In this document: one piece after another, positions 1 through 64,000 of the stretch
How positions within the stretch are numbered: the first letter of the stretch is position 1
Layout of the letters: each line of letters begins with the position of its first letter
Assembly: GCA_965216755.1 (NCBI GenBank)
Contig: CBDCGL010000011.1
Span: 672,001 to 736,000, forward strand
Reading direction: 5' to 3'
DNA length: 64,000 bases
DNA from: Alphaproteobacteria bacterium
GTDB taxonomy: Bacteria > Pseudomonadota > Alphaproteobacteria > UBA7887
Notes under the pieces: generated by a model
The model's input: only the letters and a program-made list of their open reading frames with translations
Told to the model about the DNA's origin: nothing
The model's database searches: none
Made by a program: the position numbers and the translations under genes

Positions 1-314
1 CGGATCACTTGAATTTGGCTCTCGACCGTTTCGCGATCACCGGTCAGCCCAGGCAGCACGTCTTCGATTTGTCCGATTTGTGCCAAGCGAGATTCGATCA
101 TCACCTTGGACGATGCAATGTAGTACGGCTCAAGACTGTACACATAAGCGGCACCGCAAACCGTGCCAATTGCGGCGATGATCACGATCAAGAACTTTCG
201 CCGCCACACACGGCGCACGAGATCACGTATGTCTGTCTCGCCCGGGGCACGCAATTGTTCGCCCAACCGACGCTGTGGTGTCACTTTCAGATCGTCTGCC
301 CTGCGATTTAGCAT
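1..314 (-). CDS. Polysaccharide chain-length determinant / Wzc-ExoP-GumC family protein, N-terminus (runs off window start)
   Basis: Not in the ORF track. Manual translation from ATG 314: MLNRRADDLK...DIRDLVRRVWRRKFLIVIIAAIGTVCGAAYVYSLEPYYIASSKVMIE...ETVESQIQVIR, matching the Wzz-type N-terminus (WRRK + TM + PxYxAxxxVxI, ESQIxVI). Confidence 0.85.
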   Translation of the reverse strand, partial: MLNRRADDLKVTPQRRLGEQLRAPGETDIRDLVRRVWRRKFLIVIIAAIGTVCGAAYVYSLEPYYIASSKVMIESRLAQIGQIEDVLPGLTGDRETVESQIQVI

Positions 315-422
315 GGTTCACACGTGAAACGCGCTAACGATCGCAAGGCCGTGTCGCCAAATTTGGCAGACTCCGGCCGGTGATTTCGCATTTTGCGTTT
401 CCATCTTGCCACGGCGTTCACC

Positions 423-2024
423 TCAGTAGCGCAGCACAAGCGAGACGGAGAGCACGTTCTGGTCGAATTCGACCGTGTCTACGTCCGAAAATCGATTGCG
501 GTACTGATATGAGGCACTGATATTGATATTTCGATTGACCATATATCGCGCCGATACGCCGGCTCCGAGCGTATTATCGGTCCGACCGACACCTCGGAAA
601 TCTACGCGATCTAGGCTGACCTTGCCGCCCAGAAGCAAGTTGCGCAACAGCTCGTGATCAACCCTGATTGCGCCCGCGGTCGATAGGGTTCCAGAAGATC
701 CCGTAACCGTGGTTTCTTCGATGGTGTTGGTGAGCGTGCCGACCACAGTGGTCAATGCCGTCGGGTTCCAGGTTAAGTCTGCACCGGCGGTAAAGCCGCT
801 ATTGTCCGCGAGTCTCCGATCGTCGTAGCTGCGTTGCTGGTAGCCGACGAAAAAGTCGCCAAACGTGATTCCGCCGAAGTCGATCCGGATACCGGCGACG
901 CCTGAGACGCCGTCTGAGTCACGATTTATGCCTCCGTCGTCGAACTGATCATCGTAGTCGCGGATACTGTAGGTCCCACGCACGAATGCTTCATATCCGG
1001 GTACGATCTCATATCCGAGGCGGCCAGAACCGGCATATTCGGTGCGGTCGCGGTCATCATTGTTGATCAGGGTGCGCGCGCCCCCAACAATCGCCACCGC
1101 GTCGTCATAGTCGTGCTGTTGGGCATTACCGGTAACTTGAACCCGAAAACGACCGAGTGTCTGTCGCATGTCGAGATTGGCCGCCAGGATATCGATTTCA
1201 GTCGGCTCGCTACCGCCCACATCATCGGGGCTAAACCGTTGCTCATGCGCATTTCTGTAACTTGCGCCAGCGCTCACGATCGTATTTCGCGTGACTTCTA
1301 ACTCGCCGTTGCTGCCGACTTCGTAGTCCTGAAAATCCTCGTCGCCGCGATCCAGATGAATACCGATGTCCCCGTTGGCGTATAGCGACAGTGCATGCCG
1401 CGACCAATCCGATTGCAGCCTGGCGGCCGGAAGGATCCGCGTAATTAGATCATCGATGCCCGAATTGTTCGCAAAGACGTTGTCGTTGTATTGTTCGCGC
1501 ACCGTGACTTGCGGAAAAAACCGGAATGCGCCAAGCCGCGCTCCGAGCGGGTCGAGTTCGGGACGTGGCCGGGTAAGCACGGTTTGCCCGCGCGGCGTCG
1601 CTTGCTCCGCCGTCGGGCGCGCTTGCGCGACCTCGATGCGGGCGCCAGCGCTGGTCGAGCCGGCATTCAACCCGGTCATCGGCGTCGTTGCGTGCGCCAT
1701 CACGGCATCGGTCCGACGCGGTGTCGGAATGTCCAAACGCGGTGCGACGAGTAGCGGACCGCGTACGGCGGCAGCCAGTGTTGGGGAGGTTGTGGCCTGC
1801 GGGGCTGCATCCACCGCACGTGTTCCCGGAACCGGTTCCACCAAGCGCGCGGCGGGGATGGCCGTGACCAGCGAAGCGGCCGCGCCACAATCGCTATACG
1901 TGCACGGATCAAGTTTGGTTCCGGCATATGCTGCGTTGACTATCAATGTGCCGACTAGAGCCGCCACATATATCGCAGCGGTCATCATGTTCATCTTGCT
2001 AAGCAAGTTTGCTTTTTTGTCCAA
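423..2024 (-). CDS. EPS-associated outer-membrane beta-barrel protein (BBP2/VpsM-like); start uncertain
   Basis: Signal-like hydrophobic N-terminus, Pro/Ala/Thr-rich linker, YNDNVFA motif, alternating beta-strands, terminal aromatic (SLVLRY); directly upstream of the Wzc-like gene. Confidence 0.8.
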   Translation of the reverse strand: MDKKANLLSKMNMMTAAIYVAALVGTLIVNAAYAGTKLDPCTYSDCGAAASLVTAIPAARLVEPVPGTRAVDAAPQATTSPTLAAAVRGPLLVAPRLDIPTPRRTDAVMAHATTPMTGLNAGSTSAGARIEVAQARPTAEQATPRGQTVLTRPRPELDPLGARLGAFRFFPQVTVREQYNDNVFANNSGIDDLITRILPAARLQSDWSRHALSLYANGDIGIHLDRGDEDFQDYEVGSNGELEVTRNTIVSAGASYRNAHEQRFSPDDVGGSEPTEIDILAANLDMRQTLGRFRVQVTGNAQQHDYDDAVAIVGGARTLINNDDRDRTEYAGSGRLGYEIVPGYEAFVRGTYSIRDYDDQFDDGGINRDSDGVSGVAGIRIDFGGITFGDFFVGYQQRSYDDRRLADNSGFTAGADLTWNPTALTTVVGTLTNTIEETTVTGSSGTLSTAGAIRVDHELLRNLLLGGKVSLDRVDFRGVGRTDNTLGAGVSARYMVNRNINISASYQYRNRFSDVDTVEFDQNVLSVSLVLRY

Positions 2025-2643
2025 TGCTCTGGGCCCAGGCTTGCGTTACGTCAAGTGGATCGATCTGCGAAGATCAGGTTCTTTGAGAATCACATATGTA
2101 AGCCTGGAGCTCGCCGCAAGTTGCGGTTGAGCGATGCGAGGGGTGATCTTCACCAGGCCACGCGCCAGGGCGTCGGTCGTCGTCGCTCGCATTGCACCTC
2201 CGCCACATTTAAAAGGATACCAGGAATTTACGAAAATTAAACGAAAAACCACCGTAACTACGGCGACATCTAAAGCTGAATTTAGAGATATTTATGGCAT
2301 CATTGTGACGTAGGCCGTGATGTTTGTCCTCAAAACGGCCCATCGGCCACATGCGTTGCTCTCGATGGCGCCGCAACCTGGCAGGGTGTGACATTCCGTA
2401 CATGCGAATGTGGGTCATTCTGACCGCGATAACTCGCTTTGGCTTTGTGATCCTTATGCACGCTTTCGCGCACGGCCGCAGTCTGGCGACTGTGCCTTAA
2501 TTTATTGATAAGAACGATTTTTCATAGGATGTATCGGGTCGATGAATATATTGCATTGGCGCGTCGTCGGGGCTCGCCAAGGACGCCCCGCGGGCCGGCC
2601 GCGGTGTTTGGGCACACGGCCAGCCCGGGGCGGTAGGATACTG

Positions 2644-4047
2644 CTATGGCCAGCTGCGATCGCGCGTCAGCTCGTCCTTGACATCTGCTACCGCGCGCGC
2701 AACGCGGGCGACGGCTTCGTCAATCTCGGCGTTCGAGATCACCAATGGTGGTGAGAATGCGAGTGCTTCGCCATTTGGAAGTGCGCGGCTAACAACGCCA
2801 TGGCGTAAACAAGCCGCGGCGGCCCGTGCGGCAACCTTGAGACTCGGATCGAATGGCGTCTTTTGCTGACGGTCTTTGACCAGCTCGACGGCGGCAATCA
2901 AGCCGACACCACGCACTTCCCCAACCAGCTCGTCGTCAGCGAATGTCGCACGAAGCTTGTCCTGCATATGGCTGCCGGCCCGCGCGGCCCTGGTGACCAA
3001 ATCGTCGCCTTCATACAGGTCGATCGTGGCCATTGCCGCCGCCGCCGCCAGTGGGTGCGCGGTGTAGGTATAGCCATGGCCAAACGCACCCAGGGATTTC
3101 GACCCTTCCAAAATAACATCCCAAATTTCCTCGGAAATCATGCTGACAGACAGTGGCACATAACCGCTCGTGACCCCCTTCGCCATGGTGACCATATCGG
3201 GCTGGATGCCGAAATACTCACAGCCAAACCAGGTCCCCAGCCGTCCAAAGCCGCAGATGACTTCGTCGGCAATCAGAAGGACGTCATGCTTCTTCAACAC
3301 CGACTGTATTTCCTGGAAATAACTTTCCGGCGGCACGATGACGCCGCCGGCGCCCATGATCGGTTCGGCGATAAATGCAGCCACGGTGTCTGGACCCTCG
3401 CGCACGATCAGGTCGTCGATTTCCTGCGCGAGCCGCTTCGAAAACTCGACCTCGGATTCCCCGGGTTCCGCATTCCAAAAATGGTGCGGTGTTGACACGT
3501 GGAAAATGCGATCGATCGGCAGGTCGAATGCCTTGTGAAGAAGCGGCAATCCGGTAAGGCTGGCGGCCGCAACGGTTACGCCATGATAGGCACGCTTGCG
3601 CGCTATGATTTTCTTCTTCTCAGGTTTCCCACGTAAATTATTGAAATACCACATAAGTTTGACATGCGTATCGTTCGCATCAGAGCCTGACATGCCAAAG
3701 AATGCTTTGCTCATGGGGCCTGGTGCAAGTGTTGTCAGACGATCGGCGAGACGGATCGCAGGTTCTGTCGCCATTGATCCGAACCCGTGGTAGTAGGCAA
3801 GCTTGCGCGCTTGTTCCGAGATGGCATCGGCGATCTCAGTTCGTCCATAGCCGACATTCACGCACCACAGGCCGGCCATCATGTCTATATAGGTCTTGCC
3901 GTCGATGTCGGTCAGATTGACACCCTTGCCCTCGGCAATGATGCGTGGGCCATTCGCCATATGATCGGCAAGTGGGGTAAACGGGTGCAACAGGGATTGT
4001 TTGTCCATGTCCGCGAGCGACATGTTCGCACGATCAAGCGGCGTCAT
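2644..4047 (-). CDS. Class III PLP-dependent aminotransferase (omega-amine/polyamine type)
   Basis: GLWCVNVGYGR, AYHG, FIAEP, IADEVICGFGRLG, MAKGVTSGY (PLP Lys), HGYTY; GGAG RBS. Confidence 0.93.
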   Translation of the reverse strand: MTPLDRANMSLADMDKQSLLHPFTPLADHMANGPRIIAEGKGVNLTDIDGKTYIDMMAGLWCVNVGYGRTEIADAISEQARKLAYYHGFGSMATEPAIRLADRLTTLAPGPMSKAFFGMSGSDANDTHVKLMWYFNNLRGKPEKKKIIARKRAYHGVTVAAASLTGLPLLHKAFDLPIDRIFHVSTPHHFWNAEPGESEVEFSKRLAQEIDDLIVREGPDTVAAFIAEPIMGAGGVIVPPESYFQEIQSVLKKHDVLLIADEVICGFGRLGTWFGCEYFGIQPDMVTMAKGVTSGYVPLSVSMISEEIWDVILEGSKSLGAFGHGYTYTAHPLAAAAAMATIDLYEGDDLVTRAARAGSHMQDKLRATFADDELVGEVRGVGLIAAVELVKDRQQKTPFDPSLKVAARAAAACLRHGVVSRALPNGEALAFSPPLVISNAEIDEAVARVARAVADVKDELTRDRSWP

Positions 4048-4313
4048 GGCTGGTCTCCATATGAGCTGTGCGTGGTGGCGTGATGCGAAATGCTTGGCAT
4101 AAATTCCGCGATCATGGTTTGGCCGTCAAGTCCGCGTCGTTGGTGTGTCATCATTGTTTCGTGGTGTTCCACCGCTGGGCGCGCAGCCAACCACAAACGC
4201 CCGGGCGCGCTTCGAGCAACTCGTGTAGAAAATTGGGATATCTCGTTATCGTATTGATAAAATGAAATAATCTCTCTGAAAGCCGGGTGGGCGCAGTGGC
4301 GGCCGATGTTTGA

Positions 4314-4667
4314 GTGGGAATAGCGATCATTGGAGTTGGGCGCAAGAATGGGAACTCGGCGCGGCTTATGGCAATAAGCATCGCGTCATTGTCGGTATCG
4401 CGTGAGGCGCAGGAACGGGCAAACCTCTGGGATGAAAGCCTAGGGATTGCATATTGCGCACGTATGACCCGCGCAATGGCCATGCACGTCTCTTACCCTT
4501 TCGAGTGGGTCGACCAAACCACGGTAGACAATTGTTTCGCACAGGGCCATGAGGAAGGCCTGGACGAGGGTAAAATGCGCGACATCATGTATCGGTCGCT
4601 GGGTGAATTCAGCAAGCCACCCGCGTATCAGAACTATGATCCGCGCACATTTCGCAAGTCGGAATGA
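4314..4667 (+). CDS. Hypothetical protein
   Basis: Protein-like composition; ends ~20 nt before the SGNH hydrolase start; no recognisable motif; start uncertain. Confidence 0.4.
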   Translation: MGIAIIGVGRKNGNSARLMAISIASLSVSREAQERANLWDESLGIAYCARMTRAMAMHVSYPFEWVDQTTVDNCFAQGHEEGLDEGKMRDIMYRSLGEFSKPPAYQNYDPRTFRKSE

Positions 4668-4686
4668 GCGGACAGTGAGGTGCGGT

Positions 4687-5331
4687 GTGGAACAGATCCT
4701 TGTTTATGGCGACTCGTTGACCTGGGGGATCATCCCCGAAACGCGTTGCCGTTTGCCGTTCGCCGAACGTTGGCCCGGCGTATTAGAGCGATGTCTCCGT
4801 GACCAAGGTCATGACGCGCGTGTGATTGAAGACTGTCTGAATGGCCGCCGCACGGTATGGGCGGATCCGTTCAAGCCGGGCCGCGCGGGCGTGCAGGGGT
4901 TGGAACAGCGGATTGAGGTCAATTCACCTCTGGCTTTGGTCGCGGTCATGCTCGGCACCAACGATTTTCAGGCAACCCACGACATTGGCGTGTCGCTTTC
5001 AGCACAGGGCATAGCGGCGATCGTGCATGCTATTCGCCACGCGCCAGTCGAACCGGGTATGCCGCAACCGGATATCCTGATTATCGCGCCGCCGGAGTTG
5101 CAGACACCGAAGGGCGCAATCGCGGCAAAGTTTCAGGGTGCTGAGCGCCGGTGCCTTGGCCTGGCGGCAGCCTATCAACGCGTTGCCGCAGAGCTCGACT
5201 GCAGCTTCTTCGACGCGGGACGCGTGACAACAACCAGCAAGGTTGATGGCGTCCATCTTGATGCGGATCAGCATCTCACTTTGGGGCGGGCATTATGCGA
5301 TGTGGTTTACCCGCTACTAACCGCATCGTAG
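4687..5331 (+). CDS. SGNH/GDSL hydrolase (arylesterase-like)
   Basis: YGDSLTWG block I, LNGRRT, MLGTND, DGVH; GTG start after GAGG. Confidence 0.92.
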   Translation: MEQILVYGDSLTWGIIPETRCRLPFAERWPGVLERCLRDQGHDARVIEDCLNGRRTVWADPFKPGRAGVQGLEQRIEVNSPLALVAVMLGTNDFQATHDIGVSLSAQGIAAIVHAIRHAPVEPGMPQPDILIIAPPELQTPKGAIAAKFQGAERRCLGLAAAYQRVAAELDCSFFDAGRVTTTSKVDGVHLDADQHLTLGRALCDVVYPLLTAS

Positions 5332-5482
5332 CAAGCGATGGTTGATGCCATTGTATATATTTGTTTATTAATAATGTCATATCATCGTTTCTTAATATAA
5401 TAGGTAAAGGTACGCTACGAAAATCGTGCCGCGTGCGAGCGCTTGCCGATGGGGCTATTTGTGTCCGGCAGATGCGCGGGCG

Positions 5483-6715
5483 CTAGCGCCGTGCCGCCAA
5501 TTTCTCGGCCGGTTCTTCGGCGGGCGATGCCGGCACGGCATGCCGTTGCGACAGATCCTGCATGGCCGCCCGAATCTCCAGAAGAAAGCTAAGCGGCGTA
5601 ATCATGAACGCGGATCGTACAAAGAGTTCAAGGAATAATAGGCCTGGCAGCCACGTTGAGCTCGCAAACCCGGGATCGTAGACGAAATGGAACGCAATCA
5701 AGATGAGCGCTGATCCGAGCCAAGATGCCGCCAAGACGAATGGACTGATACTCGTGGATCGGCGCCAAGCGTCACCCGGTCTGGCGTGTGTGTTCGAGAA
5801 TGTCAGGGCACGATAGACCTCGCCGAAACCCATCCATGGTACGACAAGGTTGAGCGGTGGCACGACGGTCGACAGCACGGTCCATCGATACCGCCAACCG
5901 AACCCCGTGATGCCCATGGCCGAAGCCATGATGCGGGCTTGGTAGACGGCAAAAACGAAGACCATGAAGGCGCAGAGCGGAGCAAAGAGTCCTGCGATGG
6001 TGCCGGGGTCCAGCGGGCCAATGCGCCACATAGCCGATCTCAGCTGGCCCCATCCAAAGGCGGCCAACGACACCCAGCCATTCTCACCCGCCCGTAGCTC
6101 CACGGCCATGGCCAGCAGACAGACAACCGGCAGAGCAAAGAAAAAAGCACACAGCGCAAAAGATACGTCGAAGGCGATGAGTTCCCTTTCAATCGCCGCA
6201 GGGAATTCCATTGCCTTTGTAGGACTTTGCGTCGCGCTCGGTTTGGACGACGGCGTTCTCGAGGCGTCAAACTTGTCGACTGTGGTACGCCGAGGCGCCG
6301 CGCGTTGATAGGCTTCAAACTCCGCCAAATTGAACGGCACGCCGAACACCGTCATTTGTTTGGCGCTCCGCTCATTGTCCGGCCCGGCCTGACCCTGGGT
6401 CAATGCGGAATAGTCTGGCGATTGATCGCCCGTCTGGGTGTCGACATTGCCGCTGGCCGCGAAATTCTGAAAACCGGACGCGCGGCGCCATCGGGCTGCG
6501 CCGCTTGGCCGCACCCACGTGGTTTCGATGATCTCGCCCTCGGCCACCGCTGCCTCGAATTCGGTGCCTGAGTGCAGCTGCCGCTCGCGCCCATCGGGTC
6601 CAATAAAGGTCAAAAAGTCCGGTGTGCGGTCAGCAGCCGGCCCCAAGACAATCTTACGCACGATACCCTTCGTTTCATCCGCCGCTGCAGTGTTCCGTGG
6701 CACGAATTGCCGCAC
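5483..6715 (-). CDS. Membrane protein with GYF_2-like N-domain and DUF4328-like C-domain
   Basis: EFEAAVAEGEIIETTWVRPSGAARWRRA resembles GYF_2; WTVLSTVVPPLNLVVPWMGFGEVYRA resembles DUF4328; several TM segments. Confidence 0.6.
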   Translation of the reverse strand: MRQFVPRNTAAADETKGIVRKIVLGPAADRTPDFLTFIGPDGRERQLHSGTEFEAAVAEGEIIETTWVRPSGAARWRRASGFQNFAASGNVDTQTGDQSPDYSALTQGQAGPDNERSAKQMTVFGVPFNLAEFEAYQRAAPRRTTVDKFDASRTPSSKPSATQSPTKAMEFPAAIERELIAFDVSFALCAFFFALPVVCLLAMAVELRAGENGWVSLAAFGWGQLRSAMWRIGPLDPGTIAGLFAPLCAFMVFVFAVYQARIMASAMGITGFGWRYRWTVLSTVVPPLNLVVPWMGFGEVYRALTFSNTHARPGDAWRRSTSISPFVLAASWLGSALILIAFHFVYDPGFASSTWLPGLLFLELFVRSAFMITPLSFLLEIRAAMQDLSQRHAVPASPAEEPAEKLAARR

Positions 6716-6946
6716 CGACCGAGAAGCAGCGCCTTATAGTCAAACCAAACGCCGGATCCAACGCATGATGCGCTCGCACTAGCGGGCGACGCCGGCTGGG
6801 CAGTCAAGTCCGGCAGCCCTGGGGGGAAGCCATTTTGCCAGATATTGCGCTGAAAAGCGCATGGATATATTGAGGTCTCTGGCCAAACATTGCCGGTTGG
6901 CTGTGGGCGGGGACTTCGCGCCGCAGCTTTTTCAGGGAAGAACGTA

Positions 6947-7732
6947 ATGAGAACAAAGGCTAACGGGATTAACATCAATTATGAGTTGGTCGGGCCAGAA
7001 GGTGCACCGACCGTTATGCTCAGCCATTCGTTGTCGGCGTCGCTGGATATGTGGTGGCCGCAGATGGCGGCGCTGTCCGCACGTTACCGCGTGCTGCGCT
7101 ATGATATGCGGGGCCATGGTGAGAGCGAAGCGATCAAGCCGCCATACACGTTGGAACATCTTGCCAGCGACGTTCGGGCCTTGTTGGCCGCGCTCGATAT
7201 TAATGACGTGCATTTTGTTGGTCTCTCAATTGGGGGCATGATCGGGCAGGTCTTAGCCACGCGCCACTCAGACGTGCTTCGCAGTGTCACGCTTTGCAAT
7301 ACAACCAGTGTGATTCCGATAGAATTGCAACCGCTTTGGGACGAACGTGTCGGTATCGCTGAATCGTCGGGGGTCGAGGCGCTCGCGACGCCAACTTTGG
7401 AGCGATGGTTTTCAGCCGCCTTTCATGAGCGTGCGCCCGCAGATGTCGCGCGCATACGAGCGGCGATTTGCGCGACCTCGGTTGACGGCTATGTCGGTTG
7501 CTGTCGCGCGATCCAAACCTTGAACGAAACTGACGCCTTAGGTGCCGTGCGCAAGCCGACACTGGTGATTGCGGGCCAGCACGATCCGAGCACGCCGCCG
7601 GCGGCATCCGAGGTAATCCGCGATCGGATTGAGGGCTCTGAACTGGTCGTCCTCGATGCGGCCCATTTGTCCAATGTTGAGCAACCCGCGGCCTTCAATG
7701 ACGCATTGCTCGCCTTTCTGGATAAGGCGTAG
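6947..7732 (+). CDS. pcaD: 3-oxoadipate enol-lactonase-like alpha/beta hydrolase
   Basis: LSHSLSASLDMW, RYDMRGHGES, GLSIGGMIG nucleophile elbow, DPSTPP, AAHLSNVEQP. Confidence 0.8.
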   Translation: MRTKANGININYELVGPEGAPTVMLSHSLSASLDMWWPQMAALSARYRVLRYDMRGHGESEAIKPPYTLEHLASDVRALLAALDINDVHFVGLSIGGMIGQVLATRHSDVLRSVTLCNTTSVIPIELQPLWDERVGIAESSGVEALATPTLERWFSAAFHERAPADVARIRAAICATSVDGYVGCCRAIQTLNETDALGAVRKPTLVIAGQHDPSTPPAASEVIRDRIEGSELVVLDAAHLSNVEQPAAFNDALLAFLDKA

Positions 7733-7742
7733 GTCGGTGAGA

Positions 7743-8036
7743 ATGCAATTCTTTCTGAACGCCCCGTTGGCCGTGGCCACGTTGATCTACTTGGCCGCAC
7801 CGGCGCATGCACAAACGGACGATGGCGAGGGCGCGGCAATACATGATCTACGTTGTGGCCGATGCCACAGCTTAGAAGAAACACAAAAATCGATAGGGTT
7901 GGGTACGGGCGATGACGTCACCGTCTTGGACAAGTGGTATCCCCATATTCGCGGTTTCTCACGCGACACGCGGGAGCGTAATCGTCTTATCACTTATTTG
8001 GAGGCATTTCTGCTGGGCCCGGCGCCCGTAAATTGA
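7743..8036 (+). CDS. Small exported monoheme c-type cytochrome
   Basis: Signal peptide ending PAHA, CGRCH heme motif, C-terminal LITYL helix; 10 nt after the pcaD stop. Confidence 0.65.
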   Translation: MQFFLNAPLAVATLIYLAAPAHAQTDDGEGAAIHDLRCGRCHSLEETQKSIGLGTGDDVTVLDKWYPHIRGFSRDTRERNRLITYLEAFLLGPAPVN

Positions 8037-8188
8037 GCCTGATTGTGGATGAAATAACCGTCCGATCGCGGTCGCATACGAGCCTTGCGTGCCACGTGGA
8101 CCTTGGTTCGTTCCCAAACGGGCCGCCCTGGCCTTGTTCAAACGATGCATGTCACTGCGTCGAAACGTCGGCCCGATCGCGCATCGAT

Positions 8189-9057
8189 CTATAAGCCTGA
8201 TAGGAACGATCTCAGATCGGCATTGAACCGTGCCGCATCCTCGATGAAGGGCGCGTGGCCCATATCGTCGTAAATGATTCGCCGGGCAACGCCGCCGCCG
8301 GTCTGGATGTGTTCCTTCACAATTTCGGTCGACCGGGGCAAGACATGCTGGTCTTTTGCACCGTGTATCAGCAGCGTCGGCACGGTGAGTTTTTTGCAAG
8401 GTCGTCGTATGGTCCTGTGGTCCCCCGATCGTGAATCGGTCCACCACCATCGCGCGACGCTCATACGGGTGCGTTTGCAGAGTGTAACCGAGCGCTTCGC
8501 CTGCCAATGCTTTCGGCAGCGGTGCGGCGGGAACCATGTCTAAGAAACGGACCGTTCCATCCAATTGCCGTTGATAGGTGCCGCAGGCCTTGGCGGCTTC
8601 ACAGCCATCGAGGTCGGCGCCCGGTGGCCCCGCCGGAATTCCAGCCATGGGCCCGGTGTTCTCGACCACGCCTGGGCCCAAGCACGGGTTCGGGACCACC
8701 GGCGTCTGGCGGCCGCAGGTCGAGATTGTAGCCGGTTGCCACGAACACCAAGGCCGGCAGGTTGTCTTGACCATGCGTCTGCACGTAGTCCAGCAGCGGC
8801 AAGCCACCATAGGACCAACCAACCAGCACGACATCCCTGAGGTTCTTTGCGATCATGACTGCCGCGCTCTGTGAAAACCCATGAACAAACAAAATAGCGG
8901 GCCCCGCGGTTTCGCCGCTCTCGATCACGGAGAGCGTTAGGCCATCGGCTGTTTCAACAAGTGAAGGGCGAAGTCCATTCAAACGCTCAGCGTGGGCGGT
9001 CGCGCTCAATACCACAAGGAATATGGCGAGTAAGGCCGCCATGTTTGCGTGGTTCAT
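8189..9057 (-). pseudogene. Disrupted exported alpha/beta hydrolase (non-heme haloperoxidase/arylesterase-like)
   Basis: HGFSQS, GWSYGG, PTLLIHGAKD and GHAPFIE motifs lie in three frames; +1 shifts near 8675 (GGGCCC) and 8390-8395 (T6); apparent in-frame deletion near 8860. Confidence 0.8.
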
Positions 9058-9149
9058 CTATCGTCTCCCGACGCGGAAGTTCCAAGGCATATGACAGGCT
9101 ATTCCTATGAATTCGGCAATCGCTATGATTAGCGATAGAGAAGCGAGGC

Positions 9150-10151
9150 ATGATCAAAGTGAATGCACAGGAAATGAAGGATTTGGCCTTCGTGGTCCAT
9201 GAATTGGCGTAACCAGACGATTGTCCAATATTGGCACGTCGGAGGTTATCGGAACGCCTCCTATCGCTGTTCAGAGCGGATTTTCTCGGACAGACAAGAT
9301 GGAACGATGACAAGAACGCCTATGAGAAACCCCTGTGTTACAATCGTGACCAAGCAATGGATTGGAAGTATGAAGTCTACTACCAATATTGCGACCCGAT
9401 ATCGCAATCTATAAGAAACCGACAAGTTGCTACGACAACCTACGAAGTCATGACACGGGTCGAACCGGAACAAACGGAGTACTATTGTGACTTCTTGAGG
9501 CGCCATGACGTCACGCACGGTATTGATCAATATTTATACTATGATAACCCAATAATTGGTGACTTACGTATCTGGCGCCAGTCCGCCGATCATGTCTTTA
9601 CGAGGCGCGAGAAGCAGTTATTGCATGCTTTGCGTCCCATGCTCACAAACGCTTACCGTACTGTGCTAAGTGGTGATGCGTTGGAGGCCGCGGTTCGCGG
9701 TAGCGAGGTCATGGCTATCGCAATTTCAGCGGACTATCGGCGATATGAGTGCTCACCTGCGCTTATTCGCTGGATTGGCCGGCAGGTCCACGTCAATGAA
9801 CGGTCATTGAAGAACGGCGTTATGGCGGCGGTCATGCGCGGTCGCTCAGAAGTCACACACCGCCATTACCATGTTTCCATCAATTGGCGAAATGTCGCTT
9901 CTTCCTCCCAATGCGCCATGATGTGCACGGTCACGCCCATTGGCGGTACCGTTCATTCGATGCGTCTGACGCCACGGGAAAGAGACGTGGCGGCGCTGGT
10001 CGCGCGCGGCATGACAGATCGCCAGATTTCCGACCAATTGGAGATCTCATTTTGGACTGTCCGAACGCACGTGGGCGGCCTGTTGCGCAAACTCGGTGCC
10101 CGAAACCGGGTCGAAGTTGCTTACCGGATGCTGCGCGATGATCGTCTGTGA
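9150..10151 (+). pseudogene. LuxR-family HTH regulator with probable premature stop (or an intact shorter CDS from TTG 9231)
   Basis: C-terminal LTPRERDVAALVARGMTDRQISDQLEISFWTVRTHV LuxR HTH. ATG 9150 with GAGG RBS is in frame with the 9231 ORF but interrupted by TAA at 9210-9212. Confidence 0.65.
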
Positions 10152-10770
10152 GTTCCCTGTCGCGCAATTGCCGTGGGCGCTCGTCGCGACCGCACACCGG
10201 TCTCCATTCTCCGGGCCAAAATGGCCGCTGAAGCCGTTCACCAATGCTCATGTCTGTCAATGAATTGGTGTTAATCTATACAAACATATCATAAACATAG
10301 CAAGCTGGCTCCCTTTGGTGATTTCGCATGGTTTGAGAAATTTAGTCTGTCACGCGCGCGAAGTGTAAATGGGCTATTGGATAAGACGCGTTTGGCGTCT
10401 GGCGCTGCAGGGATACGCGGCAGTCTTGTAAGTTAGAGCTAAATGCAAATTGCATAGGAAGCCAGGCTGTCACAACATACAGGCATGCCTGGAGAGTAGT
10501 TGGTCATTTGTTTTTCTTAGTTACGGATAATAAACATGCAAGTTCTTTCGGACAAAACTGAAAACCATTCGAGAAATATGGTTTTCTTACTTGTCTCTAC
10601 AAGTACAATTAGTTTATTCGATACGGATATACTTAAAACGAAACTGATGTATATTCTATCGTCCGCCACAATATGGGTTTGATTATAAAGTATCATTTTC
10701 GCGCTTTTCACATGTATTTATGACCTCTTAACTTTTCTCGGTCAGAAATAGCCGGTCATCGCGCAAGTCG

Positions 10771-12654
10771 ATGGCAAGGGTGTTAAGGTCGAGGACGAGG
10801 GTCATGCTGGGATCACAATCTGACGTACGCGAATTAAAGGCGAAGCTCGAGGCTTTGGACAAGTCTCAGGCCGTAATCGAGTTCGACACTGATGGAATAA
10901 TTCTTGCTGCCAATGAAAACTTCCTGAGCGTGATGGGGTATCGGCTTGATGAGATTCAAGGCCAGCACCACAGCATGTTTGTCGAACCCGATGTCAAAAA
11001 CAGTGCCGAATATAAAAGCTTCTGGGAACGACTCCGAAACGGAGAGTATCAGGCCGCGGAATACAAACGTATTGGCAAAGGCGGCAAGGAAATCTGGGTC
11101 CAGGCGTCTTACAATCCCATCCTCGACTCAGGCGGGCGTCCCTACAAAGTGGTGAAGTTTGCCGCCGATATTACGGACCAGAAGCTTCGCGCTGCCAGTT
11201 TTGAAGGTCAAATCGCAGCGATCAACAGATCTCAGGCTGTCATCGAGTTTGAAACAGATGGCACGATTGTCACGGCCAATGAGAATTTCCTTAACACCCT
11301 GGGCTATCGACTTGAAGAGATTCAAGGCCAGCATCACAGGATGTTTGTGGACGCATCCGAACGGGCCGGCGCCGATTATGCGCATTTTTGGCAGAGCCTG
11401 GGACGCGGTGAATATCAATCAGGGGAATACAAGCGCATTGCCAAGGGCGGTAAAGAGATTTGGATTCAAGCCTCTTACAACCCCATTTTCGATCTCGGCG
11501 GTCGACCGGTCAAAGTGGTGAAATTCGCGACCGATATTAGCGATTCGAAACGCCGCGCCGCGGACTATGAAGGTCAAATCGCCGCAATTGGCAAATCCCA
11601 AGCAGTGATCGAGTTCAAAGTCGACGGCACCATACTCAATGCCAACGAAAACTTTCTCAACGCCCTAGGATACAGCCTACAGGAAATTCAGGGCCAACAT
11701 CACCGCATGTTTGTTGACCCTGAATATCGCAATAGTGTCGAGTATGCGCAGTTCTGGCAGGCCCTCGCGCGCGGCGAGTACCAGGCGGCCGAGTACAAGC
11801 GAATTGGAAAAGGCGGCAAGGAAATCTGGATTCAGGCTTCCTACAACCCCATTCTTGATCTCAATGGTCAGCCCTACAAAGTCGTGAAATATGCGACGGA
11901 TGTGACGGCGGAAGTCCTGGAAAGACAACGACGCGCCGAAATCCAAAAAGAAATTGATATCGATCTAACGACCATGGCAAACGGGATCGCTGAAGTGGCA
12001 CAACGGGCGACGGCAGCGGCAGATGCTACGAATGAGACCTCCGGTAACGTGCAGGCTGTGGCGGCCGGTGCCGAGGAACTCGCTGCGTCGTTTAGCGAGA
12101 TATCGCGACAGGTCAACCAAGCGACCGAGATCACCACGGACGCCGTCCAAAAAGCTGAGCGCACAAACGAAATCGTATCGGGTTTGGCTGAGGCCGCGCA
12201 AACCATTGGCAATGTTGTCAATTTGATCAACGACATTGCATCGCGCACCAACCTTCTCGCGCTCAACGCGACGATCGAAGCGGCGCGGGCCGGCGACGCG
12301 GGCAAGGGCTTTGCTGTGGTGGCCAGTGAAGTGAAAGACCTGGCCAATCAAACCGCCAAAGCGACCGACGAGATCAGCACGCAAATCAACAATGTTCAGG
12401 GTGCCACCGAAGAAGCGGTCGGCGGGATCCAGGCAGTCGGTAGCGTTGTCGAGAACATCCGCGAAATCTCCACGACAATCGCCGCAGCAGTCGAGGAGCA
12501 GTCTTCTGTCACGGCGGACATATCGGCGAACATGCAAAGTGCCACCGGTGCGGTTGGGGGCGTGTCGACCGACGTCAACGAAATCGCCGAAGCAACGCGC
12601 CGCGTGGACGAGACGACCCGCAAAGTCAAGGAAACGTCGCAAGCATTGGCATAG
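10771..12654 (+). CDS. Soluble methyl-accepting chemotaxis protein with three PAS-PAC domains (BdlA-like)
   Basis: Three SQAVIEF...ANENFL...IQGQHH...WIQASYNPI repeats, then [34 protein letters not shown]; no TM. Confidence 0.95.
10861..11900 (+). repeat. Three intragenic 366-bp-period PAS-PAC repeats
   Basis: Units start at 10861, 11227 and 11593; the third diverges after about 11900. Confidence 0.85.
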
Positions 12655-12862
12655 CCTGGCGGCGGCCCACCAGCCCGAATGGGTCTACAGCAGCGACGCA
12701 TCAACAGAGATGGCGGTGCGGCATGCGGTCAAGCCTTTGATGGCTTGGCACCATGCCGGCTGCTGTCTCTGTATGATATTCGCGCCACGCAGAGGCGCGG
12801 CTCAATGAGGGTCACGCCTGTGGTCAACGATGATCTGACGGCTTTGAACTTGGCGGCCAAAA

Positions 12863-12939
12863 TGGTCGGAGTGAGTGGATTCGAACCACCGGCCCCTGCC
12901 TCCCGAAGACAGTGCTCTACCAGGCTGAGCTACACTCCG
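12863..12939 (-). tRNA. tRNA-Pro (anticodon CGG)
   Basis: Reverse complement CGGAGTGTAGCTCAGCCTGGTAGAGCA-CTGTC-TTCGGGA-GGCAG-GGGCCGGTGGTTCGAATCCACTCACTCCGACCA; 77 nt, T-loop and encoded CCA. Confidence 0.97.
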
Positions 12940-13021
12940 GCCGTCGCGGCGATAGATGCGAATTTGAGCTTAGGCGCGCTCTTATAACGGCTGCGAAGAC
13001 GCAGGGCAAGATCGGCCGGCA

Positions 13022-14017
13022 TTAACCCGGGCTGGGCTTGTTGGCGACCATTTGGTCGTGGATCCATTGGTATGTTTTCTCCAGACCGACCTCCAGCGTG
13101 ATACTTGGGGCCCAGCCAAGAACCCTTTGGATCAGTGTGTTATCGCTGTTGCGCCCGCGTACGCCCTTGGGCGCGTCCAATTTATAGCGGCGGTCCAGCG
13201 TGATGCCGGCGATTCCCTCGACAATGTCGACCAACTGGTTGATTGTCACCAGCCTGTCGCTGCCAACATTGAGCGGCTCGGTAAAGTCGCTTTGCATGAC
13301 GCGATCGGTCCCAAAGAGGCAGTCGTCGATATACATGAAACTGCGGGTTTGCTCGCCGTCTCCCCAAATTTCGATTTGATGGTTGCCGCTCAGTTTGGCT
13401 TCGATGACCTTGCGGCAAATCGCTGCCGGGGCCTTTTCGCGACCGCCGTCAAACGTGCCGTACGGCCCATAAACATTGTGATAACGCACGATACGCGTTT
13501 CCAAGCCGAAATCCTCTGTGAAATGCCGGCACATGCGTTCACTGAACAGCTTTTCCCAGCCATAGCCGTCCTCGGGCATGGCAGGATAGGCATCGCTTTC
13601 TTTGAGCGCCACGACGTCGGCGCTGGTCTGTTTTTCGGCTGCGTACACGCACGCGGACGACGAATAGAGAAAGCGCTTGGCGCCGCAGTCTCGGGCCGCC
13701 ATCAGCATGTGGGTGTTGATGAGAACCGACAGCATGCAGTCTGCTTTGTGGGTTTCGATAAACCCCATGCCGCCCATATCGGCCGCCAAATTGAACACCT
13801 GGTTGACCCCCTCGCTGGCCGCGTAACAATCCGCTTTGTCACGCAGGTCAGCCTGGATGCTTTCCGCCCCTTCACAGACCTGATACCACGCTGACAAGTG
13901 TTTGATATCGACCGCGCGGACGCGTTCATAGCCCTTTTTCAGCAGATCAGCGACCAGATGCCCGCCGATAAATCCGCCGGCGCCGCCGACCAGGATCAAG
14001 TCATTCTTATCCGCCAT
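13022..14017 (-). CDS. NAD-dependent epimerase, GDP-mannose 3,5-epimerase-like
   Basis: GAGGFIG, FNLAADMGGMGFI, SSACVY, YGWEKL, GGREKAPAAICRK, GVRGRNSDN. Confidence 0.88.
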   Translation of the reverse strand: MADKNDLILVGGAGGFIGGHLVADLLKKGYERVRAVDIKHLSAWYQVCEGAESIQADLRDKADCYAASEGVNQVFNLAADMGGMGFIETHKADCMLSVLINTHMLMAARDCGAKRFLYSSSACVYAAEKQTSADVVALKESDAYPAMPEDGYGWEKLFSERMCRHFTEDFGLETRIVRYHNVYGPYGTFDGGREKAPAAICRKVIEAKLSGNHQIEIWGDGEQTRSFMYIDDCLFGTDRVMQSDFTEPLNVGSDRLVTINQLVDIVEGIAGITLDRRYKLDAPKGVRGRNSDNTLIQRVLGWAPSITLEVGLEKTYQWIHDQMVANKPSPG

Positions 14018-14071
14018 GCGAACTGATTCCTCTGCTTTCCGTACGGTGTTATTCGGTGTCGTGGGCGTGAC

Positions 14072-14860
14072 TTAAAAGGCGCGTGTTTCGCGCCGCCGCA
14101 GGCCGACGCTATCCAGCGCCATATAGAGCAAGAACAGCGGCACGATGGTCAAATAGCGCCGCCAGAGGCGCCGCGGTTCCGTGATCAGCCGGTAGAGCCA
14201 CTCGAACCCGCCGCGTTGAATCCAACGGGGCGCTTGGGTTTTCGCGCCCGACAAGAAATCAAACGCGGCACCAACCCCGATCATGGCCGCGGCGTCGATT
14301 CGGCCCGCGTGATCGGCCATCCAGTATTCCTGTTTCGGCGTGCTCAGCCCCACCCACACGAAATCAGGCCCTGATTCATTGATCTGCCGGACCACGGCAT
14401 CATCCTCATCCGGTGTCAATGGCCGAAAGGGTGGCGAATAGGCGCCGACAATCTCGATGCCGGGGTACGTCTTGCGCAGGGCGTTGGTGAGTTTCTCAGG
14501 CACATCGGGCGCGCCGCCGTACAAAAAATGGCGGTAGCCCTTGGCGGCCGAGATCTCGCATATGGCTGTCATCAGATCGGGACCATAGACGCGGCCAACG
14601 TGCCGCTGCTTCTTTAACCAATTGACCCAGACCATCGGCATGCCATCGGGTGTCACCAGACCGGCCTGGTTAAAGATTCGGCGCAGCTTGGGGTCGGTCT
14701 GGCTTTCAATCACGCCATGCACGCCGGTGACGCAGACATAGTGTTTTTGGCCGCTGGTGACCCAGTGGTCCATGGTCGACAACGCCATGTCCATATTGAT
14801 TGCGCTGACCCCCACGCCAAGAATATCGACACGCTCGGGGGTCACGATTGTCGCTCGCAC
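14072..14860 (-). CDS. WecB/TagA/CpsF-family (GT26) glycosyltransferase
   Basis: TPDGMPMVW, RVYGPDLM, SPPFRPL, WVGLSTPKQE, GAAFDF, EWLYRLITEPRRLWRRY. Confidence 0.93.
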   Translation of the reverse strand: MRATIVTPERVDILGVGVSAINMDMALSTMDHWVTSGQKHYVCVTGVHGVIESQTDPKLRRIFNQAGLVTPDGMPMVWVNWLKKQRHVGRVYGPDLMTAICEISAAKGYRHFLYGGAPDVPEKLTNALRKTYPGIEIVGAYSPPFRPLTPDEDDAVVRQINESGPDFVWVGLSTPKQEYWMADHAGRIDAAAMIGVGAAFDFLSGAKTQAPRWIQRGGFEWLYRLITEPRRLWRRYLTIVPLFLLYMALDSVGLRRRETRAF

Positions 14861-15131
14861 ATTTCTTGATCCAGTTCGCAAGGGGCTGTTCGGCGGTGGA
14901 ATCGGGCGTGAGTACATATTCGAAGCGGTCGACGGGAACATGCGGACGACGCTACGACGTTCCTATAGCCTTAATATATTGGCTGCGCACCCCGCTGACA
15001 AAAATCAGGCGAGGTGACTGGCCGCCGGATCAACAGGCCGGCGCCTGAGGCGCTGATCACCGCGCCACAAAATCATAGCCGGCCGACATGTTATACCGAC
15101 ATAAGTGCGACGATTATGCGACGGAGCTTTC

Positions 15132-16112
15132 GTGAAGATCCTGTTTGTCAGCTACACCCGCGTCGGCGATGCCGTGCTTTCGACCGGCGTGCTGAGTGCG
15201 CTCGTCGCACGTTATCCCGATGCTGCCATCACCGTCGCTTGCGGTCCGGTCGCGGCGCCTTTGTTTACTGCCGCGCCCGGCGTGGTGCGGGTTATCCCGA
15301 TGGCCAAGCGCCCGTGGGCAGGCCATTGGCGCGAGCTCTGGCGCGTATGCGTGCGGACTCGCTGGGACTTGGTCGTCGACCTGCGCGATTCGGCGATCAG
15401 CTATTTGGTTCGGGCCGGCGCGCGTAAAGTGCTGCGGGGCAAGGGCGCGAATGTGCATCGCATCGTGCGCCTTGGCGCTTTGCTGGGTCTTGATCCGCCA
15501 CCGGCGCCAAGATTGTGGATCACAGAGGATGCGGTACGCCGAGCGTCGGCGCTGCTGCCAACGGCAAGAGTGGTGTTGGCGCTGGGGCCGACCGCCAACT
15601 GGCGCGGCAAGCAATGGCCGGCCGATCGATTTGCGGATCTCGCGCAACGGCTGACGGCGAAGGACGGCTTGCTCCCGGGGGCGCGTGTCGCGGTATTTGG
15701 CGCACCGGGTGAAGGGCAAGCCGCTGCCCCTGTTTTCAACGGTGGGCGAGGGGATGAGGTTATTGACCTTGTCGGCAAGACCGACCTTTTGACCGCTTAT
15801 GCCGTGCTGCGGCGGTGTGCCATGTTCATCGGCAATGATTCGGGACTGATGCATCTGGCCGCCGCCGCCGGCATCCCGACGCTCGGCCTGTTTGGCCCCA
15901 GCCGAGAGCAAAACTATGCGCCCTGGGGGCCGCGCGCCGCATTCGTGCGTACGCCTGAAAGTTATGACACACTCGTGGGCGGCGAGGGCTATGACCATCG
16001 CACAACCGACACGCTGATGGGCGGATTGACGGTCGATATGGTGTCCGCCGCGGCCCGTGGTTTGTGGCTGCGATGCGACAGCGAGGACGTAGAGGTGGAA
16101 ACGGGTGAGTGA
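15132..16112 (+). CDS. GT9 family glycosyltransferase (LPS heptosyltransferase-like)
   Basis: KILFVSYTRVGDAVLS, KQWPADRF, FIGNDSGLMHLAAAAGIPTLGLFGP. Confidence 0.92.
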   Translation: MKILFVSYTRVGDAVLSTGVLSALVARYPDAAITVACGPVAAPLFTAAPGVVRVIPMAKRPWAGHWRELWRVCVRTRWDLVVDLRDSAISYLVRAGARKVLRGKGANVHRIVRLGALLGLDPPPAPRLWITEDAVRRASALLPTARVVLALGPTANWRGKQWPADRFADLAQRLTAKDGLLPGARVAVFGAPGEGQAAAPVFNGGRGDEVIDLVGKTDLLTAYAVLRRCAMFIGNDSGLMHLAAAAGIPTLGLFGPSREQNYAPWGPRAAFVRTPESYDTLVGGEGYDHRTTDTLMGGLTVDMVSAAARGLWLRCDSEDVEVETGE

Positions 16113-16136
16113 CATCCGACAATGCGGTCGTTATTT

Positions 16137-16220
16137 CGGTGACAGTTTACTAAATACACCATATATAGATGATATTAGATCGATTATACTATATATTGCG
16201 TATTTAGTAAACTGTCACCG
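16137..16220. mobile_element. MITE/REP-like inverted-repeat element, copy 1
   Basis: Perfect 21-bp inverted repeat CGGTGACAGTTTACTAAATAC (16137-16157) / GTATTTAGTAAACTGTCACCG (16200-16220) around an AT-rich core. Confidence 0.7.
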
Positions 16221-17798
16221 TAATGTGCGGGGCAGCGCGATAACGAATGTCGCGCCCGGCCCGCCGGGCCGAAAGGCGATACGGCCTTTGTGGGTTTTCA
16301 GCATCGATCGAACGATGCCCAAACCCATGCCTGTGCCACCGCATTCGCGTCGTGTCGTAAAGAACAAATCGAAGATCCTCTCCGCGTTACCTGCCGATAT
16401 GCCAGTGCCATTGTCACGCACCGTGACCACAACCTCGCCATCGCGGCTCGTAGCCCGTAGCGTGACGTGGTCGGCCTGGTGCTGGCGCGCGTTGTCTATC
16501 AGGTTCGAGAAAACCACCGTCGCATTTTCCTGAGCCATGGCGATGTGGGCACCTGAGTCGCCGGCCACATCGATCGTAAGGTCTGGGTGAGCGTCGCGCA
16601 TTTGGGCGGCGATGTTGGCGATGGTCGTGATGCCCTCGCGCTGTGGATTGTCGGCGATCGCCAACACGCGCAGGCGGTCGACCAGTTGCGTCAGCCGCCG
16701 CGTATCGCTCATGATGTTGTCGAGAAACATCGCGCGGCGTTCGGCGGACATAGTGGCGCCCGAATCCCGCAGTAACTCCGCGGCGCCCTGAATAGACGTG
16801 AGCGGCGACTTGAGCTCGTGGGAAACGTGAGAGGCGAAACTGCTGATATAGTCGGCACGCTCCGACAATGTGTCCGACATTGCCAAAAAAGCCTGTGACA
16901 ATTCGACAATCTCGCGGCTGCCGTGGCGCTTGAGGGGTGATATGGCGGCCCGTTCGCCGCGTCCGATAAGGGCGGTTCGCCGGATCAGCTCGTGGATGGG
17001 CCCGGTGATGGCGCGCGAGAAAATAAAGGCGATGGCAACGGTCACGGCAAACACGAACAAGGCAGCCAAGAGCACTTGGTGCCGCTGCTGGTAGAGCTGC
17101 CGCAATATGTTGCTCGGCGTCCGAGAGCTGTAGATGACGCCGATGACATGGTCTTCGACGATCACGGGCGTTGCGACGAATACACGGATTTCTGTGCCGC
17201 GGCTCACCGATTTCACAGGCGGACGCGGTTGGTCTGTCATCCGGTGGCGCAGGGCGCTGGCGTGGGATCCATTGAGCGCCGCGTCGACCTCTGGCACATG
17301 GGCCAGTGATTGTCCGATCTCCGCACGGCCGGCAATGACGGTGCCGTTCGGATCGAGGATTCGAAATCCGGCGAGAGTGACATCCTGCGTGCCCCGAATG
17401 AGCGGCCCCATGATCTTGCCGATTTCAGAAAAAGCCGGATGTATTGGCGTCGACGATGGACGTGGATCACCCCGCGGTCCAAGGATCGGATCGCGGGCAA
17501 GGTCAAGCTGGGGAACGATGGGGTGGTACAGCGCCTCGGGATCGGGGCTTAACGTTGCGGGTATGCGGCCGCCGCGGGGCGTATTGATGGTCTGCCGACT
17601 TTTGAACGCTTCCCCCATGGCTGCGGCCAGCACTGCGTTTTGGCCAATCAGCTCGCTTTCGGCTTCATGGATCAGCTGATTTTCCAGCAAGCGGAACAGA
17701 AACAAGCCGGCTAACGGGAGTGTCAGCACAACCATGAGCACGGCCACAACAATCATGCCGAGGGTCGGTCGCCATTTTTGAACTGGTTTGGGAACCAT
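16215..17798 (-). CDS. Sensor histidine kinase, CreC-like
   Basis: Two TMs, HAMP, HELKSPLTSIQG H-box, NLIDNA, DNGTG, FFTT, GTGMGL; ATG overlaps the regulator stop (TGATG). Confidence 0.92.
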   Translation of the reverse strand: MVPKPVQKWRPTLGMIVVAVLMVVLTLPLAGLFLFRLLENQLIHEAESELIGQNAVLAAAMGEAFKSRQTINTPRGGRIPATLSPDPEALYHPIVPQLDLARDPILGPRGDPRPSSTPIHPAFSEIGKIMGPLIRGTQDVTLAGFRILDPNGTVIAGRAEIGQSLAHVPEVDAALNGSHASALRHRMTDQPRPPVKSVSRGTEIRVFVATPVIVEDHVIGVIYSSRTPSNILRQLYQQRHQVLLAALFVFAVTVAIAFIFSRAITGPIHELIRRTALIGRGERAAISPLKRHGSREIVELSQAFLAMSDTLSERADYISSFASHVSHELKSPLTSIQGAAELLRDSGATMSAERRAMFLDNIMSDTRRLTQLVDRLRVLAIADNPQREGITTIANIAAQMRDAHPDLTIDVAGDSGAHIAMAQENATVVFSNLIDNARQHQADHVTLRATSRDGEVVVTVRDNGTGISAGNAERIFDLFFTTRRECGGTGMGLGIVRSMLKTHKGRIAFRPGGPGATFVIALPRTLR

Positions 17799-18499
17799 CA
17801 ATGCGCCGGCGAACAAGGCCCGAGCCGAAAACCGACGCCATGCACCGTTTCGACGGCATTCTCACAACCTTTTTTGCCAAGCTTTGCGCGAATATTTCGG
17901 ATGTGACTATCGATCGTCCGATCCGAAACGTTGATGTTAGACGGATAAGCCGCTGTCATGATCTGCTCACGACTAAATGTCATGCGTGGGCGCGATAGGA
18001 TCGCTTGCAGAATGTTGAATTCTATGGCCGTCAGGGACAGAGACTTGCCATTGAAGCTGGCCGAACGGTGCAGAGGATCCATGCGCAGGGCGCCGATTTG
18101 TAACGGCGTGGGATCGTCGCCATGAGCGATGTGTGGACGCGCGCGCCGCAAGATCACGCCGATGCGGGCCACGAGTTCGCGCGGGCTGAACGGTTTGGTT
18201 ACATAGTCGTCGCCCCCAATCTCCAGACCCAAGATCCGGTCAATTTCATCGTTGCGTGCAGACAGGAAAAGGATGGGTACGTCGGAAGACTTGCGGATCT
18301 GTCGACAAACTTCCAAGCCGTCCATTTCCGGCAAACCGACGTCGAGGACGATCAGCGCCGGCGGCGACACGTCAAAGGCTTCCAGCGCTTCGCGCCCATC
18401 TTTGGCCGTGACCAGGTCAAATCCCGCTTTTTCCAAGGCGAAGCATATAACATCCCGAATATGCGGGTCGTCGTCGACGATTAGAATCCGGTGCATCAA
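17798..18499 (-). CDS. OmpR-family response regulator, CreB-like
   Basis: ILIVDDD, LDVGLPEMDG, DDYVTKPFSPREL, RTIDSHIRNIRAK, TVHGVGFRL. Confidence 0.95.
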   Translation of the reverse strand: MMHRILIVDDDPHIRDVICFALEKAGFDLVTAKDGREALEAFDVSPPALIVLDVGLPEMDGLEVCRQIRKSSDVPILFLSARNDEIDRILGLEIGGDDYVTKPFSPRELVARIGVILRRARPHIAHGDDPTPLQIGALRMDPLHRSASFNGKSLSLTAIEFNILQAILSRPRMTFSREQIMTAAYPSNINVSDRTIDSHIRNIRAKLGKKGCENAVETVHGVGFRLGPCSPAH

Positions 18500-18528
18500 A
18501 TTAGCTGTCCAACGGCGCGTTGCTCGTC

Positions 18529-20055
18529 TTATTCCCGAAACTGACCTTTATCTAAATAGTCTTTTAGCCGTTCACGTCGAAAACTCCAGAGCCGCCAGTT
18601 ATCTTGCTGATCGCGAAACTTTGTTGCAAGTTCTCTGCGCCCGCGTTCCAAGTCGTCAAGTTGCTCCCGCCACAGCCAGTCTTGCGGGCTGTCGTGGGGT
18701 TTCGGAGTCGCGTTGATTGCCCGATCGATTGCCGGTAAGGCGTGCGCACCGAGCGTGAGCAAATAGTCGGTGTCCAATCGCTGGCCACCGTTGGATGCCG
18801 CTGCCATGACATTGTGGTCAGCAATAATGAACGGCCAATTGGCCAAGCTGGCAGTGTAGAGAAGGGCGGTCAAGGCGACGACGTTGCCGCGAATCAGCCA
18901 CAAATTGGTGCGACCGAGAAAAATGCGCGCGAATATCAGCCCGAGTCCAATCAGTACCAGCAGCATCCATAGAAAGGCTGCGACCCGCCAATAGGTGAGG
19001 GCATAGACGTCCACATAAAGCCCCAATCTGTGGATGCAACTGACGACCAAGACCAAATTTTGACCCGTCCACAAAAGAATGAGAACCCGTTTGGGCAGCG
19101 CCGGTTTTGTATGCCCCTCGCCATGTGTCGCAAAGAGAACAAACGCGGCCGCCAACAGGGCCGTCGCGATGAGTGTGTAGGCGCCACGATGCGCGTAAGC
19201 GGCGTAGGTCATACCGTCAGGCAGACTGGCCCCACCCCAAAGATAGATCGCGTCAAGCGAGATCTGAACAGCAAACAGAATATTGAAAAGAACCAATGCG
19301 CGCACGATTGCTGCCTCGCCAAGGAAGCCATCGAGGTCAGTGGACGAGCGAGGCCGAGGCCAAGCGTCGGCAACTGACTTTATCCAAACCTGACCTTTCA
19401 GGCGTACGCGCAGGAATGGCCAACATGCCGCCAAGACAACGCACCAAAAAATAATGCGTGCCGGTTCGACCAGGTGGAAGAGCCGCGTGATGTCGATCGC
19501 CGCAATCGAAAGACTAACGACCGGGTTCGCGATCGTGAACAGTGTGAGGAAACAAAGGAGCAGCAGGATTGGCATCAACCAATTGGCGATGACTCGCCTG
19601 GACGTTGAATGCGCCCTGTTACGCCGTACCACTTCCAAAGTGCACGACAAGTCGGAGATCCACTGCACAAGACCACCGGCGATAAAAGCGGCGACATTGT
19701 GTAGCCATCCAATAATATCGGTCGTGGCGCGTTGGTGAATCATCAGCACGAATGAAATTACACCGATCAGACCAAAAAGAGCACTCAGGGCGTTGAGGGT
19801 CTCGACGCTGGGCAATGTGCCGCATATGAGCAAGAGTGAGCCTGTGGCGGCGTTGTCCATATGGAGATTTTCGACATTGACGATGGCCGCCGCGGTTGCC
19901 AATACCAGCCCAAAGATAGCAAAACTTATGCCGATCGGATGATGGTAAAACAGGCCATCCGCAAGTGCTGCAAGGGCAACAGCGATCACCAAGCGGGGGC
20001 GCAATCGAAATTCTTTGCCTGACCAGCGCGCGAGGGCTTCGGCTGGCGCGTTCAT
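18529..20055 (-). CDS. DUF4153/DUF4173-like polytopic membrane protein
   Basis: Many TMs; LFTIANPV, YLWGGASLPDGMTYAAYAHRGAY, RLGLYVDVYALTYWR. Confidence 0.8.
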   Translation of the reverse strand: MNAPAEALARWSGKEFRLRPRLVIAVALAALADGLFYHHPIGISFAIFGLVLATAAAIVNVENLHMDNAATGSLLLICGTLPSVETLNALSALFGLIGVISFVLMIHQRATTDIIGWLHNVAAFIAGGLVQWISDLSCTLEVVRRNRAHSTSRRVIANWLMPILLLLCFLTLFTIANPVVSLSIAAIDITRLFHLVEPARIIFWCVVLAACWPFLRVRLKGQVWIKSVADAWPRPRSSTDLDGFLGEAAIVRALVLFNILFAVQISLDAIYLWGGASLPDGMTYAAYAHRGAYTLIATALLAAAFVLFATHGEGHTKPALPKRVLILLWTGQNLVLVVSCIHRLGLYVDVYALTYWRVAAFLWMLLVLIGLGLIFARIFLGRTNLWLIRGNVVALTALLYTASLANWPFIIADHNVMAAASNGGQRLDTDYLLTLGAHALPAIDRAINATPKPHDSPQDWLWREQLDDLERGRRELATKFRDQQDNWRLWSFRRERLKDYLDKGQFRE

Positions 20056-20252
20056 CGAAGGACGGTTCGTTTTCTTGCCGCTGCATCTTGTCGGAGGCGA
20101 TCACAGCGGTGTTGACCGAGGTTCGTGACCGTCACGGCTCGGGGAGGCAAGCTCATGCTTGCACGCCCTGGCGCGACGAGCCACCACCCGTCCTGTGCGA
20201 GGCGATAGGGAATGCGACAGGCCGGTGGTGCGATGGGACGTCGTATGCTCAT
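20052..20252 (-). CDS. Possible small first gene of the DUF4153-creBC operon
   Basis: Stop overlaps the next start (ATGA); lies just downstream of the cre-tag-like repeat; no homology recognised. Confidence 0.35.
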   Translation of the reverse strand: MSIRRPIAPPACRIPYRLAQDGWWLVAPGRASMSLPPRAVTVTNLGQHRCDRLRQDAAARKRTVLR

Positions 20253-20317
20253 ATCGCGATCCTACCCGCCGCGGTTGCAGCTTGGGTCAATGACACGCGC
20301 AGATCACACGCAGTTTT

Positions 20318-20333
20318 GTGCAGTTCTTGTGCA
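20318..20333 (-). promoter_or_regulatory. cre-tag-like direct repeat TGCAC-N6-TGCAC
   Basis: Minus strand reads TGCAC AAGAAC TGCAC; same geometry as the E. coli CreB site TTCAC-N6-TTCAC. Confidence 0.55.
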
Positions 20334-20461
20334 GATCGAAACGGCGAGCGCGATTGGCGCAAGGGCACCGATGCGAATCGCTATCTGTATGAGGCCGTGG
20401 TAGGGTCTTAGCCAACCGATAACAAACAATCGCACCAAGCGCAGCAGCAAAGGACGACGTA

Positions 20462-20788
20462 ATGACTAAGTATGGCCGTGCCGTCTTCGGCGGCATTTTT
20501 TTTGTTGGTACGACTTTGTTCGCCCAAGGTGTCTTTGCTGCGGACACGGGAATACTAGAAGAAGAGTGTCATATACAACTGAACTTGGGTGATGCGGGTT
20601 GCGCCTGTGTGCGTGAGCGCGCCGACGCCATTTTGAACGACATGCAGCAGCAACTGGTAATCGCCATGGTCACCAAGGATCAGGCAGCTAGCAGTGCGCT
20701 GCGCTCCGAAATGACGCCGGACGAAATGGGCGCGGCGGCGGAATTCATGATGCAAACGCCCGGCGTGTGTGGCGGTCAAACACAGTAG
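20462..20788 (+). CDS. Small exported Cys-containing hypothetical protein
   Basis: AGGA RBS, signal peptide ending VFA, C-x10-CAC and C-terminal Cys. Confidence 0.7.
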   Translation: MTKYGRAVFGGIFFVGTTLFAQGVFAADTGILEEECHIQLNLGDAGCACVRERADAILNDMQQQLVIAMVTKDQAASSALRSEMTPDEMGAAAEFMMQTPGVCGGQTQ

Positions 20789-21333
20789 ACGGTTGTCGCG
20801 TTCCGTCGCTGGGTTGGCCGGCGCGCGATGGCGTGACGAAAAGCGATCGCTTGCGACGCCATACCGAACAAGATCGGCAAACTGAAAGCTTGGGCGATCA
20901 GGCCGATGGGGATCTCGACCATCATTTCATTGGTCAACCAATCTTTCCAAAAAACGATCGCGGTATTTGTGGTGCCGGCTGCCAGCCCCAAAGTAACCGC
21001 GCGCAAGGGAATGCCGTGAGACCGAATGGTCACCGCGAACGGCTCGACAATATATGCGTGCGATCGAGATTCGATCGTCGCTTGCCGTGCGCCGAACATC
21101 TGCGACAGTGTCACCACGATAAGTGGCGTCGCATACACAAGAGCAATCGGAAGGATTTGGACGTTTGTGTCGCCAAACACCGCGTCCGATTGGTTGAGGA
21201 TGGCGAGAGCGCTGCCCAGACCCACTGCGATAGCCGCCGCGCGAACCAACACGGCCGTGTTCAGAAATGACCAGAGCTTGGGAGCGCTATTGCACGTAGG
21301 GACGCGTGGCCGATTGTCGGCGACATGGGTCAT
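20776..21333 (-). CDS. Membrane protein with two NrtS-like repeats
   Basis: RAAAIAVGLGSALAILNQSDAVFG...LVYATP resembles NrtS-type small membrane proteins; a weaker second unit follows; GGAGG RBS. Confidence 0.55.
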   Translation of the reverse strand: MTHVADNRPRVPTCNSAPKLWSFLNTAVLVRAAAIAVGLGSALAILNQSDAVFGDTNVQILPIALVYATPLIVVTLSQMFGARQATIESRSHAYIVEPFAVTIRSHGIPLRAVTLGLAAGTTNTAIVFWKDWLTNEMMVEIPIGLIAQAFSLPILFGMASQAIAFRHAIARRPTQRRNATTVYCV

Positions 21334-21367
21334 GACGAACCTCCGATAACCGTGGCGTTGGCAAGCG

Positions 21368-22045
21368 TCAGAAATTTGTCGTGGATCGGATAGACGGCGT
21401 GCGCGCGGTGCGTCGAATCTCGCGGATCTTCAGCAGCACAATCAGATGCAAAATGACGAAAGCCGGCACAATGAAACTGGGGAACAGGTTGAGGGGCCAC
21501 ACGTCCATGGCTGCGCTGGTTACGCCGCCAAAAGTGAATGCTGGAATGGCGCCGGTGGACAGTGCCGCGGTGGTAACCGCTATGACAAAATCCGCAAGGC
21601 CGATCAAATGAAATTGGATCATTTGACGAGATGTCAGCCAGGCTGGATCGCGGGTAGCGCGGGCGACGACGATGGCGGCCAACACGCCAACGAGAACATC
21701 ACCAACGCCCGCCGGCCACGCAAACAACCCGGGCAGTACATCGAAGGCGTGAAGAAGCAGGAACGAAAAGCCGACGACGCGCCACAGTTGAAGCATGGTT
21801 AGCATGCGAATATCGAGGGACAACACGCGTGTGCGAATCGACGGCGACGCGCGATAGGCTGCGACAAAAGCGGCAATAGGGACGATCGCGGTTATTGCGA
21901 TAGGCGGCAGTAACGCTTCCTGTGTGTTGCGCAAGAGCTGTTCCGTTCCAATTACATAGACGCTGGCAAACCAAACAATGATCAGCCCGCCGATTCCAAG
22001 CAAATAGTCGATGTGCAAGTGTTGGTCGGTCCGTGTAGCGCGCAT
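21368..22045 (-). CDS. Polytopic membrane hypothetical protein (probable MarR target)
   Basis: About 6 TMs; QLWRVVG, FAWPAGVGD, PLNLFPSFIVP; GGGAG RBS before ATG 22045. Confidence 0.8.
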   Translation of the reverse strand: MRATRTDQHLHIDYLLGIGGLIIVWFASVYVIGTEQLLRNTQEALLPPIAITAIVPIAAFVAAYRASPSIRTRVLSLDIRMLTMLQLWRVVGFSFLLLHAFDVLPGLFAWPAGVGDVLVGVLAAIVVARATRDPAWLTSRQMIQFHLIGLADFVIAVTTAALSTGAIPAFTFGGVTSAAMDVWPLNLFPSFIVPAFVILHLIVLLKIREIRRTARTPSIRSTTNF

Positions 22046-22063
22046 GTTAGGCTCCCAAAATAT

Positions 22064-22079
22064 AAGTGTAGATACACGT
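22064..22079. promoter_or_regulatory. Putative MarR operator, copy 1 (AAGTGTAGATACACGT)
   Basis: Imperfect 16-bp palindrome matching 22560-22575; 18 nt upstream of the membrane-protein start. Confidence 0.65.
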
Positions 22080-22096
22080 ATTATCACAAAAAAAGG

Positions 22097-22558
22097 TCAG
22101 TCGTCGGACGCCGCTGCGGTTGCCATTGACAAAATCTCGATAAGCTGCCGCCAGCGCTTGTCGCCAATCGTGTTGACCATGCGCGATTGGGCATCTTGCC
22201 AATGGCACTCGGCGTTTTCCAGCAGTTTCCTGCCGCGCGGGGCGAGGCATATTCTGCGTACACGCTGATCATTATCGCGATCAATACTGATCAGGTTGTC
22301 ACTCATGAGAGGTTTCAAATTTCGCGTCAGTGTCGTTCGATCCATCACGAGAATTGCGGCGAGACGGCTCAACGGAACGCCATCATAACGCTCCAGTGTT
22401 GCGAGAACGGTGAATTGGGTTGACTTGAGACCGGTCGGCCGTAGGGCCTCATCATAGAATTGCGTTACGGCGCGTGTCGCCTTGCGCAGGTTGGCGCAAG
22501 TGCAGGCCGTTACATTGGCTGGATCCAAGTCGCCTTTTTTCATTGGGGCATGGCTCAT
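22097..22558 (-). CDS. MarR-family transcriptional regulator
   Basis: CTCANLRKATRAVTQFYDEALRPTGLKSTQF, MDRTTLTRNLKPL, DQRVR winged-helix motif. Confidence 0.93.
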   Translation of the reverse strand: MSHAPMKKGDLDPANVTACTCANLRKATRAVTQFYDEALRPTGLKSTQFTVLATLERYDGVPLSRLAAILVMDRTTLTRNLKPLMSDNLISIDRDNDQRVRRICLAPRGRKLLENAECHWQDAQSRMVNTIGDKRWRQLIEILSMATAAASDD

Positions 22559-22559
22559 A

Positions 22560-22575
22560 ACGTGCATATACACGT
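22560..22575. promoter_or_regulatory. Putative MarR operator, copy 2 (ACGTGCATATACACGT)
   Basis: Palindrome 1 nt upstream of the MarR ATG. Confidence 0.65.
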
Positions 22576-22796
22576 AATTTAGAAACACGTCAAACGAAAC
22601 CCAAACGGGGCCGGGGGCGGTCGTTATATGAAACGGATCCATTCAGCAAACGAATTGGTGGTGGGGAGGCATTACCCCGCCGATGATGGCGCCACATGAG
22701 CGGTGCGCGAAGCGCGGGCGACGACTAGGTCGAACGTGGTCGGGAGGCCTACTCGGATCGTCTACATAGCGGTGATGGACGACAGATCGTAAAACG

Positions 22797-24581
22797 TTAT
22801 TGGCTCAAGAATTTCGCCGCATCAGTCTGCCGGACGATCTGTTTGTCTTGGTCGGACGCAGACAGCGTTACGGTAAGTTTTCGTGTCATGACATATTCGC
22901 CGACAGTCGCCGTTGCGAAAGTGACTGGTTTGTTGAAAACGTATGCGGTCATGCCATCCAAAAAGCGCTTGCACGCGGTGCTGTAGCCGCCACCGGTCGC
23001 ATAACTCACACTATAAGTGCCTTCGGGCACGCTGTTGAATACGGTTTCTTCATTGCCGCGGACATAGGCCAGCAGGACCGATTGCCCAGTCTGGTCACGC
23101 AATTTGACAATTGCGTCAGTTGCACCAGCATTCTTTACCCCAAGCGCGTGGTCCCCCTGTGTATGCTGTTTTAGGATTTCGCCGCTAACGGGGCGGGCAC
23201 CGGCATTTTCCGTACACCAAAGCTGTCGCGCCAATGACCCCGGTGTCAGCGATTCGAGCGGGACATATCCGCGCAATTCGGTCTCCGTCACGATTGGTAC
23301 CCAGCCATCTAATGTGCTGTCGCCCGTGGTTCTGACCGTCGTGAACTGCGGTAGTCTGTCGACCAAAGGAAACCCTAACCCGGCGCCGCGGCGCATTTGG
23401 GCCTCAGCGACGGCGACATAGCGAAGATCAGTCGGCGCAGATACCGGCGCCGCGATCGCAGGTGCAGGCGGTTGGGCTTTCGCAGTAGGCAAATCTTGGC
23501 CTGATGCGGCGGGCGGCGGTGGAGCGGTTTCCTCGTTCGCACTCTGTTCGGTGTCAGCGATTGTCTGTGGCCCGTCGTCGATGACGTCGGACGGCGCGGT
23601 CACCACTTGCCATCCATAGACACTCCCACGCACAAGAAGCCATGCCAGGAGCACACCGATGGGCAGCGTTTGTATGATGAATGCCGGACCGCCAATTGCC
23701 CAGCGATCCTTAAGCCGACGCCCCTCATTTGCTTTGATCAGGCGATCCAGATCAGGATCACGCCGAAAGGCATTTGCTTGGCGTGCTAAGTCTCCGGCCA
23801 GGCTCATCTCGCCGCGCGCCGCGAAAGCGCGCGCCTGCCGGGCGAGCAGATCGGCGTTGCGCGCGACAGGTTTTTCGCCGCCCGCAATGTTGCGCATGAG
23901 GGCTCGAATTGTGTCGAGTGGACCACGGGGGAGGCTCCACCATCCAAGCAGCCATGTGACCAGGCTCGCGCGTATGGCAACAATGTCGGCACATTCGCGG
24001 CAAAAAATACCCTCGATGCGTTTCACCAAGGATTCGGCGATGAGTCCGATGACACGCGTGAAGACCACATAACGTGGTTGCGCGGTGATGGTGCCGCAAC
24101 GCCGGCATCGACATGGTTCCAACAAGGAGTTGGCATCCGGTGCAAGCGGTCGTGTCGCTTGCGAAGTGGCTTGGCTCGTGTCTGCGGGGTGAGGTTCAGG
24201 CCGCGGTGTCGCGCGCGCCGCTGCCGCTCTTTTGCTCTGCGCCTTTTTCTGCGCCGCCTGATGCCGTTGCGCCTCGCGTCGGCGTACTTCTGCTTGTCGG
24301 CGCTCTTGTTCTTGTGCGCGGCGTTCGGCCCTCTTGCGCGCGGCGTCTACCTCAATCCGCTGAAGATCCCGGCAAAGTTTGTCATATTCCGCGCGCGCGG
24401 TCGGATTGCCCAAAATGCCATAGGCTTCGCGGACGCGCTGAAAGGCGTTCGTGTCGTTTCCGCCGCCATCGGGATGCGTTTCCTTAACTTTGTCGCGATA
24501 TGCGCGTTTGATCTCATCCTGTGTCGCCCCGGACGCGACGCCGAGCTGCTCGTAATATCCCTTTACGTCCGTATATTTCAT
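22797..24581 (-). CDS. Membrane-anchored J-domain protein with Cys motifs and SH3b-like extracytoplasmic region
   Basis: YYEQLGV...EIKRAYR...HPD...EAYGILGNPTARAEYD; CRCRRC and CREC; TM segments; MRRGAGLGFPLVDRLPQFTTV...GWVPI...RGYVP. Confidence 0.8.
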   Translation of the reverse strand: MKYTDVKGYYEQLGVASGATQDEIKRAYRDKVKETHPDGGGNDTNAFQRVREAYGILGNPTARAEYDKLCRDLQRIEVDAARKRAERRAQEQERRQAEVRRREAQRHQAAQKKAQSKRAAAARATPRPEPHPADTSQATSQATRPLAPDANSLLEPCRCRRCGTITAQPRYVVFTRVIGLIAESLVKRIEGIFCRECADIVAIRASLVTWLLGWWSLPRGPLDTIRALMRNIAGGEKPVARNADLLARQARAFAARGEMSLAGDLARQANAFRRDPDLDRLIKANEGRRLKDRWAIGGPAFIIQTLPIGVLLAWLLVRGSVYGWQVVTAPSDVIDDGPQTIADTEQSANEETAPPPPAASGQDLPTAKAQPPAPAIAAPVSAPTDLRYVAVAEAQMRRGAGLGFPLVDRLPQFTTVRTTGDSTLDGWVPIVTETELRGYVPLESLTPGSLARQLWCTENAGARPVSGEILKQHTQGDHALGVKNAGATDAIVKLRDQTGQSVLLAYVRGNEETVFNSVPEGTYSVSYATGGGYSTACKRFLDGMTAYVFNKPVTFATATVGEYVMTRKLTVTLSASDQDKQIVRQTDAAKFLSQ

Positions 24582-24989
24582 GCGCACGAGTCTAAATTTC
24601 GTCCGGTCGAGCGACTCATCGGCACAGTCTTGCCCACACTGCCGCAATCTGTAGTGGATTGTGCATGGTCAACCGCACGAATGTCACGCCAGCTAATGAA
24701 CGTCCGAGTCTCCGTTTTCATGCGCTGCCATTGCCCAAGCAAACCGTACCGGACCGCCGGACGAGTCTCCATCAGCAACAGAGGCGGTCCACCCCAGCAG
24801 ACGTGCGGTTTCCACGTTGACGAACTCGTCACCGCGAATTTCTAGCAGAGGCTGGATTAACGATGTATCAATAAGCTGGCCTGGATCAGCATGCATTTGA
24901 ATATCCTATAGCGCCGATCCGAGCGCAGTTGGTGGCGGGCGATCGTTCATTTCCTGTGACGTTTCCATCAGCACGTCTTGTTGGCACGA

Positions 24990-25499
24990 TCACGCCACGG
25001 CGTGCCCCCCTTCCGGCGCGTCCAAGGCAACAATCGCAGCCCGCACGGAATCCGGAATCCGGATCTTTTCGCCAGTCGCGCTAATCATCAAAACTATGAC
25101 CGCGTCGCCGCTCGCGACAAGACCATTGGACCATACCGCATAGTCCATAGAGAGACTGGTATTGCCAAGCCGACGATTTCGCGCGGTAACCATAAAAGTA
25201 TCTTTGAACAACAAAGGTTTAAAGAACTTTTCTGACGTTTGGACAATGACTGGGCCTGGCGTTTCAGCCGACAGCGGCGGAAGGCCGACAAACTCTAGAT
25301 AATGATTGCGCGCATCCTCATAAAAGGCTGAATACGCGATATTGTTAACGTGCCCGAATCCGTCGACTTCTTGCCAGCGCGCACGCCGGATCGTGCCAAA
25401 CGACCAGCCCGGCTCAACGCCAAACCGACGCCGCTGCAGATCATCAAGCCGAAACTCCGCAGGGTTACCGAAGATGTTCATGGGACCGGACTGTGCCAT
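24990..25499 (-). CDS. Acyl-CoA thioesterase (4HBT/hotdog family)
   Basis: RWQEVDGFGHVNNIAYSAFYEDAR. Confidence 0.9.
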   Translation of the reverse strand: MAQSGPMNIFGNPAEFRLDDLQRRRFGVEPGWSFGTIRRARWQEVDGFGHVNNIAYSAFYEDARNHYLEFVGLPPLSAETPGPVIVQTSEKFFKPLLFKDTFMVTARNRRLGNTSLSMDYAVWSNGLVASGDAVIVLMISATGEKIRIPDSVRAAIVALDAPEGGHAVA

Positions 25500-25695
25500 T
25501 CCAGCGTGGCCTTGTCACCTGGCACACTACCTCGAATATGTACTAATTTCCGGACAAATTCGAAGCAAAACAAGACTCTGCGCGCATTTTCTTCCATGGT
25601 CATCCGACTGAGTAATTGCCGCCAGCCAGCGGTGCCCGCCCCTATTTTCGCGCGGTGTAAATAGCTGATCCGGCTGGCTAGCCTGACGGCCCGCC

Positions 25696-25733
25696 AAAAA
25701 AAGTCGGGCGCTTCCCAATCTCGGAAAGCGCCC
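25696..25733 (-). terminator. Intrinsic terminator after ibpA
   Basis: GGGCGCTTCC...GGAAAGCGCCC hairpin with a T7 tract on the minus strand. Confidence 0.65.
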
Positions 25734-25778
25734 CCTTTTATCGTCAGAAGTGCGTCTAGCACTCCTTCTTTTGAAGCC

Positions 25779-26240
25779 TTAGGCTGCGGCCGTATTATCG
25801 ATCACTTTGCGCGGTCCATCGCCGCTGCCGATAGCAATCTTGCGTGGCTTCATGGCTTCCGGAACTTCGCGTTCCAGGTCAACATGAAGCAAGCCGTTCA
25901 CCAGACGGCCGCCCGTGACCTTGATATGATCGGCCAGCTGAAAGCGCCGCTGGAACGCGCGCCGCGCGATCCCACGGTGCAGGAACCTTCGTTCGGCGTC
26001 GTCGTCTTGGCTCTTTCCAGAAACGGTCAGCGTGTTGCTTTCCACGGTGACGTCTAGGTCATCCTCGCCAAAACCAGCCACTGCCATCGAGATCTGATAC
26101 CGATCGTCGTCGATCTTCTCGATATTGTACGGCGGGTATGCCGGTGCTTCGTCAACACGCATCGCCGCGTCGAACAGCTGATTCAGCCGATCAAAGCCAA
26201 CGGTCGTGCGGAATAAAGGGGACAGATCCAATGTGCGCAT
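25779..26240 (-). CDS. ibpA: Small heat-shock protein (Hsp20, IbpA type)
   Basis: MRTLDLSPLFRTTVGFDRL, YPPYNIEK, AVAGF, LHRGIARRAF, NGLL, PRKIAI; GGAGG RBS. Confidence 0.95.
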   Translation of the reverse strand: MRTLDLSPLFRTTVGFDRLNQLFDAAMRVDEAPAYPPYNIEKIDDDRYQISMAVAGFGEDDLDVTVESNTLTVSGKSQDDDAERRFLHRGIARRAFQRRFQLADHIKVTGGRLVNGLLHVDLEREVPEAMKPRKIAIGSGDGPRKVIDNTAAA

Positions 26241-26340
26241 GTCACATCCTCCGTAAGAGCAATATGATCCTTGGGTCCAGCCTAACTGCGACCCATTTGC
26301 AGGCGTCGCGTCCAGGCCCGACATTCGGCGCCTTGCGACA
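26238..26340 (-). promoter_or_regulatory. ROSE-type RNA thermometer in the ibpA 5'UTR
   Basis: Final hairpin CATAT-TGCTC-TTACG-GAGG-ATGTG: the UUGCU motif pairs with the Shine-Dalgarno with a bulged G. Confidence 0.8.
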
Positions 26341-26346
26341 AATCCG

Positions 26347-26374
26347 ATATGGGGAGGCCGAACAGCATGTCAAG
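26347..26374 (-). promoter_or_regulatory. RpoH (sigma32) promoter
   Basis: CTTGAC-N14-CCCCATAT on the minus strand directly upstream of the ROSE UTR. Confidence 0.85.
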
Positions 26375-26465
26375 GGCATGGCTGGACAGGCGGAAAGGTG
26401 CGCGGCAAACTGCCCTGCGACGCGGAGTTCAACCGTGTCCCGCGATCGAACAGGAGGCGACGACG

Positions 26466-28664
26466 GTGCCAAAGGTAAGGAATCTGACGGTTGACACAAT
26501 CTGGCAGGAAATCCAGTCGACGCCGGCAGACTGGCGCAAAGAGAAACCCGGAAGCCTGCTTCAAATCCTGAACCACCTCCATTTGATCCGTGCGTTTGAA
26601 GAAACGGTCCTGGAGCTGGCTGGCGAACAACTGGTTCATGGGCCCGCGCATTCGTCGATTGGCCAAGAGGGTGCGGCGGTGGGCTGCATGGCAGCGCTGC
26701 ACCCCGGTGACCAGATCAATGCCACGCATCGGGCCCATCACCAGTTTCTCGCAAAGGTGCTGAAGTTTGTCGAGCCGCGTGCCTTTGAGCCACTGCGTGA
26801 TGAGATCGCGCCGGAACTACAGCACACGCTTCAGCGTACATTGGCCGAGATTATGGGCTTGGCCCAGGGCTACTGCGCCGGTCGTGGCGGATCGATGCAT
26901 TTGAGGTCGAAGGAGGCGGGCATTCTCGGCACGAACGCAATAGTCGGTGGCGGCGTGCCGTTGGCTGCGGGGGTCGCGTGGTCGCGCAAACGCGCTGGTG
27001 AAGGCGAAATCGTCGCGACATTCTTCGGCGACGGTGCGTTGCACCAGGGCGCCGTCGCTGAATCGATGAACATGGCCGCCCTGTACGACTTGCCGATTTT
27101 GTTCTTCATCGACAACAACCAATATGCCGTATCGACGACCATCGCGGAATCGACCCGCGAAACGCGCCTCACATCCCGCGGACTTGCCTACGGGATCCCC
27201 TCGTTTACCGTCGATGGCATGGATCCGCTGGCGGTGAAGATCGCCAGCGAGCGCGCGGCGACTATGCTGCGTGATGGCCAGGGCCCTGTCATCGTCGAAG
27301 CCAACAGCTACCGTTATTTCCATCAGAACGGGCCAATTGCGGGCAGTGCCTTCGGCTATCGCACCAAGGAAGAAGAGGAAGAATGGCGGTCGCGGGATTC
27401 GCTTACGCGGGTTGCTAAGGAAATGATTGACCTTGGCCACCTGGACCAGAAGCAAGTCGATCGTCTGCGTAACGGCGCCAAGGATGCCATGTCGCGCGCC
27501 GCCGAGGCGCTGACCGAACCCGAGGGCAACGCCCGCCGGATCCGTCCATCATTGTGGCCGGACCCGGCGACCGTGGATTACGGTGTACGTGGCGATCTGT
27601 CGGAATTTGCCGGCGCCCGCTTCGAAGAACAAGAAGATCACGGCGGCGAAATCGAAGATCGCAAATTCATCGACCTGGTCGCCGCCGTGATGGTGCGGCG
27701 CATGACAGAAGACGAGCGTATCGTCGTCATGGGCGAAGACGTGCACAAGTTGCGCGGCGGTACCAATGGTGCGACGAAAGGCATTGCGGAAAAGTTTCCC
27801 GGTCGCATCGTTGGCACACCAATATGCGAAAACGGTTTCACCGGCATTGGCGGCGGGATCGCGCTGGACGGCAAATATCGGCCTGTGGTCGAACTTATGT
27901 ATGCGGATTTCGTCTACGTTGCCGCTGACCAAACGTTCAATCAAATCGGCAAGGCGCGCCACATGTTCGGCGGTGACCTCGATGTGCCGCTCGTCATGCG
28001 GATGAAATGCGCGGCCAAGTCGGGATACGGTTCCCAACATTCCATGGACCCGAGCGGATTGTTTACCATGTTTCCCGGCTGGCGAATTGTCGCGCCCAGC
28101 ACGCCCTATGATTATGTCGGGTTGATGAACAGCGCCTTGCTCTGCGAGGATCCGGTTCTGGTGGTCGAGCATTTGGAACTCTATCAATCGCGCGGACCGG
28201 CGCCGACAAGAGATCTCGACTATTATATCCCGCTCGGCAAAGCCAAAGTCGTCAGGCCGGGCAATGCGTTCACGGTGGTGACGTCGTTAGCCATGGTGAA
28301 GCCATGCATTGATATCGCTGAGCGCATGGGCGTTTCAGCGGAAGTCATTGACCTTCGTTCGTTAGATCGTGCTGGCATCGATTGGGAGACCATCGGCGAG
28401 AGCGTACGCAAGACCAACAATTTGCTTGTCGTCGAGCAAAGCACCGAAGGCACGTCGTATGGCGGTTATTTGGCTGGCGAGGCACAAAGGCGCTTGTTCG
28501 ACTATTTGGATCAGCCCGTCAAGCGGGTCGTGGGCGGCGAAGGTGCGCCGGTGATCTCGCGCGTGCTGGATTTGGCCGCGCATGCAACGGAAGCCGATGT
28601 TGAAGCGGGTTACGCGGAGATGCTCGCTGACGTTGGGTCGGGCGTTGCACACGCTGCCGAGTAA
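26466..28664 (+). CDS. 2-oxoacid/acetoin dehydrogenase E1 alpha-beta fusion (TPP-dependent)
   Basis: HSSIGQE, GRGGSMH, GDGALHQG...DNN TPP motif; beta part VMGEDV, TPICE, YGSQHS; CAGGAGG RBS before GTG 26466. Confidence 0.92.
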   Translation: MPKVRNLTVDTIWQEIQSTPADWRKEKPGSLLQILNHLHLIRAFEETVLELAGEQLVHGPAHSSIGQEGAAVGCMAALHPGDQINATHRAHHQFLAKVLKFVEPRAFEPLRDEIAPELQHTLQRTLAEIMGLAQGYCAGRGGSMHLRSKEAGILGTNAIVGGGVPLAAGVAWSRKRAGEGEIVATFFGDGALHQGAVAESMNMAALYDLPILFFIDNNQYAVSTTIAESTRETRLTSRGLAYGIPSFTVDGMDPLAVKIASERAATMLRDGQGPVIVEANSYRYFHQNGPIAGSAFGYRTKEEEEEWRSRDSLTRVAKEMIDLGHLDQKQVDRLRNGAKDAMSRAAEALTEPEGNARRIRPSLWPDPATVDYGVRGDLSEFAGARFEEQEDHGGEIEDRKFIDLVAAVMVRRMTEDERIVVMGEDVHKLRGGTNGATKGIAEKFPGRIVGTPICENGFTGIGGGIALDGKYRPVVELMYADFVYVAADQTFNQIGKARHMFGGDLDVPLVMRMKCAAKSGYGSQHSMDPSGLFTMFPGWRIVAPSTPYDYVGLMNSALLCEDPVLVVEHLELYQSRGPAPTRDLDYYIPLGKAKVVRPGNAFTVVTSLAMVKPCIDIAERMGVSAEVIDLRSLDRAGIDWETIGESVRKTNNLLVVEQSTEGTSYGGYLAGEAQRRLFDYLDQPVKRVVGGEGAPVISRVLDLAAHATEADVEAGYAEMLADVGSGVAHAAE

Positions 28665-28703
28665 GTCGCACCGAAGAGCTGCGGGCGCCGCACGGGTAGG
28701 ACG

Positions 28704-30842
28704 GTGCCGATGACAGCGCTGCGAAATCTGGACGCGTTGCTCAAGCCCCGGGCGATCGCCATCGTGGGTGCGACGCCAGATGTCCGCCGGGTCGGCGGCC
28801 GACCCTTGTCATTCTTGCGCCGCTACGCGTTCCCGGGACGGATTTATCCGATCAATCCCAAATATGACAACATCGATGGCACGCCATGTTTTCCGTCGAT
28901 TGATGCATTAACCGACACACCCGACTTGGCCGTGATCGCAGTACCGGCGACCGGCGTTCTGGATGCCGTACGAGCGTGTCAGACGCGCGGCATCCCGGCC
29001 ATCAACATCTACACCAGCGGTTTTGGCGAAATCGGCGCCGAGGGCCAAGTCATGCAGGACGCACTGCGCGACATGGCCGAACGCCACGGCACCGTGATTT
29101 GCGGCCCTAATAGTCAAGGTGTGGCCAATTTTCTTGACAACATGTGCGCCAACTTCTCGTCAACGCTGGGCCGCGACAAGGTGGCTCCAGGACCGGTGGC
29201 ATTCGCCGGGCAGAGTGGACTTTTTGCAGGTGTGCTTGCCGCAGAGTGCTATAGCCGTGGCCTTGGCATTGGCTATTTGATTAGCACCGGCAATGAAGTT
29301 GCCGCCGATATTTCCGATTTCATTGCCTATATGGCCGCGGATCCACGCATTCGTGTCGTCGCCGGCTATTTGGAAGGCGTACGGGACGGCGGCAAGCTAC
29401 TTGCCGCCGCACGCGCCGCACGCGCGCATGGCAAGCCAGTGGTGATCTTGAAGGTTGGGCGCAGCGCCGATAGCGCGGCCGCGGCCGCGTCGCATACCGG
29501 GTCCCTGGCCGGTTCGTACGAGATTTATCAAGCGGCATTTCGCCAGGCCGGAGTTATCGAAGTCGACGATATCGAAGCGTTCTATGACGCCATCGAGCTA
29601 TTCGCGACGGGCGCGACGGCGACCGCCGGCAACCGCATTGGCATCGTTACAAATTCTGGCGGCATTGGTGTGTTCGCCTCTGACAAAGTGCTCGAACTGG
29701 GTATGGCCATGGCCAAATTCGGTGATCCGACGACAGCCGCGATCTCCGAACGTTTGCCCGCCTTCGGTTCGCCGCGCAACCCGGTCGACTTCACGTTGCA
29801 GGCCTTCCATGACGCCGAGTCGGTCGGCAGCCATGTCCGCAATGTCAAGCTGGACGACAATGTTGATGCCGTCGCGGCGTTTTTTGGCGTCCAGATGCTA
29901 AATATTCCGGCTGTGGTCGATGCGATGTCGTCGGCCAACGCGGTCAATCAAAAACCCATGGTCGTTGGCTGGATGCATGGCGATCCGGACGGCCCCAAAG
30001 GCCTGCGTGCCGTCGGCATCCCGACATTCGCCGATCCGCTACGGGCCCTGAAGGCCTTGCGGACATTGGTTGATTTCGGCCGTGCGCCCGCTCCGGCAAC
30101 AACGCCGCAGATACGCGCGGGCAAACGGATCCGTTCTGCGGCGGACATGATCAGTGGTTGGGCCCGACAGGGCCGCCGGCAACTGGCCGAGAATGCCGGC
30201 AAGACTATTCTTGCCGCCGCTGGAGTTCCCGTGGCGCGTGCGGTCTTGGCCGCTGATGCCGAGGCAGCGGTGCGCGCCGCCGAAGATATTGGCTATCCCG
30301 TTGTTCTGAAGGTCGAGTCTGCTGATATCCCGCACAAGACGGAGGCCGGCGGTGTAAGGATTGGCATTGATGGGCCGGCTTCTGTGCGCACCGCGTTCAG
30401 TGGGATTATGGCTGCGGCGCGCGCATATGCGCCAACAGCCGTTCTCGACGGGGTCAGCGTGCACGAATTCATCGACGATGCCACGGAACTCATCGTTGGG
30501 ATCAAACGCGATCCTGTCTTCGGCCCGGTGATATTGCTTGGTGCGGGTGGCATTTTGGCTGAGATTCTCAAAGATACCGCGTTGCGAGTCTTGCCGTTGT
30601 CCGAGGGTGACGCCGAAGCGATGATCGGGTCGCTGAGCCTTTATCCGGTTTTGGCGGGCGCCCGAGGCAGGCCGCCACGGGATGTCGCGGCGGTAGCCGA
30701 AGTTGTGCAGACGGTCGCCGCTTTGGCACTGGTTTCCGAAAACTTGGCTGAGCTCGATATCAATCCACTTATGGTGCGCAAAGCTGGTGAAGGCGTGCGT
30801 GCGGCGGACGCACTGATAACGCTCGATAGTGTCGATTACTAG
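28704..30842 (+). CDS. ADP-forming acyl-CoA synthetase (CoA-binding + ATP-grasp fusion)
   Basis: PRAIAIVGA, GPNSQG, STGNE, ASHTGSLAG (phospho-His), GYPVVLK...HKTEAGGV, ELDINPL. Confidence 0.92.
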   Translation: MPMTALRNLDALLKPRAIAIVGATPDVRRVGGRPLSFLRRYAFPGRIYPINPKYDNIDGTPCFPSIDALTDTPDLAVIAVPATGVLDAVRACQTRGIPAINIYTSGFGEIGAEGQVMQDALRDMAERHGTVICGPNSQGVANFLDNMCANFSSTLGRDKVAPGPVAFAGQSGLFAGVLAAECYSRGLGIGYLISTGNEVAADISDFIAYMAADPRIRVVAGYLEGVRDGGKLLAAARAARAHGKPVVILKVGRSADSAAAAASHTGSLAGSYEIYQAAFRQAGVIEVDDIEAFYDAIELFATGATATAGNRIGIVTNSGGIGVFASDKVLELGMAMAKFGDPTTAAISERLPAFGSPRNPVDFTLQAFHDAESVGSHVRNVKLDDNVDAVAAFFGVQMLNIPAVVDAMSSANAVNQKPMVVGWMHGDPDGPKGLRAVGIPTFADPLRALKALRTLVDFGRAPAPATTPQIRAGKRIRSAADMISGWARQGRRQLAENAGKTILAAAGVPVARAVLAADAEAAVRAAEDIGYPVVLKVESADIPHKTEAGGVRIGIDGPASVRTAFSGIMAAARAYAPTAVLDGVSVHEFIDDATELIVGIKRDPVFGPVILLGAGGILAEILKDTALRVLPLSEGDAEAMIGSLSLYPVLAGARGRPPRDVAAVAEVVQTVAALALVSENLAELDINPLMVRKAGEGVRAADALITLDSVDY

Positions 30843-30863
30843 AATGCACAGTGTGCGACAGCG

Positions 30864-32915
30864 TTATGCGGCGACCTCGGCGAGGGGACAGATCTCCGGG
30901 TTCCATGGGGAGTTGGCCAGCCAGCTAATAAGATCGTCGGAAGCCAGCGGACGACTGTACAAATAGCCCTGGCCCACATTGCACCCCATCTCGGCCAGTT
31001 CAACCGATATATCAGGGCTCTCGATACCTTCCGCCACGACTTTCAATTCGAGTCCGTGGGCCAAGCCAATCGTCGAGGCGACAATTTTGCGGCTCCGATC
31101 GTCGTCGAGCATGTCGACGACAAAGCTCTTGTCTATCTTTAGCTCATGGGCTTGCAAATCTTTTAGGTAAGCAAGAGAAGAAAACCCGGTTCCGAAATCG
31201 TCGATCGACAGCCGCAACCCCATCTCGGATAGTTGTCGTGTCACCTCTTTCGCCCGCTCCGGATCGGACATCAACACGGTTTCGGTGATTTCGATCACCA
31301 GACGTTTCGCGGGGACGGCCCACCGATTCAGTGTCCGTGCGACGCTGGTCAAGAACAGCGGATCCTGGAACGTTCGCGTGGACATATTGATGGACATATC
31401 CAGGTCGATGCCTTGCTGGCGCCATGCGGCCATCTGGCTGATCGTGGTCTCGAGCACCCAATCACTGAGCGGCACGATCAAGTCCGTCTGTTCAGCGAAA
31501 GGAACGAACTCGTCAGGCGAAATAGACCCATGGGTCGGATGGTTCCAACGGATAAGAGCCTCGACACCCGTGACCCGATGTCTGGCTAGATCGAGCTTGG
31601 GCTGGTAATGCATTTCCAGTTCCCCGTTCTCGATCGCGCCGCGCAAGGCACCTGTCAGGGTCAAGTGGCGGACGCTGTAGAAGTCCGCGTCAGCGTCGTA
31701 GACACAGTAGCCCGACACGGATTTCTTCGCGGCGTACATGGCCACGTCGGCACGTTGCACAAGTTCAGCTTTCGAGGTGGCGTGATCGGGAAACATGGCG
31801 ATGCCGATACTGGCACCGACTTCGAACTTCAAGTGATCGATGGCGAATTGTTCTTGTAAAGACTTGAGAATAACCTCTGCGAGGGCGACGACATCCGCAA
31901 GCTCTGTCGCTTCGGGCAAGAGAACGCCAAATTCGTCGCCGCCAAGCCGTGCAATCGTATCGTTGTCGCGAAGATGGCGGCGAAACCGCGCACCGACCTG
32001 AACCAAGACCTGGTCGCCGATGGCGTGACCAAGTGTGTCATTGATCACCTTGAAGCGGTCGAGATCAATCAACATCACAGCGAATGGTTCGCCGTTTTCG
32101 TTTGAAGAATCTATGGCCTGCTGGGCGCGGTCGAAAAAGACATTGCGGTTCGGTAAGTCGGTCAGGGGGTCATGTTCGGCCAAATAGCGCGTTCGGCGTT
32201 CGGTCTGCGTCGCGTTGCGCTCAGCCCTGTAGGCGTTGATGGTCTCGGTGGTGAGCAGCGCAATGAAAATCGCAACGGCAACCAGAAATCCCGCCAACAT
32301 CCATTTGTTCATGCCGATCAGCCAACGAACGTTTCTCAGATCGCCGTCCTGCAATTGTTGACGCACCGATGCGATGTCAAGAGCAAGCTGACGCAGTGCA
32401 TTGGTTGGTTCGATGAGAATGTTTTCGACGCGTTCAAGGTGCTCAAGGTTGCCGCGTAAATCTTGAGAACTGTTGATGATCGGTTCGATGCGGTCCAAAG
32501 CGCCTGTCAGTATGTCCGATGCGTTTTCAATGCTAATGGCAGAACCGAGCGGAGATTGCTGGTGGTTGTGCAGCATGATTGCGTTTGCGGACCGCACACT
32601 GGCCAATCGGCGTCGGACAATTTCAATCTTCGTATCATCTCGACCGGCAACGTGACGCGTCAAGTGTGACCTGAACTCTTGCAGCTCATGGTCCATTTCC
32701 TGAATCGCCCACGCATCGACACGAATGTAGCGCGTTAGGCCGTTCGTCTGGCGTTCCAAGATGCTGGTTACCTGCCACGCCGCAATGGCAGCGAGAATGA
32801 GAATGGCGGCAAAGAACGCGAAACGCGCGAGCCGCAAGCGTGCGCTGCGGGATTGAGGTAATGCGTCCAAACCTGGTAAGCGCAATCGACGAAATATTGT
32901 AGGTGCGATGTTCAC
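30864..32915 (-). CDS. Membrane-anchored GGDEF-EAL diguanylate cyclase/phosphodiesterase
   Basis: Two TMs around a periplasmic helical domain; HDPLTDLPNR, DLDRFK, RLGGDEF, EALIRW, DDFGTGFSSL, EGIE. Confidence 0.93.
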   Translation of the reverse strand: MNIAPTIFRRLRLPGLDALPQSRSARLRLARFAFFAAILILAAIAAWQVTSILERQTNGLTRYIRVDAWAIQEMDHELQEFRSHLTRHVAGRDDTKIEIVRRRLASVRSANAIMLHNHQQSPLGSAISIENASDILTGALDRIEPIINSSQDLRGNLEHLERVENILIEPTNALRQLALDIASVRQQLQDGDLRNVRWLIGMNKWMLAGFLVAVAIFIALLTTETINAYRAERNATQTERRTRYLAEHDPLTDLPNRNVFFDRAQQAIDSSNENGEPFAVMLIDLDRFKVINDTLGHAIGDQVLVQVGARFRRHLRDNDTIARLGGDEFGVLLPEATELADVVALAEVILKSLQEQFAIDHLKFEVGASIGIAMFPDHATSKAELVQRADVAMYAAKKSVSGYCVYDADADFYSVRHLTLTGALRGAIENGELEMHYQPKLDLARHRVTGVEALIRWNHPTHGSISPDEFVPFAEQTDLIVPLSDWVLETTISQMAAWRQQGIDLDMSINMSTRTFQDPLFLTSVARTLNRWAVPAKRLVIEITETVLMSDPERAKEVTRQLSEMGLRLSIDDFGTGFSSLAYLKDLQAHELKIDKSFVVDMLDDDRSRKIVASTIGLAHGLELKVVAEGIESPDISVELAEMGCNVGQGYLYSRPLASDDLISWLANSPWNPEICPLAEVAA

Positions 32916-32929
32916 GTTTACCGTCCAGA

Positions 32930-34255
32930 TTATTGAAGAAGCGTAATGCCGCGCTTGTAGGGTCCCGGTAGCGCGTTGCGGCAATTTGCGCTCGTTACGT
33001 CAATCGAAAGGCCGCTGTTTCCCGCAAACGTCATGTCGTTTGCGATCAAAACAGTACAGGCGTTTTCGGGTGTAATGCTATTGGTACTTTTCGATGCAAG
33101 GCTAGCGGTTGGCAGATAGATGACACCGCGCAAGAAGGCTGACGAGTTGCCGTGCCATTCGTGGAGACCAGTGTAGCGCGGGTCTTGAAAAATCAATATG
33201 CCTTCAAGGTCGCCAGATTCCGGCGCACCTAGCGAGATCGTCGAGTTCGCACCAAAATAAATAAGGCTCGTTTCACCGGTCAAAAATATGGTCACGCCAT
33301 TACCGCGAAGACCCGCGTTGTCGAGAACGTGCAAGGGACCGTCGCGGATGATATAGAGACCCGCACTCAACGTGATCTCAGATTCGCCTGCAATCTCGAG
33401 GCCCCCGCAATAGACTCCTGGCGATAATGTATCGCGCACGTCAACATAGCTGGCATTGTTCTCCAGACAGCCGCCGTATATTGGCGTTTCCAGTCCCGCC
33501 AATGGATCGTTGTGCGCGACGCAATACTCCGTCGGCTCGACAGATAAGAGCGATGCTCTGCCAACATCTGCGGTGCCGGCGACGCATATATCGTTTGTTT
33601 GAAGCTCGGTGCTGCTGGTGGCACTAAAGGCGCCAACCGCCGTTGAGTTCGCCTGCACACCGCAGCCGATGGTCTCCACGAACACATTTCCGCTGAGCGA
33701 CAAGGACGGTGCGAGAACAGGATCCAGGGCCAACACACAAGGGGGGCCACCCCGGCCAGCCACTGCGCTGATTGAAACGTCGACACCTTCTGTGCCGACG
33801 ACGGATGCGAAAAATGTCGAGGCCTGATTTCCGTTAGCACTAGCCGCGCGCGTCGTCACACGCACTGCGGTACCGTCAAAGACGCGTTCTTGGTCGCCTG
33901 CCGGCGTAAAAGTTCGCGTGTCTGAATCCCAACTGCCGATTTCGATATCGGCGGCCGTAAGCACGTTGCCGTACTTCGAGCTCGGCATGTTCTTTTCAGC
34001 GTATTCCAAGGCAATGGACCTAGCCGCATCGGCATTAGGAAGCGCTGACGCCGCCGCGAGGGCTGCCGCATCTGCGGTCATCGACAAAGACCGCTGCAAT
34101 GCCGTTGCCCTGACATAATCGACGCCGAGGGCACCGGCTGCGAAGATGACAATGAGCCCAACGGCCGAAATGGGTGCCAAGCTGCCACGCGTATCGTACG
34201 CGAAGGTGCGCAAGATATTTTGGCACCGATTGATGATGCGGCGGCGGAACGACAC
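32930..34255 (-). CDS. TadG-like Flp pilus-associated protein with a Cys/Gly-rich C-terminal domain
   Basis: DTRGSLAPISAVGLIVIF...VDY...ADAAALAAA N-terminus; DIEIGSWD; CVLALDP, LSPGVYCGGLEI, LRGVIYLP. Confidence 0.82.
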   Translation of the reverse strand: MSFRRRIINRCQNILRTFAYDTRGSLAPISAVGLIVIFAAGALGVDYVRATALQRSLSMTADAAALAAASALPNADAARSIALEYAEKNMPSSKYGNVLTAADIEIGSWDSDTRTFTPAGDQERVFDGTAVRVTTRAASANGNQASTFFASVVGTEGVDVSISAVAGRGGPPCVLALDPVLAPSLSLSGNVFVETIGCGVQANSTAVGAFSATSSTELQTNDICVAGTADVGRASLLSVEPTEYCVAHNDPLAGLETPIYGGCLENNASYVDVRDTLSPGVYCGGLEIAGESEITLSAGLYIIRDGPLHVLDNAGLRGNGVTIFLTGETSLIYFGANSTISLGAPESGDLEGILIFQDPRYTGLHEWHGNSSAFLRGVIYLPTASLASKSTNSITPENACTVLIANDMTFAGNSGLSIDVTSANCRNALPGPYKRGITLLQ

Positions 34256-34262
34256 GGCGGTA

Positions 34263-34715
34263 CTATTCCTTCACCATGGTGCCGGATGCGGCCAAGACCA
34301 GCGTGTCGTCGTCGAGGATCCCTTTCATATTGAACAAGGTGACCTCGCTCACCGGGACCCGCAGATCGACCGTTATGTCAAATCGGCCGGAACGCAGCTC
34401 GATCTCTTCGATGTTAACCTTTAGCGACGTTTCGCTGAGGCTCGGGAGCTGCTCGAATATGAACTCTTTGGTTTCGCCTTCGGTCATGGCGTCCATGGCC
34501 AGCCGACGCACAGCCGTTTGGGCAGTGGACGCCATTTGCGCCTGAATCTGAAAGGCGTGGGCGAACTCGACAATGCCGCCCAAGAGCGTAATCAAAATCG
34601 GCGCGATGACAGCAAATTCGACCGCGCTTGTGCCGCGCTGATCCGCCGCGAAAACGCGCGTTAATTTGCGCCCAAAGTTAGGCAAGCATCTAAGGATTTG
34701 GGTCGTCGCCGACAT
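34263..34715 (-). CDS. TadE-like pseudopilin
   Basis: DQRGTSAVEFAVIAPILITLLGGIVEF prepilin motif (G|xxxxE). Confidence 0.88.
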   Translation of the reverse strand: MSATTQILRCLPNFGRKLTRVFAADQRGTSAVEFAVIAPILITLLGGIVEFAHAFQIQAQMASTAQTAVRRLAMDAMTEGETKEFIFEQLPSLSETSLKVNIEEIELRSGRFDITVDLRVPVSEVTLFNMKGILDDDTLVLAASGTMVKE

Positions 34716-34855
34716 GTGCGTTGTTCTGCCTCTTGCGTTCGCTCCCAACGCTCACTTCCCTGGCAGAATCTTTGTCGTTATTTGCGGGAAATTATCAGGA
34801 CTCGGCCGAACCGCCATGGTTCGATCGGCCTATGTGACGTTGAACACGCCACATG

Positions 34856-34905
34856 CGTGACGGCTGTCACCTGAATGAGGCAAACCGCATGTGACGGCCG
34901 TCACA
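34856..34905. promoter_or_regulatory. Tandem CRP-type boxes (TGTGA-N6-TCACA)
   Basis: Perfect TGTGA-CGGCCG-TCACA at 34890-34905 and near-match CGTGA-CGGCTG-TCACC at 34856-34871. Confidence 0.65.
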
Positions 34906-35130
34906 TTTCTTGCCATTTGCCCAACAAAATCCACAACCTAGGGCAGAATTGGGAAGTTGCCGGCAACCCAAAATCGATTGTGCCTGTGGGGTCTGAGCCC
35001 AAACACGTCACAGCGGCAAATCCTGATGTCACATATGTACTTATGTGGTTCATGTTCTTGATCGAGATTATCGATCGGCGCTGCCGACCTCTGCACCCTT
35101 GAGGCCGAAAGAAGAGGCAAGGGGAGAGCA

Positions 35131-35715
35131 ATGGCGCGAAATGTGACAATCATCGACGGGCATCCAGATACCGATCAACATCGACTATGCCATGCCCTCG
35201 CGGCCGCCTATGAAGAGGGGGCCCGTGCTGGTGCTCATGCCGTCAGACGGATCGACATTGCCACACTCGAGTTCTCAATCCTGCGATCCCAGTCAGAGTT
35301 TGAAGGCAAGCCAGTTGCGCCGGATATCGCCCGGGCCCAAGACGCGATCCGTTGGGCCGACCATGTCGTGATTATCTACCCCCTGTGGCTCGGCACGATG
35401 CCGGCCTTGCTGAAGGCGTTTATCGAGCAGACCTTTCGTCCGAATTTCGGATTTGATTACGGCAGTGGCAAGTGGCCCAAGCCTGGTCTCAAGGGGCGGT
35501 CGGCGCATGTGGTGATCACTATGGGCATGCCGGCCTTTGCGTATCGCTGGTTCTTCGGCGCGCATAGCTTGAAAAGCCTTGAGCGAAATATCCTCAGGTT
35601 TTGTGGCTTCAAGCCTGTCCGCGATACGATCTTTGGCATGGTCGAGGGGGGCAGCAATGCCAAACGGGCTGGTTGGTTGGACCGCATGCGTGGCTATGGA
35701 CGGATGGCGAAATAG
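35131..35715 (+). CDS. NAD(P)H-dependent quinone oxidoreductase (flavodoxin-like fold)
   Basis: IIDGHP, WADHVVIIYPLWLGTMPALLKAFIE, LKGRSA, TMG. Confidence 0.9.
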   Translation: MARNVTIIDGHPDTDQHRLCHALAAAYEEGARAGAHAVRRIDIATLEFSILRSQSEFEGKPVAPDIARAQDAIRWADHVVIIYPLWLGTMPALLKAFIEQTFRPNFGFDYGSGKWPKPGLKGRSAHVVITMGMPAFAYRWFFGAHSLKSLERNILRFCGFKPVRDTIFGMVEGGSNAKRAGWLDRMRGYGRMAK

Positions 35716-35793
35716 AGGTGACTTCGCGGGACCGTCGCAATCTGAAATAATGGGCCGGACGGTTTCGGTTTGGGCAACGCGGAGGACGCGGAA

Positions 35794-36516
35794 ATGAGTC
35801 TCAACGGCATCAAGGCGCTGACATTCGATACCGGTGGCACGATCCTGGATTGGCATACCGGTTTTCGCAAAGCCCTGGCTCAAACAGGTGCAAAATACGG
35901 CCTCGATAAGGATTGGGCCGGGCTGACCAACGAAGTACGTCGGCGCGCCCTGAAGCGGATGCTCAATCTCGGCGAGCACGAACCGCCCGCGTACAATTTC
36001 GACGGTGCGCACAGGGCCGCACTCGACGAAGTGATCTCCGAGAATGGCTTGGGCCAATTCACCGATGCTGATCGTCGCGAGATTTGGTGGGACACCGCAC
36101 ACAATTTCCAATGTTGGGCGGATTTCCCTGCGGTGCTGCCACGTCTGCGTGACCAGTATATTTGCGCATCGTTCACACTTCTCAGTTTTCGCCTGATCAT
36201 CGATACGGCCCGGCGCAATGGCCTCAGTTGGGATGCGGTTATTTCATGTGAGGCTATCGGCAAATACAAACTGCTGCCCGAGGCCTATGAAACCGCAGCC
36301 AGATTCCTGCAGTTGGAGCCTGGAGAATGCTGCATGGTCGCGTGCCACAATTTTGACCTGGATGCCGCCAAGAAGGTCGGATTCAAGACCGCTTTTGTAA
36401 GCCGCCCGGATGAATGGGGTGCCGAAGGACCGCCTGACCCGGAACCCAATCCAGAACACGACATTATCGTCGACACCTTCCCCGAACTCGCAAGGGCCCT
36501 GGGTGTGCTAGTCTAG
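35794..36516 (+). CDS. HAD-superfamily hydrolase (haloacid dehalogenase type II-like)
   Basis: KALTFDTGGTILDW, YKLLPEAY, MVACHNFDLDAA, RPDEWG. Confidence 0.88.
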   Translation: MSLNGIKALTFDTGGTILDWHTGFRKALAQTGAKYGLDKDWAGLTNEVRRRALKRMLNLGEHEPPAYNFDGAHRAALDEVISENGLGQFTDADRREIWWDTAHNFQCWADFPAVLPRLRDQYICASFTLLSFRLIIDTARRNGLSWDAVISCEAIGKYKLLPEAYETAARFLQLEPGECCMVACHNFDLDAAKKVGFKTAFVSRPDEWGAEGPPDPEPNPEHDIIVDTFPELARALGVLV

Positions 36517-36615
36517 AGTGTCTGAAGTGCGTCCGAACCTGCGCGTTTCATTACCTCGCCAACTATCTATAACCTATCTCAAACCTGATCGGACCATGAA
36601 CAATTTCGGATCACC

Positions 36616-38910
36616 TTAGGAGTCCGAAATCGTGAAAACGGTATCGTTGAGGACCGGATCATGGGCAACGGCGACCTCGTTGTCGATCAGCGTGCCACAA
36701 CCAGGGCAGAAAAACTGGCGGAACAGCACCGCGTCGTCGATAAAAAGTGCAGGATCGCCGACCAAGGAATTGGCGCAATCGACGGGGTTGTCCTCGCGCG
36801 CGCAGCCGAGCTTGTAGCTTGCCGTGATCGGCCCCAAATCGGTGTTGCACTTGGCGCAGCACCAATAGGTCGATGATTCGTCGCGTCTTATAGAAAGGTA
36901 TGGACTTGCCTCGATTAGCAGGTCGCCCTCGCGTTGGCGCGCGTCTCCACCGTGCCCAGCCACACGTTTGGCGCGGATCGCCGCACGATTCTCTGCCGTG
37001 GCGGCCGGATCGACACAGCCCGTTTCCGAATCGACGATTGCGCCATAAATCGCGCGGGCGGCCTCCACCGTTATGGCATGTTCGTTAAGATCATGTTGGA
37101 TGTCCGCCGGTGCTCGATCCATGGGGTCGCCGAATCCGCCGCCGCCAGTCCAGCGCACAGCATAAACGTCGGACGCAGTTTGTCGGAAATTCTCTTGGCG
37201 CGGCTGTAATGTTACGAAATCGCCATCTATTTCGCTACAGTCATTAGGCATGCGACTATTTGCAATTCGTGTTTGAATGTCGCTGCGGTGGATAAACGTG
37301 TACGCGTTTGTCGTCGATGGATAGCCACCCATCATTCCCGTCGAGGTTGGTATCGCGTTTCCTGACGACAATGTGTCGTGCGTCACGGTCTCCGTATTGT
37401 GGGCAATGAAGCAGCTCTCCGCCGAAAGTCCGCCGCGATATTTTCCGGCCCCGCCGGAGTCGGGCAATTCCTTGCGGTATAAGAACAAGATCGGGAAGTT
37501 TTGCTCAGTATGTTCCACATTCGGTAGCTGGCAAATGGGTGTGCGTGCTTGTCCCCCGGTGTTGATCCCATCCGCCTGAGAAAACGCGCCGATCGCCCCA
37601 CCAATGGGATCGATCAGCAAATAACCGTAGCGATCGCCCCATTGATCGATGCCGCGGAAAATTGTTGCCGGCCATTGGCTGGTGCCACCAATGCACATGA
37701 TATCCTTGCGCATGGTCTTGTCCGGATAGATCATTTTGGAGATCACGTTGTAGGCCGGATACAACGAAATTTCCATGGCTTGGGTCGGGGCCGTCGACAC
37801 CGACGCTGGGAAATTGGCACAATTAAATGTGCCGGGCGAGGGATCGAACACGATGTGCCGGAGCGCGCCACCAACCGCGAAATATTGATCCCAGCACAAC
37901 AATTCATTGATCGCAACGAGGACCGAACCGCGCCAGCCGGAATAGGTGGCGTTCATGGCCCCATCTTGATCCGCCGTGCCTTCATTCTCGAACACCAAAG
38001 TTCGACCGGACTTTCGCAGGCCGATCATAACTCTGTGGGTACGGCGGTCGCCTGGCCGGCACGCCTCGACATACGTGCGATCCAGCCAATAGCCATCCGG
38101 CAGCGTGTCCATTTTTCTCAAGAATGCGGCTTCGGCGTTGTCGATAATGCGTTTCATGACGCCTTTGACCGTCGCCGGGCCATAGCGTCGTATAAGATCA
38201 AGAATCCGGTCCCGCGCAGTCACATTGCCGGCCATCTGGGCACGGAAATCCAAGGCCACCATGTCCGGCTTGCGCGATGATCGCAAATAGACGTCTTCGA
38301 TATCGCGGCGGATTTCATTGCCTTCGATGATCTTGATAGGTGGGATCAAGATCCCCTCATCGAACGCGTCTTCGGCGGCGGGGCAGAAACTACCGGGCGT
38401 TATGCCGCCAATGTCATATTGGTGCAAACAATTCGTTACCCAACAGAACAATTCGTCTTGCCAAAACACTGGGCACAGCAGCATCACATCCATTTGATGT
38501 GCCGCACCGACCCAAGGGTCGTTCGCCAGAAACATGTCGCCGTCGCGTATACCGGGATTTTCGCTCCGGTTTTCGAGGGTCCATTTGACCTGAGTATCGG
38601 TGACACCGGACATGTACTGCATGTACGGGCCGAAATAGACAAACTCCGCATCTTCGGTCAGGATCGAGGGATTGAGGTCAAGCGCATACATCGCCACCGG
38701 CGACCCCGATATGCGTTGGATTGTTGCGCCATGTTCTTCGTTGACGTGCCAGAGATTGTGGCGAATTACTTCATAGGTGATTGGGTCCACATCCGTGTCC
38801 CATGACTTGTGCAGCATGAGGGACTCTGAAACGCGGAGTTTCCCAGATGGCACATAGGGAAAATTCACACCGTCGAACGTTGTGCCCGACATTTCACTGA
38901 TGCGAGTCAT
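36616..38910 (-). CDS. Hydantoinase B/oxoprolinase-family subunit fused to an acetone-carboxylase gamma-like domain
   Basis: DPITYEVIRH, DGDMFLANDPW...HQMD, HQYDIGG, DSGGAGKYRGG, GGGGFGDP; C-terminal CAKC...RQFFCPGCG; ATG 38910 with GGAG. Confidence 0.9.
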   Translation of the reverse strand: MTRISEMSGTTFDGVNFPYVPSGKLRVSESLMLHKSWDTDVDPITYEVIRHNLWHVNEEHGATIQRISGSPVAMYALDLNPSILTEDAEFVYFGPYMQYMSGVTDTQVKWTLENRSENPGIRDGDMFLANDPWVGAAHQMDVMLLCPVFWQDELFCWVTNCLHQYDIGGITPGSFCPAAEDAFDEGILIPPIKIIEGNEIRRDIEDVYLRSSRKPDMVALDFRAQMAGNVTARDRILDLIRRYGPATVKGVMKRIIDNAEAAFLRKMDTLPDGYWLDRTYVEACRPGDRRTHRVMIGLRKSGRTLVFENEGTADQDGAMNATYSGWRGSVLVAINELLCWDQYFAVGGALRHIVFDPSPGTFNCANFPASVSTAPTQAMEISLYPAYNVISKMIYPDKTMRKDIMCIGGTSQWPATIFRGIDQWGDRYGYLLIDPIGGAIGAFSQADGINTGGQARTPICQLPNVEHTEQNFPILFLYRKELPDSGGAGKYRGGLSAESCFIAHNTETVTHDTLSSGNAIPTSTGMMGGYPSTTNAYTFIHRSDIQTRIANSRMPNDCSEIDGDFVTLQPRQENFRQTASDVYAVRWTGGGGFGDPMDRAPADIQHDLNEHAITVEAARAIYGAIVDSETGCVDPAATAENRAAIRAKRVAGHGGDARQREGDLLIEASPYLSIRRDESSTYWCCAKCNTDLGPITASYKLGCAREDNPVDCANSLVGDPALFIDDAVLFRQFFCPGCGTLIDNEVAVAHDPVLNDTVFTISDS

Positions 38911-38911
38911 A

Positions 38912-41059
38912 TCAAGCCACTCCGGCGACGTGGTGTCGGTTGGGCTCGCCGACATCCGTGTACGCGACGACTTCGAAGTTTCCATAGGCGTCGACGCGAA
39001 AAGACTGACCGGGGTGCACAACGACAGAGGTTGCTTTCGTCTCCACCACGGCCGGGCCGTCGAGCGTATTGCCCGGCAGCAAACGATGACCGTCATAGAT
39101 GGCTGTTGACTGGCGCGTGGCGATTTCGGCCCAATAGACGAGACGAGGCGATCTAAGGGCCGCAGCCGGGATCTCTTTTGTCAGATCGCCACTGGCCTTC
39201 AGTTGTGGTTTTGTTGTCGCTGCGGACGCCCGACAACGAAACGTGACGATTTCTAGATCGGCACCAGGCAACGCGGCACCGCGACCGTAGAGCCTCTCAT
39301 ACTGTGAAACGAATGCCGTGCGCAGCGGTTCCAGATCCGTCGGCGACAGCGTCTCGCCAACCATTTCCACTTCGACTTCGTTAATTTGGCCCTTGTGGCG
39401 CATATCAAGGGAAAAACGAAAGCGCTGGTGTGACGCCGCAATGCCCTCTTCATCGAGACGGGCGCCTGTGCGTACCTTAAGTTGGCTGAGTATGTCGTTG
39501 ATGCGCGCCGGTTCAAACGGCGATGCCATGATTTCGACCTGCTCGTCGACATGAAGGATATCCGCGGCAGCGGCACCGAATGCGCACCACACGGATGCCA
39601 TCTCACGCTGCGGAATAATGACTTTGCGCACGCCCAACTCGCGGGCCGATACGCCAACATGCACCGGTCCCGCGCCGCCAAACGCAAACAGCACGAAATC
39701 CCGCGGGTCAAAACCCTTTTGGATTGTGACTTTTCGGATTAAGTCGGCCATTTGGAATTCAGCAATTTTGGCAATACCGCTGGCACAAGCGTCGAGATCC
39801 ATGCCAACCCGATCGGCGATATCCGCAATCGCGGCTTCGGCCGCCGACCGATCCAACGACATCGCGCCACCCGCGAAGTTGTCCGGATCCAAATAGCCAA
39901 GCACCAAATCCGCGTCCGTGACGGTCGGCGCGGTGCCGCCGCGGCCATAACAGACGGGTCCCGGATCCGCACCCGCGCTTTCCGGACCGACGCGCAGGGT
40001 GCCCGTGGACTCATCGATCCAAACCATGCTGCCGCCACCGCTGCCGATGGTTTGAATATCAACCTTTGGCAAGTAATACTCGTATTGATTGACCAAGCTT
40101 CGATACGAGGCAGCGGGCCTACCGTCGGCGATGATGCCGACATCGAACGACGTTCCGCCCATATCGGTGGTGATGATATTTTCGTAGCCCATGACGTGGC
40201 CGGCAAACTGCGAACCTGTGACTCCCGATACGGGACCGGAATCCAAAGTCAGTAATGGTGCTGCCATGGCACGCGCGACGGAGATCGTACCACCGGCGCA
40301 TTGTGTGATCTGCAACGGCCGGCCATAGCCGCGCTCCTTCAACAAGGTGTCAAGCGATGCCAGGTAGTGCGTTGTGGTTGGTCCGATATAGGCGTTTAGC
40401 GCAACCGCCGTGGTACGTTCGTATTCGCCCCACTTCGGCACGAGTTCGCTGGAACAGGTGACAAAAAGCGCCGGATCAATCTCCGCCACCAGGTCGCGTA
40501 TGCGCTGTTCGTTTCGCGAATCTAGGAACGACCAGAGAAAGCAGACGGCCAGCGCTTCAACCCCTTTGTCCAGCAAGCTACGAATGGCGTCCCGTGCCTC
40601 TGCTTCATTGAGATGAACGACTGTATTGCCGAAGCAATCGACTCGCTCTGAAACACCCTCGACAAAACGTTTGGGGATAATCGGGTCAGGCTTGCGGCTC
40701 TCTGGAATGTGTACAACGAGCCGGATGTCGCGCCCCGTCAGCCCCCGCGATCCACGCATGATGTGAATGACGTCATTGTGGCCTTTGGTCGTAATCAACC
40801 CGACCTTGGCACCACGCTTCTGAATGATGGCGTTGGTGCCGACAGTGGTTCCGTGGCCGAGAACTCGGATTGCACCCAACAGTTCCGACAAAGTGAGATC
40901 CAAGTCTTCTGCCGCCAATTCAAGCGCCGCGATCATGCCGTCGGCGAAGTCGGGCGGTGTCGATGGCGCCTTTGTCGTCACGGTCATGCCGTCGTCGCGG
41001 ACGACAACACAATCGGTGAAAGTCCCGCCAATATCGACCCCACACAAATAGGTGGTCAT
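38912..41059 (-). CDS. Hydantoinase A/oxoprolinase-family ATP-binding subunit
   Basis: GVDIGGTFTD, HGTTVGTNA, EYERTT, SGPVSG, DMGGTSFDV, GPESAGADPGPVCYGRGG, FGGAGPVH. Confidence 0.94.
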   Translation of the reverse strand: MTTYLCGVDIGGTFTDCVVVRDDGMTVTTKAPSTPPDFADGMIAALELAAEDLDLTLSELLGAIRVLGHGTTVGTNAIIQKRGAKVGLITTKGHNDVIHIMRGSRGLTGRDIRLVVHIPESRKPDPIIPKRFVEGVSERVDCFGNTVVHLNEAEARDAIRSLLDKGVEALAVCFLWSFLDSRNEQRIRDLVAEIDPALFVTCSSELVPKWGEYERTTAVALNAYIGPTTTHYLASLDTLLKERGYGRPLQITQCAGGTISVARAMAAPLLTLDSGPVSGVTGSQFAGHVMGYENIITTDMGGTSFDVGIIADGRPAASYRSLVNQYEYYLPKVDIQTIGSGGGSMVWIDESTGTLRVGPESAGADPGPVCYGRGGTAPTVTDADLVLGYLDPDNFAGGAMSLDRSAAEAAIADIADRVGMDLDACASGIAKIAEFQMADLIRKVTIQKGFDPRDFVLFAFGGAGPVHVGVSARELGVRKVIIPQREMASVWCAFGAAAADILHVDEQVEIMASPFEPARINDILSQLKVRTGARLDEEGIAASHQRFRFSLDMRHKGQINEVEVEMVGETLSPTDLEPLRTAFVSQYERLYGRGAALPGADLEIVTFRCRASAATTKPQLKASGDLTKEIPAAALRSPRLVYWAEIATRQSTAIYDGHRLLPGNTLDGPAVVETKATSVVVHPGQSFRVDAYGNFEVVAYTDVGEPNRHHVAGVA

Positions 41060-41159
41060 TGCACTGCTCAAGCCTCAGGCGATGGCCGCGCGAAATTTGC
41101 CCGTACAACGACACGACAACAGCTCACTGACGGCATCGATTTCCGTTTCAACTGTTATT

Positions 41160-41177
41160 ATTTATCGTTCGATAAAT
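41160..41177. promoter_or_regulatory. Putative TetR operator, copy 1 (ATTTATC-GTTC-GATAAAT)
   Basis: Perfect 7-4-7 palindrome upstream of the hydantoinase operon; identical arms at 41983. Confidence 0.75.
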
Positions 41178-41234
41178 TAATAGAGCAGTCTCTCAAAGTG
41201 GTGTCAAGGCCGACGGCCTTGGTCAGGGAACCGC

Positions 41235-41882
41235 TTACTTTGAACTGTTGCCAAATGTCTGCACGGTCTGTGGCAAGCCGTCGAGCATCGTGTCGACGAA
41301 TTCCTCGATCACCAAATCCAAGCGGCTTGGGACCTTCAATTGATAGATATATTTGCGAATGCCGTAATAGATGATGCCCCCGTGCAAGTTCCAAACAAGC
41401 TCAAGCTCGCGTTGGCTGATCGATGTCCGGTCCGGATCATCAACACCGTAGGCGGCGCGGGTCTCGCGGTAGATCGTCTTCAGGAGCTGGTTCTCGACGC
41501 GCTTGATGTACTTCTGGTTCGGCACGGCACCCGCGAGTCCGGAAAACATATAGATGCGCATCCATTCATAGGTAAAGATGGTCGCGGTGTAGTCCGTATA
41601 AAACTCGATCAAACGTTGCCGCAGCGGTCGCGATCGATCCTGCAGCTGCTCTTGCCATTCCTTCTTCCATGGTTTCTCAAACAACTCGTGGTAGATGCGG
41701 TCGAGCAAATGCTGCTTCGACGGAAAGTATTGGTACAAGAGCGGTTGCGTTATGCCGAGTTGTTCCGCAAGCGCGCGCGTTTGGCCGTTCAGGCCGACTT
41801 CGGCAAAAAAACGGATGGCACCCGCGATGATCTGCGCTTCACGATCATCGGGTGACAGTCGGCGGCGTCGCGATGTGCTCAC
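41235..41882 (-). CDS. TetR/AcrR-family regulator
   Basis: REAQIIAGAIRFFAEVG...TRALAEQLGITQPLLYQYFPSKQHL HTH. Confidence 0.93.
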   Translation of the reverse strand: MSTSRRRRLSPDDREAQIIAGAIRFFAEVGLNGQTRALAEQLGITQPLLYQYFPSKQHLLDRIYHELFEKPWKKEWQEQLQDRSRPLRQRLIEFYTDYTATIFTYEWMRIYMFSGLAGAVPNQKYIKRVENQLLKTIYRETRAAYGVDDPDRTSISQRELELVWNLHGGIIYYGIRKYIYQLKVPSRLDLVIEEFVDTMLDGLPQTVQTFGNSSK

Positions 41883-41982
41883 GTATCGAACTCTTCGTCA
41901 TGATGGCCGGACCAGCGGCCGGTTCCTTGGACGTCAAGACAATCCATTGAATCGTGTTGACCATAGGTTGGCGCCAGGTATA

Positions 41983-42000
41983 ATTTATCAGACGATAAAT
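41983..42000. promoter_or_regulatory. Putative TetR operator, copy 2 (ATTTATC-AGAC-GATAAAT)
   Basis: Same palindromic arms, in the divergent tetR/Mo-hydroxylase intergenic region. Confidence 0.75.
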
Positions 42001-42277
42001 AAATGGCGCGGAATTTCGTCAACCCGATACAACAGATAGCGAACTTGAGATTGCGAAAGAAGCGCCATTCAATCGGGTGACATGTCGCCCTGGGGAGGGA
42101 AGATTGCCGCTTCGCGGTCGCAAAGCTTGCGGATTCTGAGGCGACCGTTGCCATACTGAAAGCAAGCCGCTCTCAATGAGTTGGTTTGTCACGAGACGAT
42201 CTACTGAGGCGTCTTTCCACTGACCGGTGCTGCATCGTCGCTTCGGACGACTCCACAATATAGGGAGATGCATGCCG

Positions 42278-43147
42278 ATGAAACCGCCCGTTTTTAATTA
42301 CGAAAAACCGGAGACTGTCGACGGCCTCATTGCGGCGCTCGCGCGGTATGGCGATGCGGCCAAGATATTGGCCGGCGGTCAAAGCCTGGTGCCGATGATG
42401 AACTTTCGGCTAACAGCCCCGAGCGTGTTGATTGATATCAATGGTTTGGAAGATCTGGACTACGTTCGGATTGCGAACGGAAAACTTCAGATCGGGGCGC
42501 TAGCCCGGCATACGACCTTGTGCCAATCGGCCGAAGTCGCCGAAAACTGCCCGTTGATGGCCGAAGCCTACGCCTTTGTGGGCCACAAACCGATCCGCAA
42601 TCGGGGCACGCTCGGCGGCAATCTGAGCCATGCCGACCCCTCGTCCGAGATGCCCGCCGTTATGGTGTGTCTGGAGGCCACATTCGCTCTGTGCGGGCAA
42701 GATGGGACGCGCCGCGTTCCTGCCAGCGAATTCTTCCAAGGTCCACTTGAAACCGCTCTGGATCCGTCGGAATTTCTTGCCGAGATAGAGCTGGATTGTC
42801 ACGACGGCAAAGAAGGTTGGTCGTTCCAGGAAGTCAGTCCGCGCAAAGGCGATTTCGCCACCGCCGCGGTCGCCGCCACCATGACCATGGATAGTGGTGT
42901 AAGTCGGACAGTTCGCATCGCTCATGCTGGTGTCGCCGGACACGCATCGCGTGCGCCGGCCGCCGAAGCCATGTTGGCTGACAAACAGCTTGACGACGGG
43001 TTGATTGCCGAAGCGGCCGAAATGATCGCGTCCAGTGCCGAACCGGCCGTTCTTAACTATCACGGTGACGACGCCTACAAGCGCGACTTGTTGCGGGCGT
43101 TATCCCAACGGGCGCTGAAGCAAGCACGTGAGCGGTGTGCCCGCTGA
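42278..43147 (+). CDS. Xanthine dehydrogenase-family FAD subunit (CoxM/CutM-like)
   Basis: MKPPVFNYEKP, LAGGQSLVPMMNFR, IRNRGTLGGNLSHADP, RKGDFA. Confidence 0.93.
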   Translation: MKPPVFNYEKPETVDGLIAALARYGDAAKILAGGQSLVPMMNFRLTAPSVLIDINGLEDLDYVRIANGKLQIGALARHTTLCQSAEVAENCPLMAEAYAFVGHKPIRNRGTLGGNLSHADPSSEMPAVMVCLEATFALCGQDGTRRVPASEFFQGPLETALDPSEFLAEIELDCHDGKEGWSFQEVSPRKGDFATAAVAATMTMDSGVSRTVRIAHAGVAGHASRAPAAEAMLADKQLDDGLIAEAAEMIASSAEPAVLNYHGDDAYKRDLLRALSQRALKQARERCAR

Positions 43148-43168
43148 CGCATCGCGCCGGGTAGGAGA

Positions 43169-43681
43169 GTGATCATGACAATGACAGAATCGACGGGGAA
43201 CCGCGAACAAGTTCGCGTATCACTAGATGTTAATGGCGTCCATTACGAACGCGACATTGAACCGCGCAAACTGCTTTCAGACTTCTTGCGCGAAGATCTT
43301 GGTTTGACCGGTACGCATGTTGGGTGCGAGCAAGGGATATGTGGCACCTGCAATGTGCTTGTCGACAGCCAATCAGCGCGCGCCTGCCTGTTGTTCGCGG
43401 TCCAGTGCGATGGTGCCCAGTTACGTACGATCGAAGGGCTGGGAACCGTCGACAACATGCATCCCGTGCAAGAAGCCTTCTGGGAAAATCATGGGCTGCA
43501 ATGTGGGTTTTGTACGCCCGGTATGCTGATCTCGGCGGTCGAACTGCTCGAAAACAATGCGTCGCCATCAACCGAAGAAATACGCGAAGCAATATCGAGC
43601 AATTTGTGCAGATGCACGGGCTATCAAACCATCGTCGAAGCGGTGCAGGATGCGGCCCAGCGTATGGGAGGGGCAAAGTGA
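43169..43681 (+). CDS. Xanthine dehydrogenase-family [2Fe-2S] subunit (CoxS-like)
   Basis: GCEQGICGTC...C, QCGFCTPG, NLCRCTGY. Confidence 0.95.
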   Translation: MIMTMTESTGNREQVRVSLDVNGVHYERDIEPRKLLSDFLREDLGLTGTHVGCEQGICGTCNVLVDSQSARACLLFAVQCDGAQLRTIEGLGTVDNMHPVQEAFWENHGLQCGFCTPGMLISAVELLENNASPSTEEIREAISSNLCRCTGYQTIVEAVQDAAQRMGGAK

Positions 43682-46146
43682 TGACGCGCGGACAAGAGTT
43701 GTTGAAGAAGTCGCGGCAGAAGGAGGCTCCACGCGACGAATATAAATGGATCGGCAAGGATATGAAGCGGGTCGAGGACCCCCGATTGCTGACCGGTCAG
43801 GGAAGATATATCGACGACATTCAATTGCCCAACATGGCCCACGCTGCGGTGCTCGGTAGCCCTTACGCCCATGCCAAGATCGTGTCGATTGACAAACAGC
43901 GCGCGGAGGCGCTGCCGGGTGTTGTGTGTGTACTGACTGGGGCCGATATTGCCAAAACAACCGGTCCGGTGCCGTCTTTTGGAAGCCCGCCATGCACGCA
44001 ACATTGCGTTGCAATTGATCGCGTGCGTCATGTCGGCGAGGCAGTGGTGGCTGTCGTTGCCGAAACGCGCTACATCGCCGAAGACGCGCTGGCGCTGATC
44101 GACGTCACCTACGAGGAGTTACCGGTTGTCGTGGATCCGGAGGCCGCCGTCACGTCGACGGGCGACGCCGTGCTACATCCGGAACGGGGCGACACGAATG
44201 TTGCGCTGCAAAAAAAGTTCACTTTCGGCCCCGTCGATGATGACTTCAGCAATGCCGATCGAATCGTCAAAAGAAAGCTGCGGTGGCCAAGGTCGGGCGC
44301 ACAACCCATGGAGACCGTGGGGGCGGTGGCAAACTATGATCCGGGTGCCGGGAAGTTCACGGTCCATGCCAATATCTCGATGTACAACTATGTTGGCTGG
44401 CTTATTGCTGTCTCACTTAACGTGCCGGCCACAAAATTGAATATCATTCCAACGGACGCCGGCGGCAGTTTTGGCAGCAAGCTGTTTGCGCACAAGGTGC
44501 CGACGCTGACCGCCGCGCTGGCACGCGCCGCGGGCCGGCCGGTCAAGTATTTGGAAGACCGGTCCGACAATATGGCCAATTGCGACAATCATGGGTCTGA
44601 TCGCGTCTACTATGCAGAAATGGCGCTAAAGGACGGCCTGATGACCGGCCTACGGTTCAAAGTCATCGATGACTACGGCGCCTACTTGCAGTTTGGCGTC
44701 GGCCATCACGCCAACGCGCTTTCCCAGGCATCCGGGCCCTACAAGCTCACCAGCGTTGAGATGGATTTGACCGCAGCCTTCACCAACAAGTGCCAGCAGG
44801 GCGCCTATCGCGGGTTCGGCTCGGAAGTGATGAACTTCCTACTGGAACGCATGGTCGACGCGGCGATTGACGAAGTCGGCGCGGATCCGATCGAGTTCCG
44901 CCGACAGAACTTGCTTAAGCCAGAAGATTTCCCGCATGTCATCCCGACCGGCAATCTTTACGACAGCGGCAATTATCCGGCGGTACTGGATGAAGCTGCG
45001 AACCAGCTTGACTATCAAGGTTGGCGCCAAAAACAAGCCGAGGCGCGCAAGGACGGCCGATATATCGGCATCGGCGTGGCGTCATGCCAGGAACGAAGCG
45101 TATTCAGTGCGACGGAGTTTTGGTTCCTGAACCCGACCGATACGCCGGGTTTCACGCTGACCAGTTCGCCGGAGGGCGTTTCGGTCAAGATCGATCCGAC
45201 CGGCAAAGCCTTTGTGACATTGAACGCGCCGTTTTGGGGCAATAGCCCCGAGACGGTTGTAACGCAAGTCTTGGCCGAACAACTGACCATGGATCCGGCG
45301 GATATCAGCATCGGTTATTCAGATACCGATTCGGGGTTGAGCGGCACCGGACCAGGCGGCAGTCGCTATACAGTGATGATTGCTGGCGCGCTTTCGGGGG
45401 CGGCCGAAAAGATCAAAAAGAAGCTCCTGACTGTGGCAGGACATATGCTGGAAGCCAGCCCGGGCGATCTGGAACTGGCCGATGGCCGGGTGACCGTAAA
45501 GGGCGTGCCGGAACATGGCAAAACCATCGCCGAAATCGCATTGCACGCACATTATTTTCGGTTGTCCATGCCGGATGAGCCGGAATTAACCAGCGGTATC
45601 GACGCGAGCCACACCTACGACCATCCGCTGACCACCATGCCATCGGACGACCGGACCGATCTTGGCGTCTTCTATCCGATCATGGGTCATATGTGCCACA
45701 TGCCCGTGGTTGAGGTCGACATAGAGACAGGCAAGATCTCGTTCCTCGACTATGTCGCGGTGCACGACTGCGGCACGATGGTCAACCCGATGACCCTGAA
45801 GGGCCATATCCGTGGTGGCACGGCGAGCGGCATTGGTTCTGCAGTCTATGAGCATTTCTACTATGACGAGAATGGACAGCTGTTGACGGCCAATTTCTCG
45901 GACTATCTGATCCCAACACTGCACGAACTGCCGGAGAATTTGCGCACGGGACATATCGAATCGCCATCGCCTTTTACGGAGTTTGGCATTAAGGGTGGTG
46001 GTGAGGGCGGCCGGATGGGGGCACCGCCGGCGGTGGCGGCAGCGGTCGAAGATGCGCTGAAGCCGCTTGGCGTCAAAGTCGACGCGTTGCCACTAACGCC
46101 CATTAACTTGCGTCGCCTCATTCGGTCCGCGCAGCAGAGCGCGTGA
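43681..46146 (+). CDS. Xanthine dehydrogenase-family molybdopterin subunit (not a CO dehydrogenase by motif)
   Basis: RVEDPRLLTGQGRYIDD, GGSFGSK, GAYRGFG loop, HDCGTMVNP, GIKGGGEG; TGATG overlap with the S subunit. Confidence 0.92.
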   Translation: MTRGQELLKKSRQKEAPRDEYKWIGKDMKRVEDPRLLTGQGRYIDDIQLPNMAHAAVLGSPYAHAKIVSIDKQRAEALPGVVCVLTGADIAKTTGPVPSFGSPPCTQHCVAIDRVRHVGEAVVAVVAETRYIAEDALALIDVTYEELPVVVDPEAAVTSTGDAVLHPERGDTNVALQKKFTFGPVDDDFSNADRIVKRKLRWPRSGAQPMETVGAVANYDPGAGKFTVHANISMYNYVGWLIAVSLNVPATKLNIIPTDAGGSFGSKLFAHKVPTLTAALARAAGRPVKYLEDRSDNMANCDNHGSDRVYYAEMALKDGLMTGLRFKVIDDYGAYLQFGVGHHANALSQASGPYKLTSVEMDLTAAFTNKCQQGAYRGFGSEVMNFLLERMVDAAIDEVGADPIEFRRQNLLKPEDFPHVIPTGNLYDSGNYPAVLDEAANQLDYQGWRQKQAEARKDGRYIGIGVASCQERSVFSATEFWFLNPTDTPGFTLTSSPEGVSVKIDPTGKAFVTLNAPFWGNSPETVVTQVLAEQLTMDPADISIGYSDTDSGLSGTGPGGSRYTVMIAGALSGAAEKIKKKLLTVAGHMLEASPGDLELADGRVTVKGVPEHGKTIAEIALHAHYFRLSMPDEPELTSGIDASHTYDHPLTTMPSDDRTDLGVFYPIMGHMCHMPVVEVDIETGKISFLDYVAVHDCGTMVNPMTLKGHIRGGTASGIGSAVYEHFYYDENGQLLTANFSDYLIPTLHELPENLRTGHIESPSPFTEFGIKGGGEGGRMGAPPAVAAAVEDALKPLGVKVDALPLTPINLRRLIRSAQQSA

Positions 46147-46261
46147 GGCGCAGAATCGGGCGCGCGAGTCTAGATCCAGCCACGTCGGTCGCACCTCTCC
46201 AACCCTGCGCAAGGCCCCATGGGACACGTTGACTTGTTCGCGGGAGAGGGGATGGAACCGG

Positions 46262-46295
46262 AAAAAAATAGGCGCCGGGCCAAAGGCTCGGCGCC
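46262..46295 (-). terminator. Intrinsic terminator after the DUF2852 gene
   Basis: GGCGCCGGGC-CAAA-GGCTCGGCGCC hairpin with a T7 tract on the minus strand. Confidence 0.65.
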
Positions 46296-46319
46296 ATTCG
46301 TTTAAGAAGGAAGATTGGC

Positions 46320-46775
46320 TCAGGCAGCCGGTTGCGGCGCCGGACCTTCGGGCTTGTCGCCATCCCCGCCGGCATCTGGCCGCGAGGCCTGTCGGCGGCG
46401 TTCGTCCATGAACTGGTCGAACTCCATCTTATCCTTGGCATGGCGCAGGCGATCGAGGAACGTCATGAACTCCTCTTGTTCGTCTTCAAGCCGGCGCAGA
46501 GTCTCCTCGCGATATTCGTCAAAAGCGCGGTTGCCGCTCGAAGGAGGGCTTCTGCGACCGCGCCGTCGCTTGCGGCGCCGACCTTCGTCGCCGTCCGCGT
46601 TTTCACTGAAGTGCCAGCGGCCCGGGCCGCGATGTTTCCAGCATCCCATGCGTCCACTCCATAGCAAATAGGCCAAGATCGCGAGGCCAATGGGCCAGAC
46701 AAAGACAAAGCCGAGGACCATCAGCACGATCCAACCTGCCTTGCCGTAGTCGTCGATTCTTGCTGCGAGATCCAT
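46320..46775 (-). CDS. DUF2852-family membrane protein
   Basis: WIVLMVLGFVFVWPIGLAILAY, SSGNRAFDEYREETLRRLEDEQEEF...LRHAKDKMEFDQFM. Confidence 0.88.
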   Translation of the reverse strand: MDLAARIDDYGKAGWIVLMVLGFVFVWPIGLAILAYLLWSGRMGCWKHRGPGRWHFSENADGDEGRRRKRRRGRRSPPSSGNRAFDEYREETLRRLEDEQEEFMTFLDRLRHAKDKMEFDQFMDERRRQASRPDAGGDGDKPEGPAPQPAA

Positions 46776-47374
46776 TGTGTCCCCATGTTAATGTATTTTA
46801 CATTCACAGAAGTGGCGATAGGTCGCCAATCTGTCAAGGGATGCGCGGTACGATATTTTCGCCTTCTAGCGTGCCGTTGACTTCGGCGAAGGGATACTCT
46901 CGCGATAACGCATCGACCGCACCTCTTGATCCCGCGTATCGCACTAAATGCACGCAACGCTGGCGGCCAAGGCAAGTCCTCCACCGGCGTCCAAGATACC
47001 GGCAAACGCCAGAACCGCGGCGATGCCATAAACATTTGCAAGTGATTCGCTGACAACGTGACTGGACATGAATGCCTCCGTTACCCCATTTGGGGCGCAC
47101 AGTCTCTCCAGTCATCTCGATCCGTCGCGGTCATGGCCGGTCATCTCGGACGCGGCAAGGTTCGTCTTGTTTGAACGTAAGCTACCAAAACCGCGCATGG
47201 TTCGCTGTGAACAGGTTCACGGACACTGGCGAGAAAGTCGTGAAATTGGCTGTGATAGGGTGACGGCCACTAACCGCGGACCACAACAGCGACTCTTGTT
47301 GCGTGTCTCGCCGTGTGCCGCAATGCTAAGTAATCGCGTGCTTTCGATCCTGACAACGGGGGCGGGTAAACGCA

Positions 47375-47917
47375 ATGAGTGAAGCGCGGCCGCTTGGACC
47401 CACCGCGCCGCGGAAGAACATCTGCCTCTTTATCGCCGTCAGCGTCGCAATGGCGATCTTGATGTGGCCAGTGGCCGTGCGCGCTGATGACGTGGCGCAT
47501 GAACGCAAACAACGGAAACACAACCCCATAAAAATTGAAGCTATCCGCGGGCTCCATTTTGGCGACATGGTGCCTAGCCAATTTGGCACCGGTACGGTCA
47601 GCATCAATGTGGCCAATGGGCGCAAAACAGTGGGCGGCGGCGTCATCGACCTGGGCGGTCGCCATAGTCGCGCGCAATATCGGATCAAAGGCAAACCAAA
47701 AGCGCGATTTATCATCGAGCCCATGGAGCGGACGACCTTATATATGGCCGGTGCCGAGTTGCCGGTCGTTGACATCGTGACCATTCCGGAGCGTGAGGGC
47801 CGATTCGGACCGGACGGGCGGGCAATTGTTGTGGTCGGCGGAACCTTGCTTGTCGACCCGCGCCAGGACCCCGGCTCCTATCGTGGGCACCTTCTCGTAA
47901 CCGTGGTATATCAATAA
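47375..47917 (+). CDS. DUF4402-like exported pilin subunit 1 (basic, atypical N-terminus)
   Basis: Signal peptide; PIKI...LHFG...GTVSI; VVGGTLLV...GSYRGHLLVTVVYQ. Confidence 0.8.
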   Translation: MSEARPLGPTAPRKNICLFIAVSVAMAILMWPVAVRADDVAHERKQRKHNPIKIEAIRGLHFGDMVPSQFGTGTVSINVANGRKTVGGGVIDLGGRHSRAQYRIKGKPKARFIIEPMERTTLYMAGAELPVVDIVTIPEREGRFGPDGRAIVVVGGTLLVDPRQDPGSYRGHLLVTVVYQ

Positions 47918-47991
47918 GTTACCGGATATTTATCGATCTTTAAAAGATCTCGAGCAGGCTTCCAGCAAGTACGTCAGCCGGGTCGAGATCT

Positions 47992-48435
47992 ATGGCAATT
48001 TCCTGCCGCGTGTGCGCGGCGTTTCTTTTGTCTGTACAGGCACCATTGTCGGCGTGGGCGCAGGCGACGGTCAACACCGACATATCTGCGACAGTCGTAG
48101 CACCAACACCAAGCGTGTTCGCTCTGCGGCCTTTGACCTTTGTTCGTACAGCGCAGGCGCATGGTCACGAAGATCTGGGTGGGGCCCAGAGCATCCCGGC
48201 GATAGTGGTGATTCGCGACACGGCGCAGTTGCAATATCAGATTGAAACGTCCGCTTCGGCAATCGTTGTGGGGGGACACAGGCCGTGTGAATGGGACTTC
48301 GTGACGGCTGCCAGCTTGTCCAATCTCGGTAATCCAGTCGATATTGTGGAATTGAGCGGTCCACTATCCGCGGTTGATTTGGACCGATCTTATATGGAAC
48401 CAGGATTCTTACCGCTAATTCTACACTATGAATAG
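47992..48435 (+). CDS. Divergent DUF4402-like pilin subunit 2
   Basis: Signal ending AWA, ISATVVAP N-motif, C-terminal LILHYE; position in the array. Confidence 0.6.
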   Translation: MAISCRVCAAFLLSVQAPLSAWAQATVNTDISATVVAPTPSVFALRPLTFVRTAQAHGHEDLGGAQSIPAIVVIRDTAQLQYQIETSASAIVVGGHRPCEWDFVTAASLSNLGNPVDIVELSGPLSAVDLDRSYMEPGFLPLILHYE

Positions 48436-48680
48436 TTGTGTGACGAGCACACCCAGCACGGTGTTTTTGGCTCACTACGCGCCAATGCGAAGACTCATAT
48501 GGACATATTATCCACTTGCTTCCGCCGCGCGCGTGCGTATGATTTGCCTCACTCGGTTCGGCTTACAAATCGCATTGCCATGGTCTGCTGGACAACGTTT
48601 CCGACGTGCAATGAATGCGTGCGAAATCCCCACGGCGCCATCCGACGATTCTATCGAGCAGAGACGGTAGCCATGACAGG

Positions 48681-49217
48681 ATGCCCTCGGGTACTTCTGT
48701 TCGGCTGATAATTATCGCTGGAGCCGCCTTGGCGTTCACTGTCGCCAACCAAGTCCAAGCCGGCGTGGGTGGCGGCGTCGGCGCGTCGGCAAGTCAAACC
48801 ACGAGCGCAAGTGCCAATGTCGTTTCGCCAATCACGCTGACCAACAACGTTGGTCTGTCCTTCGGCACATTTGCACCGTCGACCAATCCGGGCACGGTTA
48901 CTGTTGACGTTGCGGGCGGAAGATCCGTTGTCAATGTCGGTGCGGCCGGTGGCACGGTGACAGCCGCAATTTTCTCAGTGGGTGGCGAGACAGGCAACAT
49001 CTTCGACATTACTTTGCCATCCAGTACAAGTATCGATCTGGTTTCAGGCGGCGGTGACCCGATGACGGTTGATAGTTTTGTCAGTGTTCCGGCGACGTCC
49101 GGGACTTTGTTCGGCGGCGCGTCGAGTCTATTTGTCGGCGCCACCCTCAATGTCAATGCCAATCAAACGGCCGGTTCCTACGAAGGCAATTTTGATGTCA
49201 CGGTGGCCTATCAATGA
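48681..49217 (+). CDS. DUF4402-like pilin subunit 3
   Basis: Signal ending VQA; ASANVVSPITL...LSFG...GTVTV; FVGATLNV...GSYEGNFDVTVAYQ. Confidence 0.88.
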   Translation: MPSGTSVRLIIIAGAALAFTVANQVQAGVGGGVGASASQTTSASANVVSPITLTNNVGLSFGTFAPSTNPGTVTVDVAGGRSVVNVGAAGGTVTAAIFSVGGETGNIFDITLPSSTSIDLVSGGGDPMTVDSFVSVPATSGTLFGGASSLFVGATLNVNANQTAGSYEGNFDVTVAYQ

Positions 49218-49371
49218 CGTGCAAATGCGATGAATTGTCATGCAAAGTGCATAATCCCATGATAGCATCGCTAATAATGTCCGCGCTATTAGTGAAAACG
49301 ATGACGGCCGCGCAAGCGATTTATTTTGGGATATTGGGGCCAATTCATCAACGATGACATCGGAGGGAAGA

Positions 49372-49899
49372 GTGCACACACCGTTGAGATTGATCGCTGC
49401 CGCGACAACACTGTTCATCGCGGGAACCCTGAGCCAGCACGCGTTCGCGCAGGCAAGCGCGACCGAATCGGCCGATGCGACTGCCAACGTCATTGCGCCG
49501 ATCGGTCTATCGCATATTGGCGACTTGGGTTTCGCGGATTTCATAGTTACAGGAGCTGGGACAGTTGTGGTTGACGCCTCGGCGTCGCGGTCGGCCACCG
49601 GATCTGTGACTTTGGCCGGCGGGACACCAACCGTGCCAACTTACACCGTCACCGGTGAAAGCGGTCGAACGTACCAAGTTGATTTGCCGGCAGACAGCGC
49701 CCATTCGGTCACGAACGGCGTCGATACGATCGATCTCATCAGTTTTGTCGACAGTTTCGGTGGTACAGATGCCGCGCCGCTTGGGGGCACGATTGGCACC
49801 TCTGACGTATTCACTGTCGGCGCGACCCTAAACATCCTCGGTGCCGTATCGTCGGGGCCGTATTCGGGATCTTTCGACGTTATCGTCGCATACAACTAG
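49372..49899 (+). CDS. DUF4402-like pilin subunit 4
   Basis: GGAGG RBS; signal ending AFA; ATANVIAPIGL...LGFA...GTVVV; VGATLNI...GPYSGSFDVIVAYN. Confidence 0.88.
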   Translation: MHTPLRLIAAATTLFIAGTLSQHAFAQASATESADATANVIAPIGLSHIGDLGFADFIVTGAGTVVVDASASRSATGSVTLAGGTPTVPTYTVTGESGRTYQVDLPADSAHSVTNGVDTIDLISFVDSFGGTDAAPLGGTIGTSDVFTVGATLNILGAVSSGPYSGSFDVIVAYN

Positions 49900-49973
49900 T
49901 CGAACGCTAATGCTGTTCGCGGCGGATTATTGCGCGCAGTATCTCACCGCTATTTGCTGAATTCTGGCAACAC

Positions 49974-50825
49974 GTGAATTTTCATCACCTCAGCGGACTT
50001 CGTGTTTGGCTTTGTTTGCTTCACGTCTTTGTGGGCAGCGGAGCGAACCTCGCGTACGCCCAAGGCATCGGCAACGTCAGTGTCAATCCGACGCGGGTCG
50101 TGCTGGAAGGGCGTGCGCGGAGCGGTGAGGCGACTGTATACAATCGCGGTAATGAGCCGGCCACCTATCGGATATTCTTTCGTGAGATGGCCATGACCGC
50201 CGAGGGTGGTTTGCAGACCTTGGAAGAGGTGCCAGCGAATTACCCTTCGGCCTCGTCGATCATTCGCTACTCACCGCGCCAAGTGACACTTGGGCCTGGC
50301 GAAAGCCAAACCATACGATTGCTCGCGCGTAAACCGGCGGATTTGCCGCCCGGCGAGTATCGTTCGCATTTGGTCGTGCAGGCTGTGCCCCCACCCGATG
50401 CAGGGCAAACCATCGAATCGTTGGCGCTGGAGGAAAACCAAATTCAGATCCAACTGATTCCGGTGTTCGGGATCTCGATACCGATCATCGTCCGCCACGG
50501 CGAATTGGCTGCAACCGCTGCCTTGTCCGACCTGGCGATCGAAAACACGGCGAACGGCCCGCAGCTCAACTTGCGCATTCAACGCGACGGCAACAAATCC
50601 CTCTATGGCGATATCGCGGTGACCTACACCAACAGTGGCTCAAGCGAATTTCAGGTCGGTCTGATTCGCGGCGTCGGTGTCTACACGACAACCGACAGCC
50701 GAAACGTTCGTCTATCATTGCAGACGCCGAGCGGTGTATCCCTAGCTGCTGGCGGAAAAATCAGCGTCACGTATCAAACTGACAACGGGCAGCTTCTCGC
50801 TCAGGCGAGTCTTGCTCTGCGCTAA
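49974..50825 (+). CDS. Periplasmic fimbrial chaperone (PapD-like fold)
   Basis: VSVNPTRVVL, YSPRQVTLGPGESQTIRL, GEYRSHL, ISIPIIVR, GNKSLYG. Confidence 0.88.
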   Translation: MNFHHLSGLRVWLCLLHVFVGSGANLAYAQGIGNVSVNPTRVVLEGRARSGEATVYNRGNEPATYRIFFREMAMTAEGGLQTLEEVPANYPSASSIIRYSPRQVTLGPGESQTIRLLARKPADLPPGEYRSHLVVQAVPPPDAGQTIESLALEENQIQIQLIPVFGISIPIIVRHGELAATAALSDLAIENTANGPQLNLRIQRDGNKSLYGDIAVTYTNSGSSEFQVGLIRGVGVYTTTDSRNVRLSLQTPSGVSLAAGGKISVTYQTDNGQLLAQASLALR

Positions 50826-50834
50826 GGCGACGAC

Positions 50835-53800
50835 GTGAATCGGCCCGCGCCCTTTTGGCGAGTCGCCAATTGGGCAACGGCGATTCTGATTCTGTTGAAC
50901 GCTCTTCCGCAGTTGGTCATGCCGGCTGACAGCGCTTTGGCGGCGTTGTCACCGCAACGGCCAGACGACGAGAGCTTGCTCATATTTGAGATCCATCTGC
51001 GGCCGTATTTGTTGAGCGACGGCGTGTTCGCCTATCCGGCAGCGGACGACGTCCTGTTGCCACTCGAGACGCTGTCGTTCTTGTTCGAGTTCCCAATTAC
51101 CATCGACCTGGCGAAGGGACGCGCTGAAGGCTGGTTCCTCAGCGAGGATCGAACGTTCTTGCTCGACCTCGTGGCAGAACAGGTGCTGATTGCGGGCGCG
51201 GCGGCCCGCTTCGAGCCTGATCTTGTCGCTTGGTACGACGACGATATCTACGTGGCGGCGCGATTGTTCACCGAGTGGTTTCCGATAGATCTTGTTGTGC
51301 AGGCCGCGCGCCTGGTCATCGACGTGGAACCCAGAACGCCACTTCCGTTGCAGGAACGTATGGGGCGCGAACAGCGCGCCGCACGTTTGGCCTCGGCCTC
51401 CGAAGCGCCAAAACTACCACGCCGCGAAACGCCATACCGCGCCCTCGATTGGCCTTATATCGATGCCTCCTTGCGGACCGGCTACGATACGGTGCGCGCC
51501 GACACGGGCTGGGGCTTCGAAGGCAGTTATGGGTTTCGTTTAGCCGGTGATCTCGCCTACATGACGGCGGACAGTTTCTTTGGCGGCAATCAAGATGATC
51601 GCCTGTCCCAGGCGCGGTTGACCCTGGGGCGCCGTGATCCTGACGCAGATCTTCTTGGTCCTGTCGGCGCAACACAATTCAGTCTCGCCGACGTGTTCAC
51701 GCCCCAGCATCCATTGATCGCGCGTCAAACCGAAGGGCGCGGGGTGAGCGTGTCGAATATGCCGCTGACCCGCGCAAGCGAATTCGACCGCACGACGTTG
51801 CGCGGCCCGCTTTTGCCAGGCTGGGAAGTTGAGCTCTACAGAAATGACGCGTTGATCGCGTTTCAGCGGGCCGGCGACGATGGCCGCTATGAGTTCCAAG
51901 ACGTGCCGCTTATCTTCGGCAACAATCGATTGACTCTCAGATTCTATGGGCCCCAAGGCCAACGCCGCGAAGAAACGGAATCACTGGTTATCGGTGCGGA
52001 CATGGTGCCGCGTGGAGATCACCGTTACGCGGTTGCCGTCAATCAGCAAGACGAAGCCACACTGCCGTTTGGCGATGAACCACGTCGTGCCGGGCAACCA
52101 GACGCGAGCCGAGGTCAGGCGCGCGCGGTCGCCATTTATGAAGCCGGCGTTCACGAGCGCGCGTCCGTCGGCGCCGCAGTGGCGAGTTACGTTCTTGACG
52201 ATGGCCGGCATACCTACCTGACAACAGGTGTTCGCGGGACGGTTTTTGGCAGTTTCGTTCGCGCCGACATTGCGCGAGATTCAAAGGGTGGTACAGCCGC
52301 GCAGCTGGCTATGCAAACGAGAATTGCCAATCAAAGCCTCGCCGCCGAGCATGCCCAGTTCTTCGATTTCATAAGTGAGCGTGAGACGCAAACCGGCGAC
52401 CTCTTGCGCAGTGAAAGTGCCCTGCGCCTGAACGGGACTTTGCCGCGGTTTGGCGGATGGCAAATTCCGTATGCCTTGCGTCTTGGTGTCGAGCGTCGCG
52501 AGTCGGGGCTCACAGAGTTCGACGTGTCAAACCGCCTGTCCGTTCATATCCGCGCGTTGTCGTCGTCAAACCAACTGAATGCCCGCGCCAGGCGCGGTGG
52601 CGGTGTGGCGAGCACCGAAACCCTCGATGGCTCATGGTTAATCAGCTATCGCATGAAAAGTGTATCGATGCGCGGCGAACTCAGTTATCGCGTGCATCCG
52701 TCGCCGGATTTTTTGTCGGTCGCATTGACCGGTGACTATCGGATCGAGCCGGATATCACGGCACGGGCCGGCATCACGCGACAATTGTCGAACGACCGCC
52801 ACACGACTATTACCGCGGGACTGTCTCAGAGATTCGAACATGTGGCGATGGGTCTCGACGGGCGTGTGGCCGACGATGGTGATAAGTTTGTCGGGCTATC
52901 GCTGTCCTTCGCCATGGGGCGCGAACCACGGGGCGGCGGCTTAACCATGCAGCCACGCCATTTCGCCGAGAATGGCGGTGTTTCGGCGCGCGTTTTCCTG
53001 GATCGGGATTTGGATGGGCGTTTCAGCCCTGGCGACGAACCGCTGGAAGGCGTCGCCCTTAAGGGCACCGCAAATGATACGCCGACCACAGACTCCAATG
53101 GCATTCTGATGTTGGTCGGATTGCCAGACGCGCGTCCCACCGATGTGGCCGTCGATATGACCACCTTGGAAGATCCGTATCTGATTCCGCTTGACGACGG
53201 CTGGGAAATCGTGCCGCGCGCGGGCCGCACGGCGGTATTGGATTTCGCCGTCGTCCCAACCGGAGAGATCGACGGTTTTGTCTATTTGCGTTCAAACCAC
53301 AATGCGCAGGTTGCATCGAATGTGAGTTTGGATCTGCTCGACATGAATGGGGCCATCGTCGCCAATACCAGATCTGCTTTCGACGGTTTTTATCTGTTTG
53401 AGTTTGTAAAGCCCGGTTCATATGAAATTCGCGTGGCGCCGGGGCAATTGGATCGCCTCGGTCTGCTTCCGGCACCCGATAAAACCGTCACGATCGGGCC
53501 GGATGGCGATGTAATCAGCGGCGTCGACATATTTCTCGAGCGGGAATTTGAAGACACACGCGAAGCGTCGCTGGCTCCAGCGGGCCAGGCCGCCGATGTC
53601 AAGCCACCATCTACGTCGGAGATCGTCAGTGCTGCGGATCGGGCCGTGCCCGTGGGGACCGACACCTATGTACAATTGGCGGCCTACAGCAATGCACGCG
53701 GCGCCATGGAGGCGTGGCATCGTGTTGTCACTTCGGCTCCCGAGATGTTCAACGGCCTGAGTCCACGCATAGAACCCGCGGAATCGGTAGTTGCAACGGA

Positions 53801-53918
53801 CACACTTTATCGGCTGAGAACCGGTCCTCTGGCTGATCGCGCTGCGGCCGACAATTTCTGCCGGCAATTGCGGATCATCGGTCAGGATTGTTTTCCGGTC
53901 GTTCAGGTCGGCCGCTAA
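50835..53918 (+). CDS. Usher-like outer-membrane protein with Cna-B/SdrD-like domains and a C-terminal SPOR domain
   Basis: GWEVELYRND, YEFQDVPLIFGNN...YGPQGQ; strand-rich barrel; VFLDRDLDGRFSPGDEPLEGV; DGFYLFEFVKPGSY; YVQLAAYS...LYRLRTGP...C...C SPOR. Confidence 0.82.
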   Translation: MNRPAPFWRVANWATAILILLNALPQLVMPADSALAALSPQRPDDESLLIFEIHLRPYLLSDGVFAYPAADDVLLPLETLSFLFEFPITIDLAKGRAEGWFLSEDRTFLLDLVAEQVLIAGAAARFEPDLVAWYDDDIYVAARLFTEWFPIDLVVQAARLVIDVEPRTPLPLQERMGREQRAARLASASEAPKLPRRETPYRALDWPYIDASLRTGYDTVRADTGWGFEGSYGFRLAGDLAYMTADSFFGGNQDDRLSQARLTLGRRDPDADLLGPVGATQFSLADVFTPQHPLIARQTEGRGVSVSNMPLTRASEFDRTTLRGPLLPGWEVELYRNDALIAFQRAGDDGRYEFQDVPLIFGNNRLTLRFYGPQGQRREETESLVIGADMVPRGDHRYAVAVNQQDEATLPFGDEPRRAGQPDASRGQARAVAIYEAGVHERASVGAAVASYVLDDGRHTYLTTGVRGTVFGSFVRADIARDSKGGTAAQLAMQTRIANQSLAAEHAQFFDFISERETQTGDLLRSESALRLNGTLPRFGGWQIPYALRLGVERRESGLTEFDVSNRLSVHIRALSSSNQLNARARRGGGVASTETLDGSWLISYRMKSVSMRGELSYRVHPSPDFLSVALTGDYRIEPDITARAGITRQLSNDRHTTITAGLSQRFEHVAMGLDGRVADDGDKFVGLSLSFAMGREPRGGGLTMQPRHFAENGGVSARVFLDRDLDGRFSPGDEPLEGVALKGTANDTPTTDSNGILMLVGLPDARPTDVAVDMTTLEDPYLIPLDDGWEIVPRAGRTAVLDFAVVPTGEIDGFVYLRSNHNAQVASNVSLDLLDMNGAIVANTRSAFDGFYLFEFVKPGSYEIRVAPGQLDRLGLLPAPDKTVTIGPDGDVISGVDIFLEREFEDTREASLAPAGQAADVKPPSTSEIVSAADRAVPVGTDTYVQLAAYSNARGAMEAWHRVVTSAPEMFNGLSPRIEPAESVVATDTLYRLRTGPLADRAAADNFCRQLRIIGQDCFPVVQVGR

Positions 53919-53940
53919 TGTGCCCATCTGGGTGCGACTA

Positions 53941-54474
53941 TCATTCGTACCCCACCGTCACCTGAAACGTCCCGGTATAGCTACCCGGCATTTGACCGGC
54001 CGTCGTGTTGATCACCGCACCGACCGTAAACGAATCCGTGCCGCCGGAGATGACGCCAAATGCGCCGCCCTTGCTGTCTTCAAAACCATTAACAATCATT
54101 GTCGCGCTCGCATTGGTCGTGTTCTCGACCGAAGCATTGATCGGAAGTTCTATGGAATAGGAACGATCACCGCCAATCACGACAAATGCAGCCGCGCTGA
54201 CGCTGCCACCAAGATGCTGGACGCCGCCAGACGAGTTCGGCGTCCCCGTCGAAGCCAAGATCTTGACTTGGCCAACGCCTGTGACGAAAAAATCCCCGAA
54301 CTGAAGCGGTCCTGTGTTCTGCAAGGTTATGGGTGCCAATATGGTGGCGGAGACATTCGTGGTTACGTCAGCCGCGTCGGCATGCGCGCCGACTAGGCCA
54401 CCACTCAGGATTGCAACAATGGTAACCTCAGCAACTGTGCGATATTTCATGCAAAACGCCATGTGGCAACGCAT
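53941..54474 (-). CDS. DUF4402-like pilin subunit 5 (convergent; start may be 54450)
   Basis: VSATILAPITL...LQFG; FTVGAVINT...GSYTGTFQVTVGYE. Confidence 0.85.
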   Translation of the reverse strand: MRCHMAFCMKYRTVAEVTIVAILSGGLVGAHADAADVTTNVSATILAPITLQNTGPLQFGDFFVTGVGQVKILASTGTPNSSGGVQHLGGSVSAAAFVVIGGDRSYSIELPINASVENTTNASATMIVNGFEDSKGGAFGVISGGTDSFTVGAVINTTAGQMPGSYTGTFQVTVGYE

Positions 54475-54589
54475 ATAGGCCCAGGTTCGTCGAATAGCTG
54501 TTAAGCGAGAAATGGTCTGTTTATGGTCAATTGTTCAGTACCCCTTGGATATCGATAATGGACTGAGACTCGACTTGATAATTACGGTG

Positions 54590-54680
54590 TTACGGTGACA
54601 GTTTACTGCATACACCACAATTTGCGTGTCTATGTTTTGCGCAACAAAATTTTATATATTTACCAAAATGTCACCGCAAT
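54590..54680. mobile_element. MITE/REP-like element, degenerate copy 2
   Basis: TTACGGTGACAGTTTACTGCATACACCA matches the copy-1 left end; right end TGTCACCGCAAT; AT-rich core. Confidence 0.6.
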
Positions 54681-55113
54681 TGGCGAAACGCCGGAGTCAG
54701 GACACGAGCCGAATATTTGGATCTCGTGTGGTTCACGGATCGGACGTTCGCTCTGGTGCTCGATGCAAGATCAAGCGAACGTCCGATCCACCGCACGCGC
54801 GCATCGGGCAAGTCGGCCGACCAATGTGGTCGTCCACATGGATTCCCATTGGGGGACGCCTGCGGGTCGCAAACCCGCAGGGCCGGGCGATTTTGTGACA
54901 ATCGCGACGACGCTGTCCGTAGCCGTATGCCCGATACGGCCTGCGGACATCGACTTGATCTTGTCACAAAGTCGCTCCGACAGAATGGTTCAATATGGTC
55001 GGAAAGTGCTCTAGATCAACCTGCGATCAAACGGAATCGTTTGATCGAAGATAAGTTGACCGATATCAAATAGATAAAGCCTCACACGTGAACGCATGTG
55101 AGCGTGAAAGGCT

Positions 55114-55911
55114 TTAGCGGCGCACCGCCGGCGCCTCGATCGGTAAGCCCGTTGCACGCCAAGCCAGAAACAGTTCAAGATTGACATAATCCGGCGCGCC
55201 AAAGGGGAGGGGTTCGGCGCGGACCCCAGCGTTGCAGAAGCGTAGCCGGCGATGGAGCGAGCCGACGGTCTGCCATTCCAGGCGATAGGACGGGTAGCCG
55301 TTGCCATGACCTTGGCTCAGTCGATCGCCGCGTAGCATCTTATCCCAGTTGTCGTCGTGACAGTGGCTGCATGCCAAATTCAATTGGCCCCGCCGCTGAT
55401 AAAAATAGGTCCGTCCGGCCTCGAAATAGGGTCGAGCCGCGCCATTCACGCCAACATGTATTGGTATCCCATTTGATAGGTACGCAACAAAAGACGTCAG
55501 TTCGAGAAGGTCTTGGGATTCGTAAGGCAGCAATGTTGCTTGCTGGTAACGCTGACGGCAAAGGTTAATGCGCTGCTCTAAATTAACCAGATGTTGTTCT
55601 TGGTCATCGTAGATCGGGTAACGGGCGGCGACACCAGCCAAATCGTCGCCGCCGGTCCCGTGACAATCAGCGCAGGCGATTGCCGCCGATCCTTCGGCGC
55701 GGCGCCACAGATCTTCACCGGCATCAACCCAAAGGAATCCTGGATTGGCGAACGGGTCGTCCTGGAGCGCGCGCGTGTCTGGAGACTGAAACGCATAGCC
55801 GGATTGGAGCGAACCTGGTGAGAGTGGGCGATCGTCCGAGGCGAGGTCGGAAACGCGGATAAAAAGCATCGCGGCGACAACAACAAACGCTGTTATGCGC
55901 GCGGCACTCAT
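55114..55911 (-). CDS. soxA: SoxA-family diheme c cytochrome
   Basis: LQDDPFANPGFLWV, CADCH, RINLC, RRGQLNLACSHCH, YPSYRLEWQ, RLRFC active-site Cys, LELFLAWRATGL. Confidence 0.9.
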   Translation of the reverse strand: MSAARITAFVVVAAMLFIRVSDLASDDRPLSPGSLQSGYAFQSPDTRALQDDPFANPGFLWVDAGEDLWRRAEGSAAIACADCHGTGGDDLAGVAARYPIYDDQEQHLVNLEQRINLCRQRYQQATLLPYESQDLLELTSFVAYLSNGIPIHVGVNGAARPYFEAGRTYFYQRRGQLNLACSHCHDDNWDKMLRGDRLSQGHGNGYPSYRLEWQTVGSLHRRLRFCNAGVRAEPLPFGAPDYVNLELFLAWRATGLPIEAPAVRR

Positions 55912-56228
55912 GCGACCGTGATACGGGCCGTCTCGCGAAAAGTGACACCCTCTTGGTCAGTCCACAGAAATTCCATCGCCCCACTCTCGACCGCGGTCGT
56001 GAAAAACGACAGGAGCGGGTTGGCGGCCACCGCCGGGCGAAACTCCGCCCTGAAAACTTCCATGCCGTTATAAAGGCAGACAAAATCCGTCAGGATGTTG
56101 CGCGGTATCGCCTTGCCGACGGAATCCCGTCGAAAACCTGTTTCCATGGGATGGGCGATCAAGGTCTTGATTTCGATGACCTCGCCAACCTTTGCAGTCT
56201 CTGGAACGGCGATGCGAACCTTGGCCAT
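55908..56228 (-). CDS. soxZ: SoxZ-family carrier partner
   Basis: IKTLIAHPMETGFRRD, IPRNIL, VAANPLLSF, WTD; no signal peptide; ATGA overlap with soxA. Confidence 0.9.
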   Translation of the reverse strand: MAKVRIAVPETAKVGEVIEIKTLIAHPMETGFRRDSVGKAIPRNILTDFVCLYNGMEVFRAEFRPAVAANPLLSFFTTAVESGAMEFLWTDQEGVTFRETARITVA

Positions 56229-56238
56229 GTCCCGCGCC

Positions 56239-56703
56239 CTAGATCAAATCAACGCAGGCCGCGAGGGTCACGATGGTCTTCGCGGAACCCGACCAGAGAG
56301 TCCCATCGCTCATGGCGGCGACAGCGACAATGGACTGAGAATCCGCGAGCCTTATGCGCGTAGTCACCCGCGCTCTGCCGGATCGTGCATTGAGGTAGTA
56401 TCGTGCAACGTCCGGCAACGGGTTTTCTTCGGAGAACACATGGATCGCGCGCACATGGTCTTCTTCGGTCATGGCACATTCGACCTCCACCGACAGCGAG
56501 ACCGAGTTACCATTTTCCGTGATCTCGGGCAGCGTGACGGTAACTTTGCCGTCTCGAATAGGATTGTCGCCAAAAGCGACGCGAATGGCTTCGGCCATCG
56601 ATTGCGGCGTCGCCGCGGCCGGCACCGCGACAAGACTGACCGCCGCGCCGCCGGCACCAAGGACGAACGCTCTGCGTGTCTGAGCTGTATGCAGCGGTGT
56701 CAA
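56239..56703 (-). CDS. soxY: SoxY paralog with atypical C-terminal AACVDLI arm
   Basis: Tat motif TRRAFV, PEITENG, ENPLP, TRIRLADSQ; ends IVTLAACVDLI, not VTIGGCGG. Confidence 0.85.
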   Translation of the reverse strand: MTPLHTAQTRRAFVLGAGGAAVSLVAVPAAATPQSMAEAIRVAFGDNPIRDGKVTVTLPEITENGNSVSLSVEVECAMTEEDHVRAIHVFSEENPLPDVARYYLNARSGRARVTTRIRLADSQSIVAVAAMSDGTLWSGSAKTIVTLAACVDLI

Positions 56704-57185
56704 CGGCTTGAATCCGTGGTTCGTAATGTCTCCAAATAGGCGACCACGTCCTCAATCTCTTGTGCGCTGAGAACGGTCTTGCCGACAAAGGCGCGGCTGA
56801 CCTGGCGCAGGCCTTCAACACGGAAATAGGTTGGCATGACCGTATTGGCATTCAACCGAGTCGAATCGACCAGCCGAAGTCGAAACTGCGCCGCGTTCAA
56901 GCGATCCGCCACCATCGACAAGTCGGGGCCCAAATTGCCCTGAAAAGGCTCATCGATCGATTCCACCACGTGACACAAGAGACAATGTCCGCGATCGCGA
57001 TCAAGGAAAACGATGCGTCCGTTGCGGGCATCACCGATGCGGTCCGTGAGCGCTTCCGGGATACCATCGTCAACAACCTCGTATTCGGGCGGCACGGGCA
57101 TGGCTGTGTCGGCATCTGCAATGGCGGTTGTGATGATCGACGCCACGGCGCCGACTATCCACGCGGCCAAATTGATTGCGGGCAT
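56700..57185 (-). CDS. soxX: SoxX-family monoheme c cytochrome
   Basis: Signal peptide, GDARNGRIVF, CLLCH, GNLGPDL, TVMP, LSAQEIEDVVAYL. Confidence 0.9.
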   Translation of the reverse strand: MPAINLAAWIVGAVASIITTAIADADTAMPVPPEYEVVDDGIPEALTDRIGDARNGRIVFLDRDRGHCLLCHVVESIDEPFQGNLGPDLSMVADRLNAAQFRLRLVDSTRLNANTVMPTYFRVEGLRQVSRAFVGKTVLSAQEIEDVVAYLETLRTTDSSR

Positions 57186-57211
57186 GTACCGCGCCTCACC
57201 GACATGTCGCT

Positions 57212-59410
57212 CTAGGCGGCACTCAGATCCACATCCATCAATGGGAACTGTCGAATGCGCTTGCCCGTGGCAGCGAAAATCGCGTTGAGCACGGCCGGGG
57301 CCGCGACGGCTATCGTCGGTTCACCGACTCCGCCCCAAAAACCGCCGGATGGCATCACGATGGCCTCGACGTCAGGCATTTCCGCAATGCGCATCGACTG
57401 GTACGTGTCGAAATTCTCTTGTTCGATGCGTCCACCCTTAACGGTGCAGCCGCCGTAAAACAGAGCGGATAATCCATAGACGAAGGAGCCTTCTATCTGG
57501 GCCTCGATCTGCTGCGGATTGACCGCGTGGCCGGGATCTGTCGCGGCAACAATGCGGTGCACCTTGAGCGTGCCTTCCGCGTCAATGGAGATCTCCGCGC
57601 ACGCCGCAAGATAGCTCGCGAATGTATTGCAGGCGGCAAGGCCGCGATACACACCCTCCGGCGTCGGTGTGTCCCATCCCACGCGTTCGGCCACCGCGTT
57701 CAACACCGCAAGCGCCTGGGGGTGGTTTGCCATCAACTTTTGGCGAAACGCGAGTGGATCCTTACCAGCCGCGTGCGCCAACTCGTCCATGAAGCACTCA
57801 AGATAGATAGCGTTCTGGTTTATGTTGACCCCGCGCCAGAAACCCGGCGGCACATGCGGATTACGCATCGCGTGGTCCGCCAGCAAGTTGGGAATGGTAT
57901 AGACGATCGCGTGATCACCGCCGGGCAGAAGGCCCTGAAACGTGATCGGATCGGCACCGTCCTCGCGCAGCCGCGCCGGTCTGACCGCGGCCAGGATGGA
58001 CTGCCCTGAAATGCGGATATGCAGGCCGACCAGATCACCATTTTCGTCGAGACCGCCTTCCAATCGCGCTTGCGTGACCGGATGATAATGGCCGTGCAGC
58101 ATATCTTCTTCGCGCGACCACAGGAGCTTGACCGGGGTACCCGCCATTTGCTTCGCGATCAAAACGGCCTGGCGGACGAAGTCATGGAAGGCACCCCGCC
58201 TGCCAAAGCCGCCGCCCAAATGAATTTTGTAAACGTCGCATTGGCTCACCGGCAGTTCCGCTGCCTCGGCGGCCACGGCCAATGCGGCTTCGCCGTTTTG
58301 CGTCGGGCACCAGACCTGGCATTTTTCCGAAGTCCAAACCGCCGTCGCATTCATCGGTTCCATGGTGGCGTGGTTTTGGTACGGGTACCCATAGACCGCT
58401 TCGATCTTTTGCGAGGCCCCTGCAATTGCGGCCTTGGCGTCGCCGCTTTCGTTGCCGACAAAGGCTTCTTCTGCGGTCAAACCCTCCTTCAGGAATGCCG
58501 CAATCGATTCGTTTGAAACGTCGGCGTTGGGACCGTTATCCCACCGAATAGGCAACGCATCCAAAGCCGTTTTCGCGCGCCACCAAGTGTCCGCCACCAC
58601 CGCGACCGCGTTGTCGTCAACCCGGACAACCGCGTGCACGCCAGGCATGGACAAAACCGCACTATCGTCGAAAGACTCGACGGTTCCGCCAAAAACGGGG
58701 CACGCTTTGATGGCTGCGGTCAGCATGCCCGGCAATTTCAGATCGGCGCCGTAGACCTGTTTGCCGGTCAGCTTGTCGCGCGTGTCGAGCCGCTTCAGTG
58801 GTTTGCCTGCGATCTTCCAGTCCTTTGGATCCTTTAAGGCGACTTCAAGCGGCGGCGACAACGCGGCGGCGGCGGTTGCGACTTGGCCATAGGTCGTTGC
58901 CCTGCCGCTGGAGCTATGCGTAATCACACTTGCCGATGCGGTACATTCCGCGGCGGAGACGCCCCATTCGCTCGCGGCCGCTTCGATCAGCATCAGGCGC
59001 GCGGCCGCGCCGCCCTCGCGAACATATTGATGGCTTTGACGAATACCCCGACTGCCGCCGGTCGAGAAGCTCTGCCAAATGCGATCGCGCGCCAAGTTCT
59101 CGCCGGGCGTCGGATATTCAGTGGCCACCTTTGCCCAATCGCAATCGAGTTCCTCGGCCACCAGCTGCGCCAATCCGGTCAAGGTGCCCTGGCCCATCTC
59201 TGAACGCGCGATTCTGACGACGACCGTGTCATCTGGTTTGACCACCACCCACGCGTTGATTTCGGGTGTTTGGTCGCCGGCGATCGCGCCAGACTTCGTG
59301 CCAGGCAGCGAGAAACCGATCGATAGCCCGGCGCCCGTCGCGGCGGCACCGATGACAAATCCGCGGCGTGTCAGGGAGAGGGAGCGGTTCATTTTTTCGG
59401 CCTCCTTCAC
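57212..59410 (-). CDS. iorB: Tat-exported molybdopterin hydroxylase large subunit (isoquinoline 1-oxidoreductase beta-like)
   Basis: TRRGFV Tat motif, RSEMGQG, TGGSRGI, LGGGFGRR, FWRGV, VNPQQIEAQIEG, GGVGEP; GTGA overlap with iorA. Confidence 0.88.
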   Translation of the reverse strand: MKEAEKMNRSLSLTRRGFVIGAAATGAGLSIGFSLPGTKSGAIAGDQTPEINAWVVVKPDDTVVVRIARSEMGQGTLTGLAQLVAEELDCDWAKVATEYPTPGENLARDRIWQSFSTGGSRGIRQSHQYVREGGAAARLMLIEAAASEWGVSAAECTASASVITHSSSGRATTYGQVATAAAALSPPLEVALKDPKDWKIAGKPLKRLDTRDKLTGKQVYGADLKLPGMLTAAIKACPVFGGTVESFDDSAVLSMPGVHAVVRVDDNAVAVVADTWWRAKTALDALPIRWDNGPNADVSNESIAAFLKEGLTAEEAFVGNESGDAKAAIAGASQKIEAVYGYPYQNHATMEPMNATAVWTSEKCQVWCPTQNGEAALAVAAEAAELPVSQCDVYKIHLGGGFGRRGAFHDFVRQAVLIAKQMAGTPVKLLWSREEDMLHGHYHPVTQARLEGGLDENGDLVGLHIRISGQSILAAVRPARLREDGADPITFQGLLPGGDHAIVYTIPNLLADHAMRNPHVPPGFWRGVNINQNAIYLECFMDELAHAAGKDPLAFRQKLMANHPQALAVLNAVAERVGWDTPTPEGVYRGLAACNTFASYLAACAEISIDAEGTLKVHRIVAATDPGHAVNPQQIEAQIEGSFVYGLSALFYGGCTVKGGRIEQENFDTYQSMRIAEMPDVEAIVMPSGGFWGGVGEPTIAVAAPAVLNAIFAATGKRIRQFPLMDVDLSAA

Positions 59411-59862
59411 GTCTTGTTTCCGGCGGCCAAGTGAATCCCGCGCCGAACCCGGTTAAAAGTGCCGCAGCGGCAGATGTTGGTGATTTCCGCGTTGATATCT
59501 TCGTCAGTCGGACTTGGTGTCTTTTCCAGAAATGCCGCCACCGCCATGATCATGCCGGTTTGGCAGTATCCGCATTGGGGCACGTCCAGCTCTGCCCACG
59601 CCTGTTGGACTGGATGGTTGCCGTCCGCGGAAAGCCCCTCAATCGTGACGATTTCCTCATTTTCCGTGAGTGCGTCAGCGGGCATAACGCAAGAGCGTAC
59701 GGCTTCACCATCGATATGCACGGTGCAGGCGCCACATTGCGCGATACCGCAACCGTATTTGGCGCCTGTGAGATCCAAGTGATCCCTGAGCACCCAGAGT
59801 AGAGGGGTGCCCGCGTCCACGGTCACATCTACGATCTGTCCGTTCACCTTTAATTTGGCCAC
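59407..59862 (-). CDS. iorA: [2Fe-2S] subunit (isoquinoline 1-oxidoreductase alpha-like)
   Basis: PLLWVLRD, KYGCGIAQCGACTVH, VPQCGYCQ, NICRCGT; GGGAG RBS. Confidence 0.9.
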   Translation of the reverse strand: MAKLKVNGQIVDVTVDAGTPLLWVLRDHLDLTGAKYGCGIAQCGACTVHIDGEAVRSCVMPADALTENEEIVTIEGLSADGNHPVQQAWAELDVPQCGYCQTGMIMAVAAFLEKTPSPTDEDINAEITNICRCGTFNRVRRGIHLAAGNKT

Positions 59863-60376
59863 GTCTTAAATCTCCCTCTGCGCAACGGACCACAGCACAT
59901 GCGTTTGCCCGTTGATGCGGCGCGCGATGACAACAAGGCTCACCAGCCAATCAGGGTGCTGAGTCGCTCGATATAGCTCGGGTCCGCGCACGATCCGATT
60001 GCGAAGCTTGCTCGATACACAATACAACCTTGGCGCAAACTGGAAAATCACCGAAAAGTTGAGACCTGTATCGATTTTATATGTGCATCGGTGATGAGAT
60101 TCATTGAACGCAGTACGGTGTCAGTCCGAGTTTGGATCAATTGCATCAAGATGCGCGGACGGCCGACCGAGAAATTCAGTGGTAGATAGGGTACTGCTCC
60201 GACGAGTTCATCGGGCGGCGCATTTCTCGTTCGCGCTTTCGCATGGCCAGGTAAACATTGAGTTCCATTTCACGATGAATACGATGGGTCGCACGTTCTT
60301 TTGACCTGTTGTGGATCGCCCTAGAATTATTAAGGACGCTTCTTAATCTGCCGCACGCTCGGAAATCGGGTGAAGG

Positions 60377-61909
60377 TTGCGGCCAAACGTGGGGACCGGC
60401 GGCTTGTTTCGATACTTAATGCTATGCCTGATATTGCTTGCCGGAAGTGGGATTCATATCGCTGCGGCCGCCGATAATCTGCGGCCGTTGATACCGCTTA
60501 ATGAAAATGACGTCTGGCGCCCGGGCGAAGGCAACTACGCGGGCGAATTTAACCGTTGGCTATGGGAAAACTTTGGTGCGCCGCGGCCCATCAGCCATGC
60601 GGTGCCAGAAGCCGTGTCGGCGGACATGGCGACGACGTTCTCAAACAGCGATCAAGCTTTTTCCGCACCGCTGATCAGCCTTGGACCCAATGATCTGCGG
60701 GCTTTTGCATTCGGTCGCCATTTGTTTCGTCGCAACTGGGTCAGTGCCCCAGCGGCCCTTGAGAACCTCGATGGCCTTGGACCGACGTTCAATCGACGCT
60801 CCTGTGTTGGGTGTCATACGCGGGATGGTCGCGGTCGGCCTCCGAGCGCGGCGGATGAGCCCATGAATTCGATGTTGGTGCGGGTCAGCCTGCCAGGCAC
60901 GGATGTTCGTGGTGGCCCGGCGCCACATCCACTTTACGGCACACAATTGCAGGACAAAGCGGTTGGCGGTGTTCCCACGGAGGGACGCGTCACGATCCGG
61001 TACCGCGAGATCGCGGGAACATTCGCGGATGGAGAGCCGTATTCCCTGCGCGCGCCGATCTATACTTTTGCCGAGCTCAGATATGGGCCAATCGGTGACG
61101 ATGTGCTGTATTCGCCGCGTGTGGCGCCAGCAGTTTATGGTCTCGGGCTCCTCGAAGCGATCGATCAAGCGACGATCGAAGCGGCCGCTGATCCCGAAGA
61201 TGCCGACGGTGACGGCATATCGGGAAAAGTAAACCGAGTTTGGGATCCCGTATCAGGTAAAACCGAATTGGGTCGGTTCGGTTGGAAGGCGAATACCGCC
61301 AACCTTCGCACGCAGGTTGCCGCCGCGGCAGCTGGTGATTTGGGAATTACGACCTCTGTTTTTCCGGGGAACAACTGTCCGCCCGTGCAGAACGCTTGCG
61401 TGGATGCTCCGGCCGGAGGCGATCCGGAATTAGACGATGCCGGCCTTGAAAAGTTGGTTCTATACGCGCGCTCTCTCGGTGTGCCCGCCCGGCGCAATGT
61501 GGTCGCGCCCGAGGTACGACGTGGTGCCGAAATGTTCGAGGACGCCGGATGCACGGGTTGCCACGCGCCACAACACACGACCGGTGCCAGTCCAGCCGTC
61601 CCCGAGCTCGCCGAACTGATAATTTATCCGTACACCGACCTTCTGCTGCACGACATGGGCGAGGGGTTGGCCGATGGGCGACCCGACTTCGAGGCGTCTG
61701 GCAGCGAATGGCGCACGCCAGCACTCTGGGGCATCGGATTGGTCGAGCGTGTCAATATGCACCAGAACTTCCTGCACGACGGACGCGCGCGCGGTCTGAT
61801 GGAGGCTGTGCTTTGGCATGGAGGTGAAGCTGCGGCTGCGCGCGACGCGGTTCTGGCCATGCCCAAGACCGATCGCGACGCCTTGGTCTCTTTTCTCGAG
61901 TCGCTTTAA
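60377..61909 (+). CDS. Exported di-heme oxidoreductase (DHOR/DUF1111-like)
   Basis: DGLGPTFNRRSCVGCH, GLGLLEAI, DGDGISG, GRFGWKA, CTGCH, YTDLLLHDMG, WRTPALWG, HDGRAR, WHGGEA. Confidence 0.9.
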   Translation: MRPNVGTGGLFRYLMLCLILLAGSGIHIAAAADNLRPLIPLNENDVWRPGEGNYAGEFNRWLWENFGAPRPISHAVPEAVSADMATTFSNSDQAFSAPLISLGPNDLRAFAFGRHLFRRNWVSAPAALENLDGLGPTFNRRSCVGCHTRDGRGRPPSAADEPMNSMLVRVSLPGTDVRGGPAPHPLYGTQLQDKAVGGVPTEGRVTIRYREIAGTFADGEPYSLRAPIYTFAELRYGPIGDDVLYSPRVAPAVYGLGLLEAIDQATIEAAADPEDADGDGISGKVNRVWDPVSGKTELGRFGWKANTANLRTQVAAAAAGDLGITTSVFPGNNCPPVQNACVDAPAGGDPELDDAGLEKLVLYARSLGVPARRNVVAPEVRRGAEMFEDAGCTGCHAPQHTTGASPAVPELAELIIYPYTDLLLHDMGEGLADGRPDFEASGSEWRTPALWGIGLVERVNMHQNFLHDGRARGLMEAVLWHGGEAAAARDAVLAMPKTDRDALVSFLESL

Positions 61910-61987
61910 ACAAGGCGAAGTCGAGTTTCCGGTAACTATGTGCCGCCGAGCCCATGGTCTACAGTATCGGTAAGGCGCCAAGCGCGA

Positions 61988-62608
61988 CTACGTCCTCGCC
62001 GGAATAAGTGCATCGTCGATTTCGGTGGCACGGCGATAGGCATGTCGATCGCTGACGCGCGCCCAATAGGTTTCAAAGCAGGGGCGCTTCTCGACCGATT
62101 CAAAATGCATGCCCCAACCGATGTGAAATCCCACATAGATATCGGCCGCGGAAAACTGATCTCCGGCGATATATGGCCTCCCCTCGACAGCTTGTGCCAG
62201 CGTGTCCATTACATTTTCGAATCTACCGTAACCAGCCATGCGTTCTTTTTCGGGTGGAACGTCGAAACCCAAGGCACGATTGGTAATCGCGGCCTCCAAC
62301 GGACCCGCGGCAAAAAATAGCCAGCGATAGTACGGTCCGCGGGAACCCTGCGGCGGCGCCAGCTCGGCTTCGGGAAAGGCATCGGCCAGATAGGCACAGA
62401 TCGCGGGGCATTCCGTGACGACCATATCATTGTGACGAATGGTTGGAACCTTGCCCATGGGATTGATAGCCAGATAAGGAGGAGCCTTCATTGTCGTGCC
62501 GTATTCGAGCAGCTCCGTGCGATACGAACAGCCGACTTCTTCGAGCATCCAACGAACGATGCGACCGCGTGACATGGGGTTTGTATAGAATAACAGGTCG
62601 TCTGACAT
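61988..62608 (-). CDS. Glutathione S-transferase family protein
   Basis: YTNPMSRGRIVRWMLEE, INPMGKVP, ECPAICAYLAD, FSAADIY. Confidence 0.93.
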   Translation of the reverse strand: MSDDLLFYTNPMSRGRIVRWMLEEVGCSYRTELLEYGTTMKAPPYLAINPMGKVPTIRHNDMVVTECPAICAYLADAFPEAELAPPQGSRGPYYRWLFFAAGPLEAAITNRALGFDVPPEKERMAGYGRFENVMDTLAQAVEGRPYIAGDQFSAADIYVGFHIGWGMHFESVEKRPCFETYWARVSDRHAYRRATEIDDALIPART

Positions 62609-62706
62609 TGCCGCCCAATTTCAAATATGAGTGTGGCACTTTATCGCGGATTATCTGGTATAGAGCTTTCGATAACTGTCGCGCGATCGAGATTTCTAGA
62701 CCGTGC

Positions 62707-63471
62707 TCAATGGTTCCACCATGGCAGGTCCGAAAACGAGCGCAGGTCCAATTCGTGGGTCCAGACCGAGCGATGCTGTTGGGCGATATGAAAGTATGTC
62801 TCGGCAATTTTTTCCGGCAGCAATAGCCCGTCGTGTTCCATGCCGCGTTCTTCGCGCAGCTTTTGGAATTGCTCCGGTCCGAGCATGCGCCCTAAGGTAT
62901 CCGGCGCGTCGACCGCGCCGTCGATGATGATATGCGCGATGTGAATCCCCTTCGGAGCGAATTCCGCATTGAGCGACTGGCAAAGCATGCGCCGTCCACC
63001 CATCGCTGCGGCGTGTGAATGCTGCGCCTTGTTGCCCCGGACCGCGGCGGTCGACGATGTCACCAAAATGGTTCCTCTGCCCCGCGCCTCCATGAGCGGG
63101 CAGGCCGTTGCGGCGACGCGAAACAAGGCGAATGTCGCCATGCGCCAACCCCGCTCGAATATTTTGTAGCTGGTGTCAGATAGAGCGCGGTCACCGACCT
63201 GCGCGCCGAGATTGAATACGACCACTTCGATGGGACCAATCTCCGCCTCGACCGCGGCAACGCGTTCCTCGATGCTGTTGGGTTCCACCGCATTCAGCAA
63301 GTAGCCGGACGCCGCACCGCCTTCGCTTTCGATGCCGTCTACAAGCCGTTTCAGTCCGTCTTGGTCAGTGCGGCGACAAAGAACAGCATGATAACCTTCG
63401 CGTGCGAACCGTTTTCCGACAGTGCCGCCAATGCCGGCGCCGGCGCCGATAACCAAACAAACAGGTTTCAT
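62707..63471 (-). CDS. Short-chain dehydrogenase/reductase
   Basis: IGAGAGIGG, FNLGAQ, HIIIDGAVD, WTHELDLR; lacks the canonical YxxxK (HAAAM). Confidence 0.88.
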   Translation of the reverse strand: MKPVCLVIGAGAGIGGTVGKRFAREGYHAVLCRRTDQDGLKRLVDGIESEGGAASGYLLNAVEPNSIEERVAAVEAEIGPIEVVVFNLGAQVGDRALSDTSYKIFERGWRMATFALFRVAATACPLMEARGRGTILVTSSTAAVRGNKAQHSHAAAMGGRRMLCQSLNAEFAPKGIHIAHIIIDGAVDAPDTLGRMLGPEQFQKLREERGMEHDGLLLPEKIAETYFHIAQQHRSVWTHELDLRSFSDLPWWNH

Positions 63472-63478
63472 GTGTTCG

Positions 63479-64000
63479 TCAATCCTTCCCAAAGACTGTC
63501 AAACTGGTGCGGTTTGCTGCGATGAAGTCCCAATCGTAGTTAACCCCCAGGCCGGGGCCCTCTGGCACTGGCACGCACCCGTCTGATCCAATGCAATCGA
63601 GTTGGTCGGAGTAGCCGCACGCATAGACCGGCGGCACCGCATTTGGGCAATCCGGCCCGACCAGTGCAACCTCATAGAAATTTGTGTTGCGCATAGCCGC
63701 CATGACGTGGCGGTGCGCTGGGCCGCTGGCATGCACTTCGACATCGACACCAAAGGCTTCGCCGAGATGGGCGATTTTCATGCAGCCCGTGATGCCCATG
63801 TCATATTCGGGATCGGATCGGAGGAAGTCGGTTCCGCCCGCGACCAAGAAATCCGCTTTCGGTTCGACGCCCCTGACGTGTTCGGTTTGCAGCAATGGCG
63901 TCCGGATCATTTCGCGCAATTTCTTGTGTGCGAAAGCAGAAACTCCGGAATCGCGAAATGGATCCTCGTACCAGAAATATCCGCCTTCATCGCATGCACG
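63479..64000 (-). CDS. Mandelate racemase/muconate lactonizing enzyme family protein, C-terminal part (runs off window end)
   Basis: Frame is open to 64000: FWYEDP, TEH, GITGCMKIAHLGEAFG, VPEGPGLGVNYDW. Confidence 0.88.
   Translation of the reverse strand, partial: RACDEGGYFWYEDPFRDSGVSAFAHKKLREMIRTPLLQTEHVRGVEPKADFLVAGGTDFLRSDPEYDMGITGCMKIAHLGEAFGVDVEVHASGPAHRHVMAAMRNTNFYEVALVGPDCPNAVPPVYACGYSDQLDCIGSDGCVPVPEGPGLGVNYDWDFIAANRTSLTVFGKD

Follow-up and report, generated by a model that had tools for sequence, protein, structure and literature searches.

The DNA analysed here, referred to as the window, is a 64,000-nucleotide stretch of an alphaproteobacterial genome that is 99.8% complete (contig CBDCGL010000011.1, positions 672,001 to 736,000). 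According to the list of open reading frames, six minus-strand genes in one orientation (iorA, iorB, soxX, soxY*, soxZ, and soxA) fill positions 55114 to 59862, where an earlier sequence-only reading had placed them. From upstream to downstream, the features are:

59863 to 60376, no strand assigned: intergenic region without a long open reading frame, between iorA and a divergent di-haem oxidoreductase gene; presumed operon promoter region.
59407 to 59862, minus strand: iorA, [2Fe-2S] protein, the smaller of the two subunits of a xanthine-oxidase-family molybdoenzyme (Pfam Fer2_2, 1.4e-26, and Fer2).
57212 to 59410, minus strand: iorB, large subunit of this enzyme, which binds molybdopterin and bears the twin-arginine signal SLTRRGF (Pfam MoCoBD_1 and MoCoBD_2).
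56700 to 57185, minus strand: soxX, SoxA partner, a cytochrome c with one haem (CLLCH; TIGR04485, 73.5 bits; cut-off 61).
56239 to 56703, minus strand: soxY*, AACIE-arm paralog carrier with a Tat motif, QTRRAF (TIGR04487, 176.3 bits; cut-off 172).
55908 to 56228, minus strand: soxZ, partner of SoxY*, without a signal peptide (Pfam SoxZ, 6.4e-27; TIGR04490, 86.9 bits; cut-off 76).
55114 to 55911, minus strand: soxA, dihaem cytochrome (CADCH, CSHCH) with a Cys in RFCNAG (TIGR04484, 234 bits; cut-off 110).
55081 to 55102, minus strand: terminator-like hairpin with an 8-pair stem, 12 nt past the soxA stop codon.

The 4-nt overlaps of soxX with soxY* and of soxZ with soxA, described in the sequence-only reading, are indeed present, as are the gaps of 26 nt and 10 nt. 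The 4-nt overlap also given for iorA and iorB exists only with a GTG start at 59410, but the likely true start of iorB is the ATG at 59392, which has an AAGGAGG Shine-Dalgarno sequence 8 nt on its 5' side and corresponds to the MN..RR at which, in the alignment consensus, the iorB homologues begin. The two genes are, therefore, probably separated by a 14-nt gap. The Tat motifs reported for IorB and SoxY* are visible, and SoxX and SoxA have the hydrophobic N-termini expected from the signal peptides ascribed to them, all these calls being made by eye. IorA, which lacks a signal peptide, presumably leaves the cytoplasm together with IorB. The lack of a FAD subunit also holds, as the six operon genes leave no space for one, and no soxB, soxC, or soxD occurs in the window. 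SoxX and SoxA are the only cytochromes encoded in the operon. The hairpin is regarded as a terminator because of its position alone, since hairpin-type sites are not more numerous in the region than the shuffled expectation. At the other end, the promoter would lie within 59863 to 60376, where no sigma-70-like site was found on the minus strand.

The best solved relative of IorB, matched over its full length (E 1.4e-80), is the large subunit of a Gluconobacter aldehyde dehydrogenase (8gy3_C), which we take to be a three-subunit enzyme whose electrons exit via a cytochrome c subunit. The usual chemistry of the xanthine-oxidase family is the hydroxylation of sp2 carbon. In the alignment, Q371, GGGFGRR (399-405), and E697 of GVGEP are invariant in IorB; C364, Q470, and H513 are invariants specific to its clade and were not found in paralogs. 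In related loci, iorB is immediately preceded by an orthologue of iorA (59-82% identical).

The cofactor-binding motifs of the cytochromes are kept throughout the orthologues, with CxxCH in 74/74 SoxX, and two CxxCH and a C-terminal Cys motif in 73/73 SoxA. The best solved relative of SoxA is Rhodovulum SoxA (1h31, E 3.3e-56), in which the haem-ligand Cys aligns with that of RFCNAG. SoxY* ends in ...VTLAACVDLI, with Cys150 as the carrier Cys, and the arm V-T-L-A-A-C-[LTVI]-[ED], extending 3-6 residues past the Cys, is found in all 77 orthologues. As its score against the true-SoxY model TIGR04488 is 96 bits, below the cut-off of 125, SoxY* is, on profile scores, non-canonical and belongs to NCBIfam TIGR04487, "SoxY-related AACIE arm protein". 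The Sox module had been called non-canonical before, but the existence of a curated paralog family had been missed. The term "AACIE" was not found in the searched literature. In five genomes, identity to the window SoxA is 47-55% for the iorAB-linked SoxA copies and 25-37% for the SoxB-adjacent ones; judging by these identities, the linked and SoxB-adjacent paralogs are distinct.

The association of the two gene sets is strongly conserved. Among 80 genome loci sampled with SoxY*, iorB lies upstream of the sox genes in 68, which corresponds to 68 of the 69 loci with enough upstream DNA. Of the 12 others, 11 end at a contig edge (at most 2051 bases upstream), and the sole true exception among the 69 (L013) belongs to a genome that has four or five IorB copies of the main clade at other places. 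Sampling with IorB (best 80 metagenome contigs by similarity, 14 of them uninformative) gave fcc or sox genes on the 3' side of IorB in 47 of the 66 informative contigs and none in the remaining 19. Three of these 19 unlinked contigs have xdhC and mocA directly after iorB and keep all the clade-specific invariants, including C364, Q470, and H513; neither xdhC nor mocA was found within 10 kb in the 80 SoxY*-sampled loci. In 60 of the 68 iorB-bearing loci, iorB and soxX flank a gene for an FccB flavoprotein with FCSD domains. The fccAB pair, a flavocytochrome c sulfide dehydrogenase overlooked earlier, sits at this place in most genomes and is absent from the window operon.

In a set of 401 genomes from the same class, all 19 with TIGR04487 above its cut-off also encode an IorB of 60% identity or more, and 25 of the 26 with such an IorB have a SoxY*-like gene; in 21 of the 26, the two share a contig and lie about 2.2 kb apart or less. 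One 100% complete genome (G115) has iorA-iorB-soxX-soxA without any SoxY-like gene, so the enzyme can work without SoxY* in at least one lineage. Further arrangements include IorAB and Sox modules on separate contigs (G330), two iorAB pairs each followed by its own soxYZ pair (L039), and, in an unlinked relative (L095), a dihaem cytochrome c gene just 5' of iorA. Flanking genes are otherwise not conserved. The module is spread over Alpha-, Beta-, and Gammaproteobacteria and one Rokubacteria MAG, with the Burkholderiales and Rokubacteria sequences nested within the alphaproteobacterial ones, and the pairing of IorAB with a Sox carrier recurs in many bacteria of soil and water.

SoxB was not found anywhere in the window's genome, nor was a true SoxY; the module is, thus, independent of the canonical Sox pathway. 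A SoxCD-like pair and a SorA-like gene, both missing from the sequence-only reading, are present elsewhere in this genome: a solitary SoxC-like gene (564.7 bits; cut-off 420) with a cytochrome c ORF just 3' of it, 3.3 Mb from the window, and the SorA-like gene 0.85 kb beyond the window end. Five genes for fused SoxYZ-like proteins, classed as "quinoprotein dehydrogenase-associated", also occur in this genome, as do at least six IorAB-like pairs and only one XdhC-domain gene. Among 50 carrier genomes, SoxB is above the cut-off in 29, fragmentary in 4, and without a match or with weak matches only in 17; about a third of the other carriers have no clear SoxB. Overall, the linkage, the co-occurrence, and the absence of SoxB and true SoxY from a nearly complete genome support well the claim of a separate, conserved periplasmic system, and the lack of conserved linkage that the sequence-only reading named as refuting is clearly contradicted.

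Folding IorB, IorA, and SoxY* together gave a contact score of 0.61 (best of three controls, 0.00), a mark reached by 58/80 solved complexes and 2/110 mismatched pairs, this calibration being only roughly valid as own alignments and three chains were used. Runs agreed on at least 66% of contacts, with a partner pLDDT of at least 82. The predicted interface involves the most conserved loops of SoxY* (59-66, 94-95, and 118-120) and the base of its arm (144-153), facing IorB residues 372-382, right after Q371, and 406-409, right after GGGFGRR. Of the modelling suggested in the sequence-only reading, the IorAB-SoxY* part yielded an interface; no confident contact was named for Cys150. The model supports a direct contact of SoxY* with IorB at the active-site side, which fits the processing of a tethered substrate or the regeneration of Mo=S, and not pure electron transfer.

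In canonical systems, SoxXA is a haem-thiolate cytochrome pair that oxidatively couples a sulfur anion to the SoxY Cys. Our preferred reading, held tentatively and at slightly less than an even chance, is that SoxXA loads sulfur onto SoxY* and that IorAB oxidizes the tethered sulfur, replacing SoxCD and SoxB. The module would be self-contained, horizontally mobile, and periplasmic, centred on a variant sulfur-carrier protein. SoxXA would load reduced sulfur onto Cys150, probably from sulfide or polysulfide, which FccAB, where present, would supply or buffer, and possibly from thiosulfate. With SoxZ as a scaffold, SoxY* would bring its own AAC-hydrophobic-acidic arm to the funnel through which substrates enter the Tat-exported IorAB. 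The sulfane sulfur could then be oxidized with water as the oxygen donor, electrons passing through the two [2Fe-2S] clusters to c-type cytochromes, so that IorAB would stand in for SoxCD and make SoxB unnecessary. By analogy with persulfide dioxygenase chemistry, we infer that a four-electron oxidation to an S-sulfinate might be followed by spontaneous sulfite release; separate sulfite dehydrogenases could complete the oxidation. The conservation of the SoxA haem motifs and Cys (73/73) and of the SoxY* Cys (77/77) speaks for this reading, as catalytic residues are preserved. The linkage and co-occurrence counts, the spread of the module, the fcc genes as sulfur context, the independence from SoxB, the distinctness of the paralogs, the predicted contact, and the locus with two enzymes, each with one carrier pair, were also counted in its favor; G115, the 19/66 IorB contigs without fcc or sox genes, the missing confident contact for Cys150 in the fold, and the fact that we know of no xanthine-oxidase-family enzyme oxidizing sulfur were counted against it.

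Alternatively, IorAB may oxidize a free small molecule, such as an aldehyde or an N-heterocycle, with SoxXA, and FccA where present, as c-type acceptors and SoxY*Z doing a separate job. The cytochrome c subunit through which 8gy3 presumably passes electrons, the retention of iorAB-soxXA without soxYZ in G115, the dihaem cytochrome gene of L095, and the restriction of the operon cytochromes to SoxX and SoxA would all suit this role. We nevertheless regard it as rather unlikely: the catalytic-haem Cys is kept in 73/73 SoxA and would not be needed by a mere electron carrier, SoxY*Z accompanies the enzyme in 25/26 genomes, and the fold sets SoxY* at the active-site side of IorB (0.61; controls at most 0.00). 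This predicted docking would suit substrate delivery and cofactor repair equally well. In a repair role, SoxXA and SoxY*Z, with FccAB, would make a carrier persulfide to restore the Mo=S ligand of IorAB in the periplasm, beyond the reach of the cytoplasmic XdhC-type machinery, and IorAB would have some other substrate. The distribution of xdhC/mocA (0/80 SoxY* loci within 10 kb, 3/19 unlinked IorB contigs) and the presence of a single XdhC-domain gene alongside six or more IorAB-like pairs point the same way. Such repair is, in our judgment, unlikely, as a four- to six-gene system that includes a sulfide dehydrogenase of its own seems a large outlay for maintenance, no SoxYZ-like gene lies, by coordinates, near two or more of the five further IorAB-like pairs in this genome, G115 does without SoxYZ, and no periplasmic resulfuration is known to us.

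The SoxY* thiol might also carry a carbon compound whose carbon IorAB would oxidize by the normal chemistry of its family; an aldehyde, for instance, could be bound as a thiohemiacetal, and an organosulfur group, such as methanethiol, as a mixed disulfide. We give this reading a slender chance. The closest solved relative of IorB is an aldehyde dehydrogenase, and five fused "quinoprotein dehydrogenase-associated" SoxYZ-like genes occur in this genome; the available part of PMC11237559 places divergent SoxY(Z) paralogs beside periplasmic PQQ alcohol, methanol, and formate dehydrogenases and suggests a role in carbon metabolism. Nevertheless, the constant companions, SoxXA and FccAB, are enzymes of sulfur metabolism, and the flanks have no conserved gene for an enzyme producing an alcohol or an aldehyde. 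Finally, both gene sets match existing family models and lie on different contigs in G330, as might be expected if a spare partial Sox cluster stood by chance beside an ordinary isoquinoline or aldehyde oxidoreductase. This is scarcely credible, and at odds with the linkage counts: 68/69 and 47/66 informative loci, drawn from several classes and a second phylum, co-occurrence in 19/19 and 25/26 genomes, and flanking genes that are otherwise not conserved. The recurring pairing of a Mo enzyme with a Sox carrier points to an undescribed sulfur-handling pathway; no description of the IorAB-SoxY* link was found in the searched literature.

Among the closest known systems is TIGR04487, whose cut-off the window carrier exceeds (176.3 vs 172) and whose arm motif it carries; TIGR04487 is an already curated paralog family, functionally no more than a name. 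With AldFGH (8gy3), the membrane-bound aldehyde dehydrogenase of Gluconobacter, and the IorAB/PaoABC group of periplasmic Mo hydroxylases, the enzyme shares a two-subunit core ([2Fe-2S] small, Mo large), the lack of a FAD subunit, the Tat signal on the large subunit, and the GGGFGRR and GVGEP motifs. It differs in lacking a trihaem cytochrome subunit gene in the operon, its companions being SoxXA, SoxY*Z, and usually FccAB, and in the invariants C364, Q470, and H513 of its own clade.

The fused SoxYZ-like carriers encoded beside PQQ, XoxF, or formate dehydrogenases (TIGR04557; SoxYZ-S2/S4, as far as the available part of PMC11237559 describes them) are likewise divergent Sox carriers tied to a non-Sox periplasmic dehydrogenase. 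They differ by being fused, by their PGGCS-type motif, by the lack of SoxXA, and by adjoining quinoproteins rather than a Mo hydroxylase. In B. diazoefficiens, the accessible text of PMC5748708 reports that soxY1 alone is essential for thiosulfate oxidation and that the second soxY is dispensable; we assume this soxY2 to be a TIGR04487-type paralog.

Compared with the canonical Sox system of the Paracoccus/Rhodovulum type, SoxX, SoxZ, and SoxA clear the curated equivalog cut-offs, SoxA is 1h31-like with its haem Cys aligned, and SoxY* combines the SoxY fold family with a Tat signal and a Cys arm at its C-terminus. In most related loci, a gene for an FccB-like flavoprotein stands beside the sox genes, and Paracoccus has a comparable flavoprotein pair, SoxEF. 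The module differs by its arm, AAC[LTVI][ED]xx(x) instead of GGCGG, by a genome without SoxB and an operon without SoxCD, and, in genomes with both systems, by low identity to the SoxB-adjacent copies (25-37% for SoxA, 25-43% for SoxY). Its constant partner is a xanthine-oxidase-family molybdoenzyme, the proposed analogue of the SoxCD sulfane dehydrogenase. SoxCD is a periplasmic molybdoenzyme that acts on SoxY-bound sulfane sulfur and passes electrons to cytochrome c, but it belongs to the sulfite-oxidase family, whereas IorAB, with its putative sulfur role, is of an unrelated Mo-enzyme family and fold.

In this type of operon the constant members are a SoxXA of catalytic type, a carrier whose arm is particular to it, and a clade of molybdoenzymes marked by a distinct active-site signature; most genomes add a sulfide dehydrogenase. 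The set travels together and can dispense with SoxB. In the window, the ORF listing gives six minus-strand ORFs across 55114-59862 with no space for another, which bears out the six co-oriented genes of the sequence-only reading.

Genes of the operon and the site that follows soxA
Minus strand: IorA, 151 aa, two [2Fe-2S] domains
Minus strand: IorB, 732 aa, MoCoBD_1 and MoCoBD_2, both molybdopterin-binding domains
Minus strand: SoxX, TIGR04485, 73.5 bits against a cut-off of 61
Minus strand: SoxY*, 154 aa, TIGR04487 'SoxY-related AACIE arm protein', 176.3 bits against a cut-off of 172
Minus strand: SoxZ, TIGR04490, 86.9 bits against a cut-off of 76
Minus strand: SoxA, TIGR04484, 234 bits against a cut-off of 110
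55102-55081: terminator-like hairpin after soxA; the region has no excess of such sites over shuffles

The gene spacings reported earlier are right, except for the 4-nt overlap of iorA and iorB: because a strong AAGGAGG lies 8 nt ahead of the ATG at 59392, this ATG is most likely the true iorB start, giving a 14-nt gap. Read by eye, the translations of IorB (N-terminus SLTRRGF) and SoxY* show a twin-arginine motif, and those of SoxX and SoxA begin with a hydrophobic stretch, in line with the Tat motifs and signal peptides ascribed to them. A promoter scan upstream of iorA found no minus-strand site. Divergent from iorA is a gene for a DHOR-family di-haem oxidoreductase (60377-61909, plus strand; Pfam DHOR, 2.2e-95), which has three paralogs in its own genome (52-66% identity) and is absent from all 80 related loci. 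A pilus-like gene set occupies the window at about 48615-54474.

Components of the pilus-like set
48615-49217 (plus) and 53941-54474 (minus): DUF4402 proteins, at least two
49974-50825: PapD-like chaperone
50835-53918: 1027-aa protein with a C-terminal SPOR domain

Linkage between iorAB and the sox genes was surveyed by tblastn with the window's proteins, taking one genome per species. Among the best 80 of 566 confirmed SoxY* loci, soxX-soxY*-soxZ-soxA is preceded by a co-oriented iorA-iorB in 68, so that the association proposed from a single genome is conserved. In eleven of the remaining 12 the sequence stops no more than 2051 bases ahead of the sox genes, and a sole locus among these best 80 of 566, L013, lacks iorAB despite ample upstream DNA (9.5 kb); four or five main-clade IorB copies are present at other sites of that genome. 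In 60 of the 68 loci, the interval between iorB and soxX contains a gene for a small cytochrome c, a gene for a flavoprotein with flavocytochrome c sulfide dehydrogenase domains, or both. No such pair is found there in the window, in its closest relatives (L005 and L006) or in five others; the window's genome has its fccAB 1.5 Mb away. Clustering of 5025 ORFs from the 80 loci revealed nothing conserved outside the eight core genes, the next most frequent families (ABC transporter parts, TctC, isochorismatase, and others) occurring in at most 32 loci, where they look like lineage synteny. The linkage spans Bradyrhizobium (several genomes of which bear the cluster), Microvirga, Xanthobacteraceae, Burkholderiales, Gammaproteobacteria, and one Rokubacteria MAG. 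One Burkholderiales locus (L039, 7356-15823) reads iorAB-soxYZ-iorAB-soxX-soxYZ-soxA, each iorAB pair being followed by its own soxYZ pair.

The association also appears when whole genomes are counted. Across 401 genomes of the same class, the TIGR04487 cut-off is exceeded in 19, all 19 of which encode an IorB at least 60% identical; such an IorB occurs in 26 genomes, together with a SoxY*-like gene in 25 and adjacent to it by coordinates in 21. The iorAB and sox modules are on different contigs in G330. Another genome, G115, rated 100% complete, has iorA-iorB-soxX-soxA at G115:C1:2354782-2359274 (5782-10274 of locus L169) and has no SoxY or SoxZ gene genome-wide, so that the module exists there naturally in a 'carrier-less' state. 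From the IorB side, 80 metagenome contigs were sampled, those with the highest similarity (65-75% identity): fcc/sox genes are downstream in 47, too little downstream DNA is available in 14, and 19 have at least 1 kb downstream but none of these genes. In three of these 19 (L093, L095, and L098), main-clade iorAB (70-71% identical) is followed by xdhC-like and mocA-like maturation genes in place of fcc/sox; L095 has a dihaem cytochrome c gene upstream of iorAB.

In the IorB tree (FastTree, 80 sequences), a single clade (support 98) takes in every Sox-linked copy and leaves out the five other IorB paralogs of the window's genome. Within it, the main clade comprises 64 sequences, including the window's copy (support 100), and its sister consists of extra tandem copies of about 50% identity. 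With its small outgroup sample, the tree shows the distinctness of the Sox-linked clade, not its exclusivity. Since Burkholderiales and Rokubacteria IorB nest within alphaproteobacterial sequences, it suggests transfer of the whole cluster between lineages. In the SoxA tree, linked copies fall on one side of a branch, with a support of 73 only. Each of five genomes with both systems has one SoxA of either kind: the SoxB-adjacent copy shares 25-37% identity with the window's SoxA, and the cluster copy 47-55%.

IorAB is of the two-subunit type, with a small subunit of two [2Fe-2S] domains and a large subunit of MoCoBD_1 and MoCoBD_2, and no FAD subunit is encoded, in agreement with the earlier claim, as the operon has no further ORF. 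The FAD_binding_5 gene at 42227-43147 is part of a different enzyme, a separate three-subunit Mo hydroxylase unrelated to IorAB (42227-46146, plus strand; FAD_binding_5/CO_deh_flav_C, Fer2_2, and MoCoBD genes). Q371, G399-R405, and E697 (GVGEP) are invariant in 143/143 main-clade IorB sequences; from bovine xanthine oxidase and its relatives, we take Q371, the GGGFG loop, and the GVGEP glutamate to be the active-site glutamine, loop, and catalytic glutamate. The name 'isoquinoline 1-oxidoreductase' borne by such genes is an automatic annotation, and an N-heterocycle substrate is unsupported here. Three further residues are invariant in the same 143 sequences and missing from the sister clade and the paralogs, making them candidate specificity residues.

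Main-clade residues of IorB, minus strand
About 58319-58321: C364
About 58001-58003: Q470
About 57872-57874: H513

Cys364 lies seven residues ahead of Gln371. Main-clade IorB proteins without sox neighbours carry all three residues; Cys364 as a sulfur-relay residue was set aside, since its invariance with or without adjacent sox genes does not discriminate between models.

Contact between SoxY* and IorAB was modelled with IorB 40-732, IorA, and SoxY* 34-154, using alignments of 53-57 orthologues each. The predicted interface scores 0.61, against 0.00 for the best of three controls; 58 of 80 solved complexes attain this mark, as do 2 of 110 mismatched pairs, a calibration that is rough for a three-chain job with custom alignments. 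The three runs share at least 66% of contacts, with a partner pLDDT of at least 82. On SoxY*, the predicted interface involves residues 59-66, 69, 94-95, 118-120, 144, 146-147, and 153, which are the most conserved loops and the arm base. On IorB, it involves 372-382 (right after Q371), 406-409 (right after GGGFGRR), 476-489, and 106-116. Because the glutamine and the GGGFG loop line the molybdenum site in bovine xanthine oxidase, the predicted interface is placed on the funnel side of IorB. The carrier cysteine, Cys150, is missing from the confident predicted contacts of this fold. We know of no solved complex of this molybdoenzyme-carrier kind.

The window's genome (5.0 Mb, rated 99.82% complete) gives no match to the SoxB profile TIGR04486 at E<=0.001 and nothing over the cut-off of TIGR04488 for a true SoxY. 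The claim that soxBCD is missing thus holds for the window and, genome-wide, for soxB only; a SoxC-like gene (G000:C11:4034644-4036525, L087; 564.7 bits against a cut-off of 420) lies 3.3 Mb away. This gene is solitary, SoxB and true SoxY being absent from the genome; a monohaem cytochrome c ORF (CETCH) comes after it, and the two together resemble 'paralogous SoxCD' (PMC13500833). A SorA-like gene of the sulfite-oxidase family (G000:C11:736845-738158, L088), with a Tat signal and 237 bits, under the cut-off of 600, is located 0.85 kb past the window end, some 5 kb upstream of iorA, and may encode a sulfite dehydrogenase. SoxB was also searched in 50 of the 80 carrier genomes, where it is over the cut-off in 29, a high-scoring fragment in four, unmatched in nine, and weak only (<=172 bits) in eight, absence from any one genome being uncertain, since most are metagenome-derived, with completeness figures not given. 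B. diazoefficiens has soxY1 and soxY2, of which, according to the introduction of PMC5748708, soxY1 alone is essential for thiosulfate oxidation; soxY2 is assumed here to be the SoxY* paralog.

Of the seven SoxY-like genes in the genome, two are free-standing, SoxY* being one of them, and five are fused and SoxYZ-like. The other free-standing gene is part of another pairing outside the window (L085, G000:C11:1276332-1284254), in which SoxY-like (C-terminus VTVGACA) and SoxZ-like genes occur with iorA'-iorB', IorB' being 38% identical to the window's IorB. Its neighbours are an FccB/SQR-like flavoprotein and an FGE-sulfatase/PvdO-like gene, without soxXA. Among 250 other genomes, G192, of the same family, shows the arrangement again; it was not found in the remaining 249 at a strict IorB' limit of 1e-200, which may hide distant pairs. 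The fused genes, with a PGGCS motif, are of the 'quinoprotein dehydrogenase-associated' type.

Fused SoxYZ-like genes
G000:C11:3506353-3512383 (L086), plus 1510303, 2754508, 4226293, and 4556601

One of them (3506977-3507726) is arranged back-to-back with a single IorA-like [2Fe-2S] gene, and a further iorAB pair lies 1.9 kb from it.

The simplest account, which we favour tentatively and rate a little short of even, is carrier-based sulfur oxidation with IorAB replacing SoxCD and SoxB. Water-derived oxygen would be added to the terminal sulfur of the SoxY* cargo, and the resulting S-sulfinate would release sulfite, as with persulfide dioxygenase products. Against this stand the carrier-less G115, the 19 unlinked IorB contigs, and an enzyme family without precedent for sulfur oxidation, as we know of no action on sulfur in the xanthine-oxidase-type family of molybdenum enzymes. 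It is a more doubtful proposition that main-clade IorAB is specifically an oxygen-independent 'persulfide dehydrogenase', converting SoxY*-Cys persulfide and water to sulfite without SoxB, the first xanthine-oxidase-family enzyme to act on protein-tethered sulfur.

The remaining explanations rank lower. SoxXA might be the cytochrome of IorAB, which seems improbable. Repair of Mo=S in the periplasm by the carrier persulfide fits the predicted docking too, as well as the complementary presence of xdhC/mocA, and is considered slightly less probable still. A carbon or organosulfur cargo on SoxY* has a small chance of being correct, and for chance neighbours we see hardly any.

The SoxY* paralog is already curated as a family (TIGR04487), and 'AACIE' appears in no paper of the searched literature. 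No paper tying the sox genes of this cluster to an IorAB-type enzyme was found in that search, supplements and subscription journals lying outside it. A SAR324 paper names both gene sets, but separately. Divergent SoxY(Z) genes adjoin PQQ, methanol, and formate dehydrogenases (PMC11237559), and 'molybd' is absent from the text of that paper. A functionally blank SoxY paralog is now tied to a molybdenum enzyme. If IorAB acts on tethered sulfur, the chemistry of the xanthine-oxidase family broadens, the rhizobial 'second sox locus' is explained, and sulfur-cycle genome inventories, which currently tally such genes as soxAXYZ and 'isoquinoline oxidoreductase', require a new marker pair. A true persulfide dehydrogenase would give widespread bacteria of soil and water a third periplasmic route of sulfide/sulfane oxidation, next to Sox and to Fcc/Sqr plus Dsr/Hdr. 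If the Sox proteins service IorAB instead, this would be the first case of periplasmic cofactor care.

Compared with AldFGH, a membrane-bound aldehyde dehydrogenase, the likeness is confined to the large subunit, and the trihaem cytochrome c third subunit of AldFGH has no counterpart gene in the operon. Sox carrier systems are the textbook bacterial route of thiosulfate oxidation, their partners SoxB and SoxCD being held to be fixed. Unlike this canonical system, the operon and the window lack SoxCD, and the carrier departs from the GGCGG-arm SoxY, with 96.1 bits against the TIGR04488 cut-off of 125 and a C-terminus of LAACVDLI. SoxY* scores 175.7 bits in the genome scan for TIGR04487 (over the cut-off of 172), and its AACVD arm fits the motif of that family, A-A-C-hydrophobic-acidic near the C-terminus. 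All 77 orthologues have the arm V-T-L-A-A-C-[LTVI]-[ED] with 3-6 trailing residues (scan pattern A-C-[LTVIFA]-[ED]). SoxXA corresponds to the canonical type: its haem motifs are kept, with CxxCH in 74/74 SoxX orthologues and two CxxCH plus the C-terminal Cys motif in 73/73 SoxA orthologues, and the SoxA Cys ligand aligns to that of 1h31.
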